From IMG/VR virus record IMGVR_UViG_3300046171_000182, positions 1 through 64,000 of that record: a DNA stretch of 64,000 bases. One strand, written 5' to 3'. The notes beneath the pieces are model-generated. The model saw nothing but the letters and a program-made list of their open reading frames with translations, searched no databases and had not been told where the DNA came from. Source of the DNA: a virus. Shown one piece after another: positions 1 to 64,000 of this stretch (position 1 is the first letter of the stretch; every line of letters begins with the position of its first letter). The position numbers and the translations under genes are program-made.

Positions 1-663
1 GAAACACCGTATACGCAAGATCCTTCATTTGGTCCGCTAGCTCTTCGAAATAGAAATGTGTTTAGTGTTCCAAAAGTTATTGCTGCAGATTATATTGAAA
101 CAACAAATCTTCCATCCGGAGAAAAGTCAGCCACAATTAAAGTCGACTTAACAACTAATTCATCTTACGTATCTCCGGTTATTGATATGCAAAGAGCAGC
201 GTTATGGTTGACACATAATAGAATTGATAATGCTGATTCTGCTGGATCTGGTCTAACTAATATTAATACTCCATTTAACTTTATCCCTGAGACAGACAAG
301 ACTGGTGGAACAATTATAGCTAAACACGTAACAAGACCTGTTACTTTATCTGAAGCTGCGGTTGGTTTAAAAATTATTCTTGGCGCAAATAGACCTTCTG
401 TTGCAGATTTTGAAGTATATTATAAAGCAATTAGTGATGATGCTAGATTTGAAGATGCGTCTTGGATAGAAGTAGCAAAAGAAAAAAATATTCCATCAGA
501 TGAAAATCCATCAATATTTAGAGATTATGAATATATTGTTGGTGGGCCCGGCGGACTTTCTGTTCCATTTAACCGTTTTATTATTAAGATCGTAATGAAA
601 ACATTTAACAATGCTAAAGTTCCAACATTTAAAGATTTGAGAGTTATAGCATTGGCGGTATAG
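1..663 (+). CDS. C-terminal part of a large virion structural protein (VrlC/DUF4815-like), truncated by the window start
   Basis: Frame is open from base 1; SPVID, FRDYEY and FNRFIIKIVM...VPTFKDLRVIAL ending typical of this T4-like marine phage protein. Confidence 0.7.
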   Translation, partial: ETPYTQDPSFGPLALRNRNVFSVPKVIAADYIETTNLPSGEKSATIKVDLTTNSSYVSPVIDMQRAALWLTHNRIDNADSAGSGLTNINTPFNFIPETDKTGGTIIAKHVTRPVTLSEAAVGLKIILGANRPSVADFEVYYKAISDDARFEDASWIEVAKEKNIPSDENPSIFRDYEYIVGGPGGLSVPFNRFIIKIVMKTFNNAKVPTFKDLRVIALAV

Positions 664-894
664 ATGGATAAATATCAGAAAGTTCAAGGAACGGATTCTC
701 TTTTTAGAGATCCTCATAATGGTGCAATATTAAATGTGAATGTAGATGAAATTAAAAGAGCAAAGATTTTAAAGGCTGAAAGAAAAAAGAAAGCCCTTGA
801 GTTTGAAGCCGTAAAAGAAGACGTAGAAACGATGAAACAAGATATGGCAGATATTAAAGGGTTACTTCAAAGATTGGTAGAAAAAAATGGCTAG
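664..894 (+). CDS. Conserved small phage protein with C-terminal coiled coil
   Basis: KVQGTDSLFRDPHNGAILN motif; commonly follows the VrlC-like gene. Confidence 0.6.
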   Translation: MDKYQKVQGTDSLFRDPHNGAILNVNVDEIKRAKILKAERKKKALEFEAVKEDVETMKQDMADIKGLLQRLVEKNG

Positions 895-1285
895 AACACT
901 TGTAGATCTAAATGACCTCGTAAGTACGTGGAAAGATAAAACTAACGAGATCAGTTACAAAATTGGTGATCTTGTCAATCTTACTACAACTGGTGATTCT
1001 GATTTAGTACAGGCAATTAATGAAATAGATTCTGACCTTAGTTCAATACAAGCTCAGGTCAATACTTTTGTATTTTTAGATTCTGCTCAGGTGGTAAATA
1101 TTATTACTGCGCCTGCCAATAATATTTTTCCAATCACCGCAACTGATTTAGAAGACTCTTCTGTAACTGAAGCTAAAATAGCAGATAACTCTGTTAGTAG
1201 TGCAAAATTAAAAAATCTACAAACATTAGTCATTTATGATTCTGCCGGAACAACGTTAAAAACCTTATATACAGCAGGAACGTAA
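887..1285 (+). CDS. Putative virion structural/fibre-associated protein
   Basis: TWKDKTNEI N-terminus, DLVQAINE and SVTEAKIADNSVSSAKL fibre-type motifs. Confidence 0.55.
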   Translation: MARTLVDLNDLVSTWKDKTNEISYKIGDLVNLTTTGDSDLVQAINEIDSDLSSIQAQVNTFVFLDSAQVVNIITAPANNIFPITATDLEDSSVTEAKIADNSVSSAKLKNLQTLVIYDSAGTTLKTLYTAGT

Positions 1286-1286
1286 C

Positions 1287-2336
1287 ATGGCAATCGTGAG
1301 GCCAATGAAAAGAGTTGGCTCTGATCTAAGAGCCATGACTTCAGCAGAAGTAACTCAAATCATCGATGAATGTATAAGATTATACGGTAATAATCCTGGA
1401 ATTAGTTTAACTGTTACTGCAGGATCTGCAGTCGGAGCATACGAAGCCAAACTTGGTGCGATTGTTGATCGACGTTTACCTGCAGGTCCAGCCAATGTAT
1501 CATCCAGTCCAAATCCTAGTCCAGGTTCAGCCCCGGCTTTTGTCGAAGTAAATTATATTAATACTTTACAAAGATATGAATACGGATCTACTGATTTTCC
1601 ATATAAAAAACGTAGTACTAGTTCTTATCAAGACTATTCTTATCCGTTATTTTATTACGACACGCCACCATACAATGGAACAAATCCTCCGTTTACGCCG
1701 TATCTTAGAGCAATGAGTTGGGTAGATATGTATGATACGTTTATTAAACAAGCTCTTATACGATTAGCTACTGGCACTACAACTCCGGCAGAAAATGCAG
1801 GAACCTATTTTACTTCTACTGCTACTTCAGAGACAGATGCAACTTTAGTTTCTTCTACCCCTATTGCAAAAGATACAATATCTGATGTGTCTGAATTTGT
1901 AACAGGTGGTTTACCAGAAGTTTTAGATCAGCCTGACGCGGCTGAGACTAGTTGGTATTTACATCGTGTTGATGCAGCAGCTGAAGGACCAGTTCCTTTA
2001 CCTGCTACAATATTTGGTAGTAACGATGATTTTAAAACATTAGATAAACCTAAATTTAGAGACATGCTTTTAGATCTAATGCAATACTGGTCATATGATC
2101 CGGCTAACTCTACTAATACATCAATACGATATCAATACGGCACTAGTGCTTATCTCACTGGTCAGGGTATGAATCAAAGAGGATCTGGTATAACAGATAC
2201 ATACACAACAACGTATTATGAAAGAACTGGACAAAACGTGCCTGATCCAAATGCGACTGAATATTATTCTCAACAAGTTCCAGGTGGAACTGCGACAGTG
2301 CAAAGTACAAATTATTTAGGAATAGGATTATTCTGA
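1287..2336 (+). CDS. Putative virion structural protein
   Basis: 349-aa T/S/G/P-rich ORF in the tail module. Confidence 0.5.
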   Translation: MAIVRPMKRVGSDLRAMTSAEVTQIIDECIRLYGNNPGISLTVTAGSAVGAYEAKLGAIVDRRLPAGPANVSSSPNPSPGSAPAFVEVNYINTLQRYEYGSTDFPYKKRSTSSYQDYSYPLFYYDTPPYNGTNPPFTPYLRAMSWVDMYDTFIKQALIRLATGTTTPAENAGTYFTSTATSETDATLVSSTPIAKDTISDVSEFVTGGLPEVLDQPDAAETSWYLHRVDAAAEGPVPLPATIFGSNDDFKTLDKPKFRDMLLDLMQYWSYDPANSTNTSIRYQYGTSAYLTGQGMNQRGSGITDTYTTTYYERTGQNVPDPNATEYYSQQVPGGTATVQSTNYLGIGLF

Positions 2337-2349
2337 TGAAAGGTATATT

Positions 2350-3060
2350 ATGGCAAGATTTTCAAATAAGATTGAAAGTTTAAAATACGCCGATAGAGAA
2401 CACAAAACTATAGAAATTCTTTATAAAAATGGCGAATCGATAAATTCATATTACATAGAAGTAGACTATAATAATCAAGATTTTTTAGATCTCTTGAAAG
2501 AATATTCTATTGAAGATATAGAAGATCAAACAAAAGCGTATTATGATAATATTAATACTCGAAAGCAAGTTGTAGTTCAATCGTGGATTGAACAGGCTCA
2601 GGCTGTTTTAGACAAACAAGATAAAGAAAGATATGAGTTATTTGAAAAATATAAAAAAGAACAATTAAGAATATTAGAGGCTGAAGTCGAAAATCGTTTA
2701 CTCGATGCTGATAAGTATAAAGAAAAGCAACAAGAGTATCTTGATCAACAAGCAGAGCAAAGATTTAAAGAAGCTGAGCTTTATGTAGAGACTAGAGAAA
2801 AACAGGTTAAATCAGATTTATTAAGTAAATTCCGGCAGCCAATTTCTTCGTCGGCTCAGTATACTCCAGAAAAAGTTGTGAAATATATGATAGATAATTT
2901 TGAAGATGAAGACACTGTGTTCAAAACTAAATTAGAAATTTTTAATTTGTCTGAAGTTAAAAATAGTAAAGACCGTGAAATGAAAATGAAAGTACGTAAA
3001 GCAAAAACCGTACCTGAAATATTTGCAGCATATTATGACATACAACATAGTAACAGTTAA
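2350..3060 (+). CDS. Hypothetical protein with central coiled coil
   Basis: 236-aa ORF with an RBS (GAAAGG); E/K/Q-rich helical middle. Confidence 0.55.
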   Translation: MARFSNKIESLKYADREHKTIEILYKNGESINSYYIEVDYNNQDFLDLLKEYSIEDIEDQTKAYYDNINTRKQVVVQSWIEQAQAVLDKQDKERYELFEKYKKEQLRILEAEVENRLLDADKYKEKQQEYLDQQAEQRFKEAELYVETREKQVKSDLLSKFRQPISSSAQYTPEKVVKYMIDNFEDEDTVFKTKLEIFNLSEVKNSKDREMKMKVRKAKTVPEIFAAYYDIQHSNS

Positions 3061-3742
3061 ATTTGGAAACAAATATACATCTGATTTTGTTAACAAACTA
3101 TATAGGGACATTAGCTATTTTTCTAGAGGATATTATACTTCTGGCAGGTTTAAATTTTACTGCTACACCGATAATCCGGAAGGATTAATGCTTGGCATTA
3201 ACGTTATTCCTGCAAAAACAGATCCAACATTAAAAGGCGTATGGAATAAGCTACGCCTCTTTGATCCTTCTATGCCATACGTAAGAGAAGGACTTTATAA
3301 TATTTACTTGGATTTAGATACATTTATACAAGATTGTATCTTTACACGTTTCAGTCACTTTGGTGAAAAGGACTGGAGTACACTTCACGTGTGCGGCGCG
3401 CCGTGGAAAAACGATAAGAAGAGATATGGTAGACTATCTAGTTATGATGTAACTATACATAGTTCTGTGATGTCGTGGAATGCTTTAAGTCAATTTGAGA
3501 TATGGAATCATTTTCAGCAATCAGCGGTTTACGTGATTATTATATGAGAAAATACTCAGGTGGCATGGATAGATTCTTGGCTCATGAAGACATAAACATG
3601 AAAACATTCAAGCGTGATTTTGTAAGATCTATGAAATACTGATAAAAATATAAAAGATGCAGCCATTGTATCGTTTGAGGAACTAGATGTACGACTCGGA
3701 GATCTTATACCGAACTATAAAATTAAGCGAGAAAGTGTATAA
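3035..3742 (+). CDS. GT-A fold glycosyltransferase-like protein, broken by two apparent indels (~3520, ~3640)
   Basis: VKFGNKY..FVNKL, FYCYTD, WNKLRLF, YLDLD (DxD); continues in shifted frames as DYYMRKYSGGMDRFL and AAIVSFEELD. Confidence 0.65.
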
Positions 3743-4310
3743 CGAATCTATGTATGGGGTAGATGATCTCTATCGCATAAAAGATTTATCTCACTCTATG
3801 GATTATAATCATTGGGTTGGAAAAGAACATCTTGCAAAAAAGTTTTATAACTTATATAATCATGACGCCGGTAAATTATTAGTACTCGGCGGGTGGTACG
3901 GCATGATGGCTTATCAATTACGTAAGCAATGGCCGCAAAACCAAATGAATATAGAATCTACTGATATGGATCCTATGTGTGAAGAGTTTGGATACGAATT
4001 ATTTGGTGATGAAGACATTGCATTCTCCACCCTCAACATAAGTGACTCTTTTATTATAACACAATATACAGGGATTGTAAACACCTCTTGTGAGCATATG
4101 GAGCAAAAAGATTTAATTAATATAGTTAAATCAAAAGACCCTAATTGTTGGGTTGCTTTCCAGTCAAATAACTATACTGACTTAGATTCTCATATTAACT
4201 GTTATCCTACAGCTGAGATGTTTGCAGAAAGTTTAGGTCTTGATTGGGTTGCTGATGTTGATACTTTAGATCTTAGCGATTTTAAAAGGTTTACTGTCAT
4301 TGGAAAATAA
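3687..4310 (+). CDS. Class I SAM-dependent methyltransferase-like protein
   Basis: LLVLGGWYG glycine loop, STDMD, VNTSCEHM, FQSNNY motifs. Confidence 0.7.
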   Translation: MYDSEILYRTIKLSEKVYNESMYGVDDLYRIKDLSHSMDYNHWVGKEHLAKKFYNLYNHDAGKLLVLGGWYGMMAYQLRKQWPQNQMNIESTDMDPMCEEFGYELFGDEDIAFSTLNISDSFIITQYTGIVNTSCEHMEQKDLINIVKSKDPNCWVAFQSNNYTDLDSHINCYPTAEMFAESLGLDWVADVDTLDLSDFKRFTVIGK

Positions 4311-5193
4311 AATAGTATTCAGTATTTTTATTGATATTCCTGAAGATCGTTTAGATAATCCTGGATGGTATGATCAAGGCAAACAAGTTACAACCAATAA
4401 GAGTAAAGTAACTAAACTTGCTTTACTTAATAATGCTGAACTTGTAACTGAACGGCAAAAACAATATGCAAACGATATAGGTGCTGACTATATACTATTT
4501 CAGTATGATAGTACATATAAAAAGTTCTTCGATGATATAAAAAATAGGTTTACAGAGATCTCAGAATATGATATAGTAAACTTTTATAAGCATCGAGTAA
4601 TGAGGGACTTAGCCGATGAATATAATTACGTATGTTATCTCGATTTTGATGTTGTACCAAATACTACTGACTGTATATTTCAAGTACATAATGTAGATAA
4701 AATGTTAGCGGTTGCTGAATCTAATAGATTGGCAATACGTGGTAAAGTTATGAAGGCAGAAGATTACAACCTTTGCATACGTAATCCTGCCACAAAATAT
4801 TGGAATACTCATGCTCTTCTTATGGAAGAAGGATATGATCCTGAGAATGATGTATTTAATACCGGAATTATGGCGGCATCATCAGAAGTAATCAAACGAC
4901 TAGATTATTTTCGTGACTTTGAACATATTATAAAACTTATGAGTGAAGTAAAACATGATGAGTTTTCAATGTATCCAAAAAATATTCAACGTGTATTTAA
5001 TTATGATAACGAAACCGTCTTTTCATACTGGGTCAAAGCTCGAGAAATTCAAATACAATATATGGCAAAAGAATGGCATTGGCTAGTAGATGAATTAATA
5101 ACTGAACCAAAACATATAGATCCTAAAGCAAAAATATATCACTTCATAAACAAGAAAATGGAGTGGATAGAAGATATAAATAAGAACAAATAA
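4300..5193 (+). CDS. Putative glycosyltransferase (GT-A, DxD)
   Basis: QKQYA..IGADY, NFYK, CYLDFDVV, FNTGIM, DNET, IYHFINK. Confidence 0.7.
   Translation: MENKIVFSIFIDIPEDRLDNPGWYDQGKQVTTNKSKVTKLALLNNAELVTERQKQYANDIGADYILFQYDSTYKKFFDDIKNRFTEISEYDIVNFYKHRVMRDLADEYNYVCYLDFDVVPNTTDCIFQVHNVDKMLAVAESNRLAIRGKVMKAEDYNLCIRNPATKYWNTHALLMEEGYDPENDVFNTGIMAASSEVIKRLDYFRDFEHIIKLMSEVKHDEFSMYPKNIQRVFNYDNETVFSYWVKAREIQIQYMAKEWHWLVDELITEPKHIDPKAKIYHFINKKMEWIEDINKNK
5175..5182 (+). promoter_or_regulatory. T4-type late promoter TATAAATA
   Basis: Exact consensus 26 nt upstream of ATG 5208. Confidence 0.7.
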
Positions 5194-5207
5194 CCTAGAG
5201 TGTTCAA

Positions 5208-5559
5208 ATGGCCCAGTATGAAGAATTAACAATAGATAAAGGTACTGACGTTACTCTCCAATTAGAATTGGAAGATACTAACGGCAATGCGAAAAAATCT
5301 TACAAATCACACGGTTGCAGGTAAAGTTAAGAAAACTTACAATACGCCTGATGGCGAAGCGACTGCATTTACTGCCGAGGTAAAAGCTCCTGCTGCAGAC
5401 GGGGTTGTAAACCTTTCATTATCAAACACTCAGACAGGCGCCTTTAAAGCCGGGCGTTACGTATATGATGTAGAAATTTCTTTCGTAGATAGCGATGCAC
5501 AAACAGTGATAGAAAGAGTTCTTGAAGGCACAATCACAGTCACACCATCCGTGACATAG
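5208..5559 (+). CDS. Baseplate/fibre-associated (BppU N-terminal-like) protein; apparent extra A in run 5292-5297
   Basis: MAQYEELTIDKGTD... joins ...NLTNHTVAG...GRYVYDVEI...RVLEGTITVTPSVT if one A is removed. Confidence 0.65.
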
Positions 5560-5575
5560 CTTTAAGGAATTCCAC

Positions 5576-8500
5576 ATGAAGGTTGTTGTTGGTCAAAACA
5601 CGATCGTTAAAAAAATTACTGTTGGAACTCCACTGCGGGTGGGATCGGCAGCAAACGGTAGTTTAACTGGACTCGATGATGTTAACGGTTCCGTTAATCT
5701 CGCCAACGGTACAATTTTACAATATGACAGTAATTCAGGAAAATTTATTCATGTAAGTGCAGCTGATATAACAGGCAGCGGTCTTAATGTTAATGATGCA
5801 GGTGGATTAGGTTCACTTGTATATGATTCAGCAAATTCAATTATACAATACACTGGACCATCTGCTGATAGTGTTCAGTCACTATTCAATGCTACATATG
5901 ATTCAAGTGCTTTAGGTTCTCTATTATATTCTAATGGAACAATTAATCTCAATGGTCCAACAGCTGCTCAGATACGGGCTCTGTTTAGCGCTGGTAATGA
6001 TTTACAATATAATCAAGCAACAGGTGAATTCTCTGTAACAATTCCTCCAGGTGGTGGAGCAATTGGTGACGGAGGTCAAGCATTAAGTGTTAACACATCT
6101 GGCGATTATGGTTCATTATCATACGATGGTGCTAATGCTGTACTAACGCATGTGGGAACAAATGATTCAGATATTCGTGGATCAATTTCAGTTGGTGGTG
6201 ATCTTTCTTACGATCAATCAACTGGTACAATAACATATAATAAAAGAACAGATGCCGATATTAGATCACTTTTTAGTGGTGGTGGAGATCTAACATATAA
6301 TAGTACAACTGGTAATTTTAGTATTACAACCGGAGCACATTATCAAGATTCTGATGCTCGTCAGGTTTTCTCTGTTAATTTTATTGGTGATACTGCTTTC
6401 GATAGTAGCCCATATGGCGGTGCTTCATATAATTCTGCAACTGGCGTACTTACGATTAATGGTACAACAGATTCTAATATACGTAATTCTATAAGCCTTC
6501 AAGATTCTGGTGGCTTAGGGTCATTAACATACGATCCTAAAGAAGGTAAATTTGTATATAAAGGGCCTGAGCTTGCCGATATATCTTCTCTGCTCTCAGT
6601 TAATGAAGGTCCGACTTCATTAGGCGATCTATCTCTTGATTCTGCAACTGGAGCGATTAGATTTCAATTAGATGAAGATAGTATTAGAAGTTTAATAACT
6701 CTTGTATCTGATAATGAAGGTGGTACACATTTATCATACGACCATTCAACTGGTGTAATTACTTACAGAGGTCCAAGTACTTTAGAAGTACGCGATCTGA
6801 TATCTGTTGATTCAACAGCTAATACTGGCGATGGTTCACTTACATATCATGAATCATCTGGCGTGTTTACATATATTGGCCCAAGTCCTGCCGAAGTAAG
6901 AGCCCACTTCGAAGGTGGACTTGGAATTGATTATAACGAAGCTACCGGTACATTTAGACTAGATAGTACTGCAAATATTGTAACCGGTAGTATTGTTACA
7001 GGCAATTTAAGAGTAACAGATTCAGCTACGATTGAAGATGCCACAATAAATCAAACGTTAAACGTTGAAAATATTAATTCATTAGATCCTAATGGTGATA
7101 TTAATATTACTGCAGGTGATGATATTGACATCACTGCGCCAGATAAAATAAAATTAAATACTCCGCTTTTAATAACCTCATCTAAAACCCTTAACATTAG
7201 AGATTATGATAGTGATGCAGCTTCTCTTAACGGTAGTGGGATTGTTATTGGCGGTGGATCTAACCAAAAAAGTATTTTCTATCAGCAAAGTACTGAGCAG
7301 TTTGTAATAGGCGCAAATACAGGATTAGATATTACCGGACCTTTAACTGGTACTACTATTGATTCGTTAAATAAGCGTATAGACGAGTTACCTGATTCTG
7401 CTCAGATGAAAGGCATTCTATCTGCCGGTCCTGGTTTATCTTATGATAATGTCAATGGTATATACAGAATTACATCTTCAGGCGTCGTTGCTGGAACTTA
7501 CGGCGATGCAACTAATGTTCCAAGATTTGCTGTAGACTCATTAGGACAAATTGATAGTATTGGGTTAATTCCAATATCAACAGTTAATAACTTTCAGTTT
7601 GACTCTACAAGTGGTAATCTCAAGATTACAACTGCTACCGATAGTTATAATGTTGGCTTTACATTAGATCCATATTCAACAGTAAACCTAGTTGAAGATC
7701 CTAATGCTACTCCTAATACAGGAACAATGTATTATACAGATGCAAGAGTTGATTCAAACTTAGCATCAAGTAGATCAAGTCCAATTGTTCGTACTGGTGA
7801 CATTACCGGTGTAACATTAAATGCGACCGGGCCTACATCAGCTGGCGATAACGCTGCAATAGGTTACACATCATCTGGTGGTTTGATACTTACTGGTCAA
7901 GGTAGTGGTTACGATGTAACAATTAAGAATGATGCTGACAGTGATGTACTACGAGTTCCAACAGGATCAAAAGAAGTACAGCTAACAGGATTCTTATCAG
8001 GTCCACAAGAGTTTATAATCGATCCAGCAGCAGTTGGTGATAACACTGGTACTGTTAAGATCCTTGGTAACCTTCAAGTTGAAGGTACTCAAACGATTAT
8101 TAACTCTACAACAATAACTCTTAATGATAAGAACATTGTTATTGCTGATAGTGCTGCTGACTCTTCTGCGCTAGATGGATCTGGGATTACTTTCGGTGGT
8201 ACTAATGTTGTAGACAATCCGTCATTCCAGTACTCTCATGCCGACGAAAGATTTGTATTTAATAGAGATATTCAGGCTAATAGATTCTATGGTGCCTTCT
8301 CTGGACAAATTACATCTATTGGAAATCATACTACTGCGGATTTAGCAGAAGATTCATTTGCCACAGTATCAAGTGGTACAATGTACTTCACTCAAGCAAG
8401 AGCTCGTTCCTCAATCAACTTTGTTGATGCGGGTGGTGATGGATCTTTTGTTTACGATTCTGCAAGTGGAACAATGACATACACTGGACCAAGTCCAGTA

Positions 8501-9088
8501 GAAACTAGAGCACACTTCCAAGTCAATGATACTGGTGGAGACGGTTCATTAGGTTATGATTCCGCAAGTGGTAAGTTCACATATGTTGGTCCATCTCCTG
8601 CAGAAACTAGAGCACATCTAAATGTTCTTGATGCTGGTGGCGACGGCAGTTTCACATATGATTCTGCAACTGGTAAGTTTACTTACACAGGTCCTTCGCC
8701 GGCTGAAGCAAGAGCACACTTTCAAGTAAACGATACCGGTGGGGATGGATCTCTTGGATATGATTCTGCAACTGGTAAGATAACATACACAGGACCTTCT
8801 GAAGCTGAGTGGTATCAACATTTTGTAGATAACGCAGATAGCTTTGGTGATATGATTTGGGATTCAAGTTATGGAACCAAAGGTGGTCTGTCATTACATC
8901 AACGTCACATAATAAAACATCAAGAGGCGTTTGCTGACTCATTTATTAATTCGCAAGAATACTTCTTGTACTATAGTGGCACATTAGGTGGATTAAGAAA
9001 GGTTAGTGCAGATACACTCTCCGCAAGAATTGGCGGTGCTGGTGGTGGCGGAGCTGGCGGCGGACTGTTAAGTTATGTCAATCTCTAA
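5576..9088 (+). CDS. Long tail-fibre-like virion protein with internal repeats
   Basis: 1170 aa, G/S/T/D-rich; repeated GSLxYDSxTGxFTYxGP; GNLQVEGTQTIINSTT fibre motif. Confidence 0.75.
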   Translation: MKVVVGQNTIVKKITVGTPLRVGSAANGSLTGLDDVNGSVNLANGTILQYDSNSGKFIHVSAADITGSGLNVNDAGGLGSLVYDSANSIIQYTGPSADSVQSLFNATYDSSALGSLLYSNGTINLNGPTAAQIRALFSAGNDLQYNQATGEFSVTIPPGGGAIGDGGQALSVNTSGDYGSLSYDGANAVLTHVGTNDSDIRGSISVGGDLSYDQSTGTITYNKRTDADIRSLFSGGGDLTYNSTTGNFSITTGAHYQDSDARQVFSVNFIGDTAFDSSPYGGASYNSATGVLTINGTTDSNIRNSISLQDSGGLGSLTYDPKEGKFVYKGPELADISSLLSVNEGPTSLGDLSLDSATGAIRFQLDEDSIRSLITLVSDNEGGTHLSYDHSTGVITYRGPSTLEVRDLISVDSTANTGDGSLTYHESSGVFTYIGPSPAEVRAHFEGGLGIDYNEATGTFRLDSTANIVTGSIVTGNLRVTDSATIEDATINQTLNVENINSLDPNGDINITAGDDIDITAPDKIKLNTPLLITSSKTLNIRDYDSDAASLNGSGIVIGGGSNQKSIFYQQSTEQFVIGANTGLDITGPLTGTTIDSLNKRIDELPDSAQMKGILSAGPGLSYDNVNGIYRITSSGVVAGTYGDATNVPRFAVDSLGQIDSIGLIPISTVNNFQFDSTSGNLKITTATDSYNVGFTLDPYSTVNLVEDPNATPNTGTMYYTDARVDSNLASSRSSPIVRTGDITGVTLNATGPTSAGDNAAIGYTSSGGLILTGQGSGYDVTIKNDADSDVLRVPTGSKEVQLTGFLSGPQEFIIDPAAVGDNTGTVKILGNLQVEGTQTIINSTTITLNDKNIVIADSAADSSALDGSGITFGGTNVVDNPSFQYSHADERFVFNRDIQANRFYGAFSGQITSIGNHTTADLAEDSFATVSSGTMYFTQARARSSINFVDAGGDGSFVYDSASGTMTYTGPSPVETRAHFQVNDTGGDGSLGYDSASGKFTYVGPSPAETRAHLNVLDAGGDGSFTYDSATGKFTYTGPSPAEARAHFQVNDTGGDGSLGYDSATGKITYTGPSEAEWYQHFVDNADSFGDMIWDSSYGTKGGLSLHQRHIIKHQEAFADSFINSQEYFLYYSGTLGGLRKVSADTLSARIGGAGGGGAGGGLLSYVNL
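8426..8833 (+). repeat. Four tandem 102-bp (34-aa) coding repeats in A-B-A-B arrangement
   Basis: D(A/T)GGDGS(F/L)xYDSA(S/T)GxxTYxGPSxxExRAH repeated four times. Confidence 0.85.
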
Positions 9089-9099
9089 GTAACAAAACA

Positions 9100-9107
9100 T
9101 ATAAATA
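9100..9107 (+). promoter_or_regulatory. T4-type late promoter TATAAATA
   Basis: Exact consensus in intergenic region. Confidence 0.75.
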
Positions 9108-9137
9108 AAGAATAACTAATTTAAAAAGATATAGAAC

Positions 9138-9476
9138 ATGGCAGCAACATTTCATACTAGCTTTCAACATAATGTGGGTAAAACTACACATACCTTGTAT
9201 ACGGCTCCAACAGGATTGACAGGACGTCATCTTGTTGTTAGTTGTGTTGCTACAAATATATTTGGTTCCGCTTTACCAATAACCGTAAAGTTAGTTAGAG
9301 GAGCAACCGAAGTATTCTTAGCTTATAATAAAAGAATTTTAGCTAATGATACTGTAGATCTTCTTATAAATAACTCTAAGATCATGATAGAGGAATATGA
9401 TGAAATTCACACATCGGCTCCCGCTGACAATGCTTTCAGTATAATCATGACAATGGTAGAGGAAGTTGAAACATGA
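9138..9476 (+). CDS. Small virion structural protein
   Basis: TLYTAP...NI...beta-sandwich pattern common in marine phage tail modules; follows a late promoter. Confidence 0.55.
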   Translation: MAATFHTSFQHNVGKTTHTLYTAPTGLTGRHLVVSCVATNIFGSALPITVKLVRGATEVFLAYNKRILANDTVDLLINNSKIMIEEYDEIHTSAPADNAFSIIMTMVEEVET

Positions 9477-9751
9477 GTGGTAGCGATAACGGTGTTTATG
9501 GACATGATAATCAAGGTGGTATCTATGAAGGTACCGCGTATCATGATAAAACATTCTACGGTTTTAAACTAAGTCCAGAAACTGGAGATTGTACTGTAGA
9601 TGTTATTCGAAGCGATGATAGCGATGCTATCATTCTACCTCAACCAGATAATATTGGCGGCGACGATTATAAAGCGCATCTCTTTAGCATGGATGCAATA
9701 GATTTTGAATTTAACCATAGTACTGGCCATTTAAAGATGAAATTTCTCTAA
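9473..9751 (+). CDS. Hypothetical protein
   Basis: ATGA overlap with the upstream gene; FYGFKL...GHL pattern. Confidence 0.5.
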   Translation: MSGSDNGVYGHDNQGGIYEGTAYHDKTFYGFKLSPETGDCTVDVIRSDDSDAIILPQPDNIGGDDYKAHLFSMDAIDFEFNHSTGHLKMKFL

Positions 9752-9783
9752 TAAATAGCAGTATAGTAATATAGGATCGACAG

Positions 9784-12700
9784 ATGGCAACTATTATAGA
9801 CCTCGGTAAGTTAAGATTTCATTTTGCAGGTGAGTGGAATTCCGGCACCACATATGAAATTAACGACATCGTAAAGTACGGTGGTAACGTATACGTTTAT
9901 AGTAACATAGCAAGGACAAATGGTAACTTACCAACCGACCCTGAATATTGGGCATTGATGGTTGAAGGGTTTAAGTTTAGATCAGACTGGGATGGTGCAA
10001 CACAATATCGTGTTGGTGATGGTATTGCGCATGGTGGTGTTATATACATTGCTGTTGCAGATTCGCAAAACCAAGTTCCACCTAACGCAACATATTGGAG
10101 TCAGTTTGCTGATGGTATCCAATGGGAAGGTGAGTGGGCTAATACTAGTGTTTATCAAGCAAGTGATGTTGTAAAGTACGGCGCTCAAGCATATATCGCT
10201 AAACAAGATGTCCCGGTTGGAACCGATCCTACCAACGCTACATATTGGGAAACATTTGTAAGTGGTATCAGTGCTGAAGGCGTATGGAATGTCGGTACAG
10301 ATTATGTCCCTGGAGACTTAGTTGCATACGGTGCAAACATATATCGTTGTATCGCTAACACTACAGCTAACATTCCAACCAATACCACCTACTTTGAATT
10401 ATTTCAAACCGGGAATGACTTTCAGGGTGTCTGGTCAGCAGCTACTAGCTATCTAATTGGACAAACTGTTCGTTACGGTGGTAATGTATATAAAGCTAAA
10501 CAAGATAATCTTGCTTCTACTCCAGACACCTTTACCAATGCTTGGGAAATCTTTACAACTGGAGTAAACAACAGAGGTAATTGGACATCTACTACTCAGT
10601 ATCATATAAATGACGTTGTTGCTCATGGTGGTAACACATACATTTCTCTTATCTCTCACACAGCTGGTGTGTTTGACACAGACTTAGCAGCTGGTAAATG
10701 GCAAAAATTTAATAGTGGTGTACGCTATATGGGTGCCTGGACTTCAGGTACTCAATATTTAAAAGATGACATTGTTAGTGAAAGTGTTAGTACGTACATT
10801 GCAAATCAAGATCACACTGCAGGCGCAGACTTCTTTATTGATTTTAATACGAATAATTATTGGAATAACTTTGTGGTTGGTGCTAGCTATGTGCTTCCAG
10901 CAACAGCAGGAAATGCAGGTAAATATCTACAAACACCAGATGGAACAAACTATAGTTGGCAGTTTGCAGGTGCTAATGATAAAATCTTTTATGTGGCAGA
11001 AGATCCAACAAGTTCTGCAGATGATTCAGATCACGGTGCAACAGTAGACTTTGCTTTTGCAAGTGTAAGATTTGCTTGTGATTACATCAACTCAGATCTC
11101 GCAAACAGAACGCCTGCTACTATCTTTATTAAAGACGGTGTATATAACGAACAACTTCCAATCCATATTCCGGCCGAGGTAACTATTGTAGGTGACGGAC
11201 AACGTAACTGTGTTATTCAACCAGATACAACTACAGACATTGGTTTTGGTGCTGGTATATCTGGTGATGGTACAACACCAAATAACGAACAAACAATGTT
11301 CTTTGTGAACAGTGGTACAATGATTCTAGGTTTAAACTTAAAAGGTTTAACAGGATTTTCTTTAGGATCAACAACACCTACAGATCCTAACGATGCAACT
11401 ATCAAAGGTGTCTACTTTAGATTAGAACCAGGTGCTACGATTCTTAAATCACCATATATCAAAGAATCAAGCGCGTTCTCTTCAGGCGGTGTTGGCGCAA
11501 TTGTTGACGGTTCCTGTTGTCAACAGCGGTCTTCCTGGTTCAATGGTTTTCCATACATACACGCAAGTGCACGATGGAGGTATTGGTTTCTGGATTAAAG
11601 ATAACGGTCTTGCTGAGATTGTATCTTGCTTTACTTACTATTGTGATATGGGATTTGTATCAAGTGGTGGTGGTAAAATTCGTGCGCTAAACTGTAACAA
11701 CAGTTACGGAACGTATGGTACTATCAGTACAGGTTACGATAGTGACGAACTTCCAGTAAATGGTTACATGTATGGTGATACACTAACATATGATCCTTCA
11801 TCGCTAACATCTTCTGACGGATTTACGGTTGGTGATACTATTACAGGTCCGGCAAAGACTGGTAGTAGAGTTGTAACAGATATGAGTATTGCTACTCAAG
11901 CTGTTATTACTACTAAGTTAGATGCTACCGTATCAGCTGTCACACAAGCAAGCCCAGGACAAGTTACAACTTCAGCTGCTCATGGATTTGAAACCGGTCA
12001 AAGTATTAAGTTTACCGGTGTGGGTGGTATGACAGAATTAAATGGTAATAGTTATACTATTACCGTAGTAGATACAACAAACTTTACAATTGGTGCTGAT
12101 ACCACAGGATTTGCATCTTTCACATCAGGTGGTACAGCCACTCTCGGTGGAGCTCACGGTCTATCAGACGGTGATATGATTTCATTTAGTAATGTTGGTG
12201 AAACAGCATGGCAAACACTTCTAGGTGATTATGCAGCTGCCGATAAACGAGCTTGGTATGCAGATATACAAGATAGTAACTCGTTTAAGCTAGCTTCAAA
12301 CTATGACTTAACTAACTATTTTGATACGAGATCAGAAGCTGGTTGGGGTTTTGTCATTGTAAACTTCACAGATGCTACACGATCTAATCCAGTTCGAGTA
12401 ACCGCACCAAGTCATGGATTTTCTTCAGGCGATCAAATGACTGAAGTCAAAGATGTTGTAGGTATGACCGAACTAAACGGTAATAACTATTATGTTAGCG
12501 TAATTAATGCAAACACAATAGATCTTTACTCAGACGCTGGATTAACAACTGCTGTTAATGGTGTTGGCTATAATTCTTACACATCTGGTGGTAATGGTAC
12601 AAGAACACTAACAGGTACATCACTAACTGCGTGTGATTTTAGAGTTGATGATGCTTTAGTTGCAACAGTTAAAAACATTCAGACAAACCTAGTAACTAAC

Positions 12701-13981
12701 CACAGACTAATTATATCAGATCAAAAACGAGGTCTATCAGGACAAACAATTAAAGTCAATGTTGGTCCCCCAGAATATTTGGGAACAGGGAACAGATTCT
12801 ACTTTAACGGTCAAATTAATCTAGCGTTTAATGGCTATGATGAACGTCAATATATCTTTGAGCAGAACGATGCATCAAATGTTGGGCATCCAATGTATCT
12901 TGCTGATACCGCAAACTCAACTGGCGGCGCTAATGCATGGTCAACTGGTGTAAGTTATTATTTAGATGGACAGCCAGTAGCTGACTTAGCAGCTTATGTT
13001 TCAGGATTTGCAGCAGCTACTGCTAGAGAAGTAAGATTCAAGATTGCTGCAGGACAAAGTGGATCATTACCATCAGTCTATATGTGCTGCCATACTCATG
13101 CAAATATGGGTGATGGACAGTTATATATAAATGCAGCAAGTGCAACTGAAAAAGAAAGATTTATTGGTAACCATCCAGTATTCTATCCATTCTCCGTCGG
13201 AGATTCGATTGATGCTCAAGATGCTCAGGGTGCAGTTCTTGCTGGAAATGGAAACTTAGGTCAATTCGGTTTCTCACTTTCTTTAGGGGGATTAAAAGAA
13301 GAGCCAAGAGCAGGTGGTAGTATCCAGTTTACTACTGGACCATCATATGACAGTGATAACTCAACTTATCTAAGTAATCCAAGATTAGGTGAAGATGATC
13401 GTAGTTATATTATCACATCAGTAAGTGGATATGACTCAAGTAATGATCCGAGAGTTGGTGGTACAGCCACTCTAACACTGAGCCAAGAAAAATTAAATAC
13501 TGACCCAGCATATTATGGTCAGCACTTTAACATTAGATATAACTACTCACAAGTTCGTATGACAGGTCACGACTTCTTGAGTATTGGTACAGGTGGTAAA
13601 TCAACTACTAACTATCCAGGTGAACCAACTCAAGCAGCTGCACAAGGTAACGAAGTTACAGAGACACTTCCAGGTCGTGTTTATTATGCAAGTACAGACC
13701 AAGATGGTAACTTTAGAGTTGGTAACTTCTTTAGAATTGATCAGGCAACTGGTCGAGCTACATTGGATGCAAGTGCATTTGATCTCTCTGGTTTGACATC
13801 ATTGAGACTTGGTTCAATTGGTGCTCAGTTAGGTGAAAATATTAATGAGTTTAGTGCTGATGGCACTCTATCCGGAAACAGCAACACGGCTGTTCCAACA
13901 GAACAAGCAGTTAAGACATATGTAGATAATAGACCCGCGGCCATCTCGGCGTCTAAAGTTACCTTTATAGGAACATTTTAA
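9784..13981 (+). CDS. Large tailspike/fibre-like protein (~1400 aa): seven W/Y carbohydrate-binding-like repeats, beta-helix, FCCH-like repeats; apparent extra C at 11513-11514
   Basis: ORFs 9784-11598 and 11432-13981 join as GGVGAIVDGS-VVNSGLPGSMVF; C-terminal GHDFLSIGTG, GRVYYASTDQDGNFRVG, AVPTEQAVKTYVD motifs. Confidence 0.7.
9829..10870 (+). repeat. Seven degenerate ~45-50-aa CBM5/12-like repeats
   Basis: GxWxxxTxYxxxDxVxYGGxxY recurring seven times. Confidence 0.75.
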
Positions 13982-14001
13982 TAATTTAAGGAAAATTAAA
14001 A

Positions 14002-15525
14002 ATGACACAATCTCGACTTGCGTCTGCTAAAATTACTAAGAACACAAACCAATTAGTGTATACTGTTCCTGCAGGTAAATCTTTAGTAGGCTCTCTTTTT
14101 ATAAGAAATTTTAATGCTGATGGAAATGCAGCAACCATAGATATCGCAACTACACAAGGTACTCTTGGCGCAGACTTCCAAGAAGCTATTTTGACTAGTA
14201 ATACAACTAATTTCACTAATAATGCTACTGTTCCTATAGGTCAAGATATTCAAGGCGCGCCTTTAGCTCAAGGTGGTAGACTTACCGGTGATTTTAGAGC
14301 TAACTATAGTTATGGTAATCAGTATGCTCATTATAATGAAGCTACTGATACCTGCACGTTTAACGTATATAACGACCAACATGGTAGCGGTCAATATATT
14401 ACGAACAACCAGTATATGGAAGGTAATTATCAGATTTCAGGGTTTTATGGAACAACTGATTATATGATGATTCAGGAAAATAGGCGTGTAAGAAAATTTA
14501 GCGCTCCCCCCTGGACTTTTAGCACCAGTGGGAATTTTTCTAGTTCTAGTAGTCCTTATCTTTCAGGTGGATGGGATGGTAATGATCTAGACTATTATCA
14601 ATATGGCGGTCAAGGTTATAAAGACGGTTATATGTCTATGAATGATAATGGTTACATTACTTACTTGTATAATATTGATCAAAGTACATCGTTTAGTAGT
14701 GGTAGTAAAGTAAATGAAACAAATACTTCTCAATCTTTTTATTGGCAAGAAAACCAGCTTGGAGGAAAGGTTACTAAAGGTTCACTTTCTATAATTCCAA
14801 CAGCAAAAAGAACTAGTTCCCAAGGATTGTGGTTTGTTGTGCACGGAAATTACAACAGTAATGGTAGTATGTGTATGCAATGGATTCCTTTCTATGACTC
14901 TTCTGGAAATATTAGAACAAATTCTAGTAGCAGAGCTGGTTGGTATGGACAAGTTAATGCTTTGGCAACAACGGATAATGAATCCGAGTGGTATTGGATA
15001 CGTCCTGTAGGTGACTACGTTTATTGCGCTTCAGCATCTCAAGATGTATTTAGAGCGCCTCTTTCTTCTGGTCTAGAGTGGCAAAATCAATCTAATTGGT
15101 CTAAAGTTACTTCTAGTGTAGTACCTTCTGGAAAAACTATTAACGAACACTTTCCGTTTATAGAAACTCCTGAAGGCATTGGTTATGGTGCTTGCACAGA
15201 TGGAAGCATTATTACTAGTTTAGATGATGGTGCAACTTGGTCTCAAGTGGATGTTGCAACAATGACAGGGATTACTACAACAGCAGGTGCCCAAGCAGCC
15301 GGTAAAGATTCGAAAGGTGCATCTGCAATTTACTCAGCTGATGGAAAATATGAGACGTCTAAAGCTATTAGAGGAAAATTAGAAGATGCTGTTGAAGTTG
15401 ATATGAATCTTGCTGCTTCAGGACATTTAGAGCATAGAGGACTAATACTTAATGCAGGTGACAAAGTTTATGTTCAATCATCCGAAGATGGTGTAGTAGC
15501 TCAACTTTATGGATATGAGGAGTAA
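14002..15525 (+). CDS. Virion structural protein (possible receptor-binding subunit)
   Basis: VYTVPAGK N-terminus and GLILNAGDKVYV...YGYEE C-terminus enclosing an N/S/Y/G-rich insert. Confidence 0.6.
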   Translation: MTQSRLASAKITKNTNQLVYTVPAGKSLVGSLFIRNFNADGNAATIDIATTQGTLGADFQEAILTSNTTNFTNNATVPIGQDIQGAPLAQGGRLTGDFRANYSYGNQYAHYNEATDTCTFNVYNDQHGSGQYITNNQYMEGNYQISGFYGTTDYMMIQENRRVRKFSAPPWTFSTSGNFSSSSSPYLSGGWDGNDLDYYQYGGQGYKDGYMSMNDNGYITYLYNIDQSTSFSSGSKVNETNTSQSFYWQENQLGGKVTKGSLSIIPTAKRTSSQGLWFVVHGNYNSNGSMCMQWIPFYDSSGNIRTNSSSRAGWYGQVNALATTDNESEWYWIRPVGDYVYCASASQDVFRAPLSSGLEWQNQSNWSKVTSSVVPSGKTINEHFPFIETPEGIGYGACTDGSIITSLDDGATWSQVDVATMTGITTTAGAQAAGKDSKGASAIYSADGKYETSKAIRGKLEDAVEVDMNLAASGHLEHRGLILNAGDKVYVQSSEDGVVAQLYGYEE

Positions 15526-15530
15526 AATAA

Positions 15531-16385
15531 ATGAGTAGATATATAACAGGAACCGGCGGCGGTGGTACCGGTGGCGGTGGTGCCGGCGGAACTGTTCGTC
15601 AAGAACGATTCCTTACATCAGGAACTTTTACTGTTCCTTCAGGAGTAACTTCTGCTGAAGTTTTAGTTGTTGGAGGCGGCGGCGGCGGTGGTCGTGGATC
15701 TTCTTGGCAGATATCCTGCCCAGGTGGCGGTGGTCAAGGTGGTCAAGTTAAAATCGAAGTAGTTAATTTAACAGGAATATCGTCATGCGCGGTCATTGTT
15801 GGTTCAGGCGGTAGTCGCGCAAACGGCTCATCTAGTGATTCATATAATGGTCAACCTGGTGGTAGATCTTCTTTTAGTTACGGTGGCTCTTCAGTTGAAT
15901 GTGTAGGTGGTCGTCAAGGTGTCTGTGGTGGTGTTGGTGGACAAGGTGGACCACATTGGCAAGGAAATTATAACAACAGTCAATCTCCAGATGGTGATAA
16001 CTATGGAGAGTACAACGAAGCTTGGCATAATAGTAATGGCCATACTCGTGGTGCTGGTGGTCATGGTCGAAACAGTAGTGGTCATGGACACAATGCTAGA
16101 CAAGACGGAATGAATGGCATGGCTGGTTATGGCGGCGGCGGTGGCGGTGGCTACTACGATACTAACAACTATAATGGTTTTGGCGGCGGTGGTGCTGATG
16201 GAGGCGGTATTTCTACCAACTATGACTGGTGGCACGGTCAACCTGGAGCTAATAACACTAGCCAAGCTTATTTCAAAACAGGGCAACCCAACACAGGTGG
16301 CGGTGGTGCGGGAGGCAATTACCCAAATAATGAATATGGCGGCCATGGCGGTTCTGGTATCGTTATTGTCACTTATTCGGTTTAA
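15531..16385 (+). CDS. Glycine-rich tail adhesin-like protein
   Basis: FLTSGTFTVPSGVT..EVLVVGGGGGG...GGHGGSGIVIVTY. Confidence 0.75.
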   Translation: MSRYITGTGGGGTGGGGAGGTVRQERFLTSGTFTVPSGVTSAEVLVVGGGGGGGRGSSWQISCPGGGGQGGQVKIEVVNLTGISSCAVIVGSGGSRANGSSSDSYNGQPGGRSSFSYGGSSVECVGGRQGVCGGVGGQGGPHWQGNYNNSQSPDGDNYGEYNEAWHNSNGHTRGAGGHGRNSSGHGHNARQDGMNGMAGYGGGGGGGYYDTNNYNGFGGGGADGGGISTNYDWWHGQPGANNTSQAYFKTGQPNTGGGGAGGNYPNNEYGGHGGSGIVIVTYSV

Positions 16386-16396
16386 GGAGATACATA

Positions 16397-16888
16397 ATGG
16401 CAAATTTTAATATAATCCAACCTAAAGTAGCAGCTGATTCAGATGAAAGCTACAATCAACATATCATAAATGTAATTGTAGCTGATGATATGGCAGCTGC
16501 AGAATCTGTTACTGATACAGAAGTAAATTTAATTGTAGAAAAAACAGGAGAAGAAGGTATTGGATGGATATATAATCCTGATAATAGCTCAACTCCCTTT
16601 TCCGCGCCTGGAGTTGAAGTACCTGAAGGATTTGATCAAGCAGCTGCAAAAACACGTTTAAAACTAAATGTAAAACGAGAAGCAGCAATACGTATTGAAG
16701 CTCTTGCTTGGAAAATTGAAAGAGCAAGCGAGCAAGACGCAATTAATGGTACTACTACAATTAACGATGTTTATGCAGAAAGAGAAGCTATTCGAGTTAA
16801 AAGCAATGAAATTGAAACTGCTATAGATGCTGAAACAGATGATTTAACGATATACACTATGGGTACCGTAGTTAAGTTTGACGAATAA
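16397..16888 (+). CDS. Putative tail fibre assembly/chaperone protein
   Basis: INVIVAD...GIGWIY...FSAP plus helical REAIRVKSNEIE region; follows the Gly-rich gene; AAGGAG RBS. Confidence 0.5.
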   Translation: MANFNIIQPKVAADSDESYNQHIINVIVADDMAAAESVTDTEVNLIVEKTGEEGIGWIYNPDNSSTPFSAPGVEVPEGFDQAAAKTRLKLNVKREAAIRIEALAWKIERASEQDAINGTTTINDVYAEREAIRVKSNEIETAIDAETDDLTIYTMGTVVKFDE

Positions 16889-16933
16889 AATAGATGATGC
16901 GGCGGCAGCTGCAGGTAGTTATGAGTAAATATT

Positions 16934-17464
16934 ATGGCACTTAGAGATCATATAAAAGAAAATCATGATCTTGCAGAAAATCACCCCTTTGTAAAACTTT
17001 TGTTTTCGGGGGGTGTTTCCTCAAAAATTTATGCTGAGTATTTGTTTAATCAATACTTAATGTATAATGTGTTAGAAAAAATTGCTTTAGAACAAGGCTT
17101 GTTAGAAGGTGTAGAAGACGTAATAAGAGCAAAATTAATATTAGAAGACTTTATAGAATTAAAAGAAACAGATATTAAAGTTCATGATTGTTCGTTAGAC
17201 TACATTAAATATATACAAACAAAAGTATCTAAAGACAATTTAATGGCACACATTTATGTGCGGCACTTTGGCGATTTATTTGGTGGACAAATGATGAAAA
17301 AAGTTGTTGTAGGCTCCGGTAAGATGTATGATTTTAAAAATAGATCAGAACTTATTCAAGAGCTAAGAAGTCGATTAGATGATGGTTTAGCAGACGAAGC
17401 TAATACAGTTATGCTTTGGGCAATTGAATTATTTCACGCTTTGGAAAAACGATTTGATCTTTGA
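16934..17464 (+). CDS. hemO: Heme oxygenase
   Basis: Proximal His in KENHDLAE; AHIYVRHFGDLFGGQ signature. Confidence 0.9.
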   Translation: MALRDHIKENHDLAENHPFVKLLFSGGVSSKIYAEYLFNQYLMYNVLEKIALEQGLLEGVEDVIRAKLILEDFIELKETDIKVHDCSLDYIKYIQTKVSKDNLMAHIYVRHFGDLFGGQMMKKVVVGSGKMYDFKNRSELIQELRSRLDDGLADEANTVMLWAIELFHALEKRFDL

Positions 17465-18104
17465 AAAACTTGTGAACACTAGTGAAAAAATGAGAGAGCT
17501 TTTAGAATCTCTTTCTACTACTAAACACACCCACGATTTCCCCTGGCCTGCAACTACATACTATTCTCCTGACATTTGGCGTAGGGCCGACTTAGATATT
17601 ATTGATGCACGAGAAGATCGCAAATTGTGGATGATGCATTTGTGTGTCTATCCACATGTTAACGATCCTGCGCCGATTTACGGTTTTGATATTATTGCAG
17701 GACCAAATAAAGTAACCGGAGCATTTCACGACTTTAGTCCTATCGATCCTAACAGTCACATATTATCACAATTCAAAGAGAATGTACACAGTTTTATTCC
17801 ATCAAAGAAAAGAGAACTACCTGACTGGGCAAAGGCTATATTCAGCGGTTCTATGGTTTCAGCTGGAAATGTTAGAGATCCTGACGAACTACAAGAACTA
17901 TTAGATCTTGCTGTCAATAATTTAGAATACTTTGTAAATAATATAGGTCTTAGCACTGACAACGACTATACAGATAAACATAATTGGTACGCAATCAATC
18001 AGAAGAAGAATCCACATACTCCAAGAGTAATGGAAAATATGGGTGTAGCTCCTGATGTGGTTAGGAAATATATAGACGAATGCTTATTTCCTGAGATAAG
18101 CTAA
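17454..18104 (+). CDS. pcyX: Ferredoxin-dependent bilin reductase, PcyX/PcyA-like
   Basis: WMMHLCVYP, PIYGFDIIAG, GAFHDFSP, RELPDWAKAIFS, NQKKNPHT; directly follows heme oxygenase; TTG start inferred. Confidence 0.85.
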   Translation: MIFEKLVNTSEKMRELLESLSTTKHTHDFPWPATTYYSPDIWRRADLDIIDAREDRKLWMMHLCVYPHVNDPAPIYGFDIIAGPNKVTGAFHDFSPIDPNSHILSQFKENVHSFIPSKKRELPDWAKAIFSGSMVSAGNVRDPDELQELLDLAVNNLEYFVNNIGLSTDNDYTDKHNWYAINQKKNPHTPRVMENMGVAPDVVRKYIDECLFPEIS

Positions 18105-18986
18105 CACTGCTCCTTCTGCTGATCCAGTGTCACTTGGGTTTGGCGGAATGTATAAGTTATCCCATGTTTTACCAACTAGCTTTGGCATTGACTTGTTAAA
18201 AGCAACGCCTCCGCTTATAACTAGATTTTTACTAGTTGTAATTTCCCTTGCATATCTTAATATGTAAGTTACGCATTGTTCAAATATTCCTCTTGTTGCA
18301 CTTGCTATTTCTTTATTGCCTTTACCCCACCACATTCCTCGTGCACCACGATGAAAGTTTATTTTAAATTTAGGCATAGGTTCCCATTTTTTTATTATAT
18401 CGATTTCAATATGGGTTCTTAGTAAAGAAAATGGTGTAAATGAATGTGACAGTTCTTCAAACTTTGCTTCATCTTGCTGCGGCTTTAATCCTACACGATC
18501 TGTCATAGCAGAATAAAATAATCCTAGGCTATGAGGATATTTTGAAGACTTTAGTTTTTTAAGTTTACCGTTTTCTGCTTTCCATATCGTAGTACAATCA
18601 AACTCTCCTATACTATCAAAGACAACTACTGTTGCATCTTTAAAACCGCTTTTATAAAAAGCCGCAGCATGAGATTCGTGATGACCGACATATTTCCATT
18701 TGCAGTTTATATTAAGATCTCGTAAGTATCTTTTAACGTTATTTCTTTTAAAAGGATTTTTTTGTCCTGCGAGAAATTGTCTAATTGCTTTTAAGTAAGG
18801 ATTTTCATACCAAATAACTAAATCCGGTTTCCCGCTTTTGTTAGCTTCCTCTATACATTCTAATGTATGTCTTGGGCCTTTACCTGAAATAGTATTTACA
18901 AGTTTAAATCTATTTCCTAAGTTATTATCTTTAAAGATAGCTACAGACCAATCATGCCCGTTCTTTGACATACCCCATATTGTCAT
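18084..18986 (-). CDS. Carbamoyltransferase (NodU/CmcH) N-terminal Kae1-like domain
   Basis: GHDWSVA, HHESHAA, DSIGE, YPHSLGLFYSAMT, SGGVAFN, PSDTGSAEGA. Confidence 0.8.
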   Translation of the reverse strand: MTIWGMSKNGHDWSVAIFKDNNLGNRFKLVNTISGKGPRHTLECIEEANKSGKPDLVIWYENPYLKAIRQFLAGQKNPFKRNNVKRYLRDLNINCKWKYVGHHESHAAAFYKSGFKDATVVVFDSIGEFDCTTIWKAENGKLKKLKSSKYPHSLGLFYSAMTDRVGLKPQQDEAKFEELSHSFTPFSLLRTHIEIDIIKKWEPMPKFKINFHRGARGMWWGKGNKEIASATRGIFEQCVTYILRYAREITTSKNLVISGGVAFNKSMPKLVGKTWDNLYIPPNPSDTGSAEGAVLAYLRK

Positions 18987-19360
18987 GCTTTACGTTTCTT
19001 TTCTCTTTGAGAGTCGCCCATAGAGACTCTGTAATTATCTTCAACTGAATCTGGTGTAGATACTTCTAATAATGTACCCTCTTCAATACAAATGACTTGG
19101 TGAGGAACTAAAGGTTTGTTTCTGTGAACCCCACCTGCTTCTAATCTTTTACGTTCAACGGATGCATCTACTGTATTGATAACTAGCACATCAAACACGC
19201 CACTCATCACATACCAAGTCTTATCTTTGTCTTTATGAAAGTGCATAGAAAACTTTGCACCTTTATTAAACTGCAAAAACTTTCCACAGTACTTGTCATT
19301 GGTTGCCCAAATAAACTCATGGCCCCAACCTTTTTCTATAAATCCTTCAAGTTGTGTCAT
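18983..19360 (-). CDS. Cupin, sugar-phosphate isomerase-like
   Basis: KGWGHE, FSMHFH, PH, LEVSTPDSVEDNYR. Confidence 0.75.
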   Translation of the reverse strand: MTQLEGFIEKGWGHEFIWATNDKYCGKFLQFNKGAKFSMHFHKDKDKTWYVMSGVFDVLVINTVDASVERKRLEAGGVHRNKPLVPHQVICIEEGTLLEVSTPDSVEDNYRVSMGDSQREKKRKA

Positions 19361-19380
19361 ATAGCTTCTTTCATTATTCT

Positions 19381-19409
19381 AATATACCATACTTCTTAAA
19401 TATTGTAAA
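19381..19409 (-). promoter_or_regulatory. Sigma70-like early promoter TTTACA-N17-TATATT driving the inverted operon
   Basis: Matches the promoter motif repeated across the window. Confidence 0.7.
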
Positions 19410-19418
19410 CCTTTATTA

Positions 19419-19426
19419 TATAAATA
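19419..19426 (+). promoter_or_regulatory. T4-type late promoter TATAAATA
   Basis: Exact consensus upstream of gp13. Confidence 0.8.
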
Positions 19427-19453
19427 GATACAAATTCTTTAAAAGGACTTAAT

Positions 19454-20209
19454 ATGGCAGCTCCAGCATCAAGACAAGGATTCATCGATTATTGTCTTCG
19501 TAGACTTGGCGATCCAGTTATTGAAATAAACGTGGATGACGATCAGCTAGAAGAACGTGTAGACGATGCCCTGCAAGTGTATCAAGAATTTCATTCAGAT
19601 GCGACCATTAAAACTTATCTTAAGCATCAGGTAACTCAAACTGATGTAGATAATAGTTACATTCCTATATCATCTGATATTATATATGTATCTAGATTAT
19701 TACCTATTAATTCTTCATTTGGATCTTCACGTAATTTCTTTGATATAAAATATCAGCTGATGTTAAATGATATTGCTGATATGCAAAACTTTGCAGGTGA
19801 TTTAGCTTACTATGAACAACTGCAACAATATCTATCATTATTAGATATGAAACTAAACGGACATCCGCAAGTAGAATTTGCTAGACGACAAGATCGGCTT
19901 TATATACATGGCTCTTTTGCTGAAAAGGAAATAAAAGTAGGAGATTTTGTAGTTGCAGAGATATATCAAATAGTAGATCCGGATACTTTCACAAGCGTAT
20001 ATGATGATATGTGGTTAAAAGAATATGGAACTGCTCTTATTAAACAACAATGGGGTGCAAACCTAATTAAGTTTGAAGGAATGCAATTGCCAGGCGGTGT
20101 TACATTAAATGGTCGGCAAATATTTGAAGATGCATTAGGAGAAATAACACAACTCAGAGAACGAATTAGATTAGAACATGAACTTCCCCCTAACTTTTTT
20201 GTAGGTTAA
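19454..20209 (+). CDS. gp13: Neck protein gp13
   Basis: YCLRRLGDPVIEINVDDDQ; KQQWGANLIKFEGMQLPGGVTLNG. Confidence 0.93.
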   Translation: MAAPASRQGFIDYCLRRLGDPVIEINVDDDQLEERVDDALQVYQEFHSDATIKTYLKHQVTQTDVDNSYIPISSDIIYVSRLLPINSSFGSSRNFFDIKYQLMLNDIADMQNFAGDLAYYEQLQQYLSLLDMKLNGHPQVEFARRQDRLYIHGSFAEKEIKVGDFVVAEIYQIVDPDTFTSVYDDMWLKEYGTALIKQQWGANLIKFEGMQLPGGVTLNGRQIFEDALGEITQLRERIRLEHELPPNFFVG

Positions 20210-20210
20210 T

Positions 20211-21083
20211 ATGGCGCGCAATATATACTTCTCTGATAAAGTTCGATCAGAACAAAATCTATATGAGAACATTATTATAGAATCGTTAAAGATGTTCGGA
20301 CAAGATGTCTATTATCTTCCGCGAACTATTGTAAATGAAAATAGGGTATTTGGAGAAGACGTTCCATCTAAATTTAGCAACTCTTACAAGATTGAGATGT
20401 ACATTGAAAACACAGAAGGATTTGAAGGAGAAGGAGATTTATTCTCTAAGTTCGGTGTTGAGATACGAGACGAAGCTACTTTTATCGTCGCTCGCAAACG
20501 TTGGAATACTACGGTTGGTCGCGTTGATAACCAAATAGAAGGCGCAAGACCAAGAGAGGGAGATCTAATATTCCTTCCATTGTCTAACTCTTTATTTGAA
20601 GTCATGCACGTTGAACACGAACAGCCATTCTATCAGCTATCTAATTTGCCAACATTTAAAATGCGTTGTCAGCTATTTGAATATAGCGATGAAGATTTAG
20701 ATACTGATATATCATCAATTGATAGCATAGAACAAAACAATGCTTACGAATTTGATATGGTGTTATCAGGAATATCTGGTGCCTTCGAAGTAGGTGAGCG
20801 GGTTGAGCAGACTTTATTAGATGGTACGATACTAAGCGCTGAAGTATCTAAATGGGTATCAGATATTAATACTCTTTCTGTCATACATCTAGGTGGAAAT
20901 GATGGTAAATTCCATTTGCCGTCAACAGGAAGAACATTTACTGGACAAGAATCAAATGCTAGTGGCACAGTTTCTTCTGTAGTAGAAGATAATCAGCTAA
21001 GCGCTAATGAACAAAATAACGATTTTGACGGATTAGATTTTATAGACTTTAGTGAAACAAATCCATTTGGAGATCCTGAATAA
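20211..21083 (+). CDS. gp14: Neck protein gp14
   Basis: GQDVYYLPR, SKFGVEIRD, PREGDLIF, PFYQL, DFSETNPFG. Confidence 0.93.
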   Translation: MARNIYFSDKVRSEQNLYENIIIESLKMFGQDVYYLPRTIVNENRVFGEDVPSKFSNSYKIEMYIENTEGFEGEGDLFSKFGVEIRDEATFIVARKRWNTTVGRVDNQIEGARPREGDLIFLPLSNSLFEVMHVEHEQPFYQLSNLPTFKMRCQLFEYSDEDLDTDISSIDSIEQNNAYEFDMVLSGISGAFEVGERVEQTLLDGTILSAEVSKWVSDINTLSVIHLGGNDGKFHLPSTGRTFTGQESNASGTVSSVVEDNQLSANEQNNDFDGLDFIDFSETNPFGDPE

Positions 21084-21868
21084 TGTTTGGCAATTATTAT
21101 TATCATCAACGTATACGTAAAGCGGTTGCCACATTCGGCGCTATGTTTAATGACATATATGTTCTTCGTAAAGATTCAGGCGGCGGAGTTATTAGTACGG
21201 TTAAAGTGCCATTATCCTATGGACCAAGATCTAAATTTTTAGATAGAATCAGAGAATTTCCTGATCTTCAAACCGATACTAAAGTTGCTATTAAATTACC
21301 TAGGCTTTCTTTTGAAATTACAAATATATCATATGATCCAGCAAGACAATTGCCAAAAGTAAATCAAACACTTCAGGCAGTACCGGGTTCTGTTTTAACT
21401 AGAAATAAAATACAACAAGGTGTTCCATATATTCTTAGCTTTCAGTTAAGTGCGTATGCTAAAAATCAAGATGATGCGTTGCAAATCGTAGAGCAGGTTA
21501 TACCATATTTTAATCCGCAATATACATTAACGATTCAGCCATTTGAAGATTTTGATACAATAAAGGAAGATGTTCCTATTATTTTAACTGGCGTAGTACT
21601 TAATGATGAATACGAAGGTAGTATGGAATCACGTCGTACCATTGTTTATACTATGGATTTTGACATGCATGTTATCTTCCACGGACCAGTAACAACTAGC
21701 GGTATTATACGTTCTGCTATTACAGACGTATTGAATCAAGGGGCTGGACTAAATGATTCAGACATTCCTTTAGAAAGAATAACAGTAACACCTAATCCGG
21801 CTAGTGCAAGTCCGGATAGTGACTTTGGATTTAACACAGATATATTAGGAATTGACAGTGCGTTATGA
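21083..21868 (+). CDS. gp15: Tail sheath stabilizer/terminator gp15
   Basis: YYHQRIRK, VPLSYGP, LPRLSFE, QIVEQVIPYFNP. Confidence 0.93.
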   Translation: MFGNYYYHQRIRKAVATFGAMFNDIYVLRKDSGGGVISTVKVPLSYGPRSKFLDRIREFPDLQTDTKVAIKLPRLSFEITNISYDPARQLPKVNQTLQAVPGSVLTRNKIQQGVPYILSFQLSAYAKNQDDALQIVEQVIPYFNPQYTLTIQPFEDFDTIKEDVPIILTGVVLNDEYEGSMESRRTIVYTMDFDMHVIFHGPVTTSGIIRSAITDVLNQGAGLNDSDIPLERITVTPNPASASPDSDFGFNTDILGIDSAL

Positions 21869-22203
21869 TGGATTCAAACACAGCTAATAATGACTTTGAG
21901 TATGCTCGACAGATATATCATGATCTGTTAGCAAAAGGATCTGAGTCAATGGAGGAGATGATGGAGGTTGCAAGAGCAACTGAACATCCTCGTGCCTTTG
22001 AAGTTTTATCTAATATGATGAAAAACATATCAGATATTAATGGCAATCTTATGGATATGCATAAGAAGAAAAAAGACTTTGAACAAAAAGAACAAAAGGC
22101 TTTGCCTCAAGGGCAAACAACCAATAACGTTTTTGTTGGATCTACCGCAGATTTACAGCGTATGCTACAAGATGAAATGATTGATGTTACTCCAAAAGAC
22201 TGA
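21865..22203 (+). CDS. gp16: Terminase small subunit gp16
   Basis: DFEYAR, HPRAFEV, NNVFVGSTADLQ. Confidence 0.93.
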   Translation: MMDSNTANNDFEYARQIYHDLLAKGSESMEEMMEVARATEHPRAFEVLSNMMKNISDINGNLMDMHKKKKDFEQKEQKALPQGQTTNNVFVGSTADLQRMLQDEMIDVTPKD

Positions 22204-23785
22204 CACATACTTAGGTAATCCTAATGTAAAACGAGACGGAATAGTTACTCAATGGACAAATGAAGAAGTTCTTGAGTACGCTCGTTGTATGAAAGATCCG
22301 GCATACTTTGCCACAACTTACTGTAAGATTATATCTCTTGACAAAGGATTAGTTCCATTTGAATTATATCCTTATCAAGAAAAAATGTTTAATGCGTTTG
22401 ATAAAAATCGTTTTAACATAGTATTAGCGTGCCGACAGTCTGGTAAATCTATATCTTCTGTTGCATATCTACTTTGGTATGCACTGTTTCATACAGAAAA
22501 AACTGTTGCGGTAATGGCCAATAAAGGTGCGACAGCTCGAGAAATGCTTGGGCGCATATCTCTTATGCTAGAAAATTTACCTTTCTTCTTACAGCCGGGC
22601 TGTAAGGCTTTGAACAAAGGTTCGATTGAGTTTTCAAATAATTCGCGGATTGTTGCAGCGGCAACGTCAGGTTCCTCGATTCGAGGTATGTCTGTGTCTT
22701 TATTGTATTTAGACGAGTTTGCGTTTGTGGAAAATGCTGCTGAGTTTTATACGTCGACATATCCGGTTATCTCATCTGGTACAAATACTAAAATCATTAT
22801 TACATCTACTGCGAATGGTATTGGTAACGTATTTCATAAAATTTGGGAAGGTGCTTCTCAAGGTATAAATGAGTTTAAACCTTTTCGCGTTGATTGGTGG
22901 GATGTGCCTGGACGTGACGAGAACTGGAAAATCCAGACAGTAGCAAATACGTCTCAGCTACAATTTGACCAAGAGTTTGGTAATACATTTTTCGGTACCG
23001 GTGATACATTAATTAGTGCCGAAACTTTGTTAAATCTTCGAGCAAAAAATCCTATCCGCTATTTAGAAGGCGGTGACCTTAAAATATACGAAGAGACTAA
23101 TAATGAGCATGAATATGTCATGCTGGTAGATGTTTCGAAAGGAAGAGGACAGGATTATTCTACATTTAATTTGATCGATATTAGCTCTAGACCCTTTAAA
23201 CAGGTTGCTGTTTATCGCAACAATCTTATCTCTCCATTACTCTTCCCTAATATTATATATAAGTGGGCGAATTCCTATAACAAAGCGTATGTAGTAATTG
23301 AGTCAAATGATCAAGGGTCTCTTGTGACAAATGGCCTTTACCATGATCTAGAATATGAGAATATGCACGTTGAGTCTGCTATTAAAGCAAATGCTCTTGG
23401 AATTGAAATGACTCGTAAAGTAAAAAGACTTGGTTGTTCGTCATTTAAAGATATATTAGAAAATAATAAACTAGAAATATGCGATGATGATACTATATTA
23501 GAAATATCTACATTTGTTGCAAAAGGTGTATCATATGAAGCGTCAACTGGTAATCATGATGACTTAGTTATGAATTTTGTTATGTTAGGATATTTTATCT
23601 CTACACAATATTTTTCTGATATGACAGATATAAATTTAAAAGAACTGATGTTTAAACACAAAATGAAAGAGATAGAAGACGATCTCCCTCCATTTGGTTA
23701 TATAGATGACGGTCTATCTTCAATTTCTAATGAAGAAGAGCGTGAAGGCAGGCAATGGGCTATAGAATATATGCCAGATATTTAA
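22184..23785 (+). CDS. gp17: Terminase large subunit gp17
   Basis: YLGNPNVK, RQSGKS, LYLDEFAF, STANG, DYS, HDDLVM. Confidence 0.96.
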   Translation: MLLQKTDTYLGNPNVKRDGIVTQWTNEEVLEYARCMKDPAYFATTYCKIISLDKGLVPFELYPYQEKMFNAFDKNRFNIVLACRQSGKSISSVAYLLWYALFHTEKTVAVMANKGATAREMLGRISLMLENLPFFLQPGCKALNKGSIEFSNNSRIVAAATSGSSIRGMSVSLLYLDEFAFVENAAEFYTSTYPVISSGTNTKIIITSTANGIGNVFHKIWEGASQGINEFKPFRVDWWDVPGRDENWKIQTVANTSQLQFDQEFGNTFFGTGDTLISAETLLNLRAKNPIRYLEGGDLKIYEETNNEHEYVMLVDVSKGRGQDYSTFNLIDISSRPFKQVAVYRNNLISPLLFPNIIYKWANSYNKAYVVIESNDQGSLVTNGLYHDLEYENMHVESAIKANALGIEMTRKVKRLGCSSFKDILENNKLEICDDDTILEISTFVAKGVSYEASTGNHDDLVMNFVMLGYFISTQYFSDMTDINLKELMFKHKMKEIEDDLPPFGYIDDGLSSISNEEEREGRQWAIEYMPDI

Positions 23786-23789
23786 ATAT

Positions 23790-23797
23790 TATAAATA
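23790..23797 (+). promoter_or_regulatory. T4-type late promoter TATAAATA
   Basis: Exact consensus upstream of gp18. Confidence 0.8.
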
Positions 23798-23862
23798 ACA
23801 GTAATTGATAAACTTCGTATTATGGACCCGCATATAATTTAAATTTTCGAGAGGAAAAAATC

Positions 23863-25599
23863 ATGGCATTTTCAGAATCTCCGGCAATTACGGTAAGAGA
23901 GGTCGACGCATCTGGTGTAGTGCCAGCAGTTTCTTCTTCTACTGGCGCACTTGTTGGTAATTTCAGATGGGGCCCTGTGGATCAAGCAACTCTTATTTCT
24001 AATGAAGCCGAGTTAGCTGGAACATTTGGGACGCCTACATCTGCAAATGCTGTTGACTATCATTCAGCAGCGTACTTTCTTAAGTACACAAATGCTCTTC
24101 AAGTAGTTCGAGTATTAGGCGATAGCGATGGCTTTAACGCTTATAACCACAACGAAGCAGTAAACGGAAAAAATGTTAGGATCAAAGACGCTGACGCGTG
24201 GGATAACTCCCTATCAGCATTTGATTCAGACCAACATACTTTTATAGCTAAATGGCCAGGCGAACTTGGCAACAGCTTAACAGTATCATTGTGCCCAAAT
24301 CAATCAGCTGATTCAGCTTATAATAACTGGACACATAAAGATAATTTTGATGCACCTCCAGGAACTTCAGGATATGCTGAAGGACTTAACGCGTCTAATG
24401 ACGAACTGCACGTTGCTATCGTCGATAAAGGCGGTAAGTTTACTGGAACAAAGGGAACTATTTTAGAAACATTTCCATTTGTATCGTTAGCATCTGACGC
24501 TAAAACATCAGACGGATCTACAAACTTTGTAAGAGACGTTGTCAATAGAAAATCAGAATATATCTGGATGGCCGGATTTGATTCTGATTATACAGTAGCA
24601 AATGCTGGAACAGCTACAGCTACTGGAAAAGATTATCAAATTTCTAATCCATTAATAGTTGCTAAAGACTATGACTTAGATTCAGGTGATGAGTCTACGA
24701 ATATGGACGTAGGAGATTACATTTCAGGCTTTGATAAATTTGAAGACAAAGATCAAATTCAAGTAGATCTTATGATTGCACCTCAAATGAATTCAAGAAC
24801 TGACACAACAACAATTGTTAATGACATGGTAAGCATTGCTCAAGGTCAGCGTAAAGACTGTGTTGTAGTTGCTTCACCTGCAAGAAGTGATATCGTAGGA
24901 GTTACGGCAACGGCTGCTAATACAAATGCAGTTACAACGGCCGCAACATTTACCTCATCATCATACTTAGTAGTTGACAATAACTTCCTTAAAGTCTATG
25001 ATAAATATAACGACGAGTTTATTTTTATTCCCGCTAACTCTTCAACCGCAGGTATCATGGCCGCAACCGATGTAACGGCTGCAACATGGTTCTCACCAGC
25101 TGGTCCACGACGTGGTCAGTATCTTGGTGTGACAGGTATTTCATACTCTCCAAACAAAGCACAGAGAGATGTACTATATCGTAACGGCGTAAACCCGATT
25201 GCGAATATTCCTGGTCAAGGGTTGTTGCTATTTGGTGATAAAACAAAACTCGCTAGACCATCCGCATTCGATCGTATTAACGTACGTCGTTTGTTCTTGA
25301 CTATCGAAAGAGCAATCGCGATTGCAGCTAGAAACGTAATGTTCGAATTCAATGATGAATTTACAAGAGCAGAATTCGTTGGAGTTGTAGAGCCATTCTT
25401 GAGAGACATCAAAGGTCGTCGTGGTATAACAGACTTCCGAGTGGTTTGTGACGAAACAAACAACACGGGTGCAGTTATAGATAGAAATGAATTTGTCGCT
25501 ACGGTCCTAGTCAAACCTGCACGTTCGATCAACTTTGTTACTCTTAACTTTGTTGCCGTACGTACCGGTGTTGATTTCGCAGAAATCGCAGGGGTGTAA
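23863..25599 (+). CDS. gp18: Tail sheath protein gp18
   Basis: SPAITVRE, FRWGP, WFSPAG, FDRINVRRLF, PARSINFVTLNF. Confidence 0.96.
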   Translation: MAFSESPAITVREVDASGVVPAVSSSTGALVGNFRWGPVDQATLISNEAELAGTFGTPTSANAVDYHSAAYFLKYTNALQVVRVLGDSDGFNAYNHNEAVNGKNVRIKDADAWDNSLSAFDSDQHTFIAKWPGELGNSLTVSLCPNQSADSAYNNWTHKDNFDAPPGTSGYAEGLNASNDELHVAIVDKGGKFTGTKGTILETFPFVSLASDAKTSDGSTNFVRDVVNRKSEYIWMAGFDSDYTVANAGTATATGKDYQISNPLIVAKDYDLDSGDESTNMDVGDYISGFDKFEDKDQIQVDLMIAPQMNSRTDTTTIVNDMVSIAQGQRKDCVVVASPARSDIVGVTATAANTNAVTTAATFTSSSYLVVDNNFLKVYDKYNDEFIFIPANSSTAGIMAATDVTAATWFSPAGPRRGQYLGVTGISYSPNKAQRDVLYRNGVNPIANIPGQGLLLFGDKTKLARPSAFDRINVRRLFLTIERAIAIAARNVMFEFNDEFTRAEFVGVVEPFLRDIKGRRGITDFRVVCDETNNTGAVIDRNEFVATVLVKPARSINFVTLNFVAVRTGVDFAEIAGV

Positions 25600-25610
25600 G
25601 GAGGTAAAAA

Positions 25611-26138
25611 ATGGCTATTTTAGGTGTAGACGATTTTAAAGCAAAACTGGCTGGTGGCGGTGCTCGCCCCAACCTATTTAAGGTAACATTAGGATTTCCA
25701 GCGTATGCTGAGGGTGATGTTGAATTAACATCATTCATGTGTAGAACAGGTCAACTTCCTGCTTCAACCGTACCAGCAATGCCTGTTGCATTCCGTGGTC
25801 GCCAGTTACAAATGGCAGGCGATCGTGTTTTCGAACCATGGACAACTACTATCATTAACGATACAAACTTCACGATTCGAAACTCAATGGAACGTTGGAT
25901 GAATGGTATTAACGCCCATTCACTTAATACTGGTTTAGTGAATCCGACAGATTATCAAGCAGACTTAACAGTTGATCAGCTAGATAAAGACGAGTCGATT
26001 CTTAAAACGTATAAATTTGTAGCTGCCTTCCCGACAGCAATTTCTCCAATTGATCTTGCATATGATGCCAATGATCAGATTGAAGAATTTACAGTAGAAT
26101 TTACGTATCAGTACTGGACGTCCAATACTACCACATAA
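25611..26138 (+). CDS. gp19: Tail tube protein gp19
   Basis: GGARPNLF, AGDRVFEPW, IEEFTVEFTYQYW. Confidence 0.95.
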   Translation: MAILGVDDFKAKLAGGGARPNLFKVTLGFPAYAEGDVELTSFMCRTGQLPASTVPAMPVAFRGRQLQMAGDRVFEPWTTTIINDTNFTIRNSMERWMNGINAHSLNTGLVNPTDYQADLTVDQLDKDESILKTYKFVAAFPTAISPIDLAYDANDQIEEFTVEFTYQYWTSNTTT

Positions 26139-26151
26139 TTGAAAATTAGAA

Positions 26152-26173
26152 AGAGGGGCAGCAATGCCCCTCT
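26152..26173 (+). terminator. Hairpin AGAGGGGCA-GCAA-TGCCCCTCT (terminator or mRNA-stabilising stem)
   Basis: Perfect 9-bp stem with GNRA loop after gp19; weak U-tract. Confidence 0.6.
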
Positions 26174-26193
26174 ATATTCTATTAGGATAAAAT

Positions 26194-27711
26194 ATGGCCG
26201 ACAATAATGCATTAAAAATATTTGGCTTCGAAATTCGAAGAGCAAATAAAAAAGAAGAAGACAAGAAGTTACAATCTATTGTACCTCGTCAAGATGACGA
26301 TGGTGCAGGATACGTTACTGCTTCTGGTTCTCATTATGGTCAGTATATTAATATTGATGGCGATGATTCTAAAGACAATCATCAAATGATAATGAAATAC
26401 CGTGGAGTATCAACACACCCAGAGGTTGATGCTGCTATAGAAGATATTATTAATGAATCTGTTTCTGCTTCAGAAGATGAGGCACCAGTCTCAATTATTC
26501 TTGATAAAGTTGAAGTATCAGATCAAATTAAAAAAGGAATTACAGAAGAGTTCAATAACGTCTTATCGATGTTGGACTTTACAAACAATGGCCACGACAT
26601 GTTTAAGCGTTGGTACATTGATGGCAGATTATATCATCACCTTGTTGTAAATGACTCTAATATTAAAGCAGGTATTCAGGAGATTCGTCCTATTGACTCT
26701 GCAAAGATTCGTAAAGTAAAACAAGTAAAGAAAAAGAAAGATCCAGTTACTGGAGCTAATCTAGTTGAATCGGTTGATGAATATTACATTTATCAAGAAA
26801 AACCTGGACAACAGTCATCAGGTATAAAACTATCGTTTGATTCAGTAAGTTATGTAACATCCGGACTTCTCTCAGCTGATAGAAAGAAAGTTGTATCGCA
26901 TTTACATAAAGCTCTGAAGCCAATTAACCAGCTTCGAATGATGGAAGACTCACTGGTTATCTACAGGCTTGCACGGGCGCCTGAGAGACGAATTTTCTAT
27001 ATTGACGTAGGTAACTTGCCTCGTGGTAAATCCGAGCAATATATGAAAGACATTATGGCTCGTTATCGTAATAAGCTTGTATATGATGCAGACACAGGAC
27101 AAATAAGAGATGATCGCAAACATATGTCGATGCTTGAAGATTTTTGGTTGCCCCGGCGAGAAGGTGGTCGAGGAACTGAGATCTCTACCTTACCAGGCGG
27201 CGAAAACCTGGGACAAATCGACGATATCATTTACTTCCAAAAGCGTTTGTACCGTTCTCTCAATGTACCTATAAACAGATTAGAGCAGGAAGCACAGTTT
27301 AGTTTAGGTCGATCTACAGAGATAAGTAGAGATGAATTAAAATTTCAGAAGTTTATTGATAGACTACGTAAACGTTTCTCAACGTTGTTCTTAGAAATTC
27401 TAAAGAAACAACTTGTAATGAAAGGTCTAATCACTGAAGAAGATTGGAATGAATGGAAGAATAATCTAGTTGTCGATTATAAAAGAGATAACCATTTTAC
27501 AGAGTTAAAAGATGCTGAACTATTAAGAGAAAGACTACAAACGCTAGACCAAGTAAGTCAATATGTGGGTGACTACTTCTCAAAAGAATGGGTCATGAAA
27601 AACGTATTGATGTTTAACGATGAAGATATTAAACAAGTTGCACAACAATCTGATGAAGAGCAACCAACTGATAATGAAACTGATCAACAAAATATTCCTG
27701 ATGAAGAATAG
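26194..27711 (+). CDS. gp20: Portal protein gp20
   Basis: WYIDGR, LVIYRLARAPERRIFYIDVGNLP, EDFWLPRREGGRGTEISTLPG. Confidence 0.97.
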   Translation: MADNNALKIFGFEIRRANKKEEDKKLQSIVPRQDDDGAGYVTASGSHYGQYINIDGDDSKDNHQMIMKYRGVSTHPEVDAAIEDIINESVSASEDEAPVSIILDKVEVSDQIKKGITEEFNNVLSMLDFTNNGHDMFKRWYIDGRLYHHLVVNDSNIKAGIQEIRPIDSAKIRKVKQVKKKKDPVTGANLVESVDEYYIYQEKPGQQSSGIKLSFDSVSYVTSGLLSADRKKVVSHLHKALKPINQLRMMEDSLVIYRLARAPERRIFYIDVGNLPRGKSEQYMKDIMARYRNKLVYDADTGQIRDDRKHMSMLEDFWLPRREGGRGTEISTLPGGENLGQIDDIIYFQKRLYRSLNVPINRLEQEAQFSLGRSTEISRDELKFQKFIDRLRKRFSTLFLEILKKQLVMKGLITEEDWNEWKNNLVVDYKRDNHFTELKDAELLRERLQTLDQVSQYVGDYFSKEWVMKNVLMFNDEDIKQVAQQSDEEQPTDNETDQQNIPDEE

Positions 27712-27717
27712 TTTTGT

Positions 27718-27725
27718 TATAAATA
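27718..27725 (+). promoter_or_regulatory. T4-type late promoter TATAAATA
   Basis: Exact consensus upstream of the prohead genes. Confidence 0.8.
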
Positions 27726-27743
27726 ATAGGAAACGGAGTTATT

Positions 27744-28052
27744 ATGGAAAACATTGAACAATTGATACAACAAGCGGCTGATAAAGATTACGCGTCGGCT
27801 AATACTACATTTGTAGATATTATGAATCAAAAGCTTGCTGATACTTTAGAACAAGAAAAAATTAGAGTATCTGGTCAAATATATAATAGAATGGAATCTG
27901 AAGAAGATGAAGAGCAACTAGAACTAGATTTGGAAGATGACGCCGATGAGTTAGTTGATGACGAAACTGATTCTGAGGTCGAAGAGGATGACGTAGATGT
28001 TGACGACGACGATGATACAGACGACTCCGATGAAGACACTGAAGAATCTTAG
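27744..28052 (+). CDS. Prohead core protein, gp67-like
   Basis: Position after portal; very acidic tail. Confidence 0.6.
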   Translation: MENIEQLIQQAADKDYASANTTFVDIMNQKLADTLEQEKIRVSGQIYNRMESEEDEEQLELDLEDDADELVDDETDSEVEEDDVDVDDDDDTDDSDEDTEES

Positions 28053-28230
28053 AGAAGCTGTAACAAAAGAACGAACGGTTTATAAAAGAAAATATATGGG
28101 CTTCAGACTAGAAATCATACAGAAGCATGATAAGTTTGAAGCATATGTAGACGGTGAAAAATTAGACACTTATGATACGAAGCAGCATGCACAAAAAATG
28201 ATCATGCAATTCGTTAGGGAAGTAGATTAA
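28030..28230 (+). CDS. Small prohead-region protein (gp68 position)
   Basis: MKTLKNLRE start typical of T4-like internal head proteins. Confidence 0.5.
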   Translation: MKTLKNLREAVTKERTVYKRKYMGFRLEIIQKHDKFEAYVDGEKLDTYDTKQHAQKMIMQFVREVD

Positions 28231-28892
28231 TGAAGCTTATTGCTGAATACACAGAACAAAATATTCAATGCTTGGTAGAAGCCAAGGAGGACGGTAGTAA
28301 AAATTATACTATCGAAGGCGTATTTGCACAAGCTGAACAAAAGAATAGAAATGGTCGTATTTATCCAAAAATGATTATGGAAAATGCAGTAAAAAAATAC
28401 GCCAAAGAACAAGTTGCAACTAAACGGGCCGTGGGTGAATTGAATCATCCCGAAGGTCCTACTGTCAACTTGGACAAAGTTTCCCATCTCATAACTGAAC
28501 TCAAAGTTGAGGACAATAATGTGATGGGTAAGGCAACTATATTGGGCACTCCAATGGGTGAAGTCGTTAAAGGCTTACTTGAAGGTGGTGTACAGCTAGG
28601 TGTCTCAACTCGTGGTATGGGTAGCCTTGAGAGACGTGGCGATGCCATGTATGTCAAAGATGACTTTATGCTTAATACGATTGACATCGTACAAGATCCA
28701 TCAGCTCCCGGAGCTTTTGTTAATGGAATTATGGAAGGCGTTGACTGGGTCTGGAATAACGGCATCATTGAAGCTCAAGAAATTGAAAAAATGGAGACTG
28801 AAATTAAGAAGGCTCCACGCGCTGATCTCTACGGAGTTCAGACTCGTGAGTTTAAGAATTTCCTCTCGTTACTGAAAACTAAATCTTATTAA
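28230..28892 (+). CDS. gp21: Prohead protease gp21
   Basis: MKLIAE, NRNGRIYP, GELNHP, GVSTRGMGS, DIVQDPSAP. Confidence 0.96.
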   Translation: MKLIAEYTEQNIQCLVEAKEDGSKNYTIEGVFAQAEQKNRNGRIYPKMIMENAVKKYAKEQVATKRAVGELNHPEGPTVNLDKVSHLITELKVEDNNVMGKATILGTPMGEVVKGLLEGGVQLGVSTRGMGSLERRGDAMYVKDDFMLNTIDIVQDPSAPGAFVNGIMEGVDWVWNNGIIEAQEIEKMETEIKKAPRADLYGVQTREFKNFLSLLKTKSY

Positions 28893-28902
28893 GGAGAACG
28901 AC

Positions 28903-29958
28903 ATGACTGATCAAGTCGAAAATCAGGAAGTTGAGCTCGAGGACGAGATCGAAATCGAAGAAGCTCACGATCCCAAAAATGCAGAGGCACAATCAGTCGC
29001 TTCTGTAAAGGGTGCCGAAGGAAAAGGCAAGACTGCAAAAGAGCCAGGTGGCAAAGGCGGTCCGGCTGCACCTATGGAAAAGTTGCCAGGAACTAAAGCT
29101 GGTATGATTAATGCAATGTATATGAAAGCAAGCAAAATGAAGAAAGAAGAGCTTGCCGGAATGTATGCTAAACTTATGGGCGAAACTGTTGCAGAAGAAG
29201 TAGAAGCTGGTGATCAACCAATCGTTGAATATCAAGCTGATTTTTCTTCAGATCTAGACGCATTAATCGAGTCTGAAGCTACTCTTTCCGAAGAGTTTAA
29301 AGCTAAAACAGCCGTAATTTTTGAAGCAGCTATCAAATCTAAACTATCGGAAGAAATCGATCGTTTAGAAGAAAACTATGCAACTGAACTCGAAGAAGAA
29401 GTATCAGCTACTAAAGCAGATATGGTCGAGAAAGTTGACAGCTACCTCAACTATGTTGTTGAGAATTGGATGGAAGAAAATAAACTTGCCGTAGAAACCG
29501 GTCTACGTACCGAGATTTCTGAGAAGTTTATGAGTTCATTGAAAGATCTGTTTACAGAATCTTACATTGATGTTCCAGAATCTAAAGTCGACCTAGTTGA
29601 CGAATTAGCCGCAGAGGTTGAGGAGCTAGAAGAAGCTCTAAATAACTCTATGGCAAAAGCCATCGAAACTGCTGAAGAATTAGAAGAAATGAAACGACAC
29701 GAAGTGATTCGTGAAGCTTCAAAAGATTTGGCAGAAACACAAGTTGAAAAACTTGCGAAGTTGGTCGGAGATATTACCTTTGAAGATGAGGATACTTTTG
29801 CAGAAAAAGTAAAAACAGTCAAAGAGTCATATTTCAAAAAAGAATCCGTTGAGTCTGTAATAGAAGACGCAGTTGAAGATGAAGATGGTAACATCGTCGA
29901 AGCAACTGGAACAATGGAACAATACCTCACCGCGATCCGCAAGTCGGCGCAAACATAA
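28903..29958 (+). CDS. gp22: Prohead scaffold gp22
   Basis: LSEEFKAK..IFEAA, VDSYLNYVVENW, F..KV..VKESYF. Confidence 0.93.
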   Translation: MTDQVENQEVELEDEIEIEEAHDPKNAEAQSVASVKGAEGKGKTAKEPGGKGGPAAPMEKLPGTKAGMINAMYMKASKMKKEELAGMYAKLMGETVAEEVEAGDQPIVEYQADFSSDLDALIESEATLSEEFKAKTAVIFEAAIKSKLSEEIDRLEENYATELEEEVSATKADMVEKVDSYLNYVVENWMEENKLAVETGLRTEISEKFMSSLKDLFTESYIDVPESKVDLVDELAAEVEELEEALNNSMAKAIETAEELEEMKRHEVIREASKDLAETQVEKLAKLVGDITFEDEDTFAEKVKTVKESYFKKESVESVIEDAVEDEDGNIVEATGTMEQYLTAIRKSAQT

Positions 29959-29976
29959 ATTTGGGAGTCCAAACAA

Positions 29977-31311
29977 ATGCAATCTTATGACAAATTAGTC
30001 GAAAAGTGGGCACCAGTACTTAATGAAGAATCTGCCGGTACTATTAAAGATGCTCATAGACGTAGCGTAACTGCTGCTATCTTAGAAAACCAAGAGGTCG
30101 CTCTTCGTGAAGAACGTGCTCAAAATTCCTATTTAACAGAAGCTGCACCAGCCGGTGCTAATACAGGTTCCATCGGAACATGGGATCCTGTATTGATCTC
30201 ACTCGTACGACGTGCGATGCCAAACCTAATGGCGTATGATGTTGCTGGCGTTCAGCCAATGTCAGGTCCAACTGGTCTCATCTTTGCGATGAAATCACGT
30301 TTTGAAGGTGGAGCAACAAACAAAGCAGAAGCTCTCTTTAACGAAGCTCCTACACGTCACTCAGGTACAAAAACATCCGCAGCTCCAGGTGCAGATGGTT
30401 CAGGTCTAAACGTAACAAATACTGGTGGCGGTGCTGCTGCTCTTACAATCGATTCCGATCGTGTAACAGATCTGAAAAACATGGGTATGACTACAGACTC
30501 TGCTGAAGCTCTTGGTGACTCAGCCTCAAATGCTTTCGAGCAAATGGGTTTCACCATTGAAAAATCAACAGTGACTGCGAAGTCACGTGCGTTGAAAGCG
30601 GAATATACTCTAGAACTTGCACAAGACTTGAAAGCGATTCATGGTCTTGACGCAGAAACAGAGTTGGCCAACATTCTTTCAACTGAAATCTTGGCTGAAA
30701 TCAACCGTGAAGTCATCCGAACAATCAACTCACAAGCGAAAACTGGTGCGCTACAAGCGTCAACAGCTGTAAACGGTATCTTTGACATGTCATCAGATGC
30801 TGATGGTCGTTGGTCAGTTGAAAAATTCAAAGGTCTAATCGTTCAAATCGAACGTGAAGCCAACGTAATTGCAAAAGAAACACGTAGAGGTAAAGGTAAC
30901 TTTATTATCTGTTCTTCAGACGTTGCTTCAGCTCTTACAGCTTCAGGCATGTTGGATTACTCTCCTGCACTATCAACTAACTTGAGCGTAGATGACACAG
31001 GCAACACATTTGCTGGTGTTCTTAACGGTCGCACACGAGTCTATATTGACCCATATGCAACTGTAGATTACGTAACTGTTGGTTATAAGGGTACAAACCC
31101 ATACGACGCAGGTATCTTCTATTGCCCATACGTACCACTAACTATGGTTCGTGCGGTAGGGGAAGAAAACTTCCAGCCAAAAATCGGTTTTAAAACACGA
31201 TACGGCATGGCATCAAACCCATTCGTAGGTGCAACACCTGCAAACGGTTTGGCTGCAGTCAAAACAAACCAATACTACAGAATTTTCCGTGTAGACAACA
31301 TTATGGCATAA
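29977..31311 (+). CDS. gp23: Major capsid protein gp23
   Basis: GVQPMSGPTGLIFAM, KSRALKAEYTLELAQDLKAIHGLDAE, FQPKIGFKTRYG. Confidence 0.98.
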   Translation: MQSYDKLVEKWAPVLNEESAGTIKDAHRRSVTAAILENQEVALREERAQNSYLTEAAPAGANTGSIGTWDPVLISLVRRAMPNLMAYDVAGVQPMSGPTGLIFAMKSRFEGGATNKAEALFNEAPTRHSGTKTSAAPGADGSGLNVTNTGGGAAALTIDSDRVTDLKNMGMTTDSAEALGDSASNAFEQMGFTIEKSTVTAKSRALKAEYTLELAQDLKAIHGLDAETELANILSTEILAEINREVIRTINSQAKTGALQASTAVNGIFDMSSDADGRWSVEKFKGLIVQIEREANVIAKETRRGKGNFIICSSDVASALTASGMLDYSPALSTNLSVDDTGNTFAGVLNGRTRVYIDPYATVDYVTVGYKGTNPYDAGIFYCPYVPLTMVRAVGEENFQPKIGFKTRYGMASNPFVGATPANGLAAVKTNQYYRIFRVDNIMA

Positions 31312-31332
31312 GCCAAACGGAAATACCTCCTT

Positions 31333-31359
31333 AAGGGTCGCTTCGGCGGCCCTTTTTTT
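31333..31359 (+). terminator. Rho-independent terminator with cUUCGg loop
   Basis: AAGGGTCGC-TTCG-GCGGCCCTT followed by a T run. Confidence 0.9.
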
Positions 31360-31361
31360 AT

Positions 31362-31369
31362 TATAAATA
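31362..31369 (+). promoter_or_regulatory. T4-type late promoter TATAAATA
   Basis: Exact consensus upstream of gp3. Confidence 0.8.
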
Positions 31370-31391
31370 GTTACGTATAAAGGAAGATTAT

Positions 31392-31934
31392 ATGGCTATA
31401 TCGACAACAACTACAACTAGTGGTATTTTAGAATCTAGTATTACTGGCAACGTTAACTACTTACAGCCTACAGGTTTTAAGTTAGGAATAAATCGTAAAT
31501 ACTTTCCAAACATTGAATACTTTGCTCAGTCTGTACAACATCCGGATATGCAAGTAACTTCAATAGAAGTTCCTTATAAAAGAATAGGGTCGATTCCGTT
31601 AACCGGTGATAAATTAGTTTTTGGTGAAATGACCGCAATGATAATTATGGATGAAAATTTATCTGCATATACAGAAATGCATAACTGGCTAACGTCTTTT
31701 GTAGAAGCCCCTGATGTAAAAGCTTCTGAAGCTGCTAACGGTATTAAAGGTCCATCAACTGCAAATATAACTTTATCAATACTAACTAGCCATAATAACG
31801 TTGCGAAGAAGATAATATATAGAGATGCAGTACCAACTTTGTTAGGTGATATTGCATTTGAGGCAGCGGCTGGTGATGTACAATATATGACATTCCCTAT
31901 ATCGTTTAGATTCTCATACTTTGACATTGAATAA
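31392..31934 (+). CDS. gp3: Tail tube terminator/completion protein gp3
   Basis: NYLQPTGF, GDKLVF, DENL..Y.E.HNW; synteny after gp23. Confidence 0.85.
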   Translation: MAISTTTTTSGILESSITGNVNYLQPTGFKLGINRKYFPNIEYFAQSVQHPDMQVTSIEVPYKRIGSIPLTGDKLVFGEMTAMIIMDENLSAYTEMHNWLTSFVEAPDVKASEAANGIKGPSTANITLSILTSHNNVAKKIIYRDAVPTLLGDIAFEAAAGDVQYMTFPISFRFSYFDIE

Positions 31935-31948
31935 AATTAGGATATATT

Positions 31949-32392
31949 ATGGATTTAAAAATGATCCTCGACATGTGGTCGAGCGACTGTGCTATTGCAC
32001 AAACAAGTTTAGACGAATCATCTAGACAAACCCCAATGTTACACGCAAAATATTTAGAGCTTCTTTCTACAATGAAATTGAGGCTAAAGAAAGCTGAGCA
32101 ACAACAGAAAATATTACTTAAAGACAAATGGCTTTATTATAATGGAAAAATGGATCAGGATCAAATAATTGAAAAAGGGTGGAAGCCAGACCCTTTTGAT
32201 GGACTTAAAATTCTTAAAGGTGAAATGGATTACTACTACGATTCCGATCCAGAAATTCAGCAGTCTGTTGAGAAAATAGAGTATTTAAAAACTATAATAG
32301 ATACTTTAAATGAGATTATGAATAACGTAAATTGGAGACATCAGACTATCGGTAATATGATCAAATGGAGGATCTTCGAAAGTGGTGGCTAA
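31949..32392 (+). CDS. uvsY: Recombination mediator UvsY
   Basis: P.LHAKYL, WLYYNGK, RHQTIGN.IKWR.F. Confidence 0.88.
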   Translation: MDLKMILDMWSSDCAIAQTSLDESSRQTPMLHAKYLELLSTMKLRLKKAEQQQKILLKDKWLYYNGKMDQDQIIEKGWKPDPFDGLKILKGEMDYYYDSDPEIQQSVEKIEYLKTIIDTLNEIMNNVNWRHQTIGNMIKWRIFESGG

Positions 32393-32552
32393 ATATAATA
32401 GAGAGTTTAAACTAAACCCTAAAGATATTGAAATAATTGAAAATGCGTTAATAAAATATCAAAGAGATGATGCTAAAGCGACTGAGATATTAGCAAAACT
32501 ATATCACCAAAAAGTATGGTACAGACCAGATGAGAATTTTGTAAGTGGCTAA
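32385..32552 (+). CDS. Small hypothetical protein (55 aa), not in ORF track
   Basis: GTG start after GGAGG; MAKYNREFKLNPKDIEIIENAL...LYHQKVWYRPDENFVSG; fills the uvsY-uvsW gap with overlaps at both ends. Confidence 0.7.
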   Translation: MAKYNREFKLNPKDIEIIENALIKYQRDDAKATEILAKLYHQKVWYRPDENFVSG

Positions 32553-34062
32553 CATTAAAATATGGAAGAAAAATGAAAGTATAGCTTTAGTTGATTGCGA
32601 TCCTGGTATTGCTCAAGGCTTAAGTGAGTATTTTTCTTTCTTTGTTCCTGGTTACAAGTACATGAAATTGTACAAACGTAAAATATGGGACGGCAAAATT
32701 AGATTATTTAATGTTAACTCCCATGAGTTACCAGCCGGATTATATCCTTTTGTAGAAGAGTTTTGTAAAAGAAATAATTATAGCTTACTTACTAAATCTT
32801 CTGATTATGGATCTTTATTAGATAAAGACGAACAAGATCCTAATCAAATTTATGAATATATAAAAGATTTAAATTTAACTAGCCGCGGGCAACCTATTGA
32901 GATTCGTGACTATCAGTTTGATGCCGTCATGAAAGCATTAAACTTAAATCGCTGTGTATTACTGTCTCCGACAGGATCCGGCAAGTCACTTATAATCTAT
33001 TGCTTATCTCAAATCTGGCTTAAATATTTAACAGATGGATTAAGATACCCTCATGCTGGTAAAGTATTAGTAGTAGTACCTACAACATCTCTCGTTGAAC
33101 AAATGCAAAAAGATTTTGTTGATTATGGTTTAGGTGAAAAAGCTATACATAAGATATATTCTGGCAAAGACAAAGATAATATAAATTCTGCTATTGTTAT
33201 ATCTACATGGCAATCAATATATAAGTTGCCAAAGGAATGGTTTGATCAGTTTGGTATGGTAATCGGCGATGAATGTCATGGGTTTAAATCAAAGTCATTA
33301 ACTGACATTATGAACAAATGTACCGAAGCAAAGTATAGAATTGGCACAACCGGTACTCTGGACAATGCACAAGTCCATCACCTCGTCCTACAAGGCTTGT
33401 TTGGAAAAATCCATAGGGTAACAACAACCAAAGCTCTGCAAGACAATAATACTCTTGCCAAACTCGATATAAATATAATTATGTTAAAATACAAAGAAGA
33501 GACACGTAAGTCTCTTGGGAAGATGACATATCAGGATGAAATTGATTGGATCGTTAGAAATAATTCTCGCAACTCTTTCATTCGCAATTTGGCTTTGGAT
33601 GCTGATGGCAATACTCTCGTCTTATTTAATTTTGTTGATAAGCATGGTAAACCTCTCTTTGATATGATTAATGACAAAGTTGAAGAAGGAAGAAAAGTAT
33701 TTTACGTATCAGGTGAAGTAGAAACGTCAGATAGAGAAGCTATAAGAGAGATTACGGAGAAACAAAAAAATGCTATCATTGTTGCAAGCTTGGGTACATT
33801 TAGTACAGGAATCAACATTAAAAATTTGCATAATATTGTTTTCGCCTCGCCGTCAAAATCGCAAATCAAAGTTCTTCAATCAATCGGCAGAGGACTCAGA
33901 AAAGCGGATGATGGCCGCCACACAAGACTATTCGATATCGCAGACGACTTACACACGAAAAGCAGGAAAAACTACGCGCTCCTCCACTCCGAGGAAAGAG
34001 TAAAAATATATAATAAAGAAAAATTTGATTATAAAATCATAGAGGTGCCAATTGGAAATTAG
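32545..34062 (+). CDS. uvsW: SF2 helicase UvsW
   Basis: WDGKIRLF, PTGSGKS, GDECH, TTGT, QSIGRGLR. Confidence 0.95.
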   Translation: MANIKIWKKNESIALVDCDPGIAQGLSEYFSFFVPGYKYMKLYKRKIWDGKIRLFNVNSHELPAGLYPFVEEFCKRNNYSLLTKSSDYGSLLDKDEQDPNQIYEYIKDLNLTSRGQPIEIRDYQFDAVMKALNLNRCVLLSPTGSGKSLIIYCLSQIWLKYLTDGLRYPHAGKVLVVVPTTSLVEQMQKDFVDYGLGEKAIHKIYSGKDKDNINSAIVISTWQSIYKLPKEWFDQFGMVIGDECHGFKSKSLTDIMNKCTEAKYRIGTTGTLDNAQVHHLVLQGLFGKIHRVTTTKALQDNNTLAKLDINIIMLKYKEETRKSLGKMTYQDEIDWIVRNNSRNSFIRNLALDADGNTLVLFNFVDKHGKPLFDMINDKVEEGRKVFYVSGEVETSDREAIREITEKQKNAIIVASLGTFSTGINIKNLHNIVFASPSKSQIKVLQSIGRGLRKADDGRHTRLFDIADDLHTKSRKNYALLHSEERVKIYNKEKFDYKIIEVPIGN

Positions 34063-34495
34063 ACAATTTAAATTAGCTAACAATGATGAAATCATGTGTG
34101 AAGTGGTTGAGTACCATGAAGAAGATGATGCAATCGTTATACGCAGAACCATGAAAATGGTACAGATGGACAATATGACAAACGGTACTCGTTATTACGC
34201 ATTCCGTCCGTTTATGATGTATCAGATGACAAAAGAAGCTTTTCAAATTATAAATTGCGGGCATATTATTTCAGAAGCAAATCCTAATCAAGATCTTATT
34301 TTAGAATATTTCAAAGCAATAGAAGTCGCGATGGAAGATGAAGTTGGCTCCGAAGAAAATATGGATGATATGAGAAGTAAGTATAATGAATTTGTAAAAA
34401 AACAACATGAAATGTTAATGTCTGATTTCGACGCAGATTCTGAATCAGGAAGTAACGTAATTAAGTTTACCGTTGATAAAAATAAGATGCATTAA
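34052..34495 (+). CDS. Conserved hypothetical protein (Sm-like fold candidate)
   Basis: QFKLANNDEIMCEV; usual position between uvsW and gp55. Confidence 0.6.
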   Translation: MEIRQFKLANNDEIMCEVVEYHEEDDAIVIRRTMKMVQMDNMTNGTRYYAFRPFMMYQMTKEAFQIINCGHIISEANPNQDLILEYFKAIEVAMEDEVGSEENMDDMRSKYNEFVKKQHEMLMSDFDADSESGSNVIKFTVDKNKMH

Positions 34496-34532
34496 TAAGA
34501 GGTATACTGTCCACCCTCAAGCTTACTCTTTT

Positions 34533-34561
34533 ATTATACACCAGTTTTCTAGTATTGTACA
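34533..34561 (-). promoter_or_regulatory. Leftward promoter TGTACA-N17-TATAAT with no downstream minus-strand gene
   Basis: Perfect match to the window-wide motif on the minus strand. Confidence 0.65.
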
Positions 34562-34594
34562 CAGTTAATTTAGCAAAAATAAATATTTTTTTAG

Positions 34595-34623
34595 TGTACA
34601 TCCGTGGCAAAACGTGATAGAAT
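34595..34623 (+). promoter_or_regulatory. Early-type promoter TGTACA-N17-TAGAAT for gp55
   Basis: Motif with extended -10 TG. Confidence 0.75.
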
Positions 34624-34645
34624 TATATTATATTAAGGATATATT

Positions 34646-35224
34646 ATGAAACCTAAAGATCGCCCTCATTACGTAAATAATGCACAATTTTCAGCAGCAG
34701 TAGTAGAATATGTGACGACAGTCCGTGAAGCAAAGGAAAAGGAAAGTAAGCTTCCTATTGTTCCTGACTATATTGCTACGTGCTTTCTTAAAATTGCAGA
34801 AGGACTTTCCCATAAATCTAATTTTATACGATATACGTATCGAGAAGAGATGGTTATGGACGCAGTCGAAAACTGTCTTAAAGCAATTGAAAACTATAAC
34901 CTAGAAGCAGCTACACGATCTGGTAAACCTAATGCATTTGCATACTTTACCCAGATTTCATGGTATGCATTCTTACGGCGTATTGCTAAAGAAAAGAAAC
35001 AACAAGATATTAAATTTAAATATATGTCGCAGTCAGGAGTAGAAGCTTTTTTACTAGACGAAACAGATAATAGCGTAGCAGCTCATTTTGTTGATACTCT
35101 GAAAGATAGAATAGAAAAAATAAAAGATTTCGATACTGAAGTAAAAGTATTTGCTAAAAAAGAAAAGAAACGAAAAAGGCCAATACAAAAAGTAGATTCG
35201 GATCTGACAGGCTTTTTTAAATGA
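34646..35224 (+). CDS. gp55: Late sigma factor gp55
   Basis: HYVNN, NFIRYTYREEMVMDAVENC, NAFAYFTQI..AFLRRI.KEKKQ. Confidence 0.95.
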   Translation: MKPKDRPHYVNNAQFSAAVVEYVTTVREAKEKESKLPIVPDYIATCFLKIAEGLSHKSNFIRYTYREEMVMDAVENCLKAIENYNLEAATRSGKPNAFAYFTQISWYAFLRRIAKEKKQQDIKFKYMSQSGVEAFLLDETDNSVAAHFVDTLKDRIEKIKDFDTEVKVFAKKEKKRKRPIQKVDSDLTGFFK

Positions 35225-36282
35225 AGGTAGCAATTATTAATGACACTCATTGTGGGATTCGCAATAGCTCTGACGTCTTTCTCGATAATGCAGAGAAATT
35301 TTATAATGATGTATTTTTTCCTACTCTTTTGGAACGGGGTATTAGCCATATTATCCATCTTGGCGATTACTTTGATCACCGGAAGTTTATCAATTTCCGT
35401 GCCCTTAACCGTAACCGGCATGTATTTCTTGAACGGCTTAGGAAAGAACGAATAACAATGGATATTATTTGTGGTAATCATGATACTTACTACAAAAATA
35501 CTAATGAGTTAAACTCACTCAAAGAATTACTAGGACATTATATGAATGAGGTTCATATTATACATGAGCCTACAGTTATGGAATACGGTTCTTTAAAGAT
35601 GGGTATGGTTCCATGGATATGTGACGAGAACCATGATAAGACTATGGAGTTTTTAAAGACTGCTAAGTGTGATTGGATCGGTGGTCATTTTGAGTTTGCA
35701 GGATTCAGCGTATTACGTGGCGTACTTGCTCCGCATGGATTAGATCACACACAATTATCACGATTTGAAAAAGTATTATCTGGTCATTATCATACAAAGT
35801 CTCAAAAAGATAATGTAACATATCTTGGCACGCAAATGGAATTCTCTTGGAATGATGCACACGATCCTAAGCATTTTCATATTCTCGATACAGAAACACG
35901 TGAGCTAGAAGCCATACAAAATAATAACACTTTATTTCAAAAAATAGTGTACAACGACGATGAAATAGATTATAATAAATATAACGTAACTGATTTAGAC
36001 GGTAAGTTTGTCAAGGTAGTTGTTGTCAATAAAAAAGATCTATTTACATTTGATAGATTTATTGACAGAATACAGAACAGAAAGATTCACGATCTTAAGA
36101 TTGCTGAAAACTTCGATGAGTTTTTAGGATCTAGCGTAGAGGATGAATCCGTTTCTATTGAAGAAACAACTGAACTATTAGATACGTATATTGAAGCAGT
36201 AGAAACTGATCTTGATAAAGGCAGGTTAAAACTTTCTATGCGTAATCTTATGACTGAAGCACAGGCTATCGAAACAGTATGA
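35221..36282 (+). CDS. gp47: Recombination nuclease gp47 (Mre11/SbcD-like)
   Basis: DTHCG, HLGDYFD, GNHD, GHFE, SGHYH. Confidence 0.95.
   Translation: MKVAIINDTHCGIRNSSDVFLDNAEKFYNDVFFPTLLERGISHIIHLGDYFDHRKFINFRALNRNRHVFLERLRKERITMDIICGNHDTYYKNTNELNSLKELLGHYMNEVHIIHEPTVMEYGSLKMGMVPWICDENHDKTMEFLKTAKCDWIGGHFEFAGFSVLRGVLAPHGLDHTQLSRFEKVLSGHYHTKSQKDNVTYLGTQMEFSWNDAHDPKHFHILDTETRELEAIQNNNTLFQKIVYNDDEIDYNKYNVTDLDGKFVKVVVVNKKDLFTFDRFIDRIQNRKIHDLKIAENFDEFLGSSVEDESVSIEETTELLDTYIEAVETDLDKGRLKLSMRNLMTEAQAIETV
35948..35976 (+). promoter_or_regulatory. Gene-internal promoter TGTACA-N17-TATAAT upstream of gp46
   Basis: Exact motif and spacing. Confidence 0.6.
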
Positions 36283-38009
36283 TCGTATTTACATCGTTAA
36301 AGTTTAAGAATTTCCTATCTACTGGAAATGCTTGGACTGATATTAAACTAGATAAATCTAAGTCTACCTTGATTGTAGGCCAAAATGGTGCTGGTAAATC
36401 TACCATGCTAGATGCTATTGCATTTGGTTTGTTTGGTAAACCACACCGTAATATCAATAAACCTCAGCTAATTAATACTATCAACAATAAGAACTGTATC
36501 GTTGAAGTAACTTTTGTAATAGGTAAAGCAAAATATAAAATTATACGTGGCATAAAGCCAAACGTATTTGAGATTTGGAAGAATGGTGATATGATTAATC
36601 AATCATCTCATTCCAAAGAGTACCAGAAGATTCTCGAGCAAAACATCTTGAAGCTAAATCATAAAAGTTTTCATCAGATTGTCGTCTTGGGGTCCTCCTC
36701 CTTTGTTCCTTTCATGCAACTCCCTGCACAACATCGACGAGATGTGATCGAGGATCTTCTGGACATTAACGTATTCTCAAAAATGAATAGTCTTCTAAAA
36801 GAAAAGACTACTACTCTAAAAGACAAAATGAAAGATTTGTCCTTTAAGTTTGATGTTGAAACAAATAAAATTACTACGCAGAAAAAATATATCTCCGATA
36901 TTAAAGCATTAAATAATTCTGAAAAAGAAAAGAAAGATTCTCGCATTAAAGAATTAAATGCTGAGATTAAGGATCTACAAGATGAAAATGCAATTGCGTC
37001 ACAGGAAGTTGAAGAAAAGCAAAAACCACTTGAAGAAGAACTCAACAAGGTTCATGACAAAAGGCAATCTATTGTCCAATACCAAGCGCAGTTCAGACAG
37101 CAAATGTCCCAGGTTGTTAAAGACTCAAAATTCTATGAAGATAACGAGACGTGTCCAACATGCAGCCAAGATATTAGTAATGAACTCAGATCATCGAAGC
37201 TGGCTGATTCCAAAGCTAAAGCGAAAGAGCTTAAAGAAGCTATGGACCATGCCTTTGAAAAGTCGACTGATATTCAAACAAATATCGACCGGATCACGGA
37301 TGAACTCACTAGAGTGCGATCGAAGCAGTCAGACATTCATTCTAACAATCAAGCAATCACCAGGATCCAAAACGAAATACAAAATTTGGAGACAGAATTA
37401 AATCAAACAGGCGATCTTGAATCTGCAAAAGAAGAACTTGAGGCAATGCAAAATATTGCTAATGAGTTTAACATGTCTAAGTTTCAGTTAAATGATGAAT
37501 ACGCATATAATAATGTTATGTCAGAGATGCTGAAAGATACAGGCATTAAGACAAAGATCATTAAACAATACATACCTGTTATTAATAAATTAGTAAATCA
37601 ATATTTGCAGATATTAGATTTTTATGTGCATTTTGATTTAGATGAAAGCTTTACCGAAACGATTCGATCACGTCATAGAGATCAGTTTTCATACGATTCC
37701 TTTTCTGAAGGTGAAAAGCAACGTATTGACTTAGCTTTATTATTTACATGGCGGATGATTGCTAAAATGAAAAACTCAATATCAACAAATCTTCTCTTAC
37801 TTGATGAAACATTTGATTCAAGCTTAGATCACGATGGTGTTGAGAACCTAATGAAGATTCTACATTCTCTTGATGAGAATTCGAATACGTTTATTATATC
37901 GCACAAGGGTGATATTCTTGACGGTAAGTTTAAAGATAAGATAGAATTTGTAAAAGAAAAGAATTTTAGCAAAATAAAAGATTTACAAGTCCTAGAAGAT
38001 GTGGTATAA
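36279..38009 (+). CDS. gp46: Recombination ATPase gp46 (Rad50/SbcC-like)
   Basis: GQNGAGKS, CPTCSQ zinc hook, FSEGEKQRIDL, LLDE. Confidence 0.96.
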   Translation: MIVFTSLKFKNFLSTGNAWTDIKLDKSKSTLIVGQNGAGKSTMLDAIAFGLFGKPHRNINKPQLINTINNKNCIVEVTFVIGKAKYKIIRGIKPNVFEIWKNGDMINQSSHSKEYQKILEQNILKLNHKSFHQIVVLGSSSFVPFMQLPAQHRRDVIEDLLDINVFSKMNSLLKEKTTTLKDKMKDLSFKFDVETNKITTQKKYISDIKALNNSEKEKKDSRIKELNAEIKDLQDENAIASQEVEEKQKPLEEELNKVHDKRQSIVQYQAQFRQQMSQVVKDSKFYEDNETCPTCSQDISNELRSSKLADSKAKAKELKEAMDHAFEKSTDIQTNIDRITDELTRVRSKQSDIHSNNQAITRIQNEIQNLETELNQTGDLESAKEELEAMQNIANEFNMSKFQLNDEYAYNNVMSEMLKDTGIKTKIIKQYIPVINKLVNQYLQILDFYVHFDLDESFTETIRSRHRDQFSYDSFSEGEKQRIDLALLFTWRMIAKMKNSISTNLLLLDETFDSSLDHDGVENLMKILHSLDENSNTFIISHKGDILDGKFKDKIEFVKEKNFSKIKDLQVLEDVV

Positions 38010-38010
38010 T
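37982..38010 (+). promoter_or_regulatory. Promoter TTTACA-N17-TATAAT for gp45
   Basis: Exact motif with TG extension. Confidence 0.75.
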
Positions 38011-38034
38011 AGATAGATAATCAAGGAGTATATA

Positions 38035-38709
38035 ATGGAACTGAAAGACGAAACACTTTCTGTATTGAAGAATTACGCATCAATAAATCCTAACATCGTA
38101 ATTCAACAAGGTAATACAATCAAAACAATGACTGAAGCACGTAATGTGTTATCTTCGGCCACACTTGGCGAAGACTTTCCACAAGAGTTTGGCATCTATG
38201 ATCTTAATGAGTTTCTTGGTGTTATTAATCTTGTCGGAGAACCAAGACTTAAATTTGAAAATGACTACGTAGTTGTTACAGATAGTAGCAATCGTTCTCG
38301 TGTCAAATACTTTTACTCTGATCCAGAGATGTTGACAACTCCCACTAAAGATGTGAAAATGCCACCGGCTGATGTGTCATTCATTTTAGATAACGATACA
38401 TTAGGTCGTATTAAAAGAGCAGCGTCAACACTTGGACATTCAGAACTTTCTATTACAGGAAATGACGGCGTACTAAGCCTATCAGTTGTTGATAGTCAAA
38501 ACGCTACATCGAATGCGTTCTCTATTGATGTGAGTGGAGATTTTGCTGGAGATAACTTTAACTTCGTGTTTAATATTGCAAATCTGAAAATGATCCCGGG
38601 CGATTACGAAGTTGGTATTTCATCTAAACTAATTTCACATTTTGTTAACAAAGAAATGGGCATTGAATATTGGATTGCCCTTGAAAAGACATCAACCTTC
38701 GGAGTATAA
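38035..38709 (+). CDS. gp45: Sliding clamp gp45
   Basis: LKNYASIN, FGIYDLNEFL, NLKMIPGDY, YWIALE. Confidence 0.95.
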   Translation: MELKDETLSVLKNYASINPNIVIQQGNTIKTMTEARNVLSSATLGEDFPQEFGIYDLNEFLGVINLVGEPRLKFENDYVVVTDSSNRSRVKYFYSDPEMLTTPTKDVKMPPADVSFILDNDTLGRIKRAASTLGHSELSITGNDGVLSLSVVDSQNATSNAFSIDVSGDFAGDNFNFVFNIANLKMIPGDYEVGISSKLISHFVNKEMGIEYWIALEKTSTFGV

Positions 38710-38710
38710 T

Positions 38711-38944
38711 ATGTCAGATAAAAAAGAAGAAACAACAGAAGCAGCTATCGATCCTCATGCTCCTATGTATGAAACATCAAATCGTGCTGCGCGCAGTATG
38801 ATTGCTGTTGTTGATACCATGTGTCAACGTGGCGGATTTAAAGGTGAAGAGCTTTCTACTATTGGTACGCTCCGCGATCAATGTGTACAATTAATTCAAA
38901 TGGCAGAGAACTATCAGCAGGAGCAAGCTCAAGCTGAAAAATAA
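38711..38944 (+). CDS. Small conserved hypothetical protein
   Basis: GGAG RBS; IAVVD...RGGFKGEELSTIG. Confidence 0.6.
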   Translation: MSDKKEETTEAAIDPHAPMYETSNRAARSMIAVVDTMCQRGGFKGEELSTIGTLRDQCVQLIQMAENYQQEQAQAEK

Positions 38945-38973
38945 TGTACTTTCCTATTGAACTGTGTTATAAT
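38945..38973 (+). promoter_or_regulatory. Promoter TGTACT-N17-TATAAT for gp44
   Basis: Motif variant with correct spacing. Confidence 0.7.
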
Positions 38974-38992
38974 ATATTATGAAGGAAAGACT

Positions 38993-39931
38993 ATGTCAAA
39001 TGAATTTTTATGGGTCGAGAAATATCGACCAAAAGTAATTTCTGAAACAGTACTGCCTCCCCGATTAAAAGATGTGTTTCAGAAAATGGTGGATACTGGT
39101 GAATTGCCTAATATGCTTTTCACTGGTACTGCCGGTTTAGGCAAAACAACAGTTGCTAAAGCATTATGCGATGAACTAGGATTAGATTACATTGTAATTA
39201 ATGGTTCAGAAGAAGGCAACATTGATACGCTTCGTGGTAAAATAAAACAATTTGCGTCCTCTGTATCTTTACAGGGTGGCGTTAAAGTCGTTATATTAGA
39301 CGAAGCAGACTACTTAAATCCTCAATCTACTCAACCTGCTCTTCGCGGTTTTATTGAAGAGTTTAGTAATAATTGTAGATTCATTCTCACCTGCAATTTT
39401 AAGAATCGTATTATTGAGCCACTTCATTCTCGGTGTGGCGTTTATGAATTTAATACGACTAAAAAAGAAATGGCAGAGCTCGCCGCTGAGTTCTTTAAAC
39501 GGTTTATAAATATACTAAATCATGAAGGCGTAACGTTCGAGAAAAATGCCGCGGCAGATCTCGTTATGAAATACGCTCCAGATTGGAGGAGAGTATTAAA
39601 TGAAGGGCAAAGGGGTGGATTTAGTGATAGCGGCATTAATGGTAACAATAATAGTAATGGCATTGCTTCCATTAATGATCTCGCCAAGCACTTAAAAGAA
39701 AAAGACTTTAAGAAGATGAGGCATTGGGTCGCTAATAATATGGATGTCGACGCATCATCTATCTTTCGTGGATTATATGATAATATGGCAGAAGTAGTTG
39801 CCAGCAGATCGATACCACAACTCGTTCTTATATTAGCGGACTACCAATATAAACATGCCTTTGTGGCAGACCATGAGTTAAACGTTGTAGCTTGTATGAC
39901 GGAGATAATGGCAAACGTAGAATTTAAGTAA
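38993..39931 (+). CDS. gp44: Clamp loader large subunit gp44
   Basis: LWVEKYRP, GTAGLGKTT, LDEADYL, PLHSRC. Confidence 0.96.
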   Translation: MSNEFLWVEKYRPKVISETVLPPRLKDVFQKMVDTGELPNMLFTGTAGLGKTTVAKALCDELGLDYIVINGSEEGNIDTLRGKIKQFASSVSLQGGVKVVILDEADYLNPQSTQPALRGFIEEFSNNCRFILTCNFKNRIIEPLHSRCGVYEFNTTKKEMAELAAEFFKRFINILNHEGVTFEKNAAADLVMKYAPDWRRVLNEGQRGGFSDSGINGNNNSNGIASINDLAKHLKEKDFKKMRHWVANNMDVDASSIFRGLYDNMAEVVASRSIPQLVLILADYQYKHAFVADHELNVVACMTEIMANVEFK

Positions 39932-40134
39932 TGAAAGAATTTGTATTAGTAATTAGCATGTGGGGTAATAATGGCACCGCATGGGAATATATAGGTAATC
40001 AATATGTGATGAATGAAAAATTTACAGAAGCTCAATGCGAGATTCTAGTAGATAATTCTAATTGGAAAAAGCATATAATAAACGAATACTATAAATTACA
40101 ATTTAATTGTTTTCACGAGGACGACCATAACTAA
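39931..40134 (+). CDS. Hypothetical protein
   Basis: TAATG overlaps at both ends. Confidence 0.55.
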   Translation: MKEFVLVISMWGNNGTAWEYIGNQYVMNEKFTEAQCEILVDNSNWKKHIINEYYKLQFNCFHEDDHN

Positions 40135-41174
40135 TGTTAGTATTATATACGCAACCTAGATGTCACTATTGTGAGATCATGAAAAGGATGCTGAGTAAAA
40201 TGGACGAGGTCGAAGGCTTTCAAACCTTAGACATTACTAAAGATCCTGAAGCTAGAGCCTTTCTAAAAAAGAAAGGTCACAAAACCGTTCCTATGCTTTA
40301 TTTGAAAGTGCCTGATCACGAGATATGGATTAATAAAGATATTGATACTAGAAAGCTAACCGGTGAAAACTTAGGTAAAAGAATAACAGATGCTATAGCA
40401 CAGACAAAAAAGGATAACTGTCTAGTATTTGATGTTGATGGTACGTTAACACCAAGTAGAGAAAAGATTGATCCTGCACATGCAGAAATAATAATGGATC
40501 TTGCTAGTAAGGTCGACGTTTACCTTATAACAGGATCAGACTTTCCAAAAACAAAAGAACAATTAGGCGACATTACTAAAGTTGTAAAAGGTTCCTATCA
40601 ATGTGCAGGCAATGAATTATGGGTAAATGATAAGTTAGTTCAATCTGTTCCTGAATTTAATATGTCTAAAGTAATGGTACAATGGTGTAAGCAAAAACTA
40701 GAAGAAAGTAGATTTCCACACAGAACCGGCAAGAAGCATATTGACCTTCGTCCAGGTATGATGAACTTTTCTATTCTAGGTAGAGGCTGTACTAAGGCTC
40801 AAAGAAAACAATACATTGATTATGACACAAAAAATAATGAGAGAGAAGTTTTAGCAAGCGAGTTTAATTCAATATTCCATACATACTCTGCTCAAATAGC
40901 TGGAGAAACAGGTATCGACGTGTGCGAACGAGGAAGAGATAAAGGACAGGTGTACAAACCGCTAGAAACATTGTATAATAGTATTATCTTCTTTGGCGAT
41001 GATACGCAAGAAGGTGGGAACGATTATCCGTTTGCCAAGCAAATAGAAGGATTCCCGCATCGATGTTTTCATGTCAGCGGACCGGAAGAAACATTTGAAT
41101 CTCTAGAAGGCATTAAAAGATTATTCATTGACTCTTGGCCTGGTCAAGACGGTGGAATAGAAGGACAGCTATGA
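40134..41174 (+). CDS. Glutaredoxin-like domain fused to eukaryote-type phosphomannomutase (HAD IIB)
   Basis: CHYC and TVP; FDVDGTLTPSR, TGSD, RPGMMNFS, FFGD...GGNDYP. Confidence 0.8.
   Translation: MLVLYTQPRCHYCEIMKRMLSKMDEVEGFQTLDITKDPEARAFLKKKGHKTVPMLYLKVPDHEIWINKDIDTRKLTGENLGKRITDAIAQTKKDNCLVFDVDGTLTPSREKIDPAHAEIIMDLASKVDVYLITGSDFPKTKEQLGDITKVVKGSYQCAGNELWVNDKLVQSVPEFNMSKVMVQWCKQKLEESRFPHRTGKKHIDLRPGMMNFSILGRGCTKAQRKQYIDYDTKNNEREVLASEFNSIFHTYSAQIAGETGIDVCERGRDKGQVYKPLETLYNSIIFFGDDTQEGGNDYPFAKQIEGFPHRCFHVSGPEETFESLEGIKRLFIDSWPGQDGGIEGQL
40951..40979 (+). promoter_or_regulatory. Gene-internal promoter TGTACA-N17-TATAAT upstream of gp62
   Basis: Exact motif and spacing. Confidence 0.6.
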
Positions 41175-41557
41175 ATCCATTTGATTATTTAAATTCTATT
41201 AACACTACAAAAAAAGATGTTATAATAGACGACATAACAGAAAAAGCGTACAACAGTTTTATGGTTAATCGCTCACTTTCTTACTTTAATGATACCGTCG
41301 TACTAGCTAATGAGATGAACCGCTACCACAACCTTGATAATAAACTACAATTCGACTTTCTTATAAATATGGTTAGAAAGCGTAAACGCTTTTCTAAATG
41401 GATAAAGCCTCAAATTGAGAGTGACGTCGAAGTGGTAAAAGAATATTATGGCTATAGCAATGAGAAAGCTCGTCAAGTATTGCCGCTTCTGTCACCCGAA
41501 CAAATAAATGGGTTAAAGAAGAAGGTGAATAAAGGTGGAAGAACAAGCACTAGTTGA
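41171..41557 (+). CDS. gp62: Clamp loader small subunit gp62
   Basis: FDYLNSIN, FMVNRSLS, RKRKRFSKW, YYGYSNEKA. Confidence 0.92.
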   Translation: MNPFDYLNSINTTKKDVIIDDITEKAYNSFMVNRSLSYFNDTVVLANEMNRYHNLDNKLQFDFLINMVRKRKRFSKWIKPQIESDVEVVKEYYGYSNEKARQVLPLLSPEQINGLKKKVNKGGRTSTS

Positions 41558-41945
41558 GTGGTCTCCAACTTCAATGTTGGAAATAACTCTAAGCGAACCA
41601 GATGATTTTCTAAAGGTTCGTGAAACACTGACACGAATAGGTGTCGCATCCCGAAAAGATAAAAAATTATTTCAGTCTTGCCATATATTACATAAGCAAG
41701 GCAGATATTTTATCGTACATTTTAAAGAACTATTCTTACTTGACGGTAAGAAAGCTAATCTAGAAGAAAACGACGTAGCTCGTAGAAATACTATTACTAC
41801 TTTGATGTCAGACTGGGGTTTAGTTGAAATTCAAAATAATGAAGAAGCTAAACCGCTAGCACCATTACGACAGATAAAGATTATTCCGTTTAAAGAGAAA
41901 GATCAATGGGAGCTTTGTCCTAAATATAATATCGGAAATAAGTAG
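41535..41945 (+). CDS. regA: Translational repressor RegA
   Basis: DDFLKVRETLTRIG, QSCHILHKQGRYFIVHFKELF. Confidence 0.97.
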   Translation: MEEQALVEWSPTSMLEITLSEPDDFLKVRETLTRIGVASRKDKKLFQSCHILHKQGRYFIVHFKELFLLDGKKANLEENDVARRNTITTLMSDWGLVEIQNNEEAKPLAPLRQIKIIPFKEKDQWELCPKYNIGNK

Positions 41946-41948
41946 TAA

Positions 41949-42128
41949 ATGGCCGAAAACCTATATGTAACTCCTTGTGTTGGGATCTGTACTTTAGATC
42001 CTGACACTAGGATGTGCATTGCGTGCAAGCGTACTAGTGAAGAAATAACTTGCTGGATAAAATATACGCATGATGAACGCATGGCTATTATGAATAGACT
42101 AGGTTACGGAAAAAGACGTAAAAAATGA
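41949..42128 (+). CDS. DUF1289-family Cys-rich protein (59 aa), not in ORF track
   Basis: TPCVGICTLD....CIACKRTSEEI..W. Confidence 0.8.
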   Translation: MAENLYVTPCVGICTLDPDTRMCIACKRTSEEITCWIKYTHDERMAIMNRLGYGKRRKK

Positions 42129-42138
42129 ATAGCGGCTA

Positions 42139-42171
42139 TGTACATTTGACATAGCAACCACTATATAAATA
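42139..42171 (+). promoter_or_regulatory. Overlapping early-type (TGTACA-N17-TATATA) and late (TATAAATA, 42164-42171) promoters for hsp20
   Basis: Both motifs present directly before the structured leader. Confidence 0.65.
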
Positions 42172-42232
42172 CTACGGGTGCAGAATATTCTGGCCCATAC
42201 TAATCTTGCTTGATCAAAAGGAGATAACAATG
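42172..42232 (+). promoter_or_regulatory. ROSE-like RNA thermometer in the hsp20 5' UTR
   Basis: AUCUU(G)CUU pairs with AAGGAGAU (SD) leaving a bulged G; second hairpin upstream. Confidence 0.7.
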
Positions 42233-42703
42233 ACAGGCGTACACACACTTTTCCCACGTTCATCTTTCGTAGGGTTTGACCATTTATTCAATGAACTTGA
42301 ATGGACAGCAAAACACTCGAACGATCATTATCCACCCCATAACATTATTAGAGCCACAGAAACAGATTATCTGATTGAATTGGCTATTGCTGGGTTTACA
42401 AAAGATGAAATAACTGTAGAAGTTAAAGATAGAACTTTGACTGTTACAGGGGAACATGTTTCTAAAGGTAGAGAGTTTATCCATCGTGGCATTTCGACAA
42501 AGAAATTTAAGCGTACTTTTAGGCTGTCCGAACACGTAAACGTAAACGGAGCAGATATTCAGGATGGCATCTTGGCAATTGAATTGCAATATGTTATTCC
42601 AGAAGAAATGCGTCCTCGTAAAATTAATATTGGAAAATTTAACGAGGTCGAACATGACACAAGCAATACTAACGGCACACAGCTACTCAACGAGGGCAGT
42701 TGA
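42230..42703 (+). CDS. hsp20: Small heat-shock protein Hsp20 (IbpA-like)
   Basis: VGFD, YPPHNI, IELAIAGF, HRGIS, F.RTFRL, DGIL.I.L..IPEE.RPRKI. Confidence 0.95.
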   Translation: MTGVHTLFPRSSFVGFDHLFNELEWTAKHSNDHYPPHNIIRATETDYLIELAIAGFTKDEITVEVKDRTLTVTGEHVSKGREFIHRGISTKKFKRTFRLSEHVNVNGADIQDGILAIELQYVIPEEMRPRKINIGKFNEVEHDTSNTNGTQLLNEGS

Positions 42704-42908
42704 ACTAATCATGGACGCAATCAAAAGCGTCTACAACGCACGGATTGAGCGGAAAGCGATTCGGGAAACTGAAAAAGCTCTAAGCAGTCTATCTGATTAT
42801 GACTTAGCAGACATTGGCATTAGCCGCGGCGAGATCTATGAGATCGCTAGGTATAAATCGTCTATTGAACACGTCAAAGTAAATCAAAATTTGCAAGGAT
42901 GGGTTTAA
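42654..42908 (+). CDS. DUF1127 (YjiS-like) small protein
   Basis: LSSLSDYDLADIGISRGEI. Confidence 0.85.
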   Translation: MTQAILTAHSYSTRAVELIMDAIKSVYNARIERKAIRETEKALSSLSDYDLADIGISRGEIYEIARYKSSIEHVKVNQNLQGWV

Positions 42909-43081
42909 TGACAACAGCAGTAATGTCTACTATATTCTCGCCCTTATCGGGTTTGTGGTCCTCTATCGATCGTTTTACCCAAGTGGTGGGATATTCGAGA
43001 GCGGCAGCGGAACTCGCAAGGCTTGGGTATCAAGAGGAAGCGAAAGCGTGCATGATGCAGGTTACAAAATTGCGTAACTAA
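42908..43081 (+). CDS. Small hypothetical protein
   Basis: TAATG overlap; GYSRAAAELARLGY. Confidence 0.55.
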   Translation: MTTAVMSTIFSPLSGLWSSIDRFTQVVGYSRAAAELARLGYQEEAKACMMQVTKLRN

Positions 43082-43109
43082 AATATATAGAACAATAGCC
43101 AGAGGTGAT

Positions 43110-43517
43110 ATGATAAAAAACATTGTAAATAAAATTCCAGAATTTTGTATGAGTCATTGGCTTTTTCGTATTCCATTGGCTATTGTTTTTCTACAGCAAG
43201 GCTTTACTAAATTGCCAGTAACAATAGAAGGTGCAGAAAGTTTTGACTTGCCTTACATTGTGTGGTGGTTTGTAGCATACGGTGAGATCGGTGCTGGTAT
43301 CGGCTTGCTTGTAGGCGGAGCCATTATATGGCAGAAGCTAAAAGAAATTAATGATATTATAACTCGGTTCAGCGGTATTACAATTTGTAGTATTATGACA
43401 GGAGTTATATGGGTAGGTCAACCAGAAAGTTTCTGGGATGTTATCTTATATGATAACTTCCATGTGTTTCTTTGGGTTGGCGGTTTATATTTTGCACTGA
43501 GAGGTAATAGAACATGA
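43110..43517 (+). CDS. DoxX-family membrane protein
   Basis: RIPLAIVFLQQG..K, VAYGEIGAGIGLL, TRFSG; four hydrophobic segments. Confidence 0.75.
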   Translation: MIKNIVNKIPEFCMSHWLFRIPLAIVFLQQGFTKLPVTIEGAESFDLPYIVWWFVAYGEIGAGIGLLVGGAIIWQKLKEINDIITRFSGITICSIMTGVIWVGQPESFWDVILYDNFHVFLWVGGLYFALRGNRT

Positions 43518-43714
43518 GAGAGCAACTAATTAAGGCAGTTAGAATGCACGCAGAAGGTGAGCTAGAGCGGGCTAAAACTAATTTTGAGGTCTACTTAAAT
43601 CATCCTGTAGGCATTGGTGAACATAGCGATATTGTTGAAGCTATGCAGAAAGAGCTAAGTACTATGGGTCACGCATCCGAACGATTAGAAATGCTAGCTA
43701 AGCATTTTGAATAA
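43514..43714 (+). CDS. Conserved small phage protein
   Basis: NFEVYLNHPVGIGEHSDI. Confidence 0.65.
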   Translation: MREQLIKAVRMHAEGELERAKTNFEVYLNHPVGIGEHSDIVEAMQKELSTMGHASERLEMLAKHFE

Positions 43715-43869
43715 TGAGCGAGAACTATTGTACTACTAAAGGGCTAGGATGGGCCTTTCTAATTATTATTATTGGAATGGTAGGTATGCCTATTCTTGGG
43801 TCAGCGATTGCTTATCCAGACAACTGTAAGCAGTCCATTCTTATTCCATGCATAGGACTAGGTGAATAA
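43714..43869 (+). CDS. Small membrane protein (51 aa), not in ORF track
   Basis: MSENYCTTKGLGWAFLIIIIGMVGMPILG...; tiles exactly between neighbours. Confidence 0.6.
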   Translation: MSENYCTTKGLGWAFLIIIIGMVGMPILGSAIAYPDNCKQSILIPCIGLGE

Positions 43870-44061
43870 ATGCACTTTACTATTATTAATAATAGCACTG
43901 GTGAAACATTTGACATGGAATTTGATTCTCATGAACAGAAAGAAAAGTGGCTTGATCTATCCAAGGGGTTTAAATGCCTTGGTGAAGTACAAGGTGACTA
44001 TCTTCCAACTCGTCACGTGAGAATGAGAAACAAAGAGGACCACGCAGGATGGGGGAGTTAG
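43870..44061 (+). CDS. Hypothetical protein
   Basis: 63-aa ORF in a tightly packed operon. Confidence 0.5.
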   Translation: MHFTIINNSTGETFDMEFDSHEQKEKWLDLSKGFKCLGEVQGDYLPTRHVRMRNKEDHAGWGS

Positions 44062-44267
44062 ACCCAAGAGCAGAAGCTCAAGAAGAAGCTGAAGTAACAT
44101 TTGACGCTTTTATGTTATGGACAAAAAGAGTTACAATGTATGCTGCAATATTTCTTGGTATTGTTGTGTTTGGTTGTAATGCAGGAGTAGAAACTGGTAA
44201 AAATAAGACTGGCTCTCAATATAACGGAGAACAGTACGACCCATATAATTTAAATAAGGATAAGTAA
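44049..44267 (+). CDS. Small membrane protein resembling aa3-type cytochrome c oxidase subunit IV
   Basis: EAEVTFDAFMLWTKR followed by one TM helix matches the E.T(F/Y)..F..(W/F)TK pattern. Confidence 0.45.
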   Translation: MGELDPRAEAQEEAEVTFDAFMLWTKRVTMYAAIFLGIVVFGCNAGVETGKNKTGSQYNGEQYDPYNLNKDK

Positions 44268-44593
44268 TGAATGGAAGTATAAAAGCATTTCCTCCTATGG
44301 CTTTGTGGATAGTAGCCAAGGAAGGGTGGAAGAGTATAATGACTATAGAGCATTCGCCTCTTCGTAAACTACCACCTCAACTCGGATTAATGGTATTTTT
44401 GATTCTGTCAGTTATGTGGAGTGGCATCTTTGCTGCTCTTATAAGCAACCCATACATATTTGGTTGGACAGCTGGCGGACATGTACTAGTTGTTTCCGGA
44501 ATTTTTATAACAGCAATTGTTCATCAACAGGCTGATAAGTATCCCACGCACATGAAGTATAGTGGAAGAAGCGCTAATGGTGAACACGAATAA
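44267..44593 (+). CDS. Conserved membrane protein
   Basis: WKSIM..EHSPLRKLP...LSVMWS..F; 2-3 TM segments. Confidence 0.55.
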   Translation: MNGSIKAFPPMALWIVAKEGWKSIMTIEHSPLRKLPPQLGLMVFLILSVMWSGIFAALISNPYIFGWTAGGHVLVVSGIFITAIVHQQADKYPTHMKYSGRSANGEHE

Positions 44594-44602
44594 GGATAAG
44601 AT

Positions 44603-45034
44603 ATGAATAAAGCTCTAATATTTACTATGGTACTTACCTTTTTGAGTACTATGATTATATCAGCTGCTAACGCAGGAGATATTACTATTGAAATGTTGAA
44701 CAAACGTGATGATGGACAAAAGATGGTTTACTCGGCAGATATTGCTAGAGTAGAAGTAGGTACTACAATAACATGGATTCCGACGTCAAAAGGACATAAC
44801 GTAGAATTTATTGCTGGACCTGATGAATGGGATATGCCGAAGAAATCAAAGAACAATAAAGAAGTTTCTATTACCTTTGATGTTCCAGGCGTTTATGTAT
44901 ATCAATGTACGCCGCACGCAACAATGGGCATGATTGCTTTAGTTGTAGTTGGTGATGGTGATAATGACGTATCTAAAGCAAAGGTACGAGGAAAGTCTAA
45001 AAGAAAGCTAAAGGAACTTTTAAAGGAGCTGTAA
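44603..45034 (+). CDS. Pseudoazurin-like type-1 blue copper protein with signal peptide
   Basis: IEMLNK, KGHNVE, YQCTPHATMGMIALVVVGD (His/Cys/His/Met ligands). Confidence 0.88.
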   Translation: MNKALIFTMVLTFLSTMIISAANAGDITIEMLNKRDDGQKMVYSADIARVEVGTTITWIPTSKGHNVEFIAGPDEWDMPKKSKNNKEVSITFDVPGVYVYQCTPHATMGMIALVVVGDGDNDVSKAKVRGKSKRKLKELLKEL

Positions 45035-45082
45035 TGCTTGATCCTGATCACTCATATCGAAAAAAAGTTGGAAAATAAAAAT

Positions 45083-45103
45083 GGCGCTTCGGCGCCTTTT
45101 TTT
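45083..45103 (+). terminator. Rho-independent terminator with cUUCGg loop
   Basis: GGCGC-TTCG-GCGCC followed by T7. Confidence 0.88.
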
Positions 45104-45104
45104 G

Positions 45105-45133
45105 TTTACATTCCTCGCAAAATGTGATAGAAT
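45105..45133 (+). promoter_or_regulatory. Promoter TTTACA-N17-TAGAAT for gp43
   Basis: Motif with TG extension. Confidence 0.75.
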
Positions 45134-45157
45134 AAGTATATCGTTGGAGGTTTTTAT

Positions 45158-47668
45158 TTGTCATTCTATACATCAGTAAATCGCTATGGGAATCAGATCC
45201 TGTATTGCGGCTATAACGACAATGGCGTACGTGTCGAAAAGAAAATAAAGTTTGCGCCCACACTTTTTATTCCAAGTAAAAATAAAAATGCCGAGTGGCT
45301 TGCCCTCGATGGCACTCCAGTAGAACCCATGGGGTTTCCTACTATGAGAGATGCCAAGAATTTTATCGACCAATATAAAGACGTCGATCAGTTTAAAGTA
45401 TATGGTAATACAAACTACATTCAACAATGTATTACTGACATGTTTCCAAGTGAAATAAAGTTCCACACAAATCAAGTCAATATCGTTAATTTTGATATTG
45501 AGGTTATGTCTGATGACGGCTTTCCAAAACCAGAAGAAGCAATTCAGCCAATTATTTCTATTGCTCTAAAATCTAGTCAATCTTCAATCTATCACGTTTG
45601 GGGCTTAGGAGATTATGACTATGAAAAGTGTTCTATAGAAATGCATGGCGATCTTATTCAATATCGTAAGTTCGATACTGAAGAAGCTCTATTGGCCAGC
45701 TTCCATAAATATTGGTGTGATAACAGGCCGGACATTGTTACTGGTTGGAATAGTCGCTTCTTCGATATTCCTTATCTCATTAATCGTATTGCACGTATTG
45801 GATCCATGGAGGCCGTAAAAAGATTGTCGCCTTGGAATATGGTAAACGAACGTAATACAGAAATCACAGGCCGTACTCAGTATGGCTATGAAATTGTCGG
45901 CATACAGCAGGCCGACTATCTCGAACTATTTAAGAAATTTGGTTATTCATATGGCGCACAAGAATCATACAAGCTTGATCACATTGCTCACGTTGTTCTC
46001 GGTGAAAAGAAGTTATCTTACGAAGAACATGGCAATCTATATACCTTGTATAAAGAAGATCATCAAAAGTTTATAGACTATAACATCAAAGATGTTCAGC
46101 TCGTCAATCGAATCGAAGAAAAGATGGGCCTCATTGAGCTTGCTCAAACTATGGCGTATCGTGGCGGTGTTAATCTTTCTGATACCTTTGGCGTAACATC
46201 GATATGGGATTCTATTATCTATCGTGAGCTTAACAAGAAAAAGGTTGCGATACCGCCTAACAATGAAAAGATTAAAAACCCATATGCTGGCGGTTATGTG
46301 AAAGAACCTCAAGTCGGTCTACATGACTGGGTCGTATCCTTCGATCTTAATTCTCTGTATCCAAACCTAATTGTACAATACAATATGTCACCAGAGACGC
46401 TTATAGGTCAAACAGAGCGCTCCGGTGTTGATTATTATCTTGAGCTAGATGGCAAGGTTTCATCTCAGCATTCTGTAGCTGCTAATGGTTCGACATATCA
46501 TAAACAATTTCAAGGCATTTTGCCTAAGATTATTGAAGCATATTATGCTGAGCGTAGTCAGATCAAAAAAGAAATGCTTAGCGTTGAGCAAGAATATCAA
46601 AAGAATAAAACCGTTGAACTTGAACGTGAAATCAATCGATACAATAATCGTCAGATGTCTATTAAAATCTTGCTTAACTCTCTTTATGGCGCGCTAGGTA
46701 ATAAGTACTTTCGATATTTTGATATGCGTATGGCCGAAGGTATTACTTTGTCTGGCCAACTTTCTGTACTATGGGCTGAAAAAGCCGTTAATGAGGAGAT
46801 GAACAATGTACTCAAGACTGATAATGTTGACTATGTTATCGCTATTGATACTGATTCTTTGTATATTAACATGGGCGATCTCGTAGAACAATTTAAACCA
46901 AAAGATCCTGTTAAGTTTCTTGATCAGATTTGCTCAGATCATTTTGAAAAGGTGTTGAGTAAATCGTATGCAAAACTATTTGACAAGATGAATGCATATA
47001 AGCCCCGCATGGAGATGGGCAGAGAAGTTATTGCCGATCGTGGTATCTGGACTGCAAAGAAACGTTATATTCTAAATGTCCATAACTCAGAAGGCGTACA
47101 ATATGCTGAACCTAAACTTAAGATCATGGGCATTGAAGCTATTAAGTCTTCAACTCCAGAAGTAGTTCGTGATAAATTTAAGCAAGCGTTTAAGATTATT
47201 ATTAGTGGCTCTGAAGATAAAACACAAGAATTCATCACAAATTTCTATAATGAGTTTCGATCTCTTCCTCCTGAAAATATATCTTTTCCACGTGGTGCCC
47301 GGGAGGTAACTAAGTGGGCAACAAAAAAAGGTGAAAAAATCGCATATAAAAAGGGAACGCCTATTCACATCCGTGGCAGTTTGTTGTATAATGGTCTTAT
47401 TGATAAATATAATTTACATAAGAAATATGCCAAGATTCAGAATGGCGAGAAGATAAAGTTTTGTTATCTCAAGACTCCTAATCCGATTCATGAGAATGTC
47501 ATTGCTTTTCCAGATTATTTGCCAAAAGAATTTGGACTAGAGAAGTTTGTAGATTACGACTTACAGTTTTCTAAAACGTTTAGCGATCCGCTAAAACCTA
47601 TTCTAGATCCAACTGGTTGGTTTATTAATTATGATAACTCAAACACGTTGGAGGATTTCTTTGTATGA
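45158..47668 (+). CDS. gp43: Family B DNA polymerase gp43
   Basis: FDIE, GWNSRFFD, SFDLNSLYP, KILLNSLYGALGN, DTDS, KKRY; no intein or intron seen. Confidence 0.97.
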   Translation: MSFYTSVNRYGNQILYCGYNDNGVRVEKKIKFAPTLFIPSKNKNAEWLALDGTPVEPMGFPTMRDAKNFIDQYKDVDQFKVYGNTNYIQQCITDMFPSEIKFHTNQVNIVNFDIEVMSDDGFPKPEEAIQPIISIALKSSQSSIYHVWGLGDYDYEKCSIEMHGDLIQYRKFDTEEALLASFHKYWCDNRPDIVTGWNSRFFDIPYLINRIARIGSMEAVKRLSPWNMVNERNTEITGRTQYGYEIVGIQQADYLELFKKFGYSYGAQESYKLDHIAHVVLGEKKLSYEEHGNLYTLYKEDHQKFIDYNIKDVQLVNRIEEKMGLIELAQTMAYRGGVNLSDTFGVTSIWDSIIYRELNKKKVAIPPNNEKIKNPYAGGYVKEPQVGLHDWVVSFDLNSLYPNLIVQYNMSPETLIGQTERSGVDYYLELDGKVSSQHSVAANGSTYHKQFQGILPKIIEAYYAERSQIKKEMLSVEQEYQKNKTVELEREINRYNNRQMSIKILLNSLYGALGNKYFRYFDMRMAEGITLSGQLSVLWAEKAVNEEMNNVLKTDNVDYVIAIDTDSLYINMGDLVEQFKPKDPVKFLDQICSDHFEKVLSKSYAKLFDKMNAYKPRMEMGREVIADRGIWTAKKRYILNVHNSEGVQYAEPKLKIMGIEAIKSSTPEVVRDKFKQAFKIIISGSEDKTQEFITNFYNEFRSLPPENISFPRGAREVTKWATKKGEKIAYKKGTPIHIRGSLLYNGLIDKYNLHKKYAKIQNGEKIKFCYLKTPNPIHENVIAFPDYLPKEFGLEKFVDYDLQFSKTFSDPLKPILDPTGWFINYDNSNTLEDFFV

Positions 47669-47874
47669 CAAACTGGCTAAAAAGACTTTTGTATGACAAG
47701 TACGAAGTCACAATATGGTTTACAGAAGATGGCAAGAAAACTAAAAGTTTCTTTGAATTAACTGAACTAAATAAGATTGACCAAACATCTTTGCGCGGTA
47801 GAGATATGGATGGTCGTAAAATTAATATCAAGACTACCGAGAAATTTGATTATCAAGTGAGGAAAATATACTGA
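47665..47874 (+). CDS. Hypothetical protein
   Basis: ATGA/TGATG overlaps with both neighbours. Confidence 0.55.
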   Translation: MTNWLKRLLYDKYEVTIWFTEDGKKTKSFFELTELNKIDQTSLRGRDMDGRKINIKTTEKFDYQVRKIY

Positions 47875-48320
47875 TGAGTGATTGGGCTAATGACATTTAT
47901 ATGATGCATAATAAATTTGGCGTCAAAGAATGGTTCGAAAAAAATAAAGATGATAAAGATCTAATGCAGAAATATATTATGTTTCGTATGCTTATGATCG
48001 GTGAAGAATATCAAGAAACTTTATCTGCTATTAATAACTCTGATGCTGAAGAAGTGGTTGATGGTTTGATTGACATGTGCGTCTTTGCTATCGGTACTCT
48101 TGATGTTATGGGAGTAGATGCTAATAAAGCATGGGACAAAGTCTATGAAGCTAATATGGCTAAACAGCCTGGTGTAAAACCGGGTCGACCTAACCGATTT
48201 GGTCTACCAGATCTGCTAAAGCCTAGTAGATGGCAACCACCTGAGCATAAAGGTAACCACGGCGATTTGAATCTAGCTATAGGCACACCGCCGGTAATCG
48301 CTGTCGATGACGGCTGGTAA
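47874..48320 (+). CDS. MazG-like all-alpha NTP pyrophosphohydrolase
   Basis: EEYQE, EVVDGLID, V..ANMAK, DLLKP..W.PP. Confidence 0.8.
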   Translation: MSDWANDIYMMHNKFGVKEWFEKNKDDKDLMQKYIMFRMLMIGEEYQETLSAINNSDAEEVVDGLIDMCVFAIGTLDVMGVDANKAWDKVYEANMAKQPGVKPGRPNRFGLPDLLKPSRWQPPEHKGNHGDLNLAIGTPPVIAVDDGW

Positions 48321-48324
48321 TACC

Positions 48325-49254
48325 ATGGCGATTTCGCTAACGCTCTTTAAGAGCGTCTTTGATAATAAGACGCATCGTAGAATGGACTTCGAGAACTGGC
48401 AACAGCTCTCGGAGCTCTTCTATAAACTGTCTAAACAACCTTTGAAAGGAAAGAAAGATGCGCAACTTATATCACCAGCTGTATATGTTCCTGATACAAC
48501 TAGGGCCAACAAGAATGTGGATGCTTGGGCAGGTTGGGCTGCTATTGATGTTGACGATCACGCTTTTAAAGGCAAACTAGAAGATGAACTTAATGAGCGC
48601 TTTGGTAATTACACATATGTGTGTTATAGTACCGCTAGTAGCACTCATGAATTTCCAAAGTTTCGTGTGGTTTTCCCACTTAAAAGTTCGGTTGAGCAAG
48701 ATAAGATCAAGCACTTCTGGTATGCGCTCAACTCAGAGCTTGGTAATATGGCAGATAAACAGACTAAAGACTTATCTCGTATGTATTATATTCCTGCAAC
48801 TTACGATAACGCTTATAACTTCATCTTCTCTAATGATAATGGCGAATATGTTGATCCAGCCAAACTCATGGGAAAATATGAGTACGCACAAAAATCAAGC
48901 AAAAACTTTATCGACAGACTCCCTGAAGCTTTACAAAAACAAGTTCTTGAACACAAAAAATCAAAACTAGATAATACAAATATAGTATGGACAAGCTATC
49001 GCGATTGTCCTTTCTGGCCAAAGAAATTGGCTAGCGAATACCAGATTATATCTAATACGGGTTGGTATCATAAAATGTACCAGATAATGGTTGCGGTTGC
49101 GGCAAGAGCTGTTGAACGGCAGTATCCAATCACATCACATGAGATAACTAATCTATGTCGAGAGTTTGATATGGGAACCGGTAACTGGTATGAGAATCGT
49201 CCTATGGACGTAGAAGCAGATAGGGCACTAGAATATGTTTACAAAAATATCTAA
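48325..49254 (+). CDS. PrimPol/AEP-like primase candidate
   Basis: WAAIDVDD, YSTASS, KFRVVFPL, D.QTKDLSRMYYIP; helical C-terminal domain. Confidence 0.65.
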   Translation: MAISLTLFKSVFDNKTHRRMDFENWQQLSELFYKLSKQPLKGKKDAQLISPAVYVPDTTRANKNVDAWAGWAAIDVDDHAFKGKLEDELNERFGNYTYVCYSTASSTHEFPKFRVVFPLKSSVEQDKIKHFWYALNSELGNMADKQTKDLSRMYYIPATYDNAYNFIFSNDNGEYVDPAKLMGKYEYAQKSSKNFIDRLPEALQKQVLEHKKSKLDNTNIVWTSYRDCPFWPKKLASEYQIISNTGWYHKMYQIMVAVAARAVERQYPITSHEITNLCREFDMGTGNWYENRPMDVEADRALEYVYKNI

Positions 49255-49720
49255 ATTTAACGCAAAAGATATTGATCCAGTATCTTTAAGAAATAGAGCT
49301 AAAAATGAGGCTAACGCAATTTGGAATAATCCCAAATCAAGGCGAGGTAGGACTTATAAAAAACTATTAGCCGATTGTATGCTAGGACAGGCTGCTGAAA
49401 TTAATTTATTGAATTGCGGTTATAAAGATAATACTACAAAATATATGGACGTAAAAGAGCCTGATGAAACTACTGTTGAGGTCAAAGTAATTACAAATAA
49501 GAATTTAAGATATGTAGAAGCTTCGGTAAACAATACGTTAGACAGATGCGCAAAACAAAAATTAGCATCGCTGAGTTCACAAGTATATGAATTTGCAAAA
49601 AAGATTTATATGTACACGTGCGATGAAAAAACACCAGACTATAATCTTATTGGTATATACGAATGGAATGATTCTAAAAAACAATTTATTGGTGTACAAA
49701 AATCTAATGATGTGTTATAA
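49235..49720 (+). CDS. Putative PD-(D/E)XK nuclease
   Basis: GQAAE ... YMDV ... VEVK pattern. Confidence 0.45.
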   Translation: MFTKISKFNAKDIDPVSLRNRAKNEANAIWNNPKSRRGRTYKKLLADCMLGQAAEINLLNCGYKDNTTKYMDVKEPDETTVEVKVITNKNLRYVEASVNNTLDRCAKQKLASLSSQVYEFAKKIYMYTCDEKTPDYNLIGIYEWNDSKKQFIGVQKSNDVL

Positions 49721-49721
49721 T
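49693..49721 (+). promoter_or_regulatory. Promoter TGTACA-N17-TATAAT heading the modification island
   Basis: Exact motif and spacing. Confidence 0.75.
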
Positions 49722-49741
49722 AGAGTGAGAAAGGATATGTT

Positions 49742-50086
49742 ATGAAAGAATCACTAAAAGTCCTGCAAGAATGTGCAGAAATTCAAGCAAGAAAATCTAA
49801 CGACTATCAGAACGAAAACTCACGTATTCGTCAAGCTGATTATTATCCACGTGGCGTCATGTCAATTATGGAATTGATTAACACAAAGACTATTCGTCTA
49901 TGGTCTGTACTTGAAGCTATGGAGAATGATCCTAACTATGAGCCTAACTTTGAAGGCGTTGAAGACTCCCTCAAAGATTTAATTAACTATTCTTCGTTTG
50001 CTGTCGCATACGCTCGTGGTAAGATTGACGGTCAAGACCCTAATCGCGATTTCTTAAACAGGACCAGAAAAAATGACAAAGTATGA
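49742..50086 (+). CDS. Nucleotide modification associated domain 1 (DUF1599-like)
   Basis: RKSNDY, K.IRL, VEDSLKDLINY. Confidence 0.75.
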   Translation: MKESLKVLQECAEIQARKSNDYQNENSRIRQADYYPRGVMSIMELINTKTIRLWSVLEAMENDPNYEPNFEGVEDSLKDLINYSSFAVAYARGKIDGQDPNRDFLNRTRKNDKV

Positions 50087-50276
50087 AGAGATAGATTTAT
50101 TAAAAAGAAATATTCATGATTTGCAAAGACAATTGCAGGATGCTTATATTAGAATCAAAGAACTAAATAATGAGATTCCTGATGGAACTGGCCATGGTCC
50201 AGCTATTATAGATGACGGGTGGGCAGACGAAACTGATATTCAAATCATGTCTACTAGTAGAGGACACAACCAATAA
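50073..50276 (+). CDS. Small coiled-coil protein
   Basis: DLQRQLQDAYIRIKEL. Confidence 0.55.
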   Translation: MTKYEEIDLLKRNIHDLQRQLQDAYIRIKELNNEIPDGTGHGPAIIDDGWADETDIQIMSTSRGHNQ

Positions 50277-51058
50277 TGTTAAGAGTTATTGCTGGACCAT
50301 GTCAACACGAATCGCTAGAGCAGTCAATGGAGATTGCCAAGCATTGTAAAGATGTATGCGATAAGTATGATATTGAATACGTCTTTAAAGCTAGTTTTGA
50401 TAAGGCAAATAGAACATCTCTTAATGGTGAACGAGGACTAGGTCTGGTGCCAACAGCATATAGTTTTATAGATATTAAACAAGAGATTCCTGGCTTAAAA
50501 ACATTAACAGATGTTCATAGTGTTGAACAAATCAGAACGATTAGAAATCAGTTTAATTCTTGTATTGATGTATTACAGATACCAGCATTCTTATGTAGAC
50601 AAACTGATATAATTAGAGAAGCTTGTCGTACAGATAAGATAGTTAATATTAAGAAAGGCCAGTTCTTGGCACCTTGGGATGTAGCTGGCATTCTAAGTAA
50701 AACAAAAGATGCTAAAGAAGTCTGGATAACAGAAAGAGGATCGAGTTTTGGTTATAATAATCTTGTTGTTGATTTTAATGGTTTGCAGTACATGCTTGAT
50801 AACTATAGCGTTCCGATTGTATTTGATGCAACACACTCGTGCCAGAAACCTGGTGGAAGCGGTGAAAGTTCAGGTGGCAATCGTGCTTGGGTCCCAGGGC
50901 TTACTCGTGCTGCTTCTGCTATGGGTGTATCTAACTTCTTCTTAGAAGTACATCCAGATCCAGATAACGCACCATCCGATGGACCAAATATGTTAAAACT
51001 AGAAGACTTCGATAGAGTTATAGAAAAAATAGTGGAGTGTAATTATGATCGCGGGTAA
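50276..51058 (+). CDS. kdsA: KDO-8-phosphate synthase
   Basis: IAGPC, FKASFDKANRTS, QIPAFLCRQTD, KKGQF, ERG, DATHS, EVHPDP..A.SDG. Confidence 0.93.
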   Translation: MLRVIAGPCQHESLEQSMEIAKHCKDVCDKYDIEYVFKASFDKANRTSLNGERGLGLVPTAYSFIDIKQEIPGLKTLTDVHSVEQIRTIRNQFNSCIDVLQIPAFLCRQTDIIREACRTDKIVNIKKGQFLAPWDVAGILSKTKDAKEVWITERGSSFGYNNLVVDFNGLQYMLDNYSVPIVFDATHSCQKPGGSGESSGGNRAWVPGLTRAASAMGVSNFFLEVHPDPDNAPSDGPNMLKLEDFDRVIEKIVECNYDRG

Positions 51059-51386
51059 AGTTTGGGGTAATACGGAGCTGATAGAAGCAAACGGCGCTCT
51101 AGAGTTTCATAGAATTGAAATGAATAAAGGCGGTGTTTGTTCTAAGCACCTGCATGAGTTTAAATGGAATGGATTCTATGTTGAGTCTGGTCGTATGCTT
51201 ATTCGCGTATGGCAAAAAGATTATGATTTAGTAGACGAAACAATATTAGACCCAGGTGATTATACTAAAGTTAAACCTGGCGTCTATCATCAATTTGAAT
51301 GTTTAGAATCTGGAGTCGCTTTTGAATTGTATTGGGCAGAATTTAATCATAACGACATTAAGAGAGAAACTGTTGGTCATGCATGA
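51045..51386 (+). CDS. Cupin-domain protein
   Basis: GKVWG, CSKHLH, PGVYHQF, FELYW. Confidence 0.75.
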   Translation: MIAGKVWGNTELIEANGALEFHRIEMNKGGVCSKHLHEFKWNGFYVESGRMLIRVWQKDYDLVDETILDPGDYTKVKPGVYHQFECLESGVAFELYWAEFNHNDIKRETVGHA

Positions 51387-51964
51387 AAGTAAGTGATGCT
51401 GCAACTCACGTAAAATATTATGCTAGTCATCAAATGATGATTACAAAATTGCAAACCTTTAATGATATAACATATACTGCCGGAGCAGAACAAAGTTTAA
51501 GGATATTGCAATTAAATATGGAAAGGCTTAATTGGTTCCTTGGAGATGTAAGAATACCTAAATTTAATTATACTGTCGACTTTGATAAAAATCAAATAAC
51601 TACTTATTCTGAATACATGTTTGGTACTCAAATACACCCAAGAATTGCATATGAAAATAAAGATGTTATTTATGATAGTATGGTAAACAGCGATCAAACA
51701 TGGTTTTATCAAGAAGGAATAAATACGAAACTAGTCGATTGGCCTCTGCACAAACGTTCTATGTTAATGAGAACTAAAAAAAGTAAAAATTATGGTTTTA
51801 AAGATTACTCATTAGAAAATTTTATTATAAGAGGAACTAAACCATTAGGAAAAGATGAACCACCTTGGAATATTGCATATGTAGATTTAGAAGCTTTTTG
51901 TGAATGTACAAATGATGATCGCAAAAAAGCATTTAAATTTTATGAAGGGGCTATAATTTTATGA
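51383..51964 (+). CDS. Protein-kinase-like fold protein (putative small-molecule kinase)
   Basis: RIP, YSEY, FKDYSLENFI (DxxxxN), YVDLE. Confidence 0.45.
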   Translation: MKVSDAATHVKYYASHQMMITKLQTFNDITYTAGAEQSLRILQLNMERLNWFLGDVRIPKFNYTVDFDKNQITTYSEYMFGTQIHPRIAYENKDVIYDSMVNSDQTWFYQEGINTKLVDWPLHKRSMLMRTKKSKNYGFKDYSLENFIIRGTKPLGKDEPPWNIAYVDLEAFCECTNDDRKKAFKFYEGAIIL

Positions 51965-51976
51965 AGGGGGCTATAA
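51938..51976 (+). repeat. Tandem duplication TTTTATGAAGGGG(G)CTATAA x2
   Basis: Directly visible; includes the RBS of the next gene. Confidence 0.85.
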
Positions 51977-51977
51977 C

Positions 51978-52400
51978 ATGAAAGTAGGATTTACAGCTTC
52001 AACTTTTGATTTACTTCATGCAGGACATGTGGCAATGTTGCGTGAGGCAAAATCAGTTTGTGATTATTTAATTTGTGGTTTGCAGGTAGATCCTACATTG
52101 GATAGACCTAGAAAGAATCGACCTGTTCAATCAATTGTAGAACGACAAGCACAATTAGCCGCAATAAAATATGTCGATGAAGTAATTATTTATTGTACAG
52201 AAGAAGAATTATGTGATATAATAAACATGTATCCAATTGACGTAAGGATATTGGGTGAAGAGTATAGAGACAAAGATTTTACTGGTAAGGATGAATGTCG
52301 CAAACGTGGCATTCAACTTTACTTTAATAAACGAGACCATAGGTTCTCGACGTCTGATTTAAGGAAAAGAGTACAGTATGCAAATGACAGCAGTCCGTGA
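51978..52400 (+). CDS. TagD-like cytidylyltransferase
   Basis: STFDLLHAGH, ER..QL.AIKYVDE, RDHRFSTS.LR. Confidence 0.88.
   Translation: MKVGFTASTFDLLHAGHVAMLREAKSVCDYLICGLQVDPTLDRPRKNRPVQSIVERQAQLAAIKYVDEVIIYCTEEELCDIINMYPIDVRILGEEYRDKDFTGKDECRKRGIQLYFNKRDHRFSTSDLRKRVQYANDSSP
52194..52222 (+). promoter_or_regulatory. Gene-internal promoter TGTACA-N17-TATAAT upstream of the gp42-like gene
   Basis: Exact motif and spacing. Confidence 0.65.
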
Positions 52401-53061
52401 TATTCGTCAATATTTTATTGATGAACTAAAAGACGAAGCTTTTACAATTGATAAGACCGGCGCTAAGACAATAGAAATGCTTGGCGCATCTTTCATTGCT
52501 GATGAGGCAGCCATATTTGGAACAGTTAGTTATGATTATGTTCAAGAAGAATTAGACTGGTATGATAGCCAGTCTACAAACATTAACGACATTCGTGATA
52601 ATCCACCAAAAGCCTGGGAGTATGCTGCAAATACTCATGGTGAAATTAATTCTAATTACGGACATCTTATTTTTTCAGACAAATATTATAACCAATATGG
52701 CTGCGTGCTGGATGAATTACTAGAAAATCCTGACGGTCGACGTGCTTCCATGATTTACAATAGACCGTCTATTTGGATGGAGTATAATGAAAATGGAAAA
52801 TCGGATTTTATTTGTACTAACAGCGTCACTTACTATATTCGTGATAGTATTCTACATTCTGTAGTTCAGATGCGTTCTAATGATGTGGTGTTTGGATATA
52901 AGAATGATTACGCGTGGCAACGTGAGGTAATGAAAAGATTAGTCAGAGATTATAATGCTCTAAGTACTTACGATACAGGTAATATAATTGAAGAAGGTCA
53001 CATTACTTGGCAAGTACAAAACTTGCACGTCTATGAAAAGCACTTTAACCTTGTCAAGTAA
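52378..53061 (+). CDS. gp42: dCMP hydroxymethylase (T4 gp42-type, thymidylate synthase fold)
   Basis: INSNYG, SDFICTN, MRSNDVVFGYKNDYAWQ with the Asp that specifies dCMP, LHVYEKHF. Confidence 0.85.
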   Translation: MQMTAVRDIRQYFIDELKDEAFTIDKTGAKTIEMLGASFIADEAAIFGTVSYDYVQEELDWYDSQSTNINDIRDNPPKAWEYAANTHGEINSNYGHLIFSDKYYNQYGCVLDELLENPDGRRASMIYNRPSIWMEYNENGKSDFICTNSVTYYIRDSILHSVVQMRSNDVVFGYKNDYAWQREVMKRLVRDYNALSTYDTGNIIEEGHITWQVQNLHVYEKHFNLVK

Positions 53062-53506
53062 GTGGGATCACCGCTATTTAGAGTTAGCGCGCGCGGTTGG
53101 TACCTGGTCTAAGGATCCTTCCACAAGAATAGGAGCTATTGCTGTTGGAATTAAAGGACAGGTATTGGCTCAGGGATATAACGGATTGCCTAGAGGAGTT
53201 TCTGATTCTGATGAAAGATACCAGGATCGAGAGACTAAATACAAATACATTGTTCATGCAGAACAAAATTTAATTTATAATGCAACATGGAATGGTGTCT
53301 CCTTAGATCAATCTACTTTATATGTGACTGGGCTTCCTGTTTGTTCTGAGTGTGCTAAAGGCGTTATTCAAGTTGGAATAAAGAGAGTAGTTATGCCAGC
53401 TAGTGAAGACATAAGGGGATGGGGTGATAAGGCACGTTGGAACGATTCGTGGGAATTGTCTGCTTCTATGTTTAAGGAAGCCAACGTGTTATACGAGTTT
53501 ATATAA
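53051..53506 (+). CDS. cd: dCMP deaminase
   Basis: WSKDPST, GYNG.PRG, HAEQN, PVCSECAK; start codon uncertain. Confidence 0.9.
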   Translation: MSSKWDHRYLELARAVGTWSKDPSTRIGAIAVGIKGQVLAQGYNGLPRGVSDSDERYQDRETKYKYIVHAEQNLIYNATWNGVSLDQSTLYVTGLPVCSECAKGVIQVGIKRVVMPASEDIRGWGDKARWNDSWELSASMFKEANVLYEFI

Positions 53507-54084
53507 TGGATATGGGATTCAACTCGAGTGTGGAGTTTGTCAAGCTACCAGTAGGATTTAACTTTTGGACTTTTGATAATATACTGTCAGGAGATTTGCC
53601 AAATCAGTTACTGGAAGACAGCAATCAATTCAACTTTTTTAAATTAGATCAGCGCAGGACATCAAGACCTGACCGTATCTATATGCATGAGTATAATATC
53701 GATAGTTTTAAAACTATCGTGGATTTATTAACCAGTAATGGCACCAAAAAGTATTTTAGTGATATTACAGGTATTGATTACACTCGACAACAGGCTAGAA
53801 TTGAACTATGCAAAGACGCAACTGGAAGTTGGTTAGAGCAACATTGCGATGATCCAGCAAAAACTATGACTTGCCAGATATATCTGAGCAACGCCCCTTC
53901 AAGCACAAAAATTGGAACCTTTGGAAGCAAAGCAAAATTTAATTGTGGTTGGGTCTTTTCCAATACTGGGACTGAACCGCATGGATTACCTCCATTGACA
54001 TTTGATAGAACCAGTATTATCTTAAATTATGTAAGTGAAAACTGGCGTGATAGAGAAGTTTTAATATGAGTTTATATAATGGAT
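53495..54084 (+). repeat. 17-bp direct repeat GAGTTTATATAATGGAT (53495-53511 and 54068-54084) flanking the oxygenase gene
   Basis: Exact match visible; extends to 21 bp with one mismatch. Confidence 0.9.
53506..54069 (+). CDS. 2OG-Fe(II) oxygenase
   Basis: WLEQHCD (HxD), QIYL, PHG, RTSIILNY. Confidence 0.8.
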   Translation: MDMGFNSSVEFVKLPVGFNFWTFDNILSGDLPNQLLEDSNQFNFFKLDQRRTSRPDRIYMHEYNIDSFKTIVDLLTSNGTKKYFSDITGIDYTRQQARIELCKDATGSWLEQHCDDPAKTMTCQIYLSNAPSSTKIGTFGSKAKFNCGWVFSNTGTEPHGLPPLTFDRTSIILNYVSENWRDREVLI

Positions 54085-54174
54085 GATGAAGTATTATTGC
54101 TACTAGCTTTGATGACAGTTATCTTTGGCGGTACGTTAATTATTAATTGGATATTTTGGGGAATAGCCGGATGA
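54079..54174 (+). CDS. 31-aa membrane peptide, not in ORF track
   Basis: MDDEVLLLLALMTVIFGGTLIINWIFWGIAG; ATGA overlap with the next gene. Confidence 0.5.
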   Translation: MDDEVLLLLALMTVIFGGTLIINWIFWGIAG

Positions 54175-55127
54175 ACGTAATTACAAATCCTATATCAAAT
54201 ATTCCGAAGAATGAGAAGTCGCACGTTCATGGTTGGTCGCAGTTGTGGCGTGATCAACTTGGTGCCTTTATTGATCACAAATGTACTCCACGAATAACAA
54301 AAGCAGATGTTGTTTATATAGATCATGGTGCTAACTTTGGCGGTAGTTTAAATTTATTTGGCGGAGCTAATAAAGAAGTTTATGATAGAATCAATCTTGT
54401 AATGTCATGCGAAAACATTGTCTCGTTAGATTGGGATATGCCTGATTATGGGGCAATGTTAAAGAAAAGACTTTCAGCTGAGACAACCTATAAAGATATT
54501 ACAGAAAAGTGGTGTGATTCTATTTCTAAACGAATTAAAAGTATTACGTCTCTTAAGCAGAAAGATTTAAAAACAGATGGTGTTATTTTTGGAGACTCAC
54601 ATACTATCGCTTTTAGTGATGCAGGGGATCGCGTGTATAGGACTGACGGTAAGACTCTTTTTGGTAGTATACGTAAGGGACTTCGACAAGACATACAAGA
54701 ACCATTGGGCCGACTTACCATATCTCTTGGCTCTATTGACATTAGGCATCACATTCTGCGTCACCCTGGCTTTTCTCTTAAATATAACATCAAAGAATAT
54801 GTAAGAGAAGGTAATCAGATGGCTGACGATGTATGGTTTGCTGCTCCGGTTCCTGTAGAGTTTGAAGGAAGACGTATACCTAAATCAGGATTCTACAAGA
54901 AGACTCCATTCTATGGCTCATGGAAAGAGCGTTGGGATCTTACAAACGAATTTATTGAAATGCTTTACGAAGAATCTAAAGGTAAAGTTGTTATGCCGCC
55001 AAAAGAATGGTATACAATGGATCCTGAAAAATACGCAAATACTTATATGGAACACGGTTCTAGTTTTCATATAGCGCCACCATATTATAGACGCAACGAT
55101 TGGGGAGTATCACCTCTTGGCACATAA
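54171..55127 (+). CDS. Two-domain protein: N-terminal region resembling the T4 beta-glucosyltransferase acceptor domain plus C-terminal SGNH-like domain
   Basis: SLNLFGG and SLDWDMP resemble BGT SINFFGG and YLFTDIR (from memory); IFGDSH, GSID, SSFH match SGNH blocks. Confidence 0.5.
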   Translation: MNVITNPISNIPKNEKSHVHGWSQLWRDQLGAFIDHKCTPRITKADVVYIDHGANFGGSLNLFGGANKEVYDRINLVMSCENIVSLDWDMPDYGAMLKKRLSAETTYKDITEKWCDSISKRIKSITSLKQKDLKTDGVIFGDSHTIAFSDAGDRVYRTDGKTLFGSIRKGLRQDIQEPLGRLTISLGSIDIRHHILRHPGFSLKYNIKEYVREGNQMADDVWFAAPVPVEFEGRRIPKSGFYKKTPFYGSWKERWDLTNEFIEMLYEESKGKVVMPPKEWYTMDPEKYANTYMEHGSSFHIAPPYYRRNDWGVSPLGT

Positions 55128-56001
55128 CAATCATGTCATAGACGGAATCAATAAAGATATTAATCCATTTTATGGAGATCCAAAAGAGTATTATTTAGAA
55201 CTAGCAAAAGATTGGGAGGATCCATATGGAATACCTAATATTACTGAGCATAGCGGGATTCGTGTTGTTCGCGACGATTCTCTTGTTGGTAGTAAGGTTA
55301 GGGGCGGCGATTGCCTCATTAGTAGTTTGGGCTCTCACATTGACACTATCGTTTATGTTCAACCTCGCACTGGTCTTGCCGGTGTTAGTATACTTGACGT
55401 CGCCAAACGACATGGAAAAGATGTCATGCTCTTCATGCCCTCAAGTAAACGCATCAGCGATCACCAAGCCTGCTGTATTGAACGGGGAGCACGTACTAGT
55501 TTTCATAGAATAGCAGCTATGCCTAATTTAAATCTAATTGCAAAGAAATGGGCAGATGAAAGAAAGAATGCTTTCTTTGTACCGTTAGGCTTAAAACATG
55601 AAATGGTAACAGCAGGCATTGTAAAGGCTGCTTCTAAGATAAGAGAACCTGAAGAAGTATACACTGCCACGTCCACGGGCGTGCTCACACGGGGGCTGCA
55701 GATTGCTTGGCCTAATGCCAAGTTTACTTCCGTCTGCGTGTCTCGTAATATGAAAGCTGGTGAATTAGGTATTGCAGAAGCCGTATCAGAGCCATTGGCG
55801 TTTACGGCTTCAGAGAAAAAAGACAATCTTCCGCCATTCCCGACTATAGATACCTACGATGGTAAGGTATGGAAATATATTCCAAAGAATACAGGACGTG
55901 ATATTTTATTCTGGAACGTAGGCAAAGAACCGATATTGCAAAATTCAGGTTTACCGGATACCATAGATTCATATAGAGATTGGGAAAAGAATGTGGCTTA
56001 A
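55117..56001 (+). CDS. Fold-type II PLP-dependent enzyme
   Basis: VVRDD..VGSKVR (PLP Lys), STGVLTRGL, YDGKVW, LFWNVG. Confidence 0.8.
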   Translation: MAHNNHVIDGINKDINPFYGDPKEYYLELAKDWEDPYGIPNITEHSGIRVVRDDSLVGSKVRGGDCLISSLGSHIDTIVYVQPRTGLAGVSILDVAKRHGKDVMLFMPSSKRISDHQACCIERGARTSFHRIAAMPNLNLIAKKWADERKNAFFVPLGLKHEMVTAGIVKAASKIREPEEVYTATSTGVLTRGLQIAWPNAKFTSVCVSRNMKAGELGIAEAVSEPLAFTASEKKDNLPPFPTIDTYDGKVWKYIPKNTGRDILFWNVGKEPILQNSGLPDTIDSYRDWEKNVA

Positions 56002-57007
56002 CGAAGAAGCAATTGATGTTCTCGTAAATTATTATTATCCGAAGGCCGGATGGTTGCAAGACAATGTAAACTGGGGACCTTTAGATTATGAAGGTCCTGA
56101 AGCAAATGAAATTGTTAATGATCCGCTTCTGCAAAAGATTGACATCTATGATTGTAAAACAAGAAACGCTGCAGGCTTCTCAAACGTATTACAAGATCTG
56201 AGGTTCGGATCTAAAACTCCTAAATGGAGATGGCAGAAAGAAGATAGACGTAAGATCTCAGCATCTAATGATAATATTAGTTGGTCAATTGAAACGTGGC
56301 TATACACATTTCTCTGTCATCGAATTACTGGGTCAGGTGCTTCATTTGAAAACGATCATGGTTATCGTAATAATATAATTCAGCATTGGGGTAAGCACAG
56401 AGACATTAAAGATATGGCAGAGGATTTGGTAGAGACTAAAGCCTCTGGAAAACCAATGTTTACATCTATCGGCAATCAACCTCCGGCTCCTAAGAAAGGA
56501 GTTAGTAATGTTGACTTTATGGTAAATGAATTGCCAGAAGTTATCAATAGATTTACAGATTTTCTTCTCTTAAAAAGAAGAGGCCACAAAGAAATTGTAG
56601 ATCATCTAAATGAACATAATAAAAAAGCAGGTCATCGTAAATTTAATTTTCAGTATGCTGCTTTCTCTATGGATTGCTCTGACTATTTTCCTGAACACGC
56701 TGATGTGGATTCTCATACATATTTAGGAAACAACGCAGTACGATGTATGAAAAAATTATCTAAAGGTTGGAAAGATGACGACTTTATGGATCTACTAAGA
56801 GAAAAAACTGGCGGTAAACCAAAAGACCTCGAAGATGTTATGTGTGATTTTGTTCGGTTTGGACAGAATTATGTGCCACGAGGTAATGGAACATTCGATC
56901 ATATTCCTTCAACATTAGCTAATGCATCTGGATGGGAATCTGGATGGGAACAAAGACAAGGCCATCCGCCTATAAAAGGTTTACAATTAGATGAATTTAT
57001 GGTATAA
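55991..57007 (+). CDS. Amino acid:DNA transferase-like protein (aGPT-pyrophosphorylase / HhH glycosylase-like family)
   Basis: HRITGS, MFTS, FQYAAF.MD, GNNAVRCM, LEDVMCDFVRF resemble the F..YQ..D / GPGA / E..LCE..K motifs; adjacent PLP enzyme. Confidence 0.6.
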   Translation: MWLNEEAIDVLVNYYYPKAGWLQDNVNWGPLDYEGPEANEIVNDPLLQKIDIYDCKTRNAAGFSNVLQDLRFGSKTPKWRWQKEDRRKISASNDNISWSIETWLYTFLCHRITGSGASFENDHGYRNNIIQHWGKHRDIKDMAEDLVETKASGKPMFTSIGNQPPAPKKGVSNVDFMVNELPEVINRFTDFLLLKRRGHKEIVDHLNEHNKKAGHRKFNFQYAAFSMDCSDYFPEHADVDSHTYLGNNAVRCMKKLSKGWKDDDFMDLLREKTGGKPKDLEDVMCDFVRFGQNYVPRGNGTFDHIPSTLANASGWESGWEQRQGHPPIKGLQLDEFMV

Positions 57008-57008
57008 T
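56980..57008 (+). promoter_or_regulatory. Promoter TTTACA-N17-TATAAT; transcript would be nearly leaderless (ATG at 57014)
   Basis: Exact motif 5 nt before the start codon; no SD. Confidence 0.7.
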
Positions 57009-57013
57009 AACAT

Positions 57014-57865
57014 ATGTTAAAAATTACAATTATAGGCCACGGTTTTGTTGGTAAAGCAATCGACTACGCATTTCAAGATGATGTAGAAAAACAAATTATA
57101 GATCCTAAGTATGACGTTCATTTACACGATGTAAGATTATCTTCTGATGTAACGTTTGTTTGCGTTCCAACGCCAATGCATAAAGATGGCCAATGCGATG
57201 TAAGTATTCTTCGAGATGTTTTACATAAAATTGCTCAACGAAGAAGTGGACTCATAGTTGTCAAATCTACAGTACCGCCTGATCAAATAGAAAATTTATT
57301 TCGTGGTTCTGCTAAACATAGAATGGTTTATAATCCAGAATTCTTGACAGAAAAAAATGCAAATGAAGATATTATAAATCCGTTCGTACATATTTTTGGT
57401 GGCGAGAACGAGGCTACTAAAAAGCTGGAAAGTTTTTATAAAGAATATAGTATATGTAAGCCATGTCCAATATCACATATGTCAGCAACAGATGCTAGCT
57501 TTGTAAAGTATGGAATCAATACTTTCCTAGCAACTAAGCTAACATTCTTTAATGAACTTTATGATACAATAAAAGACTTTGGAGGTAATTATGGTCGTAT
57601 CGCAAACGCAATTGGTACTGATCCAAGAATTGGGCACTCCCATACTCGTGTCCCTGGTTTTGACGGCAAGCGTGGTTTTGGCGGTGCTTGTTTTCCAAAA
57701 GATGTTTCCGCCTTCGTAAACTTTACAACTCATACTCCTTTACTAGAATATGTTATGAATCGTAACAATCAATATCGATCCGAGTATGAAAAAGACGAAA
57801 GAGAAATAGCACAGAACATAGAGTATAATATGACTGGTGAAATAGCACACGTGAATGAACGATGA
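57014..57865 (+). CDS. UDP-glucose/GDP-mannose dehydrogenase family (short form)
   Basis: IIGHGFVG, CVPTP, KSTVPP, NPEFL, KY..NTFLA.K, GFGGACFPKD. Confidence 0.9.
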   Translation: MLKITIIGHGFVGKAIDYAFQDDVEKQIIDPKYDVHLHDVRLSSDVTFVCVPTPMHKDGQCDVSILRDVLHKIAQRRSGLIVVKSTVPPDQIENLFRGSAKHRMVYNPEFLTEKNANEDIINPFVHIFGGENEATKKLESFYKEYSICKPCPISHMSATDASFVKYGINTFLATKLTFFNELYDTIKDFGGNYGRIANAIGTDPRIGHSHTRVPGFDGKRGFGGACFPKDVSAFVNFTTHTPLLEYVMNRNNQYRSEYEKDEREIAQNIEYNMTGEIAHVNER

Positions 57866-58794
57866 AAATATTCATAACAGGAATATCAGGGTTTATCGGA
57901 TTCCATTTAGCTAGAGAGCTTAAAGCTTACGGCCATGATATCTTGGGTTGTGATAATTACAACGGCATGTATAATCCATCTCTAAAAATATCTCGATACA
58001 GGATTCTAGAGATGTCAGAGATTCCTGTTAAAAATGCTGATATATGCTCGTTGACTCAATCAGAGGTTGAAGACTGCGATGTTATTGTACACTTAGCGGC
58101 GTGGGCTGGTGTTAGACATTCATTGGAAATGCAAAATGTTTATACAAAAAATAATATAATTGGTACACAAAACATTATAGATATTGCTGAGACGCTAAAC
58201 ATTCCTGTGGTTTATGCTTCTTCATCAAGTGTGTACGCTGGTCAAAATCCACCATTCATGGAAGATATGAATTTTACACATCATCTAAATCCTTATGCTT
58301 GGAGTAAATATGTTAATGAATGTCAATTCAAACACAGTAATGTACCTTCGTCAATCGGCTTTAGATTTTTTACAGTGTATGGTCCTTATGGACGGCCTGA
58401 CATGGCACTTCATGGATTTACGAACAAGATTATAAAAGATGAACCAATAGAAGTTTTTGGTCACGGTGATATGTCACGTGATTTTACATATGTACAAGAC
58501 ATCGTAAATGGTGTACAATTGTTAATAGATAAAGTTTCTAAAATAGATGATCATCAAATCTATAATATTGGTAGTGGCGAATCAGTTCCGCTTATGAGTT
58601 TTGTAAGACTCATAGAAGAAAATCTAGATCGCAAAGCAAAGATTAATTATGTTGATATACATCCAGCGGATATTCGACATACTTTAGCTGATATAACAGA
58701 AATAAAAAGATTAGGCTATCGGCCGATGACTTCTATAGAAACCGGTATTCGCAGCTTTATCAGTTGGTATAAAGATTATTATAAAAAAAATTAG
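57862..58794 (+). CDS. NAD-dependent nucleotide-sugar epimerase (UDP-glucuronate 4-epimerase-like)
   Basis: TGISGFIG, HLAAWAGVRHS, ASSSSVY, YAWSK, RFFTVYGPYGRPDMA. Confidence 0.9.
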   Translation: MKIFITGISGFIGFHLARELKAYGHDILGCDNYNGMYNPSLKISRYRILEMSEIPVKNADICSLTQSEVEDCDVIVHLAAWAGVRHSLEMQNVYTKNNIIGTQNIIDIAETLNIPVVYASSSSVYAGQNPPFMEDMNFTHHLNPYAWSKYVNECQFKHSNVPSSIGFRFFTVYGPYGRPDMALHGFTNKIIKDEPIEVFGHGDMSRDFTYVQDIVNGVQLLIDKVSKIDDHQIYNIGSGESVPLMSFVRLIEENLDRKAKINYVDIHPADIRHTLADITEIKRLGYRPMTSIETGIRSFISWYKDYYKKN

Positions 58795-58803
58795 GAGACG
58801 CAT

Positions 58804-59850
58804 ATGTCAGTAATGGACAAACTCAAAAAGAACTCTAAGTTAAAAAACACGGAGGTTCTTTCTGAGTCAAAATTCTTTAATGAAAAAGATATGACTCCGA
58901 CCGATTCGCCAATGATTAACGTGGCGTTATCGGGATCGGTAGATGGAGGTTTAGCCTCTGGCCTTACTGTTCTTGCAGGCCCGTCAAAACATTTTAAGAC
59001 TTCCTTTGCTTTGATTATGGCTGCAGCCTATTTGAAAAAGCATAAAGACGCTGTTATGCTATTTTATGATTCAGAGTTTGGCTCTCCTCAGGCATACTTC
59101 GAGCAATTTGAAGTTGATACTTCTCGAGTTCTTCATACACCAATTACAAATGTAGAAGAACTAAAATTTGATATGATTGGTCAATTGGAAGCGTTAGACC
59201 GAGGTGATAAAGTAATTGTTGTTATTGATTCTATCGGTAACCTTGCTTCAAAGAAAGAGATGGAAGACGCTCTAAATGAAAAATCAGTTGCTGATATGTC
59301 AAGAGCGAAGGCACTAAAAGGTCTATTCCGTATGGCAACACCTTATCTTGCCATGAAGAATATTCCTATGCTAGCAGTCAATCACACATATCAAGAGATC
59401 GGTTTGTTCCCTAAAGCTATCGTCTCTGGCGGTACTGGCATTTATTATTCAGCTGATAATATCTGGATCCTTGGTCGCCAGCAGGATAAGAAAGGTACAG
59501 AGATCCAAGGGTATCATTTTGTAATCAATGTAGAGAAATCACGTTATGTTAAAGAAAAGTCTAAGATTCCTATTACTGTTTCCTGGGACGGTGGTGTTCG
59601 CGGTTACTCTGGGCTTCTTGACGTGGCTCTTGCTGGTGGGTACGTCACTAAGCCTTCAAATGGCTGGTATGCAACGGTTGATATGGAAAGTGGTGAAGTT
59701 GGCCCAAAGGTGCGGCATGATACAACTTTAGAAAAAGAGTTTTGGGATCCTATTTTTGCTGAGACTAATTTTAAAGAGTTTATTAAAAAACAATATACGA
59801 TTGGGCACAGAGAACAAGTATCTATGGATGAGATTGTAGAGGAAGCATGA
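58804..59850 (+). CDS. uvsX: RecA-like recombinase UvsX
   Basis: AGPSKHFKT, YDSEFG, DSIGNLAS, DMSRAK, SGGTG. Confidence 0.96.
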   Translation: MSVMDKLKKNSKLKNTEVLSESKFFNEKDMTPTDSPMINVALSGSVDGGLASGLTVLAGPSKHFKTSFALIMAAAYLKKHKDAVMLFYDSEFGSPQAYFEQFEVDTSRVLHTPITNVEELKFDMIGQLEALDRGDKVIVVIDSIGNLASKKEMEDALNEKSVADMSRAKALKGLFRMATPYLAMKNIPMLAVNHTYQEIGLFPKAIVSGGTGIYYSADNIWILGRQQDKKGTEIQGYHFVINVEKSRYVKEKSKIPITVSWDGGVRGYSGLLDVALAGGYVTKPSNGWYATVDMESGEVGPKVRHDTTLEKEFWDPIFAETNFKEFIKKQYTIGHREQVSMDEIVEEA

Positions 59851-60152
59851 TAGATGTAAATAAACTTTCTGAGGGTATTGACTATAAGTTAATACCTGCT
59901 CCGGATAACGAACAAGCTTGGAACATAAGGGTCTTAACTGGTCCTTATATTGAGACAGTTGTACAGTTTGGCGCCATTTCTATTAATGGTCCAGAAGAAG
60001 CAATTAATTTTAATTTTACTATTATTGAAAGTCCTGATGATTTATTAACGGTTGAAGATAAGCACTTTCAAGAGTTTTGTGGATTAGTCTTACATGATGT
60101 CATTGAAATGGCTATAAGTAAAGACGAATTAATCATGAAAGATAAAAAATGA
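59847..60152 (+). CDS. Hypothetical protein in the gp40 position
   Basis: Between uvsX and gp41, as for T4 gp40. Confidence 0.5.
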   Translation: MIDVNKLSEGIDYKLIPAPDNEQAWNIRVLTGPYIETVVQFGAISINGPEEAINFNFTIIESPDDLLTVEDKHFQEFCGLVLHDVIEMAISKDELIMKDKK

Positions 60153-60571
60153 GAATATTAATTATGGGTTTGCCTGGATCTGGTAAAACTCATTTAGCTG
60201 TAAGATTACAGGGCCTTTTAAAAAATTGTGCATGGTACAATGCTGATGCTATTCGTAAGATGGCTGACGATTGGGACTTTACCGAATCAGGTAGACATAG
60301 ACAAGCAGAACGAATGAATACACTAGCCAACTTTGAAGGTGTTCGAGGTCGTACAGTCATATGTGACTTTGTATGTCCAACAATTGAAACTAGAAAATTG
60401 TTTGATCATGATATTATGATTTGGATGAATACTATAGAGCAAGGCAGATTTAAAGACACAAATAAGCTGTTTCAAAATCCTGATAATGCTACATATACGG
60501 TTAAGGGATTTCAGTCAGACGAAGAAATACAAAATTTTGCAATACAATTAGGGAGTGCATATGGCATTTGA
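60149..60571 (+). CDS. Adenylylsulfate-kinase-like P-loop kinase
   Basis: MGLPGSGKT, NADAIR, DWDFT..GR.RQ, FVCP. Confidence 0.8.
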   Translation: MRILIMGLPGSGKTHLAVRLQGLLKNCAWYNADAIRKMADDWDFTESGRHRQAERMNTLANFEGVRGRTVICDFVCPTIETRKLFDHDIMIWMNTIEQGRFKDTNKLFQNPDNATYTVKGFQSDEEIQNFAIQLGSAYGI

Positions 60572-60975
60572 TTGGAAAAAACCAACGGCGCAAATGCTGG
60601 GGCGATGGCAACCATGGCATAAAGGCCATACCACATTATTCAAGAAAGCATTAGAACAAACTGGCCAAGTTGCTATTATGGTTCGTGATGTTGGTGGAAT
60701 TATTGGTCAAGATGCTGGCGGTGGTCGTACCGCAAAGCAAGATGATAACCCATTTGATTTTAATTTTGTTTCTGCACAAATTATTCTTAATTTGCAAAAT
60801 GAAGGATTTACAATAAACGATGAGTATGTTATAATGGAAGGTACCAAACATTGTTGACATTAGTTATGGTCGTGGTGTTGGGTATACATTTACAGAGCAC
60901 GATCTTGGAGAAGAGATTCATAAGATTAGTGCTACCAATATCCGTAAAAACATGCGAGAAAGTGGAATGCTTTGA
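60561..60975 (+). CDS. HxGH nucleotidyltransferase; apparent extra G at 60840-60841
   Basis: GRWQPWHKGH, DNPF; continues in a shifted frame as VPNIVDISYGRGVGY...ISATNIR. Confidence 0.75.
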
Positions 60976-62339
60976 ACACAAACATTGAACAGACTATATT
61001 GCGAAACCTTCTGGTGGATGATAAATTCATGCGGAAGGTTTTGCCTTTTATAAAGAATGAATATTTTGAAGGTGTCTATCGCCAACTGTTTAAACAAGTC
61101 GGACTATATGTTCAGAAATATAATAAACTACCAACACAAGAATCTTTTAAAATTGAATTAGATGATGCTGATAATTTTAACGATGAGCAATATCGCCATG
61201 CCGTAGAAATCCTACCTGAGATATTTAAGACAGAAGAAATTGATAATGAATGGCTGATTGACAAGACTGAGAAGTGGTGTCAAGATAGAGCATTACATAA
61301 TGCTGTAATGGAATCTATCAGTATTATAGATGGTAAACATCAAAGTCTTTCAAAGAATGCGTTACCAGAGATCCTCTCTGATGCTCTGGCAGTCAACTTT
61401 GACGCAAATATCGGTCATGACTATCTTGGTAACTTTAATGCTCGATATGAGTTTTATCATAAAGAGGAAGAACGTGTAGCATTTGATTTAGAATATTTTA
61501 ATAAAATTACAAAAGGCGGTTTGCCAAATAAGACTTTAAACATTTGCCTTGCCGGTACGGGTGTCGGTAAATCGTTGTTTATGTGTCACCAAGCTTCGGC
61601 TGCTCTTACAGATCAAAAGAATGTTCTTTACATTACAATGGAAATGGCAGAAGAACGTATCGCAGAGCGTATTGATGCCAACCTTCTTAATATTCCAATC
61701 GATCAACTAGATAAACTTTCAAGAGATATGTTCTCGCAGAAAGTATCTCAGCTTGCTAAACAAACAAACGGTCGATTAATTGTAAAAGAATATCCTACTG
61801 GCTCTGCACACTCTGGTCACTTCCGTGCATTACTTAACGAACTAAAACTAAAAAAGAAATTTGTGCCAGATATTATCTTCATTGATTATCTTAATATCTG
61901 TGCATCTTCACGTATGAAAGCAATGGGAGGATCAATCAATTCCTATACGTACATTAAAGCAATTGCTGAAGAGCTACGTGGTCTTGCGGTCGAGTTTGAC
62001 GTACCGGTCGTCTCTGCAACGCAAACGACTCGTAGTGGTTATTCTAACTCAGATATTGGGCTTGAAGATACGTCCGAGTCTTTTGGATTACCCGCAACCG
62101 CCGACTTAATGTTTGCACTTATCTCTTCTGAAGAGCTTGAGAAAGAAGGCAAGATTATGGTCAAGCAATTAAAGAATAGATATAACGATCCAACTTATAA
62201 AAAGAAATTTGTAGTAGGCGTCGATAGATCTAAGATGAGATTGTACGACGTTGATGAAACTAGTCAGACTCTTAGTGATGATACTCCGGTCTTTGATCGG
62301 GCAGAAATGAACAAGCGATTTGAGGACTTTAAACTTTGA
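60972..62339 (+). CDS. gp41: Replicative helicase gp41
   Basis: LAGTGVGKSL, ITMEMAEE, KEYPT, DYLNI, SESFGLPATAD, KQLKNRY. Confidence 0.96.
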   Translation: MNTNIEQTILRNLLVDDKFMRKVLPFIKNEYFEGVYRQLFKQVGLYVQKYNKLPTQESFKIELDDADNFNDEQYRHAVEILPEIFKTEEIDNEWLIDKTEKWCQDRALHNAVMESISIIDGKHQSLSKNALPEILSDALAVNFDANIGHDYLGNFNARYEFYHKEEERVAFDLEYFNKITKGGLPNKTLNICLAGTGVGKSLFMCHQASAALTDQKNVLYITMEMAEERIAERIDANLLNIPIDQLDKLSRDMFSQKVSQLAKQTNGRLIVKEYPTGSAHSGHFRALLNELKLKKKFVPDIIFIDYLNICASSRMKAMGGSINSYTYIKAIAEELRGLAVEFDVPVVSATQTTRSGYSNSDIGLEDTSESFGLPATADLMFALISSEELEKEGKIMVKQLKNRYNDPTYKKKFVVGVDRSKMRLYDVDETSQTLSDDTPVFDRAEMNKRFEDFKL

Positions 62340-62989
62340 AGGTAAGATTAATTGGTTACACTCAACCACCAGAAGATATCGTCGGTCTCGACGATCTACA
62401 AGACATCGTCGCGTATTGTGCCCGTGTCTCCAACCCATCCAACCAAATCAACTCAGAGACATCGGGAAAACTCCTCGACTACCTCATCAAGCACAAACAC
62501 TGGTCACCGTTCGAAATGTGCTCGGCCACGCTCGAAGTCGAAACGACAAGAGATATTGCGAGACAGTTCCTCAGGCACAGGTCGTTTTCCTTTCAAGAGT
62601 TTAGCCAGCGTTATGCTGATATTCGTTCTTTTAATAATTCTTTTGTGATACGTGAGGCAAGACTTCAAGACGAAAAGAATCGGCAAAATAGCGTAGCTAA
62701 TACAGATAAGAAGCTTTCTATGGAATGGGACGCTAAACAAAATAAAGTAATAAAAGAAGCTAAAGCTGCTTATAATTGGGCAATAGAAAATGGAATCGCA
62801 AAAGAACAAGCAAGAGCAGTGTTGCCAGAAGGTAACACCGTTAGTAAGCTCTATGTTAATGGCACCATTCGTAGCTGGATACATTATATCGAGCTCCGTT
62901 CTGCAAATGGGACACAACTTGAACATATGGAATTGGCAAGAGAAGTCGGACAAACAATAGCAAAGATTTTTCCATATTTTGCAGAGTGA
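62336..62989 (+). CDS. thyX: Flavin-dependent thymidylate synthase
   Basis: HWSPFE, RHRSFSFQEFSQRY, ARAVLP, TQLEH. Confidence 0.95.
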   Translation: MKVRLIGYTQPPEDIVGLDDLQDIVAYCARVSNPSNQINSETSGKLLDYLIKHKHWSPFEMCSATLEVETTRDIARQFLRHRSFSFQEFSQRYADIRSFNNSFVIREARLQDEKNRQNSVANTDKKLSMEWDAKQNKVIKEAKAAYNWAIENGIAKEQARAVLPEGNTVSKLYVNGTIRSWIHYIELRSANGTQLEHMELAREVGQTIAKIFPYFAE

Positions 62990-63027
62990 CAATTATGTTA
63001 CACATAACCGCTGAGACAAAATAACTG

Positions 63028-63056
63028 TGTACATTTGTTTTTTTATGTGGTAAGAT
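63028..63056 (+). promoter_or_regulatory. Promoter TGTACA-N17-TAAGAT
   Basis: Motif variant with TG extension in intergenic region. Confidence 0.6.
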
Positions 63057-63084
63057 AGTATCATATAAAAAATGAGGCAGTACA

Positions 63085-63573
63085 ATGAAAAAGTTAATAT
63101 CAGCAGTATTAATCAATACCGTTATAGCAACATCAGTTGCGTACGCAGGTATTGACGTTGTTAAGAAGAAGCAACAAGCAGAGAACCTAGAATGTTTGGC
63201 TTTAAATATTTACTTTGAGACTTCAGCTCGCAGTTTAGCAGATTCTATGGCTGTAACAGATGTTGTTTTAAATAGAGTTGAGAGTACACGTTATCCGGAT
63301 AATATTTGTGACGTTGTACAGCAAGGATATAAAAAAGGTAGTCGCTATTGTCAGTTTAGCTGGTATTGTGACGGCAAATCAGACACACCTCATAATGATG
63401 AGGTATGGGAAAAGTCACGTAAGTTTGCACGTGATATGTTATTCATACGCCAGTTTCGTGGTATTACTGAAGGCGCAACACATTATCATGCGACGTATAG
63501 TAAACCATTCTGGTCAAAGAAACTTAACCGTATTGCTCGTATCGGAGCACACATTTTTTACTGGGAGAAGTAA
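63085..63573 (+). CDS. SleB/Hydrolase_2 cell-wall hydrolase with signal peptide
   Basis: CLALNIYFE, VVLNRV, CQFSWYCDG, GATHYHA.Y..P.W, IGAHIFY. Confidence 0.9.
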   Translation: MKKLISAVLINTVIATSVAYAGIDVVKKKQQAENLECLALNIYFETSARSLADSMAVTDVVLNRVESTRYPDNICDVVQQGYKKGSRYCQFSWYCDGKSDTPHNDEVWEKSRKFARDMLFIRQFRGITEGATHYHATYSKPFWSKKLNRIARIGAHIFYWEK

Positions 63574-63962
63574 TGAAAGATATGACTATGGCAGCTGACA
63601 CTCTAACTATGAATAGCGGAATGGACGGAATGGATACTATTGTTACAATAGATGATATTACATTTGGTGAAACAACATTAAATCACGTTGATTATAAGTT
63701 CGGTGAGAATAAATACTTACGAGAGCTAAAGGAGTATATTGATTCAACTTATCAAGGACACTATGCTACAAATAAATTTCAGTCGACTGAAGTTATTATT
63801 GCTAGAGGTCATGGTACAGGTTTCTGTATGGGCAATGTTGATAAGTATGCTAATCGCTACGGTAAAAAAGGTACTAGGGAGGATGCACGTAAGGATCTTC
63901 TAAAAGTTATCCATTACGCATTATTACAATTACATGTACACGATAGTGAAGAGGAAGAATAG
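63573..63962 (+). CDS. DUF3310-like protein
   Basis: TY.GHY, GFCMGNVDKYA.RYGKK, DLLKVIHY. Confidence 0.75.
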   Translation: MKDMTMAADTLTMNSGMDGMDTIVTIDDITFGETTLNHVDYKFGENKYLRELKEYIDSTYQGHYATNKFQSTEVIIARGHGTGFCMGNVDKYANRYGKKGTREDARKDLLKVIHYALLQLHVHDSEEEE

Positions 63963-64000
63963 ATACGTAGCATATGACGATAAAGGTTATGTGATAATTA

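Follow-up and report, generated by a model that had tools for sequence, protein, structure and literature searches.

Genes of the locus

We analyzed a 64,000-nucleotide window from an uncultured marine T4-like phage, whose record spans 135 kb and is only 77% complete. The genes of interest, hereafter the cassette, lie within a tightly packed, co-directional run on the plus strand, which carries all the genes described below. ORF and profile searches confirmed the gene positions that an initial annotation had given for 52378-57007, and the run extends past the cassette on both sides, starting no later than 47874 and reaching 62989. That annotation had also placed a separate promoter at 52194. 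A TGTACA-17-TATAAT match does exist there, but it sits within the preceding gene, and the region contains 57 promoter-like matches compared with 44.8 ± 7.3 in shuffles, so the match does not argue for a promoter of the cassette's own. RNA-library contigs cover parts of the cassette, and DNA carry-over could account for them.

The first cassette gene (52378..53061) encodes a gp42-type dCMP hydroxymethylase with a TS fold. It matched the T4 dCMP hydroxymethylase chains 1b49/1b5d with E 6e-72 over residues 5-226 (222 residues aligned), as well as phrog_160 (E 1.1e-46) and PF00303 (E 4.7e-14), and it contains FICTN and MRSNDVVFGYKNDYAW. Its signature residues are D143/C146/D169/D177; with the meaning of these positions taken from PMC13326640, Asp at both ThyA-177 and ThyA-143 is the cytosine/hydroxymethyl signature, which, with the 1b5d match, bears out the cytosine type proposed for this enzyme. 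According to the same source, the 5-hydroxy-dCMP synthases of RB69-type phages differ at position 169, so that Asp169 sets the window enzyme apart. Across 54 close homologs, Asp143 is present in all, RSND and Asp169 each in 53, and ND[YF]AW in 48. Synthesis of 5-hydroxymethyl-dCMP is a well-supported prediction for this protein.

The dCMP deaminase reported for the run (52988..53506) is T4 cd-like and was recovered with PF00383 (E 5.3e-18) and phrog_174 (E 1.3e-40). It is followed by a 187-aa ORF specific to this genome (53506..54069), which lies within the run but went unmentioned in the annotation. This ORF had no match in Pfam, PHROG or NCBIfam and no homolog among 80 related loci; in a contig of run X18, 53397 is followed directly by 54060, and the ORF is missing. 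The conserved cassette does not include it.

The next gene (54171..55127; phrog_13881, E 5.7e-91) encodes a two-domain protein. Since homologs begin at residue 9 of the ORF at 54147-55127, 54171 is the likely start. The AF2 model (pLDDT 87.9) comprises an alpha/beta N-domain (about residues 1-130) without family assignment and a C-terminal SGNH/GDSL-fold domain, in which Ser143 (GDSH) and His300 are invariant. The SGNH domain had no Pfam match; VIA-align superposed model residues 127-310 on 3p94 (Z 11.8, rmsd 3.4, 160 aligned), with dozens of GDSL esterases and O-acetyltransferases ranking next, and Foldseek retrieved 3mil (E 2.5e-4). In block III it reads GSID in place of GxND, so that the Asn is missing, and SxH replaces DxxH. 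From the earlier label "BGT-like/SGNH" we retain the second half; the BGT-like half found no support, the C-terminal SGNH domain being the only one assigned.

A PLP-dependent enzyme is encoded at 55117..56001. It matched phrog_7093 (E 3.8e-34), the PHROG of the characterised decarboxylase M6 gp52 (E 3.6e-159), in keeping with the fold-II-type enzyme anticipated here and placing it in a family of DNA-base amino-acid decarboxylases. Its Lys60 aligns with Lys36 of M6 gp52, the residue named in PMC8989533, and the two proteins share the C-terminal motif PFP..YD.K.W...FWN.G. The match to Pfam PALP (E 0.009, 15.8 bits) falls below the 35-bit cut-off.

The last cassette gene (55991..57007) had been described as aGPT-pyrophosphorylase-like. 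Its product had no Pfam, PHROG or NCBIfam match, with none to Pfam ADDT or HMUDK_hel at E<=10. Of 66 family members, one matched ADDT (E 1e-3) and one HMUDK_hel (E 0.01), and an hhalign comparison with M6 gp51 and gp54 gave no significant result. Among the 48,161 chains of the VIA-align library, the best match of the AF2 model (pLDDT 84.1) was 8z2m, PaMx11 gp46, with a Z of 9.3 (rmsd 3.9, 206 aligned), which is below the level that VIA-align calls safe for helical folds; sequence identity is only 7%. Of the 13 subsequent matches, 12 belong to HhH-type DNA glycosylases or to DUF2419 of queuine salvage. In addition, the top BFVD matches include AADT-domain proteins (E 8e-13 and 1.7e-3) as well as 5-hmdU kinase helical domains, and PF18723 occurs in 10-36% of the proteins that make up neighboring ESM atlas clusters. 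The similarity to the aGPT-Pplase/HhH-glycosylase fold looked for here was thus found, and the protein appears to be a helical, divergent relative of the amino acid:DNA transferases (aGPT-Pplase superfamily), an assignment based on fold rather than on family-model membership.

Three further genes of the run may be relevant. A MazG/PRA-PH-type nucleoside triphosphate pyrophosphohydrolase (47874..48320; PF01503, E 5.9e-10; phrog_671, E 8.7e-22), with homologs in 37 of 56 related loci holding gp42, is a candidate dCTP-depleting enzyme with an accessory role; PRA-PH co-occurs with TS homologs in cytosine-modified contigs (PMC8670742). The small protein at 49742..50086 had no Pfam match but corresponds to positions 171-248 of the 264 in phrog_18404 (E 6.7e-12), in the C-terminal half of that PHROG; the MazG-like ORF at 47874 matches the N-terminal half. 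Among the 49 loci with >500 nt upstream of gp42, 34 have a homolog of the small protein, which immediately precedes gp42 in 21. A separate ThyX flavin-dependent thymidylate synthase (62336..62989; PF02511, E 2.6e-44), listed in the annotation, provides context only, namely a normal dTMP supply.

Conservation and genomic setting

The genes for gp42, the SGNH protein, the PLP enzyme and the transferase-like protein occur together in 52 of 80 related viral contigs, in two gene orders, and the other 28 loci end at the contig end exactly where the missing genes would sit. The PLP gene accompanies the SGNH/transferase-like pair in every marine locus without end truncation. In a distant clade of 72 contigs, the SGNH and transferase-like parts are fused into one protein; the PLP gene comes next in 71 loci and a TS homolog is found in 63, with D143/C146/D169/D177 in 62 of these. 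This linkage is far beyond chance. Gene-neighborhood co-occurrence had been suggested as a check, and the fact that two deeply diverged clades both link the set to a hydroxymethylase of the cytosine type makes the case put forward in the annotation stronger. In C48C1, the closest relative in culture, neither gp42 nor any of its three partners is encoded. The cassette sits in the interval that separates gene 42 from uvsX, the beta-gt slot of T4.

A possible route to a decorated cytosine

Pfam and PHROG scans found no 5-hmdU-type DNA kinase (HMUDK family) in the window, as the annotation had noted, or elsewhere in the 135-kb record, and no glucosyltransferase was found in the cassette phage. PHROG scans of the 77%-complete record recognized neither a gp1-type dNMP kinase nor a gp56-type dCTPase, so replacement of cytosine may be less than full.

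We propose, with a probability of roughly 0.6, that this conserved cassette converts cytosine of the phage's own DNA to a hypermodified base via 5-hydroxymethylcytosine. The gp42 signature, the PLP family, the transferase fold, the absence of a kinase and ThyX all held, and they support the earlier suggestion of an amino-acid- or amine-substituted cytosine. A post-replicative, amino-acid-derived modification of 5hmC is most likely, and the chemistry outlined here is what the protein families and folds would predict. We found no published description of the cassette, and the phage DNA probably holds a decorated cytosine new to chemical description. Such a modification, if present, would protect the DNA against host nucleases.

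In the proposed route, the gp42-type enzyme, whose homology is well supported, would supply 5-hydroxymethyl-dCMP for incorporation at replication, while the MazG-type pyrophosphohydrolase may lower dCTP and the dCMP deaminase and ThyX would maintain the normal dTMP supply. After replication, the glycosylase-fold protein would bind DNA and flip out 5hmC, in the way that modified thymine is handled by the related amino acid:DNA transferases, in cooperation with the SGNH-domain protein, its fusion partner in the distant clade. Because no DNA kinase was found, the SGNH Ser-His enzyme most likely supplies the kinase's step of the thymidine pathways; it could activate the 5-CH2-OH, for example with an ester leaving group, or transfer a group directly. 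The PLP enzyme, to judge from its relatives M6 gp52 and ViI gp226, would then engage the attached amino acid through its free alpha-amine and remove the carboxylate, leaving an amine-bearing side chain at C5 of cytosine. Since it is the only tailoring enzyme, the simplest model has the amino acid linked through its own side chain, like the serine of ViI, which is O-linked and then decarboxylated.

Other readings assign the partners different roles. The SGNH/glycosylase-fold pair might place a non-amino-acid group, such as an acyl ester, on 5hmC, with the PLP enzyme making or trimming the donor. The SGNH fold is indeed common to the O-acetyltransferases OatA and PatB (Z 10.0-10.2), and Aeromonas T4-like phages encode a gp42 homolog and a protein with an SGNH-family N-terminal region, with no PLP homolog by tblastn, so that the SGNH part can exist apart from this enzyme. 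We nevertheless consider this unlikely, given that the PLP gene stays with the pair in all uncut marine loci and nearly all fusion-clade loci, and that the characterised relatives in the M6 gp52 family act on DNA-bound amino acids (PMC8989533). Slightly less probable still, the substrates of the three proteins could be small molecules and not DNA, either nucleotides or nucleosides that have yet to be incorporated (hm-dCMP, hm-dCTP) or some other compound. The transferase-like protein does resemble the free-nucleoside enzyme DUF2419 of queuine salvage (Z 8.3), and the 5hmC carbamoyltransferase also takes 5hmdCTP (PMC8670742); against this, the best structural matches of the transferase-like protein are DNA-binding, base-flipping enzymes, and polymeric DNA is the substrate of related PLP enzymes and transferases (PMC8989533).

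We regard a thymine-type substrate as improbable. The deaminase, whose gene separates gp42 from the SGNH gene in 29 of 31 order-1 loci, would then turn hm-dCMP into hm-dUMP for hypermodification of 5hmdU, the base whose derivatives all characterised PLP/transferase relatives use (PMC8989533). However, it lies outside the cassette in all 21 order-2 loci, the fusion clade yielded it in only 4 of 72 loci, no 5-hmdU DNA kinase was found, and the transferase-like protein forms a separate, divergent family. T4, too, encodes cd alongside gene 42, yet makes no hmU. Finally, the sugar-nucleotide genes flanking the cassette in the window (KdsA, cupin, cytidylyltransferase-like, UDP-glucose dehydrogenase and epimerase) could mean that the linkage is no more than synteny within an island that is hypervariable in marine T4-like phages, with three auxiliary metabolic genes serving, for example, sugar or envelope metabolism. 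This we find the hardest to credit: the four-gene set is constant among relatives whose sugar genes vary, C48C1 encodes UGDH and the epimerase but not the cassette, and the rearranged, fused set again adjoins a hydroxymethylase of the cytosine type in loci where neither UvsX nor DnaB was matched.

Relation to characterized systems

The proposed cytosine hypermodification shares its beginning with T4, where gene 42 and alpha/beta-glucosyltransferases yield glucosyl-hmC; the window phage has the gp42 ortholog, and in the beta-gt slot three unrelated enzymes stand in for the glucosyltransferase. A gp42-like TS homolog likewise opens the 5-hydroxycytosine glycosylation pathway of the T4-like phages RB69/DLP3, but there a D169N enzyme makes 5-hydroxy-dCMP (PMC13326640), whereas Asp169 is retained here. 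The 5-hydroxymethylcytosine carbamoyltransferase (5cmdC) discovered by MetaGPA also decorates cytosine after hydroxymethylation in uncultured phages, with TS homolog, PRA-PH and dCMP deaminase linked in both cases; as described in PMC8670742, that system uses a single TobZ-like carbamoyltransferase, without SGNH, PLP or glycosylase-fold proteins.

The other comparisons concern thymidine pathways. PaMx11 gp46/PUGT (PDB 8z2m), a 5-PmdU glycinyltransferase with a glycosylase-like fold of two helical bundles, flips its target base, phosphorylated 5hmdU (PMC11472151). No solved structure matched the transferase-like protein better; the latter differs in lacking profile-level sequence similarity to AADTs. 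M6 gp51-gp54 comprise a glycine:DNA transferase, the PLP decarboxylase gp52, a radical SAM isomerase and a 5-HMUDK; the PLP enzymes share their PHROG, Lys and C-terminal motif, whereas PF18724 (M6 gp51, E 1.4e-46) and PF18748 and PF18723 (both M6 gp54) are missing from the window and a radical SAM gene from the cassette. The ViI pathway to 5-(2-aminoethoxy)methyl-deoxyuridine uses 5-HMUDK gp67/gp243, the serine:DNA transferase gp247 and the PLP decarboxylase gp226 (PMC8989533). In both ViI and our phage, a TS homolog makes a hydroxymethylpyrimidine at the nucleotide level, and the gene for a transferase-type protein with a glycosylase fold accompanies that for a PLP enzyme of fold-II type. The base is cytosine here and uracil in ViI; moreover, the window lacks a P-loop DNA kinase, has an obligate SGNH-domain partner and encodes a transferase-like protein outside Pfam ADDT. 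As the cassette contains no radical SAM or flavin enzyme, a ViI-like side-chain-linked amino acid that is subsequently decarboxylated offers the simplest analogy.

Gene order around the cassette

The IMG/VR record from which the window is taken has 135,206 bases and an estimated completeness of 77%; the window, its first 64 kb, derives from a T4-like phage with a G+C content of 33-41% in this stretch. Among cultured relatives, Phage C48C1 comes closest (Kyanoviridae; its UvsX is 75.9% identical). The cassette genes are co-directional and tightly packed, and they comprise a gp42 homolog (52378-53061, + strand), a dCMP deaminase (52988-53506, +), a 187-aa protein without assignment (53506-54069, +), an SGNH-domain protein (54171-55127, +), a PLP enzyme (55117-56001, +), and a transferase-like protein of 338 aa (55991-57007, +). 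Upstream lie a PRA-PH/MazG-type pyrophosphohydrolase (47874-48320, +; PF01503, E 5.9e-10), a primase-like gene (48307-49254), a gene for a small protein with similarity to the C-terminal half of phrog_18404 (49742-50086, +), KdsA (50276-51058; NF003543, E 2e-98), a WbuC-like cupin (51045-51386), an unassigned ORF (51383-51964), and a cytidylyltransferase-like protein of the RfaE-domain-II/TagD type (51978-52400). Downstream are a UDP-glucose dehydrogenase-like gene (UGDH, 57014-57865), an epimerase (57862-58794), UvsX (58804-59850), a DnaB-type helicase (60972-62339) named from its synteny with the annotated C48C1 helicase, and ThyX (62336-62989, +), which is encoded apart from the cassette as the initial annotation had it.

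The T4 order is 43 - imm - 42 - beta-gt - segA - uvsX - 40 - 41, and that of the window is 43 ... 42 - cd - SGNH - PLP - 338 - (UGDH, epimerase) - uvsX ... helicase, which places the cassette in the beta-gt slot. A promoter of its own had been proposed for the run at 52194. The consensus match is real, yet the region contains 57 such matches versus 44.8 +/- 7.3 in shuffled sequences, and therefore this site provides no evidence for a separate transcription unit.

Several other features of this region were recorded. ORFs 47874-48320 and 49742-50086 match the 264-position phrog_18404 at 55-139 (N-terminal) and 171-248 (C-terminal), respectively, so certain other phages apparently encode the pair as one protein. 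The ORF at 53506-54069 (+), between the dCMP deaminase and SGNH genes, has no family match and no homolog in the 80 related loci described below; a contig from one metagenome run joins 53397 to 54060, skipping it, and the ORF has the appearance of a recent insertion. On either side of the cassette lie sugar-nucleotide genes (50276-52400, 57014-58794, 60149-60857, and 40134-41174), which include a glutaredoxin-phosphomannomutase fusion. UGDH and epimerase genes are also present in C48C1, where the order is primase-epimerase-UGDH-UvsX and where gp42 and all three of its partners are missing. Farther away, a 300-aa ORF (18084-18986, - strand) carries the N-terminal domain of carbamoyltransferases (PF02543, E 1.1e-20) and lacks the C-terminal one; its neighbors at 18983-19360 (-) and 17424-18104 (+) are a cupin and a bilin-reductase-like ORF. 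The full-length carbamoyltransferase is described, in a portion of PMC8670742, as a 5hmC-carbamoylating enzyme of other uncultured phages.

Family assignment of the cassette proteins

The 227-aa gp42 homolog has a thymidylate synthase (TS) fold (PF00303, E 4.7e-14), and its residues 5-226 align to the T4 dCMP hydroxymethylase (PDB 1b49/1b5d) with an E value of 6e-72. The catalytic Cys is retained in the motif FICTN, with Cys146 (ThyA C146) opposite the T4 motif FMCTN. In PMC13326640 (2026), three substitutions, numbered as in E. coli ThyA, tell the enzymes apart: N177D for those that use dCMP, L143D/E for those whose product is hydroxymethylated and not methylated, and D169N for the 5-hydroxy-dCMP synthases recently discovered in RB69-type phages. 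The signature of the window enzyme is D143, C146, D169, and D177, and it is therefore assigned to the T4 hydroxymethylase type and not to the RB69 type. Both the dCMP mark on which the initial annotation relied (D177) and the hydroxymethyl-type D143 are thus seen in the sequence, and homology shows the gp42 homolog to be a predicted producer of 5hm-dCMP. Among the 54 gp42 homologs of related loci, regular expressions found Asp143 in all 54, RSND (the Asp169 motif, also present in the window enzyme) in 53, and ND[YF]AW in 48, the remaining homologs falling outside the pattern.

The PLP enzyme matches phrog_7093 with an E value of 3.8e-34, in an alignment that takes in positions 15-279 of the 279-position profile, and it matches Pfam PALP at E 0.009 (15.8 bits, under the 35-bit cut-off). 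A phmmer search of the PDB with this protein gave no matches, and a precomputed PF00291 match was available for 11 among the 120 close homologs listed. For comparison, we located the hypermodification genes on the unannotated record of phage M6, namely gp51 (PF18724, E 1.4e-46), gp52 (PALP, E 6.3e-10, 39.3 bits), gp53 (radical SAM), and gp54 (PF18748 plus PF18723), and found that gp52 also matches phrog_7093 (E 3.6e-159). In passages of PMC8989533, M6 gp52 is experimentally proven to decarboxylate C-alpha-glycinylthymidine in DNA, with Lys36 as the likely aldimine lysine. Lys60 of the window enzyme (GSKVRG) is invariant in 11/11 aligned sequences and stands opposite gp52 Lys36, and a C-terminal motif, PFP..YD.K.W...FWN.G, is invariant in the same alignment. 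By homology, then, the PLP enzyme is shown to be a putative member of the M6 gp52/ViI gp226 family of DNA-amino-acid decarboxylases, and the predicted fold-II enzyme of the amino-acid hypermodification type holds.

Other homologs of this enzyme occur in Erythrobacter phage vB_EliS_R6L (7001-7675; phrog_7093, E 1.6e-38) and Microcystis phage Mae-JY30 (6986-7696; E 4.1e-55). Each coincides with, or falls within, a gene annotated as 'DNA modification methylase', and the one in Mae-JY30 comes after two ParB/sulfiredoxin genes. The phrog_7093 family may serve other DNA-modification systems.

The 338-aa protein gave no Pfam, PHROG, or NCBIfam matches, and PF18724 and PF18723 did not match it even at E<=10. 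A search at E<=0.001 brought up 302 related clusters at 90% identity, and the family counts 140 among 50%-identity representatives. Its AF2 model (pLDDT 84.1) matched proteins annotated in BFVD as having an amino acid:DNA transferase (AADT) domain, with E values of 7.9e-13 (TM 0.81/0.71) and 1.7e-3, as well as Pplase1 and 5-hmdU DNA kinase (HMUDK) helical-domain proteins, including those of SP10, phiRSL1, and PhiW-14. A Foldseek search against the PDB returned weak matches to the AGOG, AlkA, and Mag1 glycosylases and nothing else; solved AADT structures do exist, as we checked. Structural alignment of the model to 48,161 chains placed 8z2m first (rmsd 3.9, 206 aligned residues, 7% identity) with a Z score of 9.3, which is a moderate value for a helical protein. 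This chain is PaMx11 gp46, a 5-PmdU glycinyltransferase, and it represents the closest solved fold. Among the next 13 chains, 12 were HhH-type DNA glycosylases or queuine-salvage DUF2419 proteins.

At the level of sequence profiles, 66 diverse members of the 338-aa family yielded one match to ADDT (1/66, E 1e-3) and one to HMUDK_hel (1/66, E 0.01), and hhalign comparisons of the family with M6 gp51 and gp54 were not significant (probabilities of 0.2-6%). Because the fold is AADT-like but the sequence link is marginal, we file the 338-aa protein, on its predicted structure, as a divergent member of the AADT fold superfamily and outside Pfam ADDT. The aGPT-PPlase-like protein initially annotated at 55991-57007 accordingly keeps its HhH-glycosylase-like fold, with 8z2m as the top match, and falls outside the PF18724/PF18723 family models. 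Residues H110, R111, G114, S115, D228, E281, C285, and D286 are near-invariant in the family. In PMC11472151, Asp175 and Cys247 of PUGT (PaMx11 gp46) are the residues named as touching the target nucleoside.

Two further candidates in this context were rejected. UDP-galactopyranose mutase, suggested for the 338-aa family by narrow-profile PDB matches, was at chance level (E 1.3), and a wide family profile had no PDB matches. A second AADT at 39449-39796 was based on an 11-bit PF18724 match that is spurious and lies inside the gp44 clamp loader; PF18723 had no matches in the genome.

The AF2 model of the SGNH protein (pLDDT 87.9) contains an SGNH fold at residues ~133-313. Esterases and O-acetyltransferases of the GDSL/SGNH type matched this part, with 54 chains reaching Z>=8 and 3p94 scoring Z 11.8; Foldseek matched it to 3mil at E 2.5e-4. 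The protein has homologs in 318 clusters at 90% identity. GDSH (Ser143), His300, and G.ID.RHH are invariant in 21/21 sequences, down to 25% identity and with fused forms included; Ser143 and His300 are equated with blocks I and V by their position in the fold and not by residue-level superposition. Under the standard SGNH block definitions (GDS, GxND, DxxH), neither the Asn of block III nor the Asp of block V is present in the protein, which has GSIDIRHH and SSFH at the expected places. The label 'BGT-like' previously given to this protein finds no support, as there is no Pfam, NCBIfam, or PHROG glycosyltransferase match. The fold lists were filled by the SGNH domain, and the N-terminal domain (1-130) was therefore barely covered by the fold comparison; an atlas search with residues 1-132 produced no usable matches. 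Homology shows the cassette to combine a base-flipping glycosylase-type fold with a Ser-His SGNH domain.

Co-occurrence of the cassette genes and search for a kinase

We analyzed the best 80 of 160 confirmed viral-contig loci that encode a relative of the 338-aa protein. The gp42, SGNH, PLP, and 338-aa genes occur together in 52/80 loci, ordered gp42-[cd]-SGNH-PLP-338 in 31 of them and gp42-338-PLP-SGNH in 21, and each of the other 28 is cut off by a locus end at precisely the point at which the remaining genes are expected. A demonstrable absence of a cassette gene was found in none of the 80, so that the expected neighborhood co-occurrence is borne out. The sugar genes are variable among these loci. 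Among 50,697 phage records, a megablast search with 52000-57100 and a tblastn search with the 338-aa protein gave no matches.

A profile search also revealed SGNH and 338-aa parts fused in single chains of 639-790 aa. Two of these fusion proteins retrieved 72 loci, in which the PLP gene follows the fusion gene in 71/72 and a TS homolog lies downstream in 63/72. The TS homolog carries D143/C146/D169/D177 in 62/63 cases, with one alignment gap, and neither UvsX nor DnaB had a match in the 72 loci. Two gene orders, a fusion, and differing phage backbones thus all show the set linked to a hydroxymethylase of the cytosine type. Small proteins also recur in this fusion clade, namely one of 88 aa directly upstream of the fusion gene (62 loci) and one of 100 aa after the TS homolog (54 loci), the latter with weak MazG-related PDB matches (E 0.01-0.03). 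They have no BLASTP similarity to the window ORFs 49742-50086 or 47874-48320.

In cultured phages, the N-terminal third of ORF233c of Aeromonas phage 44RR2.8t (5995-8382; 795 aa) belongs to the SGNH-protein family. We considered ORF233c as an SGNH-transferase fusion and rejected it, as hhalign did not detect the 338-aa family in its C-terminal part, which has a sub-threshold PF18723 match (E 0.0036; 17.2 bits, where the cut-off is 25). The gene adjoins a sodium:solute symporter gene (4402-5925), and 44RR2.8t encodes a gp42 homolog as well (47% identity). Aeromonas phages 31 and 25 likewise combine gp42 with a 795-aa protein of the SGNH family. Aeromonas T4-like phages are a possible cultured handle on the cassette chemistry.

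The initial annotation had found no recognizable 5-hmdU kinase in the window, and this extends to the rest of the record, in that neither a PF18748-type domain nor an HMUDK PHROG was detected in the 135 kb (77% complete). Kinase families are likewise absent from the 14 commonest neighbor clusters of the fusion clade. PHROG scans of the same 77%-complete record recognized no gp1-type kinase and no gp56-type dCTPase. The P-loop ORF at 60149-60571 was considered as the missing DNA kinase and rejected; it is APS-kinase/AAA_18-like and has no PF18748 match at E<=0.01. This ORF and that at 60555-60857 (HxGH nucleotidyltransferase-like) are confined to relatives carrying sugar genes. A radical SAM ORF (108728-109540, +; PF04055, E 1.2e-13) lies outside the window and far from the cassette. 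A radical SAM isomerase works in the M6 thymidine pathway.

Homologs of the PLP enzyme form 1559 clusters at 90% identity. The stretch 52378-57007 is present, at no less than half of its sampled words, in 16 seawater/marine metagenome runs, with 12 studies represented among the runs listed. Three runs that are RNA libraries, or guessed to be, and one DNA run contain patchy contigs of relatives over the cassette; the RNA-library contigs cover parts of it at 90-99% likeness, which is not proof of transcription. In the part of the PMC8670742 MetaGPA supplement consulted, PALP and SGNH show no enrichment on modified contigs.

A candidate pathway and its relation to known hypermodifications

We propose that the cassette carries out a post-replicative, amino-acid-derived hypermodification of hmC, to which we assign a probability of about 0.6; the specific role of the SGNH protein is less certain. 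In such a pathway, hmC would be incorporated into phage DNA, and the 338-aa and SGNH proteins would act as a unit on its 5-CH2OH group. The SGNH enzyme would replace the missing kinase, either by ester activation or by direct transfer, so that an amino acid with a free alpha-amine could be attached to hmC, and the PLP enzyme would then decarboxylate the attached amino acid to an amine. Because the cassette contains no isomerase or flavin enzyme, the closest known parallel is the ViI route, in which a serine ether is formed and then decarboxylated. The chemistry of the product is inferred from the predicted functions, and the incomplete SGNH motifs, the position of the 338-aa protein outside the family models, and the failure to recognize a gp1-type kinase or gp56-type dCTPase in the 77%-complete record count against this reading. 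We regard as less likely than not the more specific proposal that the product is a positively charged, amino-acid-derived cytosine (e.g., aminoalkyl or aminoalkoxy-methyl) made by a phosphate-free route, with a Ser-His (SGNH) acyl-enzyme and a base-flipping glycosylase-fold protein together, as one unit, taking the place of the DNA kinase of thymidine pathways.

Known decorations of cytosine include glucosyl-hmC and arabinosyl- or glycosyl-5-hydroxyC (sections of PMC13326640) and 5-carbamoyloxymethyl-C (a portion of PMC8670742). Our literature search returned no paper joining hydroxymethylcytosine with SGNH in bacteriophage, nor one joining a 5-hmdU DNA kinase with a dCMP hydroxymethylase. Judged from titles and the beginnings of abstracts, none of the papers on aGPT-Pplase and hydroxymethylcytosine seems to describe the cassette, and in PMC8989533 cytosine terms are confined to the reference list.

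If the more specific, SGNH-based proposal is correct, the product would be a natural DNA base not seen before, SGNH-type chemistry would for the first time be known to act on a nucleobase in DNA, and both would occur widely in phages, marine T4-like ones among them. The cassette is frequent in the marine environment, and the modification could therefore affect the sequencing, cutting, and interpretation of marine viromes; the enzymes could also become tools for 5hmC tagging. To our knowledge, the characterized amino-acid-type DNA hypermodifications are all on thymine and all begin with a DNA kinase, and a kinase-free, cytosine-directed version would extend that list by a natural base and an activation chemistry that are both new.

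What the first reader, a model, noticed from the sequence alone, without database searches (positions are those of the whole stretch)
54171..55127. Apparent chimera of a beta-glucosyltransferase hmC-DNA-binding domain and an SGNH acyl-enzyme domain
Seen: the N-half has VITNPISN...DVVYID...SLNLFGG...NIVSLDWDMP and the C-half has IFGDSH...GSIDIRHH...SSFHI. From my recollection of T4 BGT (AIINMGNN...DRLIVVNSSINFFGG...KIYYLFTDIR), the N-half matches the acceptor domain including the base-flipping NFFGG loop and catalytic Asp. The UDP-glucose domain is replaced by SGNH motifs. Inference: a DNA hmC O-acyltransferase that makes an ester leaving group in place of the kinase step, or an esterase/acylase acting on the final base. 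I know of no characterised enzyme of this kind.
Basis: inference. Interest (0 to 1): 0.8.

Follow-up and report, generated by a model that had tools for sequence, protein, structure and literature searches.

The report
BGT-like/SGNH hybrid enzyme for hydroxymethylcytosine DNA
This phage gene joins the DNA-facing half of T4's DNA-glucosylating enzyme to an esterase/acyltransferase-type catalytic half, and its fixed gene partners suggest that it helps turn hydroxymethylcytosine in phage DNA into a decorated base that has not been described.

Summary
ORF 54171-55127 (+, 318 aa) contains every quoted motif.

- **C-half:** an AlphaFold2 model (pLDDT 95.9) has residues about 133-313 in an SGNH/GDSL fold. 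All 50 VIA rows shown are of that type, best Z 11.7. G141, S143, H144, D190 and H300 are invariant in 91 relatives.
- **N-half:** residues 1-134 have T4 beta-glucosyltransferase as best structural match among 48,161 chains (1c3j, Z 6.0, weak alone). A profile-profile comparison with the BGT family gives 93.6% probability (E 2e-7). It pairs N61/G64/G65 with N70/G73/G74, and D87 with D100. The UDP-glucose half of BGT is absent.
- **Context:** the gene lies between a T4-gp42-like hydroxymethylase and uvsX, which is T4's b-gt slot. Of 34 related viral loci with 3 kb or more on both sides, a 338-aa partner gene is present in 34 and a PLP enzyme in 28. The partner is fused to this protein in 719-795-aa proteins, including those of Aeromonas phages.

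The acyl-transfer chemistry itself is inferred and untested. My six literature searches found no description of this family. This scan's earlier notes report the same family on other genomes.

The parts
54171..55127 (+). Whole gene: 318-aa BGT-N-like/SGNH-fold hybrid protein (phrog_13881)
   Evidence: ORF. phrog_13881 E 6.6e-91. No Pfam family. AF2 model pLDDT 95.9, pTM 0.92.
54171..54563 (+). N-domain (aa 1-131), homologous to the DNA/acceptor domain of T4 beta-glucosyltransferase
   Evidence: hhalign A1 vs BGT family A6: 93.6%, E 2e-7, target 1-102 to T4 1-118. VIA rank 1 is 1c3j_A, Z 6.0. PF09198 matches below threshold in 2 of 91 members.
54345..54365 (+). SLNLFGG loop (aa 59-65), counterpart of the BGT SINFFGG loop
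   Evidence: N61 in 90/91, G64 in 72/91, G65 in 86/91. Aligned to BGT N70/G73/G74, which are invariant in 36 BGT relatives.
54429..54431 (+). Asp87, aligned to BGT Asp100
   Evidence: Both hhalign alignments pair D87 with D100. D in 60/91 and E in 10/91. At least 90% in the closer 48-sequence set.
54219..54224 (+). Ser17-His18, nearly invariant pair in the N-domain, role unknown
   Evidence: S in 85/91, H in 89/91.
54567..55124 (+). C-domain (aa 133-318), SGNH/GDSL-type fold
   Evidence: VIA: all 50 rows shown are SGNH/GDSL-type or SGNH-like. Best is 3p94_A, Z 11.7, rmsd 3.4 A, 160 residues, model 127-310. Foldseek top hits are GDSL/SGNH esterases, 3 at E<=1e-3.
54591..54602 (+). GDSH (aa 141-144): block I with the putative nucleophile Ser143
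   Evidence: G, S and H in 91/91, D in 90/91. Follows strand 137-141 in the model. hhalign against E. coli TesA aligns only this block (E 0.033).
54729..54752 (+). GSIDIRHH (aa 187-194): block III-like stretch with invariant D190 and R192
   Evidence: G187 in 88/91; position 188 is N in 45 and S in 44; D190 and R192 in 91/91; H194 in 90/91.
55068..55070 (+). His300, putative block V histidine
   Evidence: H in 91/91. There is no Asp three residues before it (S/Q/G/K). E294 in 90/91.
52378..53061 (+). T4 gp42-type dCMP hydroxymethylase homologue
   Evidence: 52% identical to T4 gp42, with the same MRSNDVVFG..ND stretch. Pfam Thymidylat_synt 4.7e-14. Present in 31 of 34 well-flanked loci.
53033..53506 (+). 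dCMP deaminase
   Evidence: PF00383 4.1e-18. Present in 31 of 34 loci.
55117..56001 (+). PLP-dependent enzyme; its start overlaps the end of the hybrid gene by 11 nt
   Evidence: phrog_7093 3.8e-34. PALP 0.009, below cut-off. BLASTP to M6 gp52 gives E 5e-6 over the C-terminal 46 residues. Present in 28 of 34 loci.
55991..57007 (+). 338-aa obligate partner; a possible distant relative of the HMUDK_hel/ADDT helical families (lead only)
   Evidence: Present in 34 of 34 well-flanked loci. Fused C-terminally to the hybrid protein in 719-795-aa proteins: hhalign 100%, E 3.9e-65, 307 columns. 13% of its Atlas cluster carries PF18723. No Pfam hit of its own.

Best explanation
The gene encodes a virus-specific, two-domain enzyme that acts on 5-hydroxymethylcytosine (hmC) in phage DNA.

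**Shown at the level of homology and fold.** The N-domain descends from the acceptor (DNA and flipped-base) domain of T4-type beta-glucosyltransferase. It keeps the N-x-x-G-G loop and, in most members, the Asp that aligns with BGT Asp100. The sugar-nucleotide domain has been replaced by an SGNH-fold domain with an invariant GDSH serine and a C-terminal invariant histidine.

**Shown from context.** It works as one unit with a 338-aa partner. That partner is always adjacent and is fused to it in some phages. A PLP enzyme related to the DNA-amino-acid decarboxylase gp52 of phage M6 is usually present too. The module sits downstream of a T4-gp42-type hydroxymethylase.

**Inferred.** The N-domain presents the hmC hydroxymethyl group. 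Ser143/His300 carry an acyl (acetyl or aminoacyl) group as a covalent intermediate and pass it to that hydroxyl. The resulting ester is then either the leaving group for substitution by the partner enzyme, in place of the ATP-dependent 5-HMUDK step of thymidine hypermodification, or the first decoration that the PLP enzyme trims.

**My odds.** Two-domain architecture and a role in hmC-DNA hypermodification: about 0.8. Acyl transfer to the hmC hydroxyl specifically: about 0.4.
For: **Architecture**
- AF2 model pLDDT 95.9.
- The C-half matches SGNH/GDSL enzymes, including acyltransferases PatB 7tjb, OatA 6vjp and 8zbc, at Z 9.5-11.7. Foldseek agrees.
- G141, S143, H144, D190, R192, R234, R254 and H300 are invariant in 91 sequences.
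- The N-domain model (pLDDT 93.6) has T4 BGT as rank 1 of 48,161 chains and T4 AGT as rank 8.
- hhalign of family against family gives 93.6%, E 2e-7 and 60%, E 8.4e-5.
- Among 24,736 Pfam models, the families hit most often by the 91 members are Lipase_GDSL (5), SGNH (5) and T4-Gluco-transf (2), all below cut-off.

**Context**
- Gene order is gp43 polymerase ... gp42-like ... this gene ... uvsX. T4 has 43, 42, b-gt, segA, uvsX.
- In 34 loci with at least 3 kb on both sides: partner 34/34, hydroxymethylase 31/34, deaminase 31/34, PLP 28/34.
- Natural fusions of this protein with the partner exist. A 981-aa protein joins an FkbM methyltransferase, HMUDK_hel (E 4.5e-11) and this domain.
- Aeromonas phage 44RR2.8t carries the 795-aa fusion and a gp42-like gene at 47% identity.
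- The PLP enzyme resembles M6 gp52. That protein is shown to be a PLP decarboxylase acting on DNA-linked amino acids (passages of PMC8989533 read).
- The three genes overlap by 11 nt each.
- No homologue of the M6 5-hmdU DNA kinase and no HMUDK_hel match was found in the 135-kb record.
Against: - No activity, donor or product is known. Nothing here distinguishes transferase from hydrolase.
- The SGNH signature is incomplete. There is no Asp three residues before His300. The block III Asn is one position off and present in only 45 of 91 members.
- No Pfam SGNH or GDSL model reaches its cut-off.
- The Ser-His distance in the model could not be measured.
- The N-domain structural match is weak on its own. 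Z is 6.0 against 5.2 for the next, unrelated chain, and Foldseek found nothing at E<=1e-3.
- D87 is Asp in only 60 of 91 members.
- No gene for an acyl donor or carrier turned up among the conserved neighbours.
- The partner's kinship with amino-acid:DNA transferases is only a lead: an Atlas share of 13%, but no Pfam hit in 37 members, no PDB sequence hit and no hhalign signal to M6 gp51.
- The record is 77% complete, so a kinase could lie in the missing part. A small P-loop ORF lies at 60149-60571.
Confidence: 0.45

Rival explanations
1. It is a hydrolase rather than a transferase. The SGNH domain removes an ester-linked group from a modified cytosine in DNA. This could be a trimming, proofreading or unmasking step after the partner enzyme has attached a group, or release of a covalent intermediate.
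For: Most solved relatives in the fold lists are esterases: sialate, acetyl-xylan and peptidoglycan O-acetylesterases. The Ser and His are conserved. No acyl-donor gene lies among the conserved neighbours.
Against: No enzyme that would first make an ester is evident in the core module. Aeromonas phages have only the fusion protein and lack the PLP enzyme, so the hybrid and its partner must suffice for some product. Retaining the BGT acceptor-domain residues fits group transfer to the hydroxyl at least as well.
Confidence: 0.2
2. The SGNH-like domain does non-acyl chemistry or only binds. For example, it could hold a phosphorylated or nucleotide-linked donor, or the DNA backbone, through its invariant Arg/His cluster. 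The catalysis of base substitution would then lie in the 338-aa partner.
For: R192, R234 and R254 are invariant, and H194 and R197 nearly so. The SGNH blocks III and V are atypical. An SGNH-like fold without esterase activity exists among the matches: the OSK domain 5a4a, Z 10.2. Its lack of activity is recalled, not tested here. Sugar-nucleotide genes flank the module in this window.
Against: G-D-S-H and His300 are invariant in 91 of 91 members, which argues for catalysis. Sugar-nucleotide genes accompany the gene in only 4 to 11 of 34 loci. No SGNH-fold glycosyl- or phosphotransferase appeared in the fold lists.
Confidence: 0.15
3. The protein does not act on DNA. It would be a carbohydrate or lipid O-acyl esterase/transferase working with the neighbouring sugar-nucleotide genes on host envelope polysaccharide, and the BGT likeness of the N-domain would be a generic alpha/beta resemblance.
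For: Phage SGNH domains are common in tail spikes and fibres (rows). kdsA, cytidylyltransferase, UDP-glucose dehydrogenase and epimerase genes lie nearby. N-domain Z is only 6.0, with TIR and flavodoxin-like chains close behind.
Against: The profile-profile match to BGT at E 2e-7 covers the conserved loop and Asp100. The gene sits in the replication block, in T4's b-gt slot. It is obligately linked and fused to the partner, and fused to HMUDK_hel and a methyltransferase. It is linked to the hydroxymethylase in 31 of 34 loci, against 4 to 11 of 34 for the sugar genes.
Confidence: 0.05

Closest known systems
T4 DNA beta-glucosyltransferase (BGT; Pfam PF09198; PDB 1c3j)
   Same: The N-terminal acceptor domain is shared: profile-profile 93.6%, E 2e-7, and best structural match. 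So are the N-x-x-G-G loop and the Asp aligned to D100. The genome position between gene 42 and uvsX matches. hmC DNA is the presumed substrate.
   Different: The whole UDP-glucose-binding domain is absent. That domain holds R191, R269 and E272, which are invariant in 36 BGT relatives. An SGNH-fold domain takes its place. PF09198 does not reach its cut-off. It is therefore not a glycosyltransferase of this family.
SGNH/GDSL hydrolases and acyltransferases (e.g. 3p94, 1yzf, sialate O-acetylesterase 6njc, PatB 7tjb, OatA C-domain 6vjp)
   Same: The fold matches (Z 9.5-11.7 over 134-160 residues). GDS with Ser sits after the first strand, and there is an invariant C-terminal His.
   Different: It has an N-terminal BGT-type domain. 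His follows the Ser (GDSH). There is no DxxH Asp, and the block III Asn is shifted or absent. It carries an invariant Arg cluster. It is known from viruses only (Atlas clusters 99-100% viral). The presumed substrate is a DNA base, which no SGNH enzyme found by my searches uses.
5-hmdU DNA kinase (5-HMUDK), AADT and PLP decarboxylase pathways of phages M6, ViI and PaMx11 (PMC8989533)
   Same: A hydroxymethylpyrimidine made by a thymidylate-synthase homologue is modified in DNA after replication. The PLP enzyme is related to M6 gp52. The partner and fusion proteins show faint HMUDK_hel/ADDT signals.
   Different: The base is cytosine (gp42-type enzyme). No P-loop 5-HMUDK was found, and the hybrid enzyme occupies the place of an activating step. 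The partner is not detectably an AADT by Pfam, PDB sequence or hhalign.
O-acetyl activation of hydroxyl groups before substitution (homoserine or serine O-acetyltransferases followed by PLP enzymes; recalled analogy)
   Same: The logic of the proposed mechanism is the same: an ester acts as the leaving group instead of a phosphate, via an acyl-enzyme.
   Different: The folds and substrates are unrelated. This is an analogy from memory only and was not tested here.

Membership tests
T4 beta-glucosyltransferase family (PF09198) | N-terminal acceptor/DNA domain with the N70-x-x-G73-G74 loop and Asp100 | tested here: met
   hhalign A1 vs A6: 93.6%, E 2e-7, 100 columns. N61/G64/G65 pair with N70/G73/G74, and D87 with D100. 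1c3j_A is rank 1, Z 6.0. The catalytic role of D100 is recalled from the literature, not read here.
T4 beta-glucosyltransferase family (PF09198) | C-terminal UDP-glucose-binding Rossmann domain (R191, R195, R269, E272) | tested here: not met
   The alignment to the BGT family ends at T4 residue 118. Residues 133-313 match SGNH folds instead.
T4 beta-glucosyltransferase family (PF09198) | Scores above the Pfam gathering cut-off | tested here: not met
   No Pfam hit for the window protein even at E<=10. No PF09198 match in the whole record at E<=10. 2 of 91 relatives give hits below cut-off, best E 0.024.
SGNH/GDSL hydrolase superfamily | Three-layer alpha/beta/alpha SGNH fold | tested here: met
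   All 50 VIA rows shown are of this type, Z 8.2-11.7. Foldseek top hits agree.
SGNH/GDSL hydrolase superfamily | Block I G-D-S with nucleophilic Ser after strand 1 | tested here: met
   G141, S143 in 91/91, D142 in 90/91, directly after strand 137-141. Aligned to the GDS of E. coli TesA (weak).
SGNH/GDSL hydrolase superfamily | Block II Gly and block III G-x-N-D Asn (oxyanion hole) | tested here: inconclusive
   G160 in 82/91 after strand 2. G187 in 88/91, followed by N (45) or S (44), then I, then D190 (91/91). The Asn is therefore one position off and not conserved. No residue-level structural alignment was available.
SGNH/GDSL hydrolase superfamily | Block V D-x-x-H | tested here: not met
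   H300 is in 91/91, but the residue three before it is S/Q/G/K. The nearest conserved acid is E294, in 90/91.
SGNH/GDSL hydrolase superfamily | Ser-His within catalytic distance | not testable with these tools
   Model coordinates are not exposed.
Thymidine-type hypermodification pathway (5-HMUDK + AADT + PLP) | P-loop nucleobase kinase with HMUDK_hel domain | tested here: inconclusive
   No PF18723 match and no M6 gp54 homologue in the 135-kb record, which is 77% complete. A small AAA_33-like ORF lies at 60149-60571 (E 2.7e-5, below cut-off). It is present in only 6 of 80 loci.
Thymidine-type hypermodification pathway (5-HMUDK + AADT + PLP) | Amino-acid:DNA transferase (PF18724 / aGPT-Pplase2) | tested here: inconclusive
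   Partner gene 55991-57007 has no Pfam hit and no signal to M6 gp51. Atlas look-alike clusters carry HMUDK_hel in 10-36% of members and ADDT in 12%.
Thymidine-type hypermodification pathway (5-HMUDK + AADT + PLP) | PLP enzyme of the M6 gp52 / ViI gp226 kind | tested here: inconclusive
   BLASTP to M6 gp52 gives E 5e-6, but over only 46 C-terminal residues. phrog_7093 is 3.8e-34. Pfam PALP is below cut-off.

The most novel reading that the evidence does not exclude
This is the first enzyme that esterifies a nucleobase in DNA. It would load an acyl or aminoacyl group on Ser143 and transfer it to the hydroxymethyl group of hmC, held by a recycled glucosyltransferase acceptor domain. The ester, rather than a phosphate made by a kinase, would then be displaced or rearranged by the fused or adjacent partner enzyme. 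The result would be an ATP-kinase-free route to an undescribed amino-acid-derived cytosine in abundant marine T4-like phages and in cultured Aeromonas phages.
Probability: 0.3. Interest if true: 0.9.

Novelty: new variant of a known kind. Interest (0 to 1): 0.72.

Why it matters
Post-replicative hypermodification of hydroxymethylpyrimidines in phage DNA is a known kind of system. The characterised routes use glycosyltransferases on hmC, or a kinase plus an amino-acid:DNA transferase on hmU.

This gene would add a new enzyme architecture: a glucosyltransferase acceptor domain joined to an SGNH catalytic domain. It would probably also add a new chemistry on cytosine.

The family is large: 384 representatives at 50% identity and more than 599 IMG/VR stretches. 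It is known from viruses only, and it also occurs in long-cultured Aeromonas phages (44RR2.8t, 31, 25). The long-standing question of what T4-like phages without glucosyltransferases do with their hmC therefore becomes testable at the bench. Such bases affect restriction, CRISPR targeting and sequencing chemistry, and enzymes that derivatise hmC in DNA are useful tools.

Tried and rejected
**Sequence-only searches of the window protein found nothing.**
- Pfam at E<=0.1 and E<=10, whole protein and by halves.
- PDB sequences by phmmer and by family profile gave only chance rows, E 0.5-1.2.
- Pairwise BLASTP to T4 b-gt gave E 0.44. A profile against the single T4 sequence gave only 40%, E 3e-4. 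A BGT family alignment was needed.
- PF09198 against the whole record gave no match.

**Fold searches.**
- Whole-model searches did not list BGT, because the SGNH half fills the lists.
- Foldseek on the N-domain alone gave no match at E<=1e-3. BGT was not among the rows shown, which were flavodoxin, TIR and receiver domains.

**The 338-aa partner.**
- BLASTP and hhalign to the single fusion proteins P0203 and P0211 were negative. Aligning five fusion proteins first gave the clear answer.
- Pfam per member found no relevant family in any of 37 members; only four unrelated chance matches, one member each, E 0.065-0.087.
- PDB sequences gave nothing.
- None of the 120 listed homologues of 1091 carried a precomputed Pfam domain.
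- hhalign to M6 gp51 and gp55 was negative.
- tblastn against phages gave no match.
- PF18723 gave no match in the record. PF18724 gave one hit below cut-off, at 39449-39796 in another gene.

**Test for a complementary distribution with kinases.** I fetched loci of a 336-aa family that sits between the partner-like gene and this gene in some contigs. 76 of 80 loci have a partner-like gene, but only 21 of 80 have this gene. In two loci without it, the neighbours were an HhH-GPD-like protein and proteins without Pfam families, not a kinase. This neither supports nor refutes the idea that the hybrid replaces a kinase.

**Other attempts.**
- hhalign to E. coli TesA aligned only block I.
- Complex prediction of this protein with the partner (alignments A1 and A3) gave no verdict, score 0.00. 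It counts neither way.

**Literature.** Searches found no paper on this family.
- I read the outline and sections 25 and 28 of PMC13326640.
- I read passages only of PMC6024577, PMC8989533, PMC8056088 and PMC8256090. 'SGNH' occurs 0 times in PMC8989533 and PMC8256090.
- All other papers were seen as search listings only.
- Supplements were not opened. The supplementary contig lists of PMC8989533 and PMC13326640 might include this module.

**Readings considered and rejected.**
- A whole-length divergent GT-B glycosyltransferase was my first guess. The C-half fold rules it out.
- A 5-hydroxycytosine synthase pathway is unlikely. The TS homologue keeps the Asp of RSND, as T4 gp42 does, whereas PMC13326640 section 28 reports Asn at that position.
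Full report
**What is there.** The window is part of a 135-kb viral record (77% complete) with T4-like gene content. It carries a family-B DNA polymerase, UvsX, a dCMP deaminase and a thymidylate-synthase homologue. Relatives begin at the same MNVITNP start, and a GGGGA lies 9 nt upstream of the ATG.

**How common it is.** The protein has no Pfam family. It belongs to phrog_13881, function unknown, E 6.6e-91.
- A word-indexed search found 698 clusters at E<=1e-3 among 1245 candidates.
- An exhaustive search found 384 representatives at 50% identity, 98 of them at E<=1e-30.
- Atlas look-alike clusters are 99-100% viral, the largest with 1311 members.
- In cultured phages, tblastn found it in 43 records: 38 Aeromonas, 3 Tenacibaculum and 2 Stenotrophomonas.
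- Matches nearly always span residues 2-316, so the two halves are an old unit and not a recent accident.

**C-half.** An AlphaFold2 model built on 91 diverse relatives is confident (pLDDT 95.9, pTM 0.92).
- Foldseek against the PDB puts GDSL/SGNH esterases on top (7bxb E 2.3e-4; three hits at E<=1e-3).
- The Foldseek-independent VIA search of 48,161 chains gives 53 chains at Z>=8. All 50 rows shown are SGNH/GDSL-type or SGNH-like. The best is 3p94_A: Z 11.7, rmsd 3.4 A, 160 residues, model 127-310. The rows include acyltransferases PatB, OatA-C and 8zbc.
- G141, S143, H144, D190, R192, R234, R254 and H300 are invariant in 91 sequences.
- GDSH follows the first strand of the domain, and the other blocks sit after strands 2 and 3 and near the C-terminus, as in SGNH enzymes.
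- The signature is atypical. The Asn of GxND is one position off and present in 45 of 91 members. No Asp lies three residues before His300.
- hhalign against E. coli TesA aligns only the GDS block.
- I could not measure the Ser-His distance, because coordinates are not exposed.

**N-half.** Folded alone, residues 1-134 give pLDDT 93.6.
- Foldseek found nothing at E<=1e-3.
- VIA ranked T4 beta-glucosyltransferase first of 48,161 chains: 1c3j_A, Z 6.0, rmsd 3.4 A, 103 residues, chain 2-164. T4 alpha-glucosyltransferase ranked eighth (Z 4.6). Only two chains reached Z>=5.
- That Z is within the range of common alpha/beta arrangements, so I sought independent sequence evidence.
- I collected 42 BGT relatives and aligned 36 of them. 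The profile of the target family against the BGT family profile gives 93.6% probability, E 2e-7, over 100 columns: target 1-102 to T4 1-118. The closer 48-sequence N-domain set gives 60%, E 8.4e-5.
- Both alignments pair N61/G64/G65 with BGT N70/G73/G74, and D87 with D100. These four BGT residues are invariant in the BGT set.
- In the target family, N61 is in 90/91, G65 in 86/91, and D87 is D in 60 and E in 10 of 91.
- Scanning all 91 members against Pfam, the families hit most often were Lipase_GDSL (5), SGNH (5) and T4-Gluco-transf (2). All were below cut-off, but they are exactly the two families at issue.
- The alignment stops before BGT's UDP-glucose domain. None of that domain's invariant residues (R191, R269, E272) has a counterpart.

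**Context.** The thymidylate-synthase homologue at 52378-53061 is 52% identical to T4 gp42 and shares its MRSNDVVFG..ND active-site stretch. It keeps the Asp that 5-hydroxycytosine synthases are reported to replace by Asn (PMC13326640, section 28). The phage therefore most likely makes hmC.

The order polymerase ... gp42-like ... this gene ... uvsX mirrors T4's 43, 42, b-gt, segA, uvsX.

Across 80 related IMG/VR loci, 34 have at least 3 kb on both sides of the gene. In those 34:
- the 338-aa downstream gene is present in 34;
- the hydroxymethylase in 31;
- the deaminase in 31;
- the PLP enzyme in 28;
- the sugar-nucleotide genes that flank the module in this window in only 4 to 11.

The three core genes overlap by 11 nt each.

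Five proteins of 719-795 aa, including the type found in Aeromonas phages (44RR2.8t ORF233c; phage 31 ORF233c), are fusions of this protein with the 338-aa partner: hhalign 100%, E 3.9e-65, 307 columns. Phage 44RR2.8t also has a gp42-like gene (47% identity) but no PLP homologue. Another 981-aa protein joins an FkbM methyltransferase, an HMUDK_hel domain (E 4.5e-11) and this domain.

The PLP enzyme matches phrog_7093. Its C-terminal motif matches M6 gp52 (E 5e-6), a proven PLP decarboxylase of amino acids attached to DNA (PMC8989533, passages).

The partner's own family is unresolved. Atlas clusters like it carry HMUDK_hel in 10-36% of members and ADDT in 12%. Pfam, PDB sequence and hhalign to M6 gp51 are all negative.

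**How it probably works.** Homology and fold show a BGT-type hmC-DNA acceptor domain joined to an SGNH catalytic domain. Context shows an obligate partnership with the 338-aa protein, and usually with a gp52-like PLP enzyme, in hmC-making phages.

The rest is inferred. Ser143/His300 would form an acyl-enzyme and transfer the group to the hmC hydroxyl presented by the N-domain. That would give either an ester leaving group, in place of the 5-HMUDK phosphate, or a first decoration.

No M6-type kinase and no HMUDK_hel match was found in the record. However, the record is incomplete, and a small P-loop ORF lies at 60149-60571. That ORF accompanies the gene in only 6 of 80 loci. No acyl-donor gene is conserved nearby. 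A hydrolase role, a non-acyl role and a non-DNA role remain as rivals, with falling odds.

**Novelty and prior notes.** My six literature searches and the passages I read found no description of this family or of an SGNH enzyme acting on a DNA base. Supplements were not seen. Earlier notes of this scan report the same family on other genomes and reach similar readings. I read the look-alike notes after my main tests. I treat them as agreement between AI readers, not as independent evidence.

**Verdict.** The domain-level interpretation is supported and the enzymatic activity is unproven. This is a new variant of phage DNA hypermodification machinery, with a new enzyme architecture that can be tested in cultured Aeromonas phages.

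Noticed in passing
window 54079-54174 (+): A 31-codon ORF encodes a hydrophobic peptide. Its TGA stop overlaps the ATG of the hybrid gene (ATGA), which suggests translational coupling. I read it by eye. Conservation was not checked.
   Followed up: no
window 53506-54069 (+): This 187-aa ORF lies between the deaminase and the hybrid gene. It has no Pfam or PHROG family and no homologue in any of the 80 related loci (0 of 80). It looks like an insertion specific to this phage.
   Followed up: partly
window 50276-52400 and 57014-58794: Sugar-nucleotide genes flank the module: KdsA/DAHP-synthase family, cupin, cytidylyltransferase, UDP-glucose dehydrogenase and NAD epimerase. They are variable companions, present in 4 to 11 of 34 well-flanked loci. 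Their target, DNA or envelope, is unknown.
   Followed up: partly
window 60149-60857 (+): A 140-aa P-loop kinase-like ORF (AAA_33 below cut-off, E 2.7e-5) is followed by a 100-aa ORF with an HxGH-like WHKGH motif, just after uvsX. Homologues are found in 6 and 3 of 80 loci respectively.
   Followed up: partly
L084-L163 (e.g. L123:3155-6999, L113:4012-6984): A 336-aa family of unknown function pairs with a 380-390-aa relative of the 338-aa partner in 76 of 80 loci. Only 21 of 80 carry the hybrid gene. In two loci examined, an HhH-GPD glycosylase-like gene lies upstream. This may be a separate DNA-base module.
   Followed up: partly
L001 (Aeromonas phage 44RR2.8t) 6402-10382: The 795-aa fusion gene ORF233c sits next to ORF234c, which is annotated as similar to sodium:solute (sodium/glucose) symporters. 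It is far from the phage's gp42-like gene.
   Followed up: no
phage records PP438422.1, KY006853.1, PV416405.1: The only cultured-phage matches to the window's PLP enzyme (31-33% identity, 78% coverage) lie under genes annotated as DNA modification methylases, in Microcystis and Erythrobacter phages.
   Followed up: no
proteins P0211, P0121, P0126: Other fusions of the hybrid domain exist. P0211 has an FkbM methyltransferase plus HMUDK_hel plus this domain (981 aa). P0121 has a Tudor-like PTM/DIR17 match (E 2.2e-5, below cut-off) before it. P0126 has a 220-aa N-terminal extension of unknown family.
   Followed up: partly
window 49742-50086 and related loci: A 114-aa ORF gives a weak DUF1599 match ('nucleotide modification associated domain 1', E 0.032) and recurs in 33 of 80 loci. 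Other loci carry MazG/PRA-PH-like genes (35 loci) and dATP/dGTP diphosphohydrolase-N genes (16 loci) upstream.
   Followed up: partly
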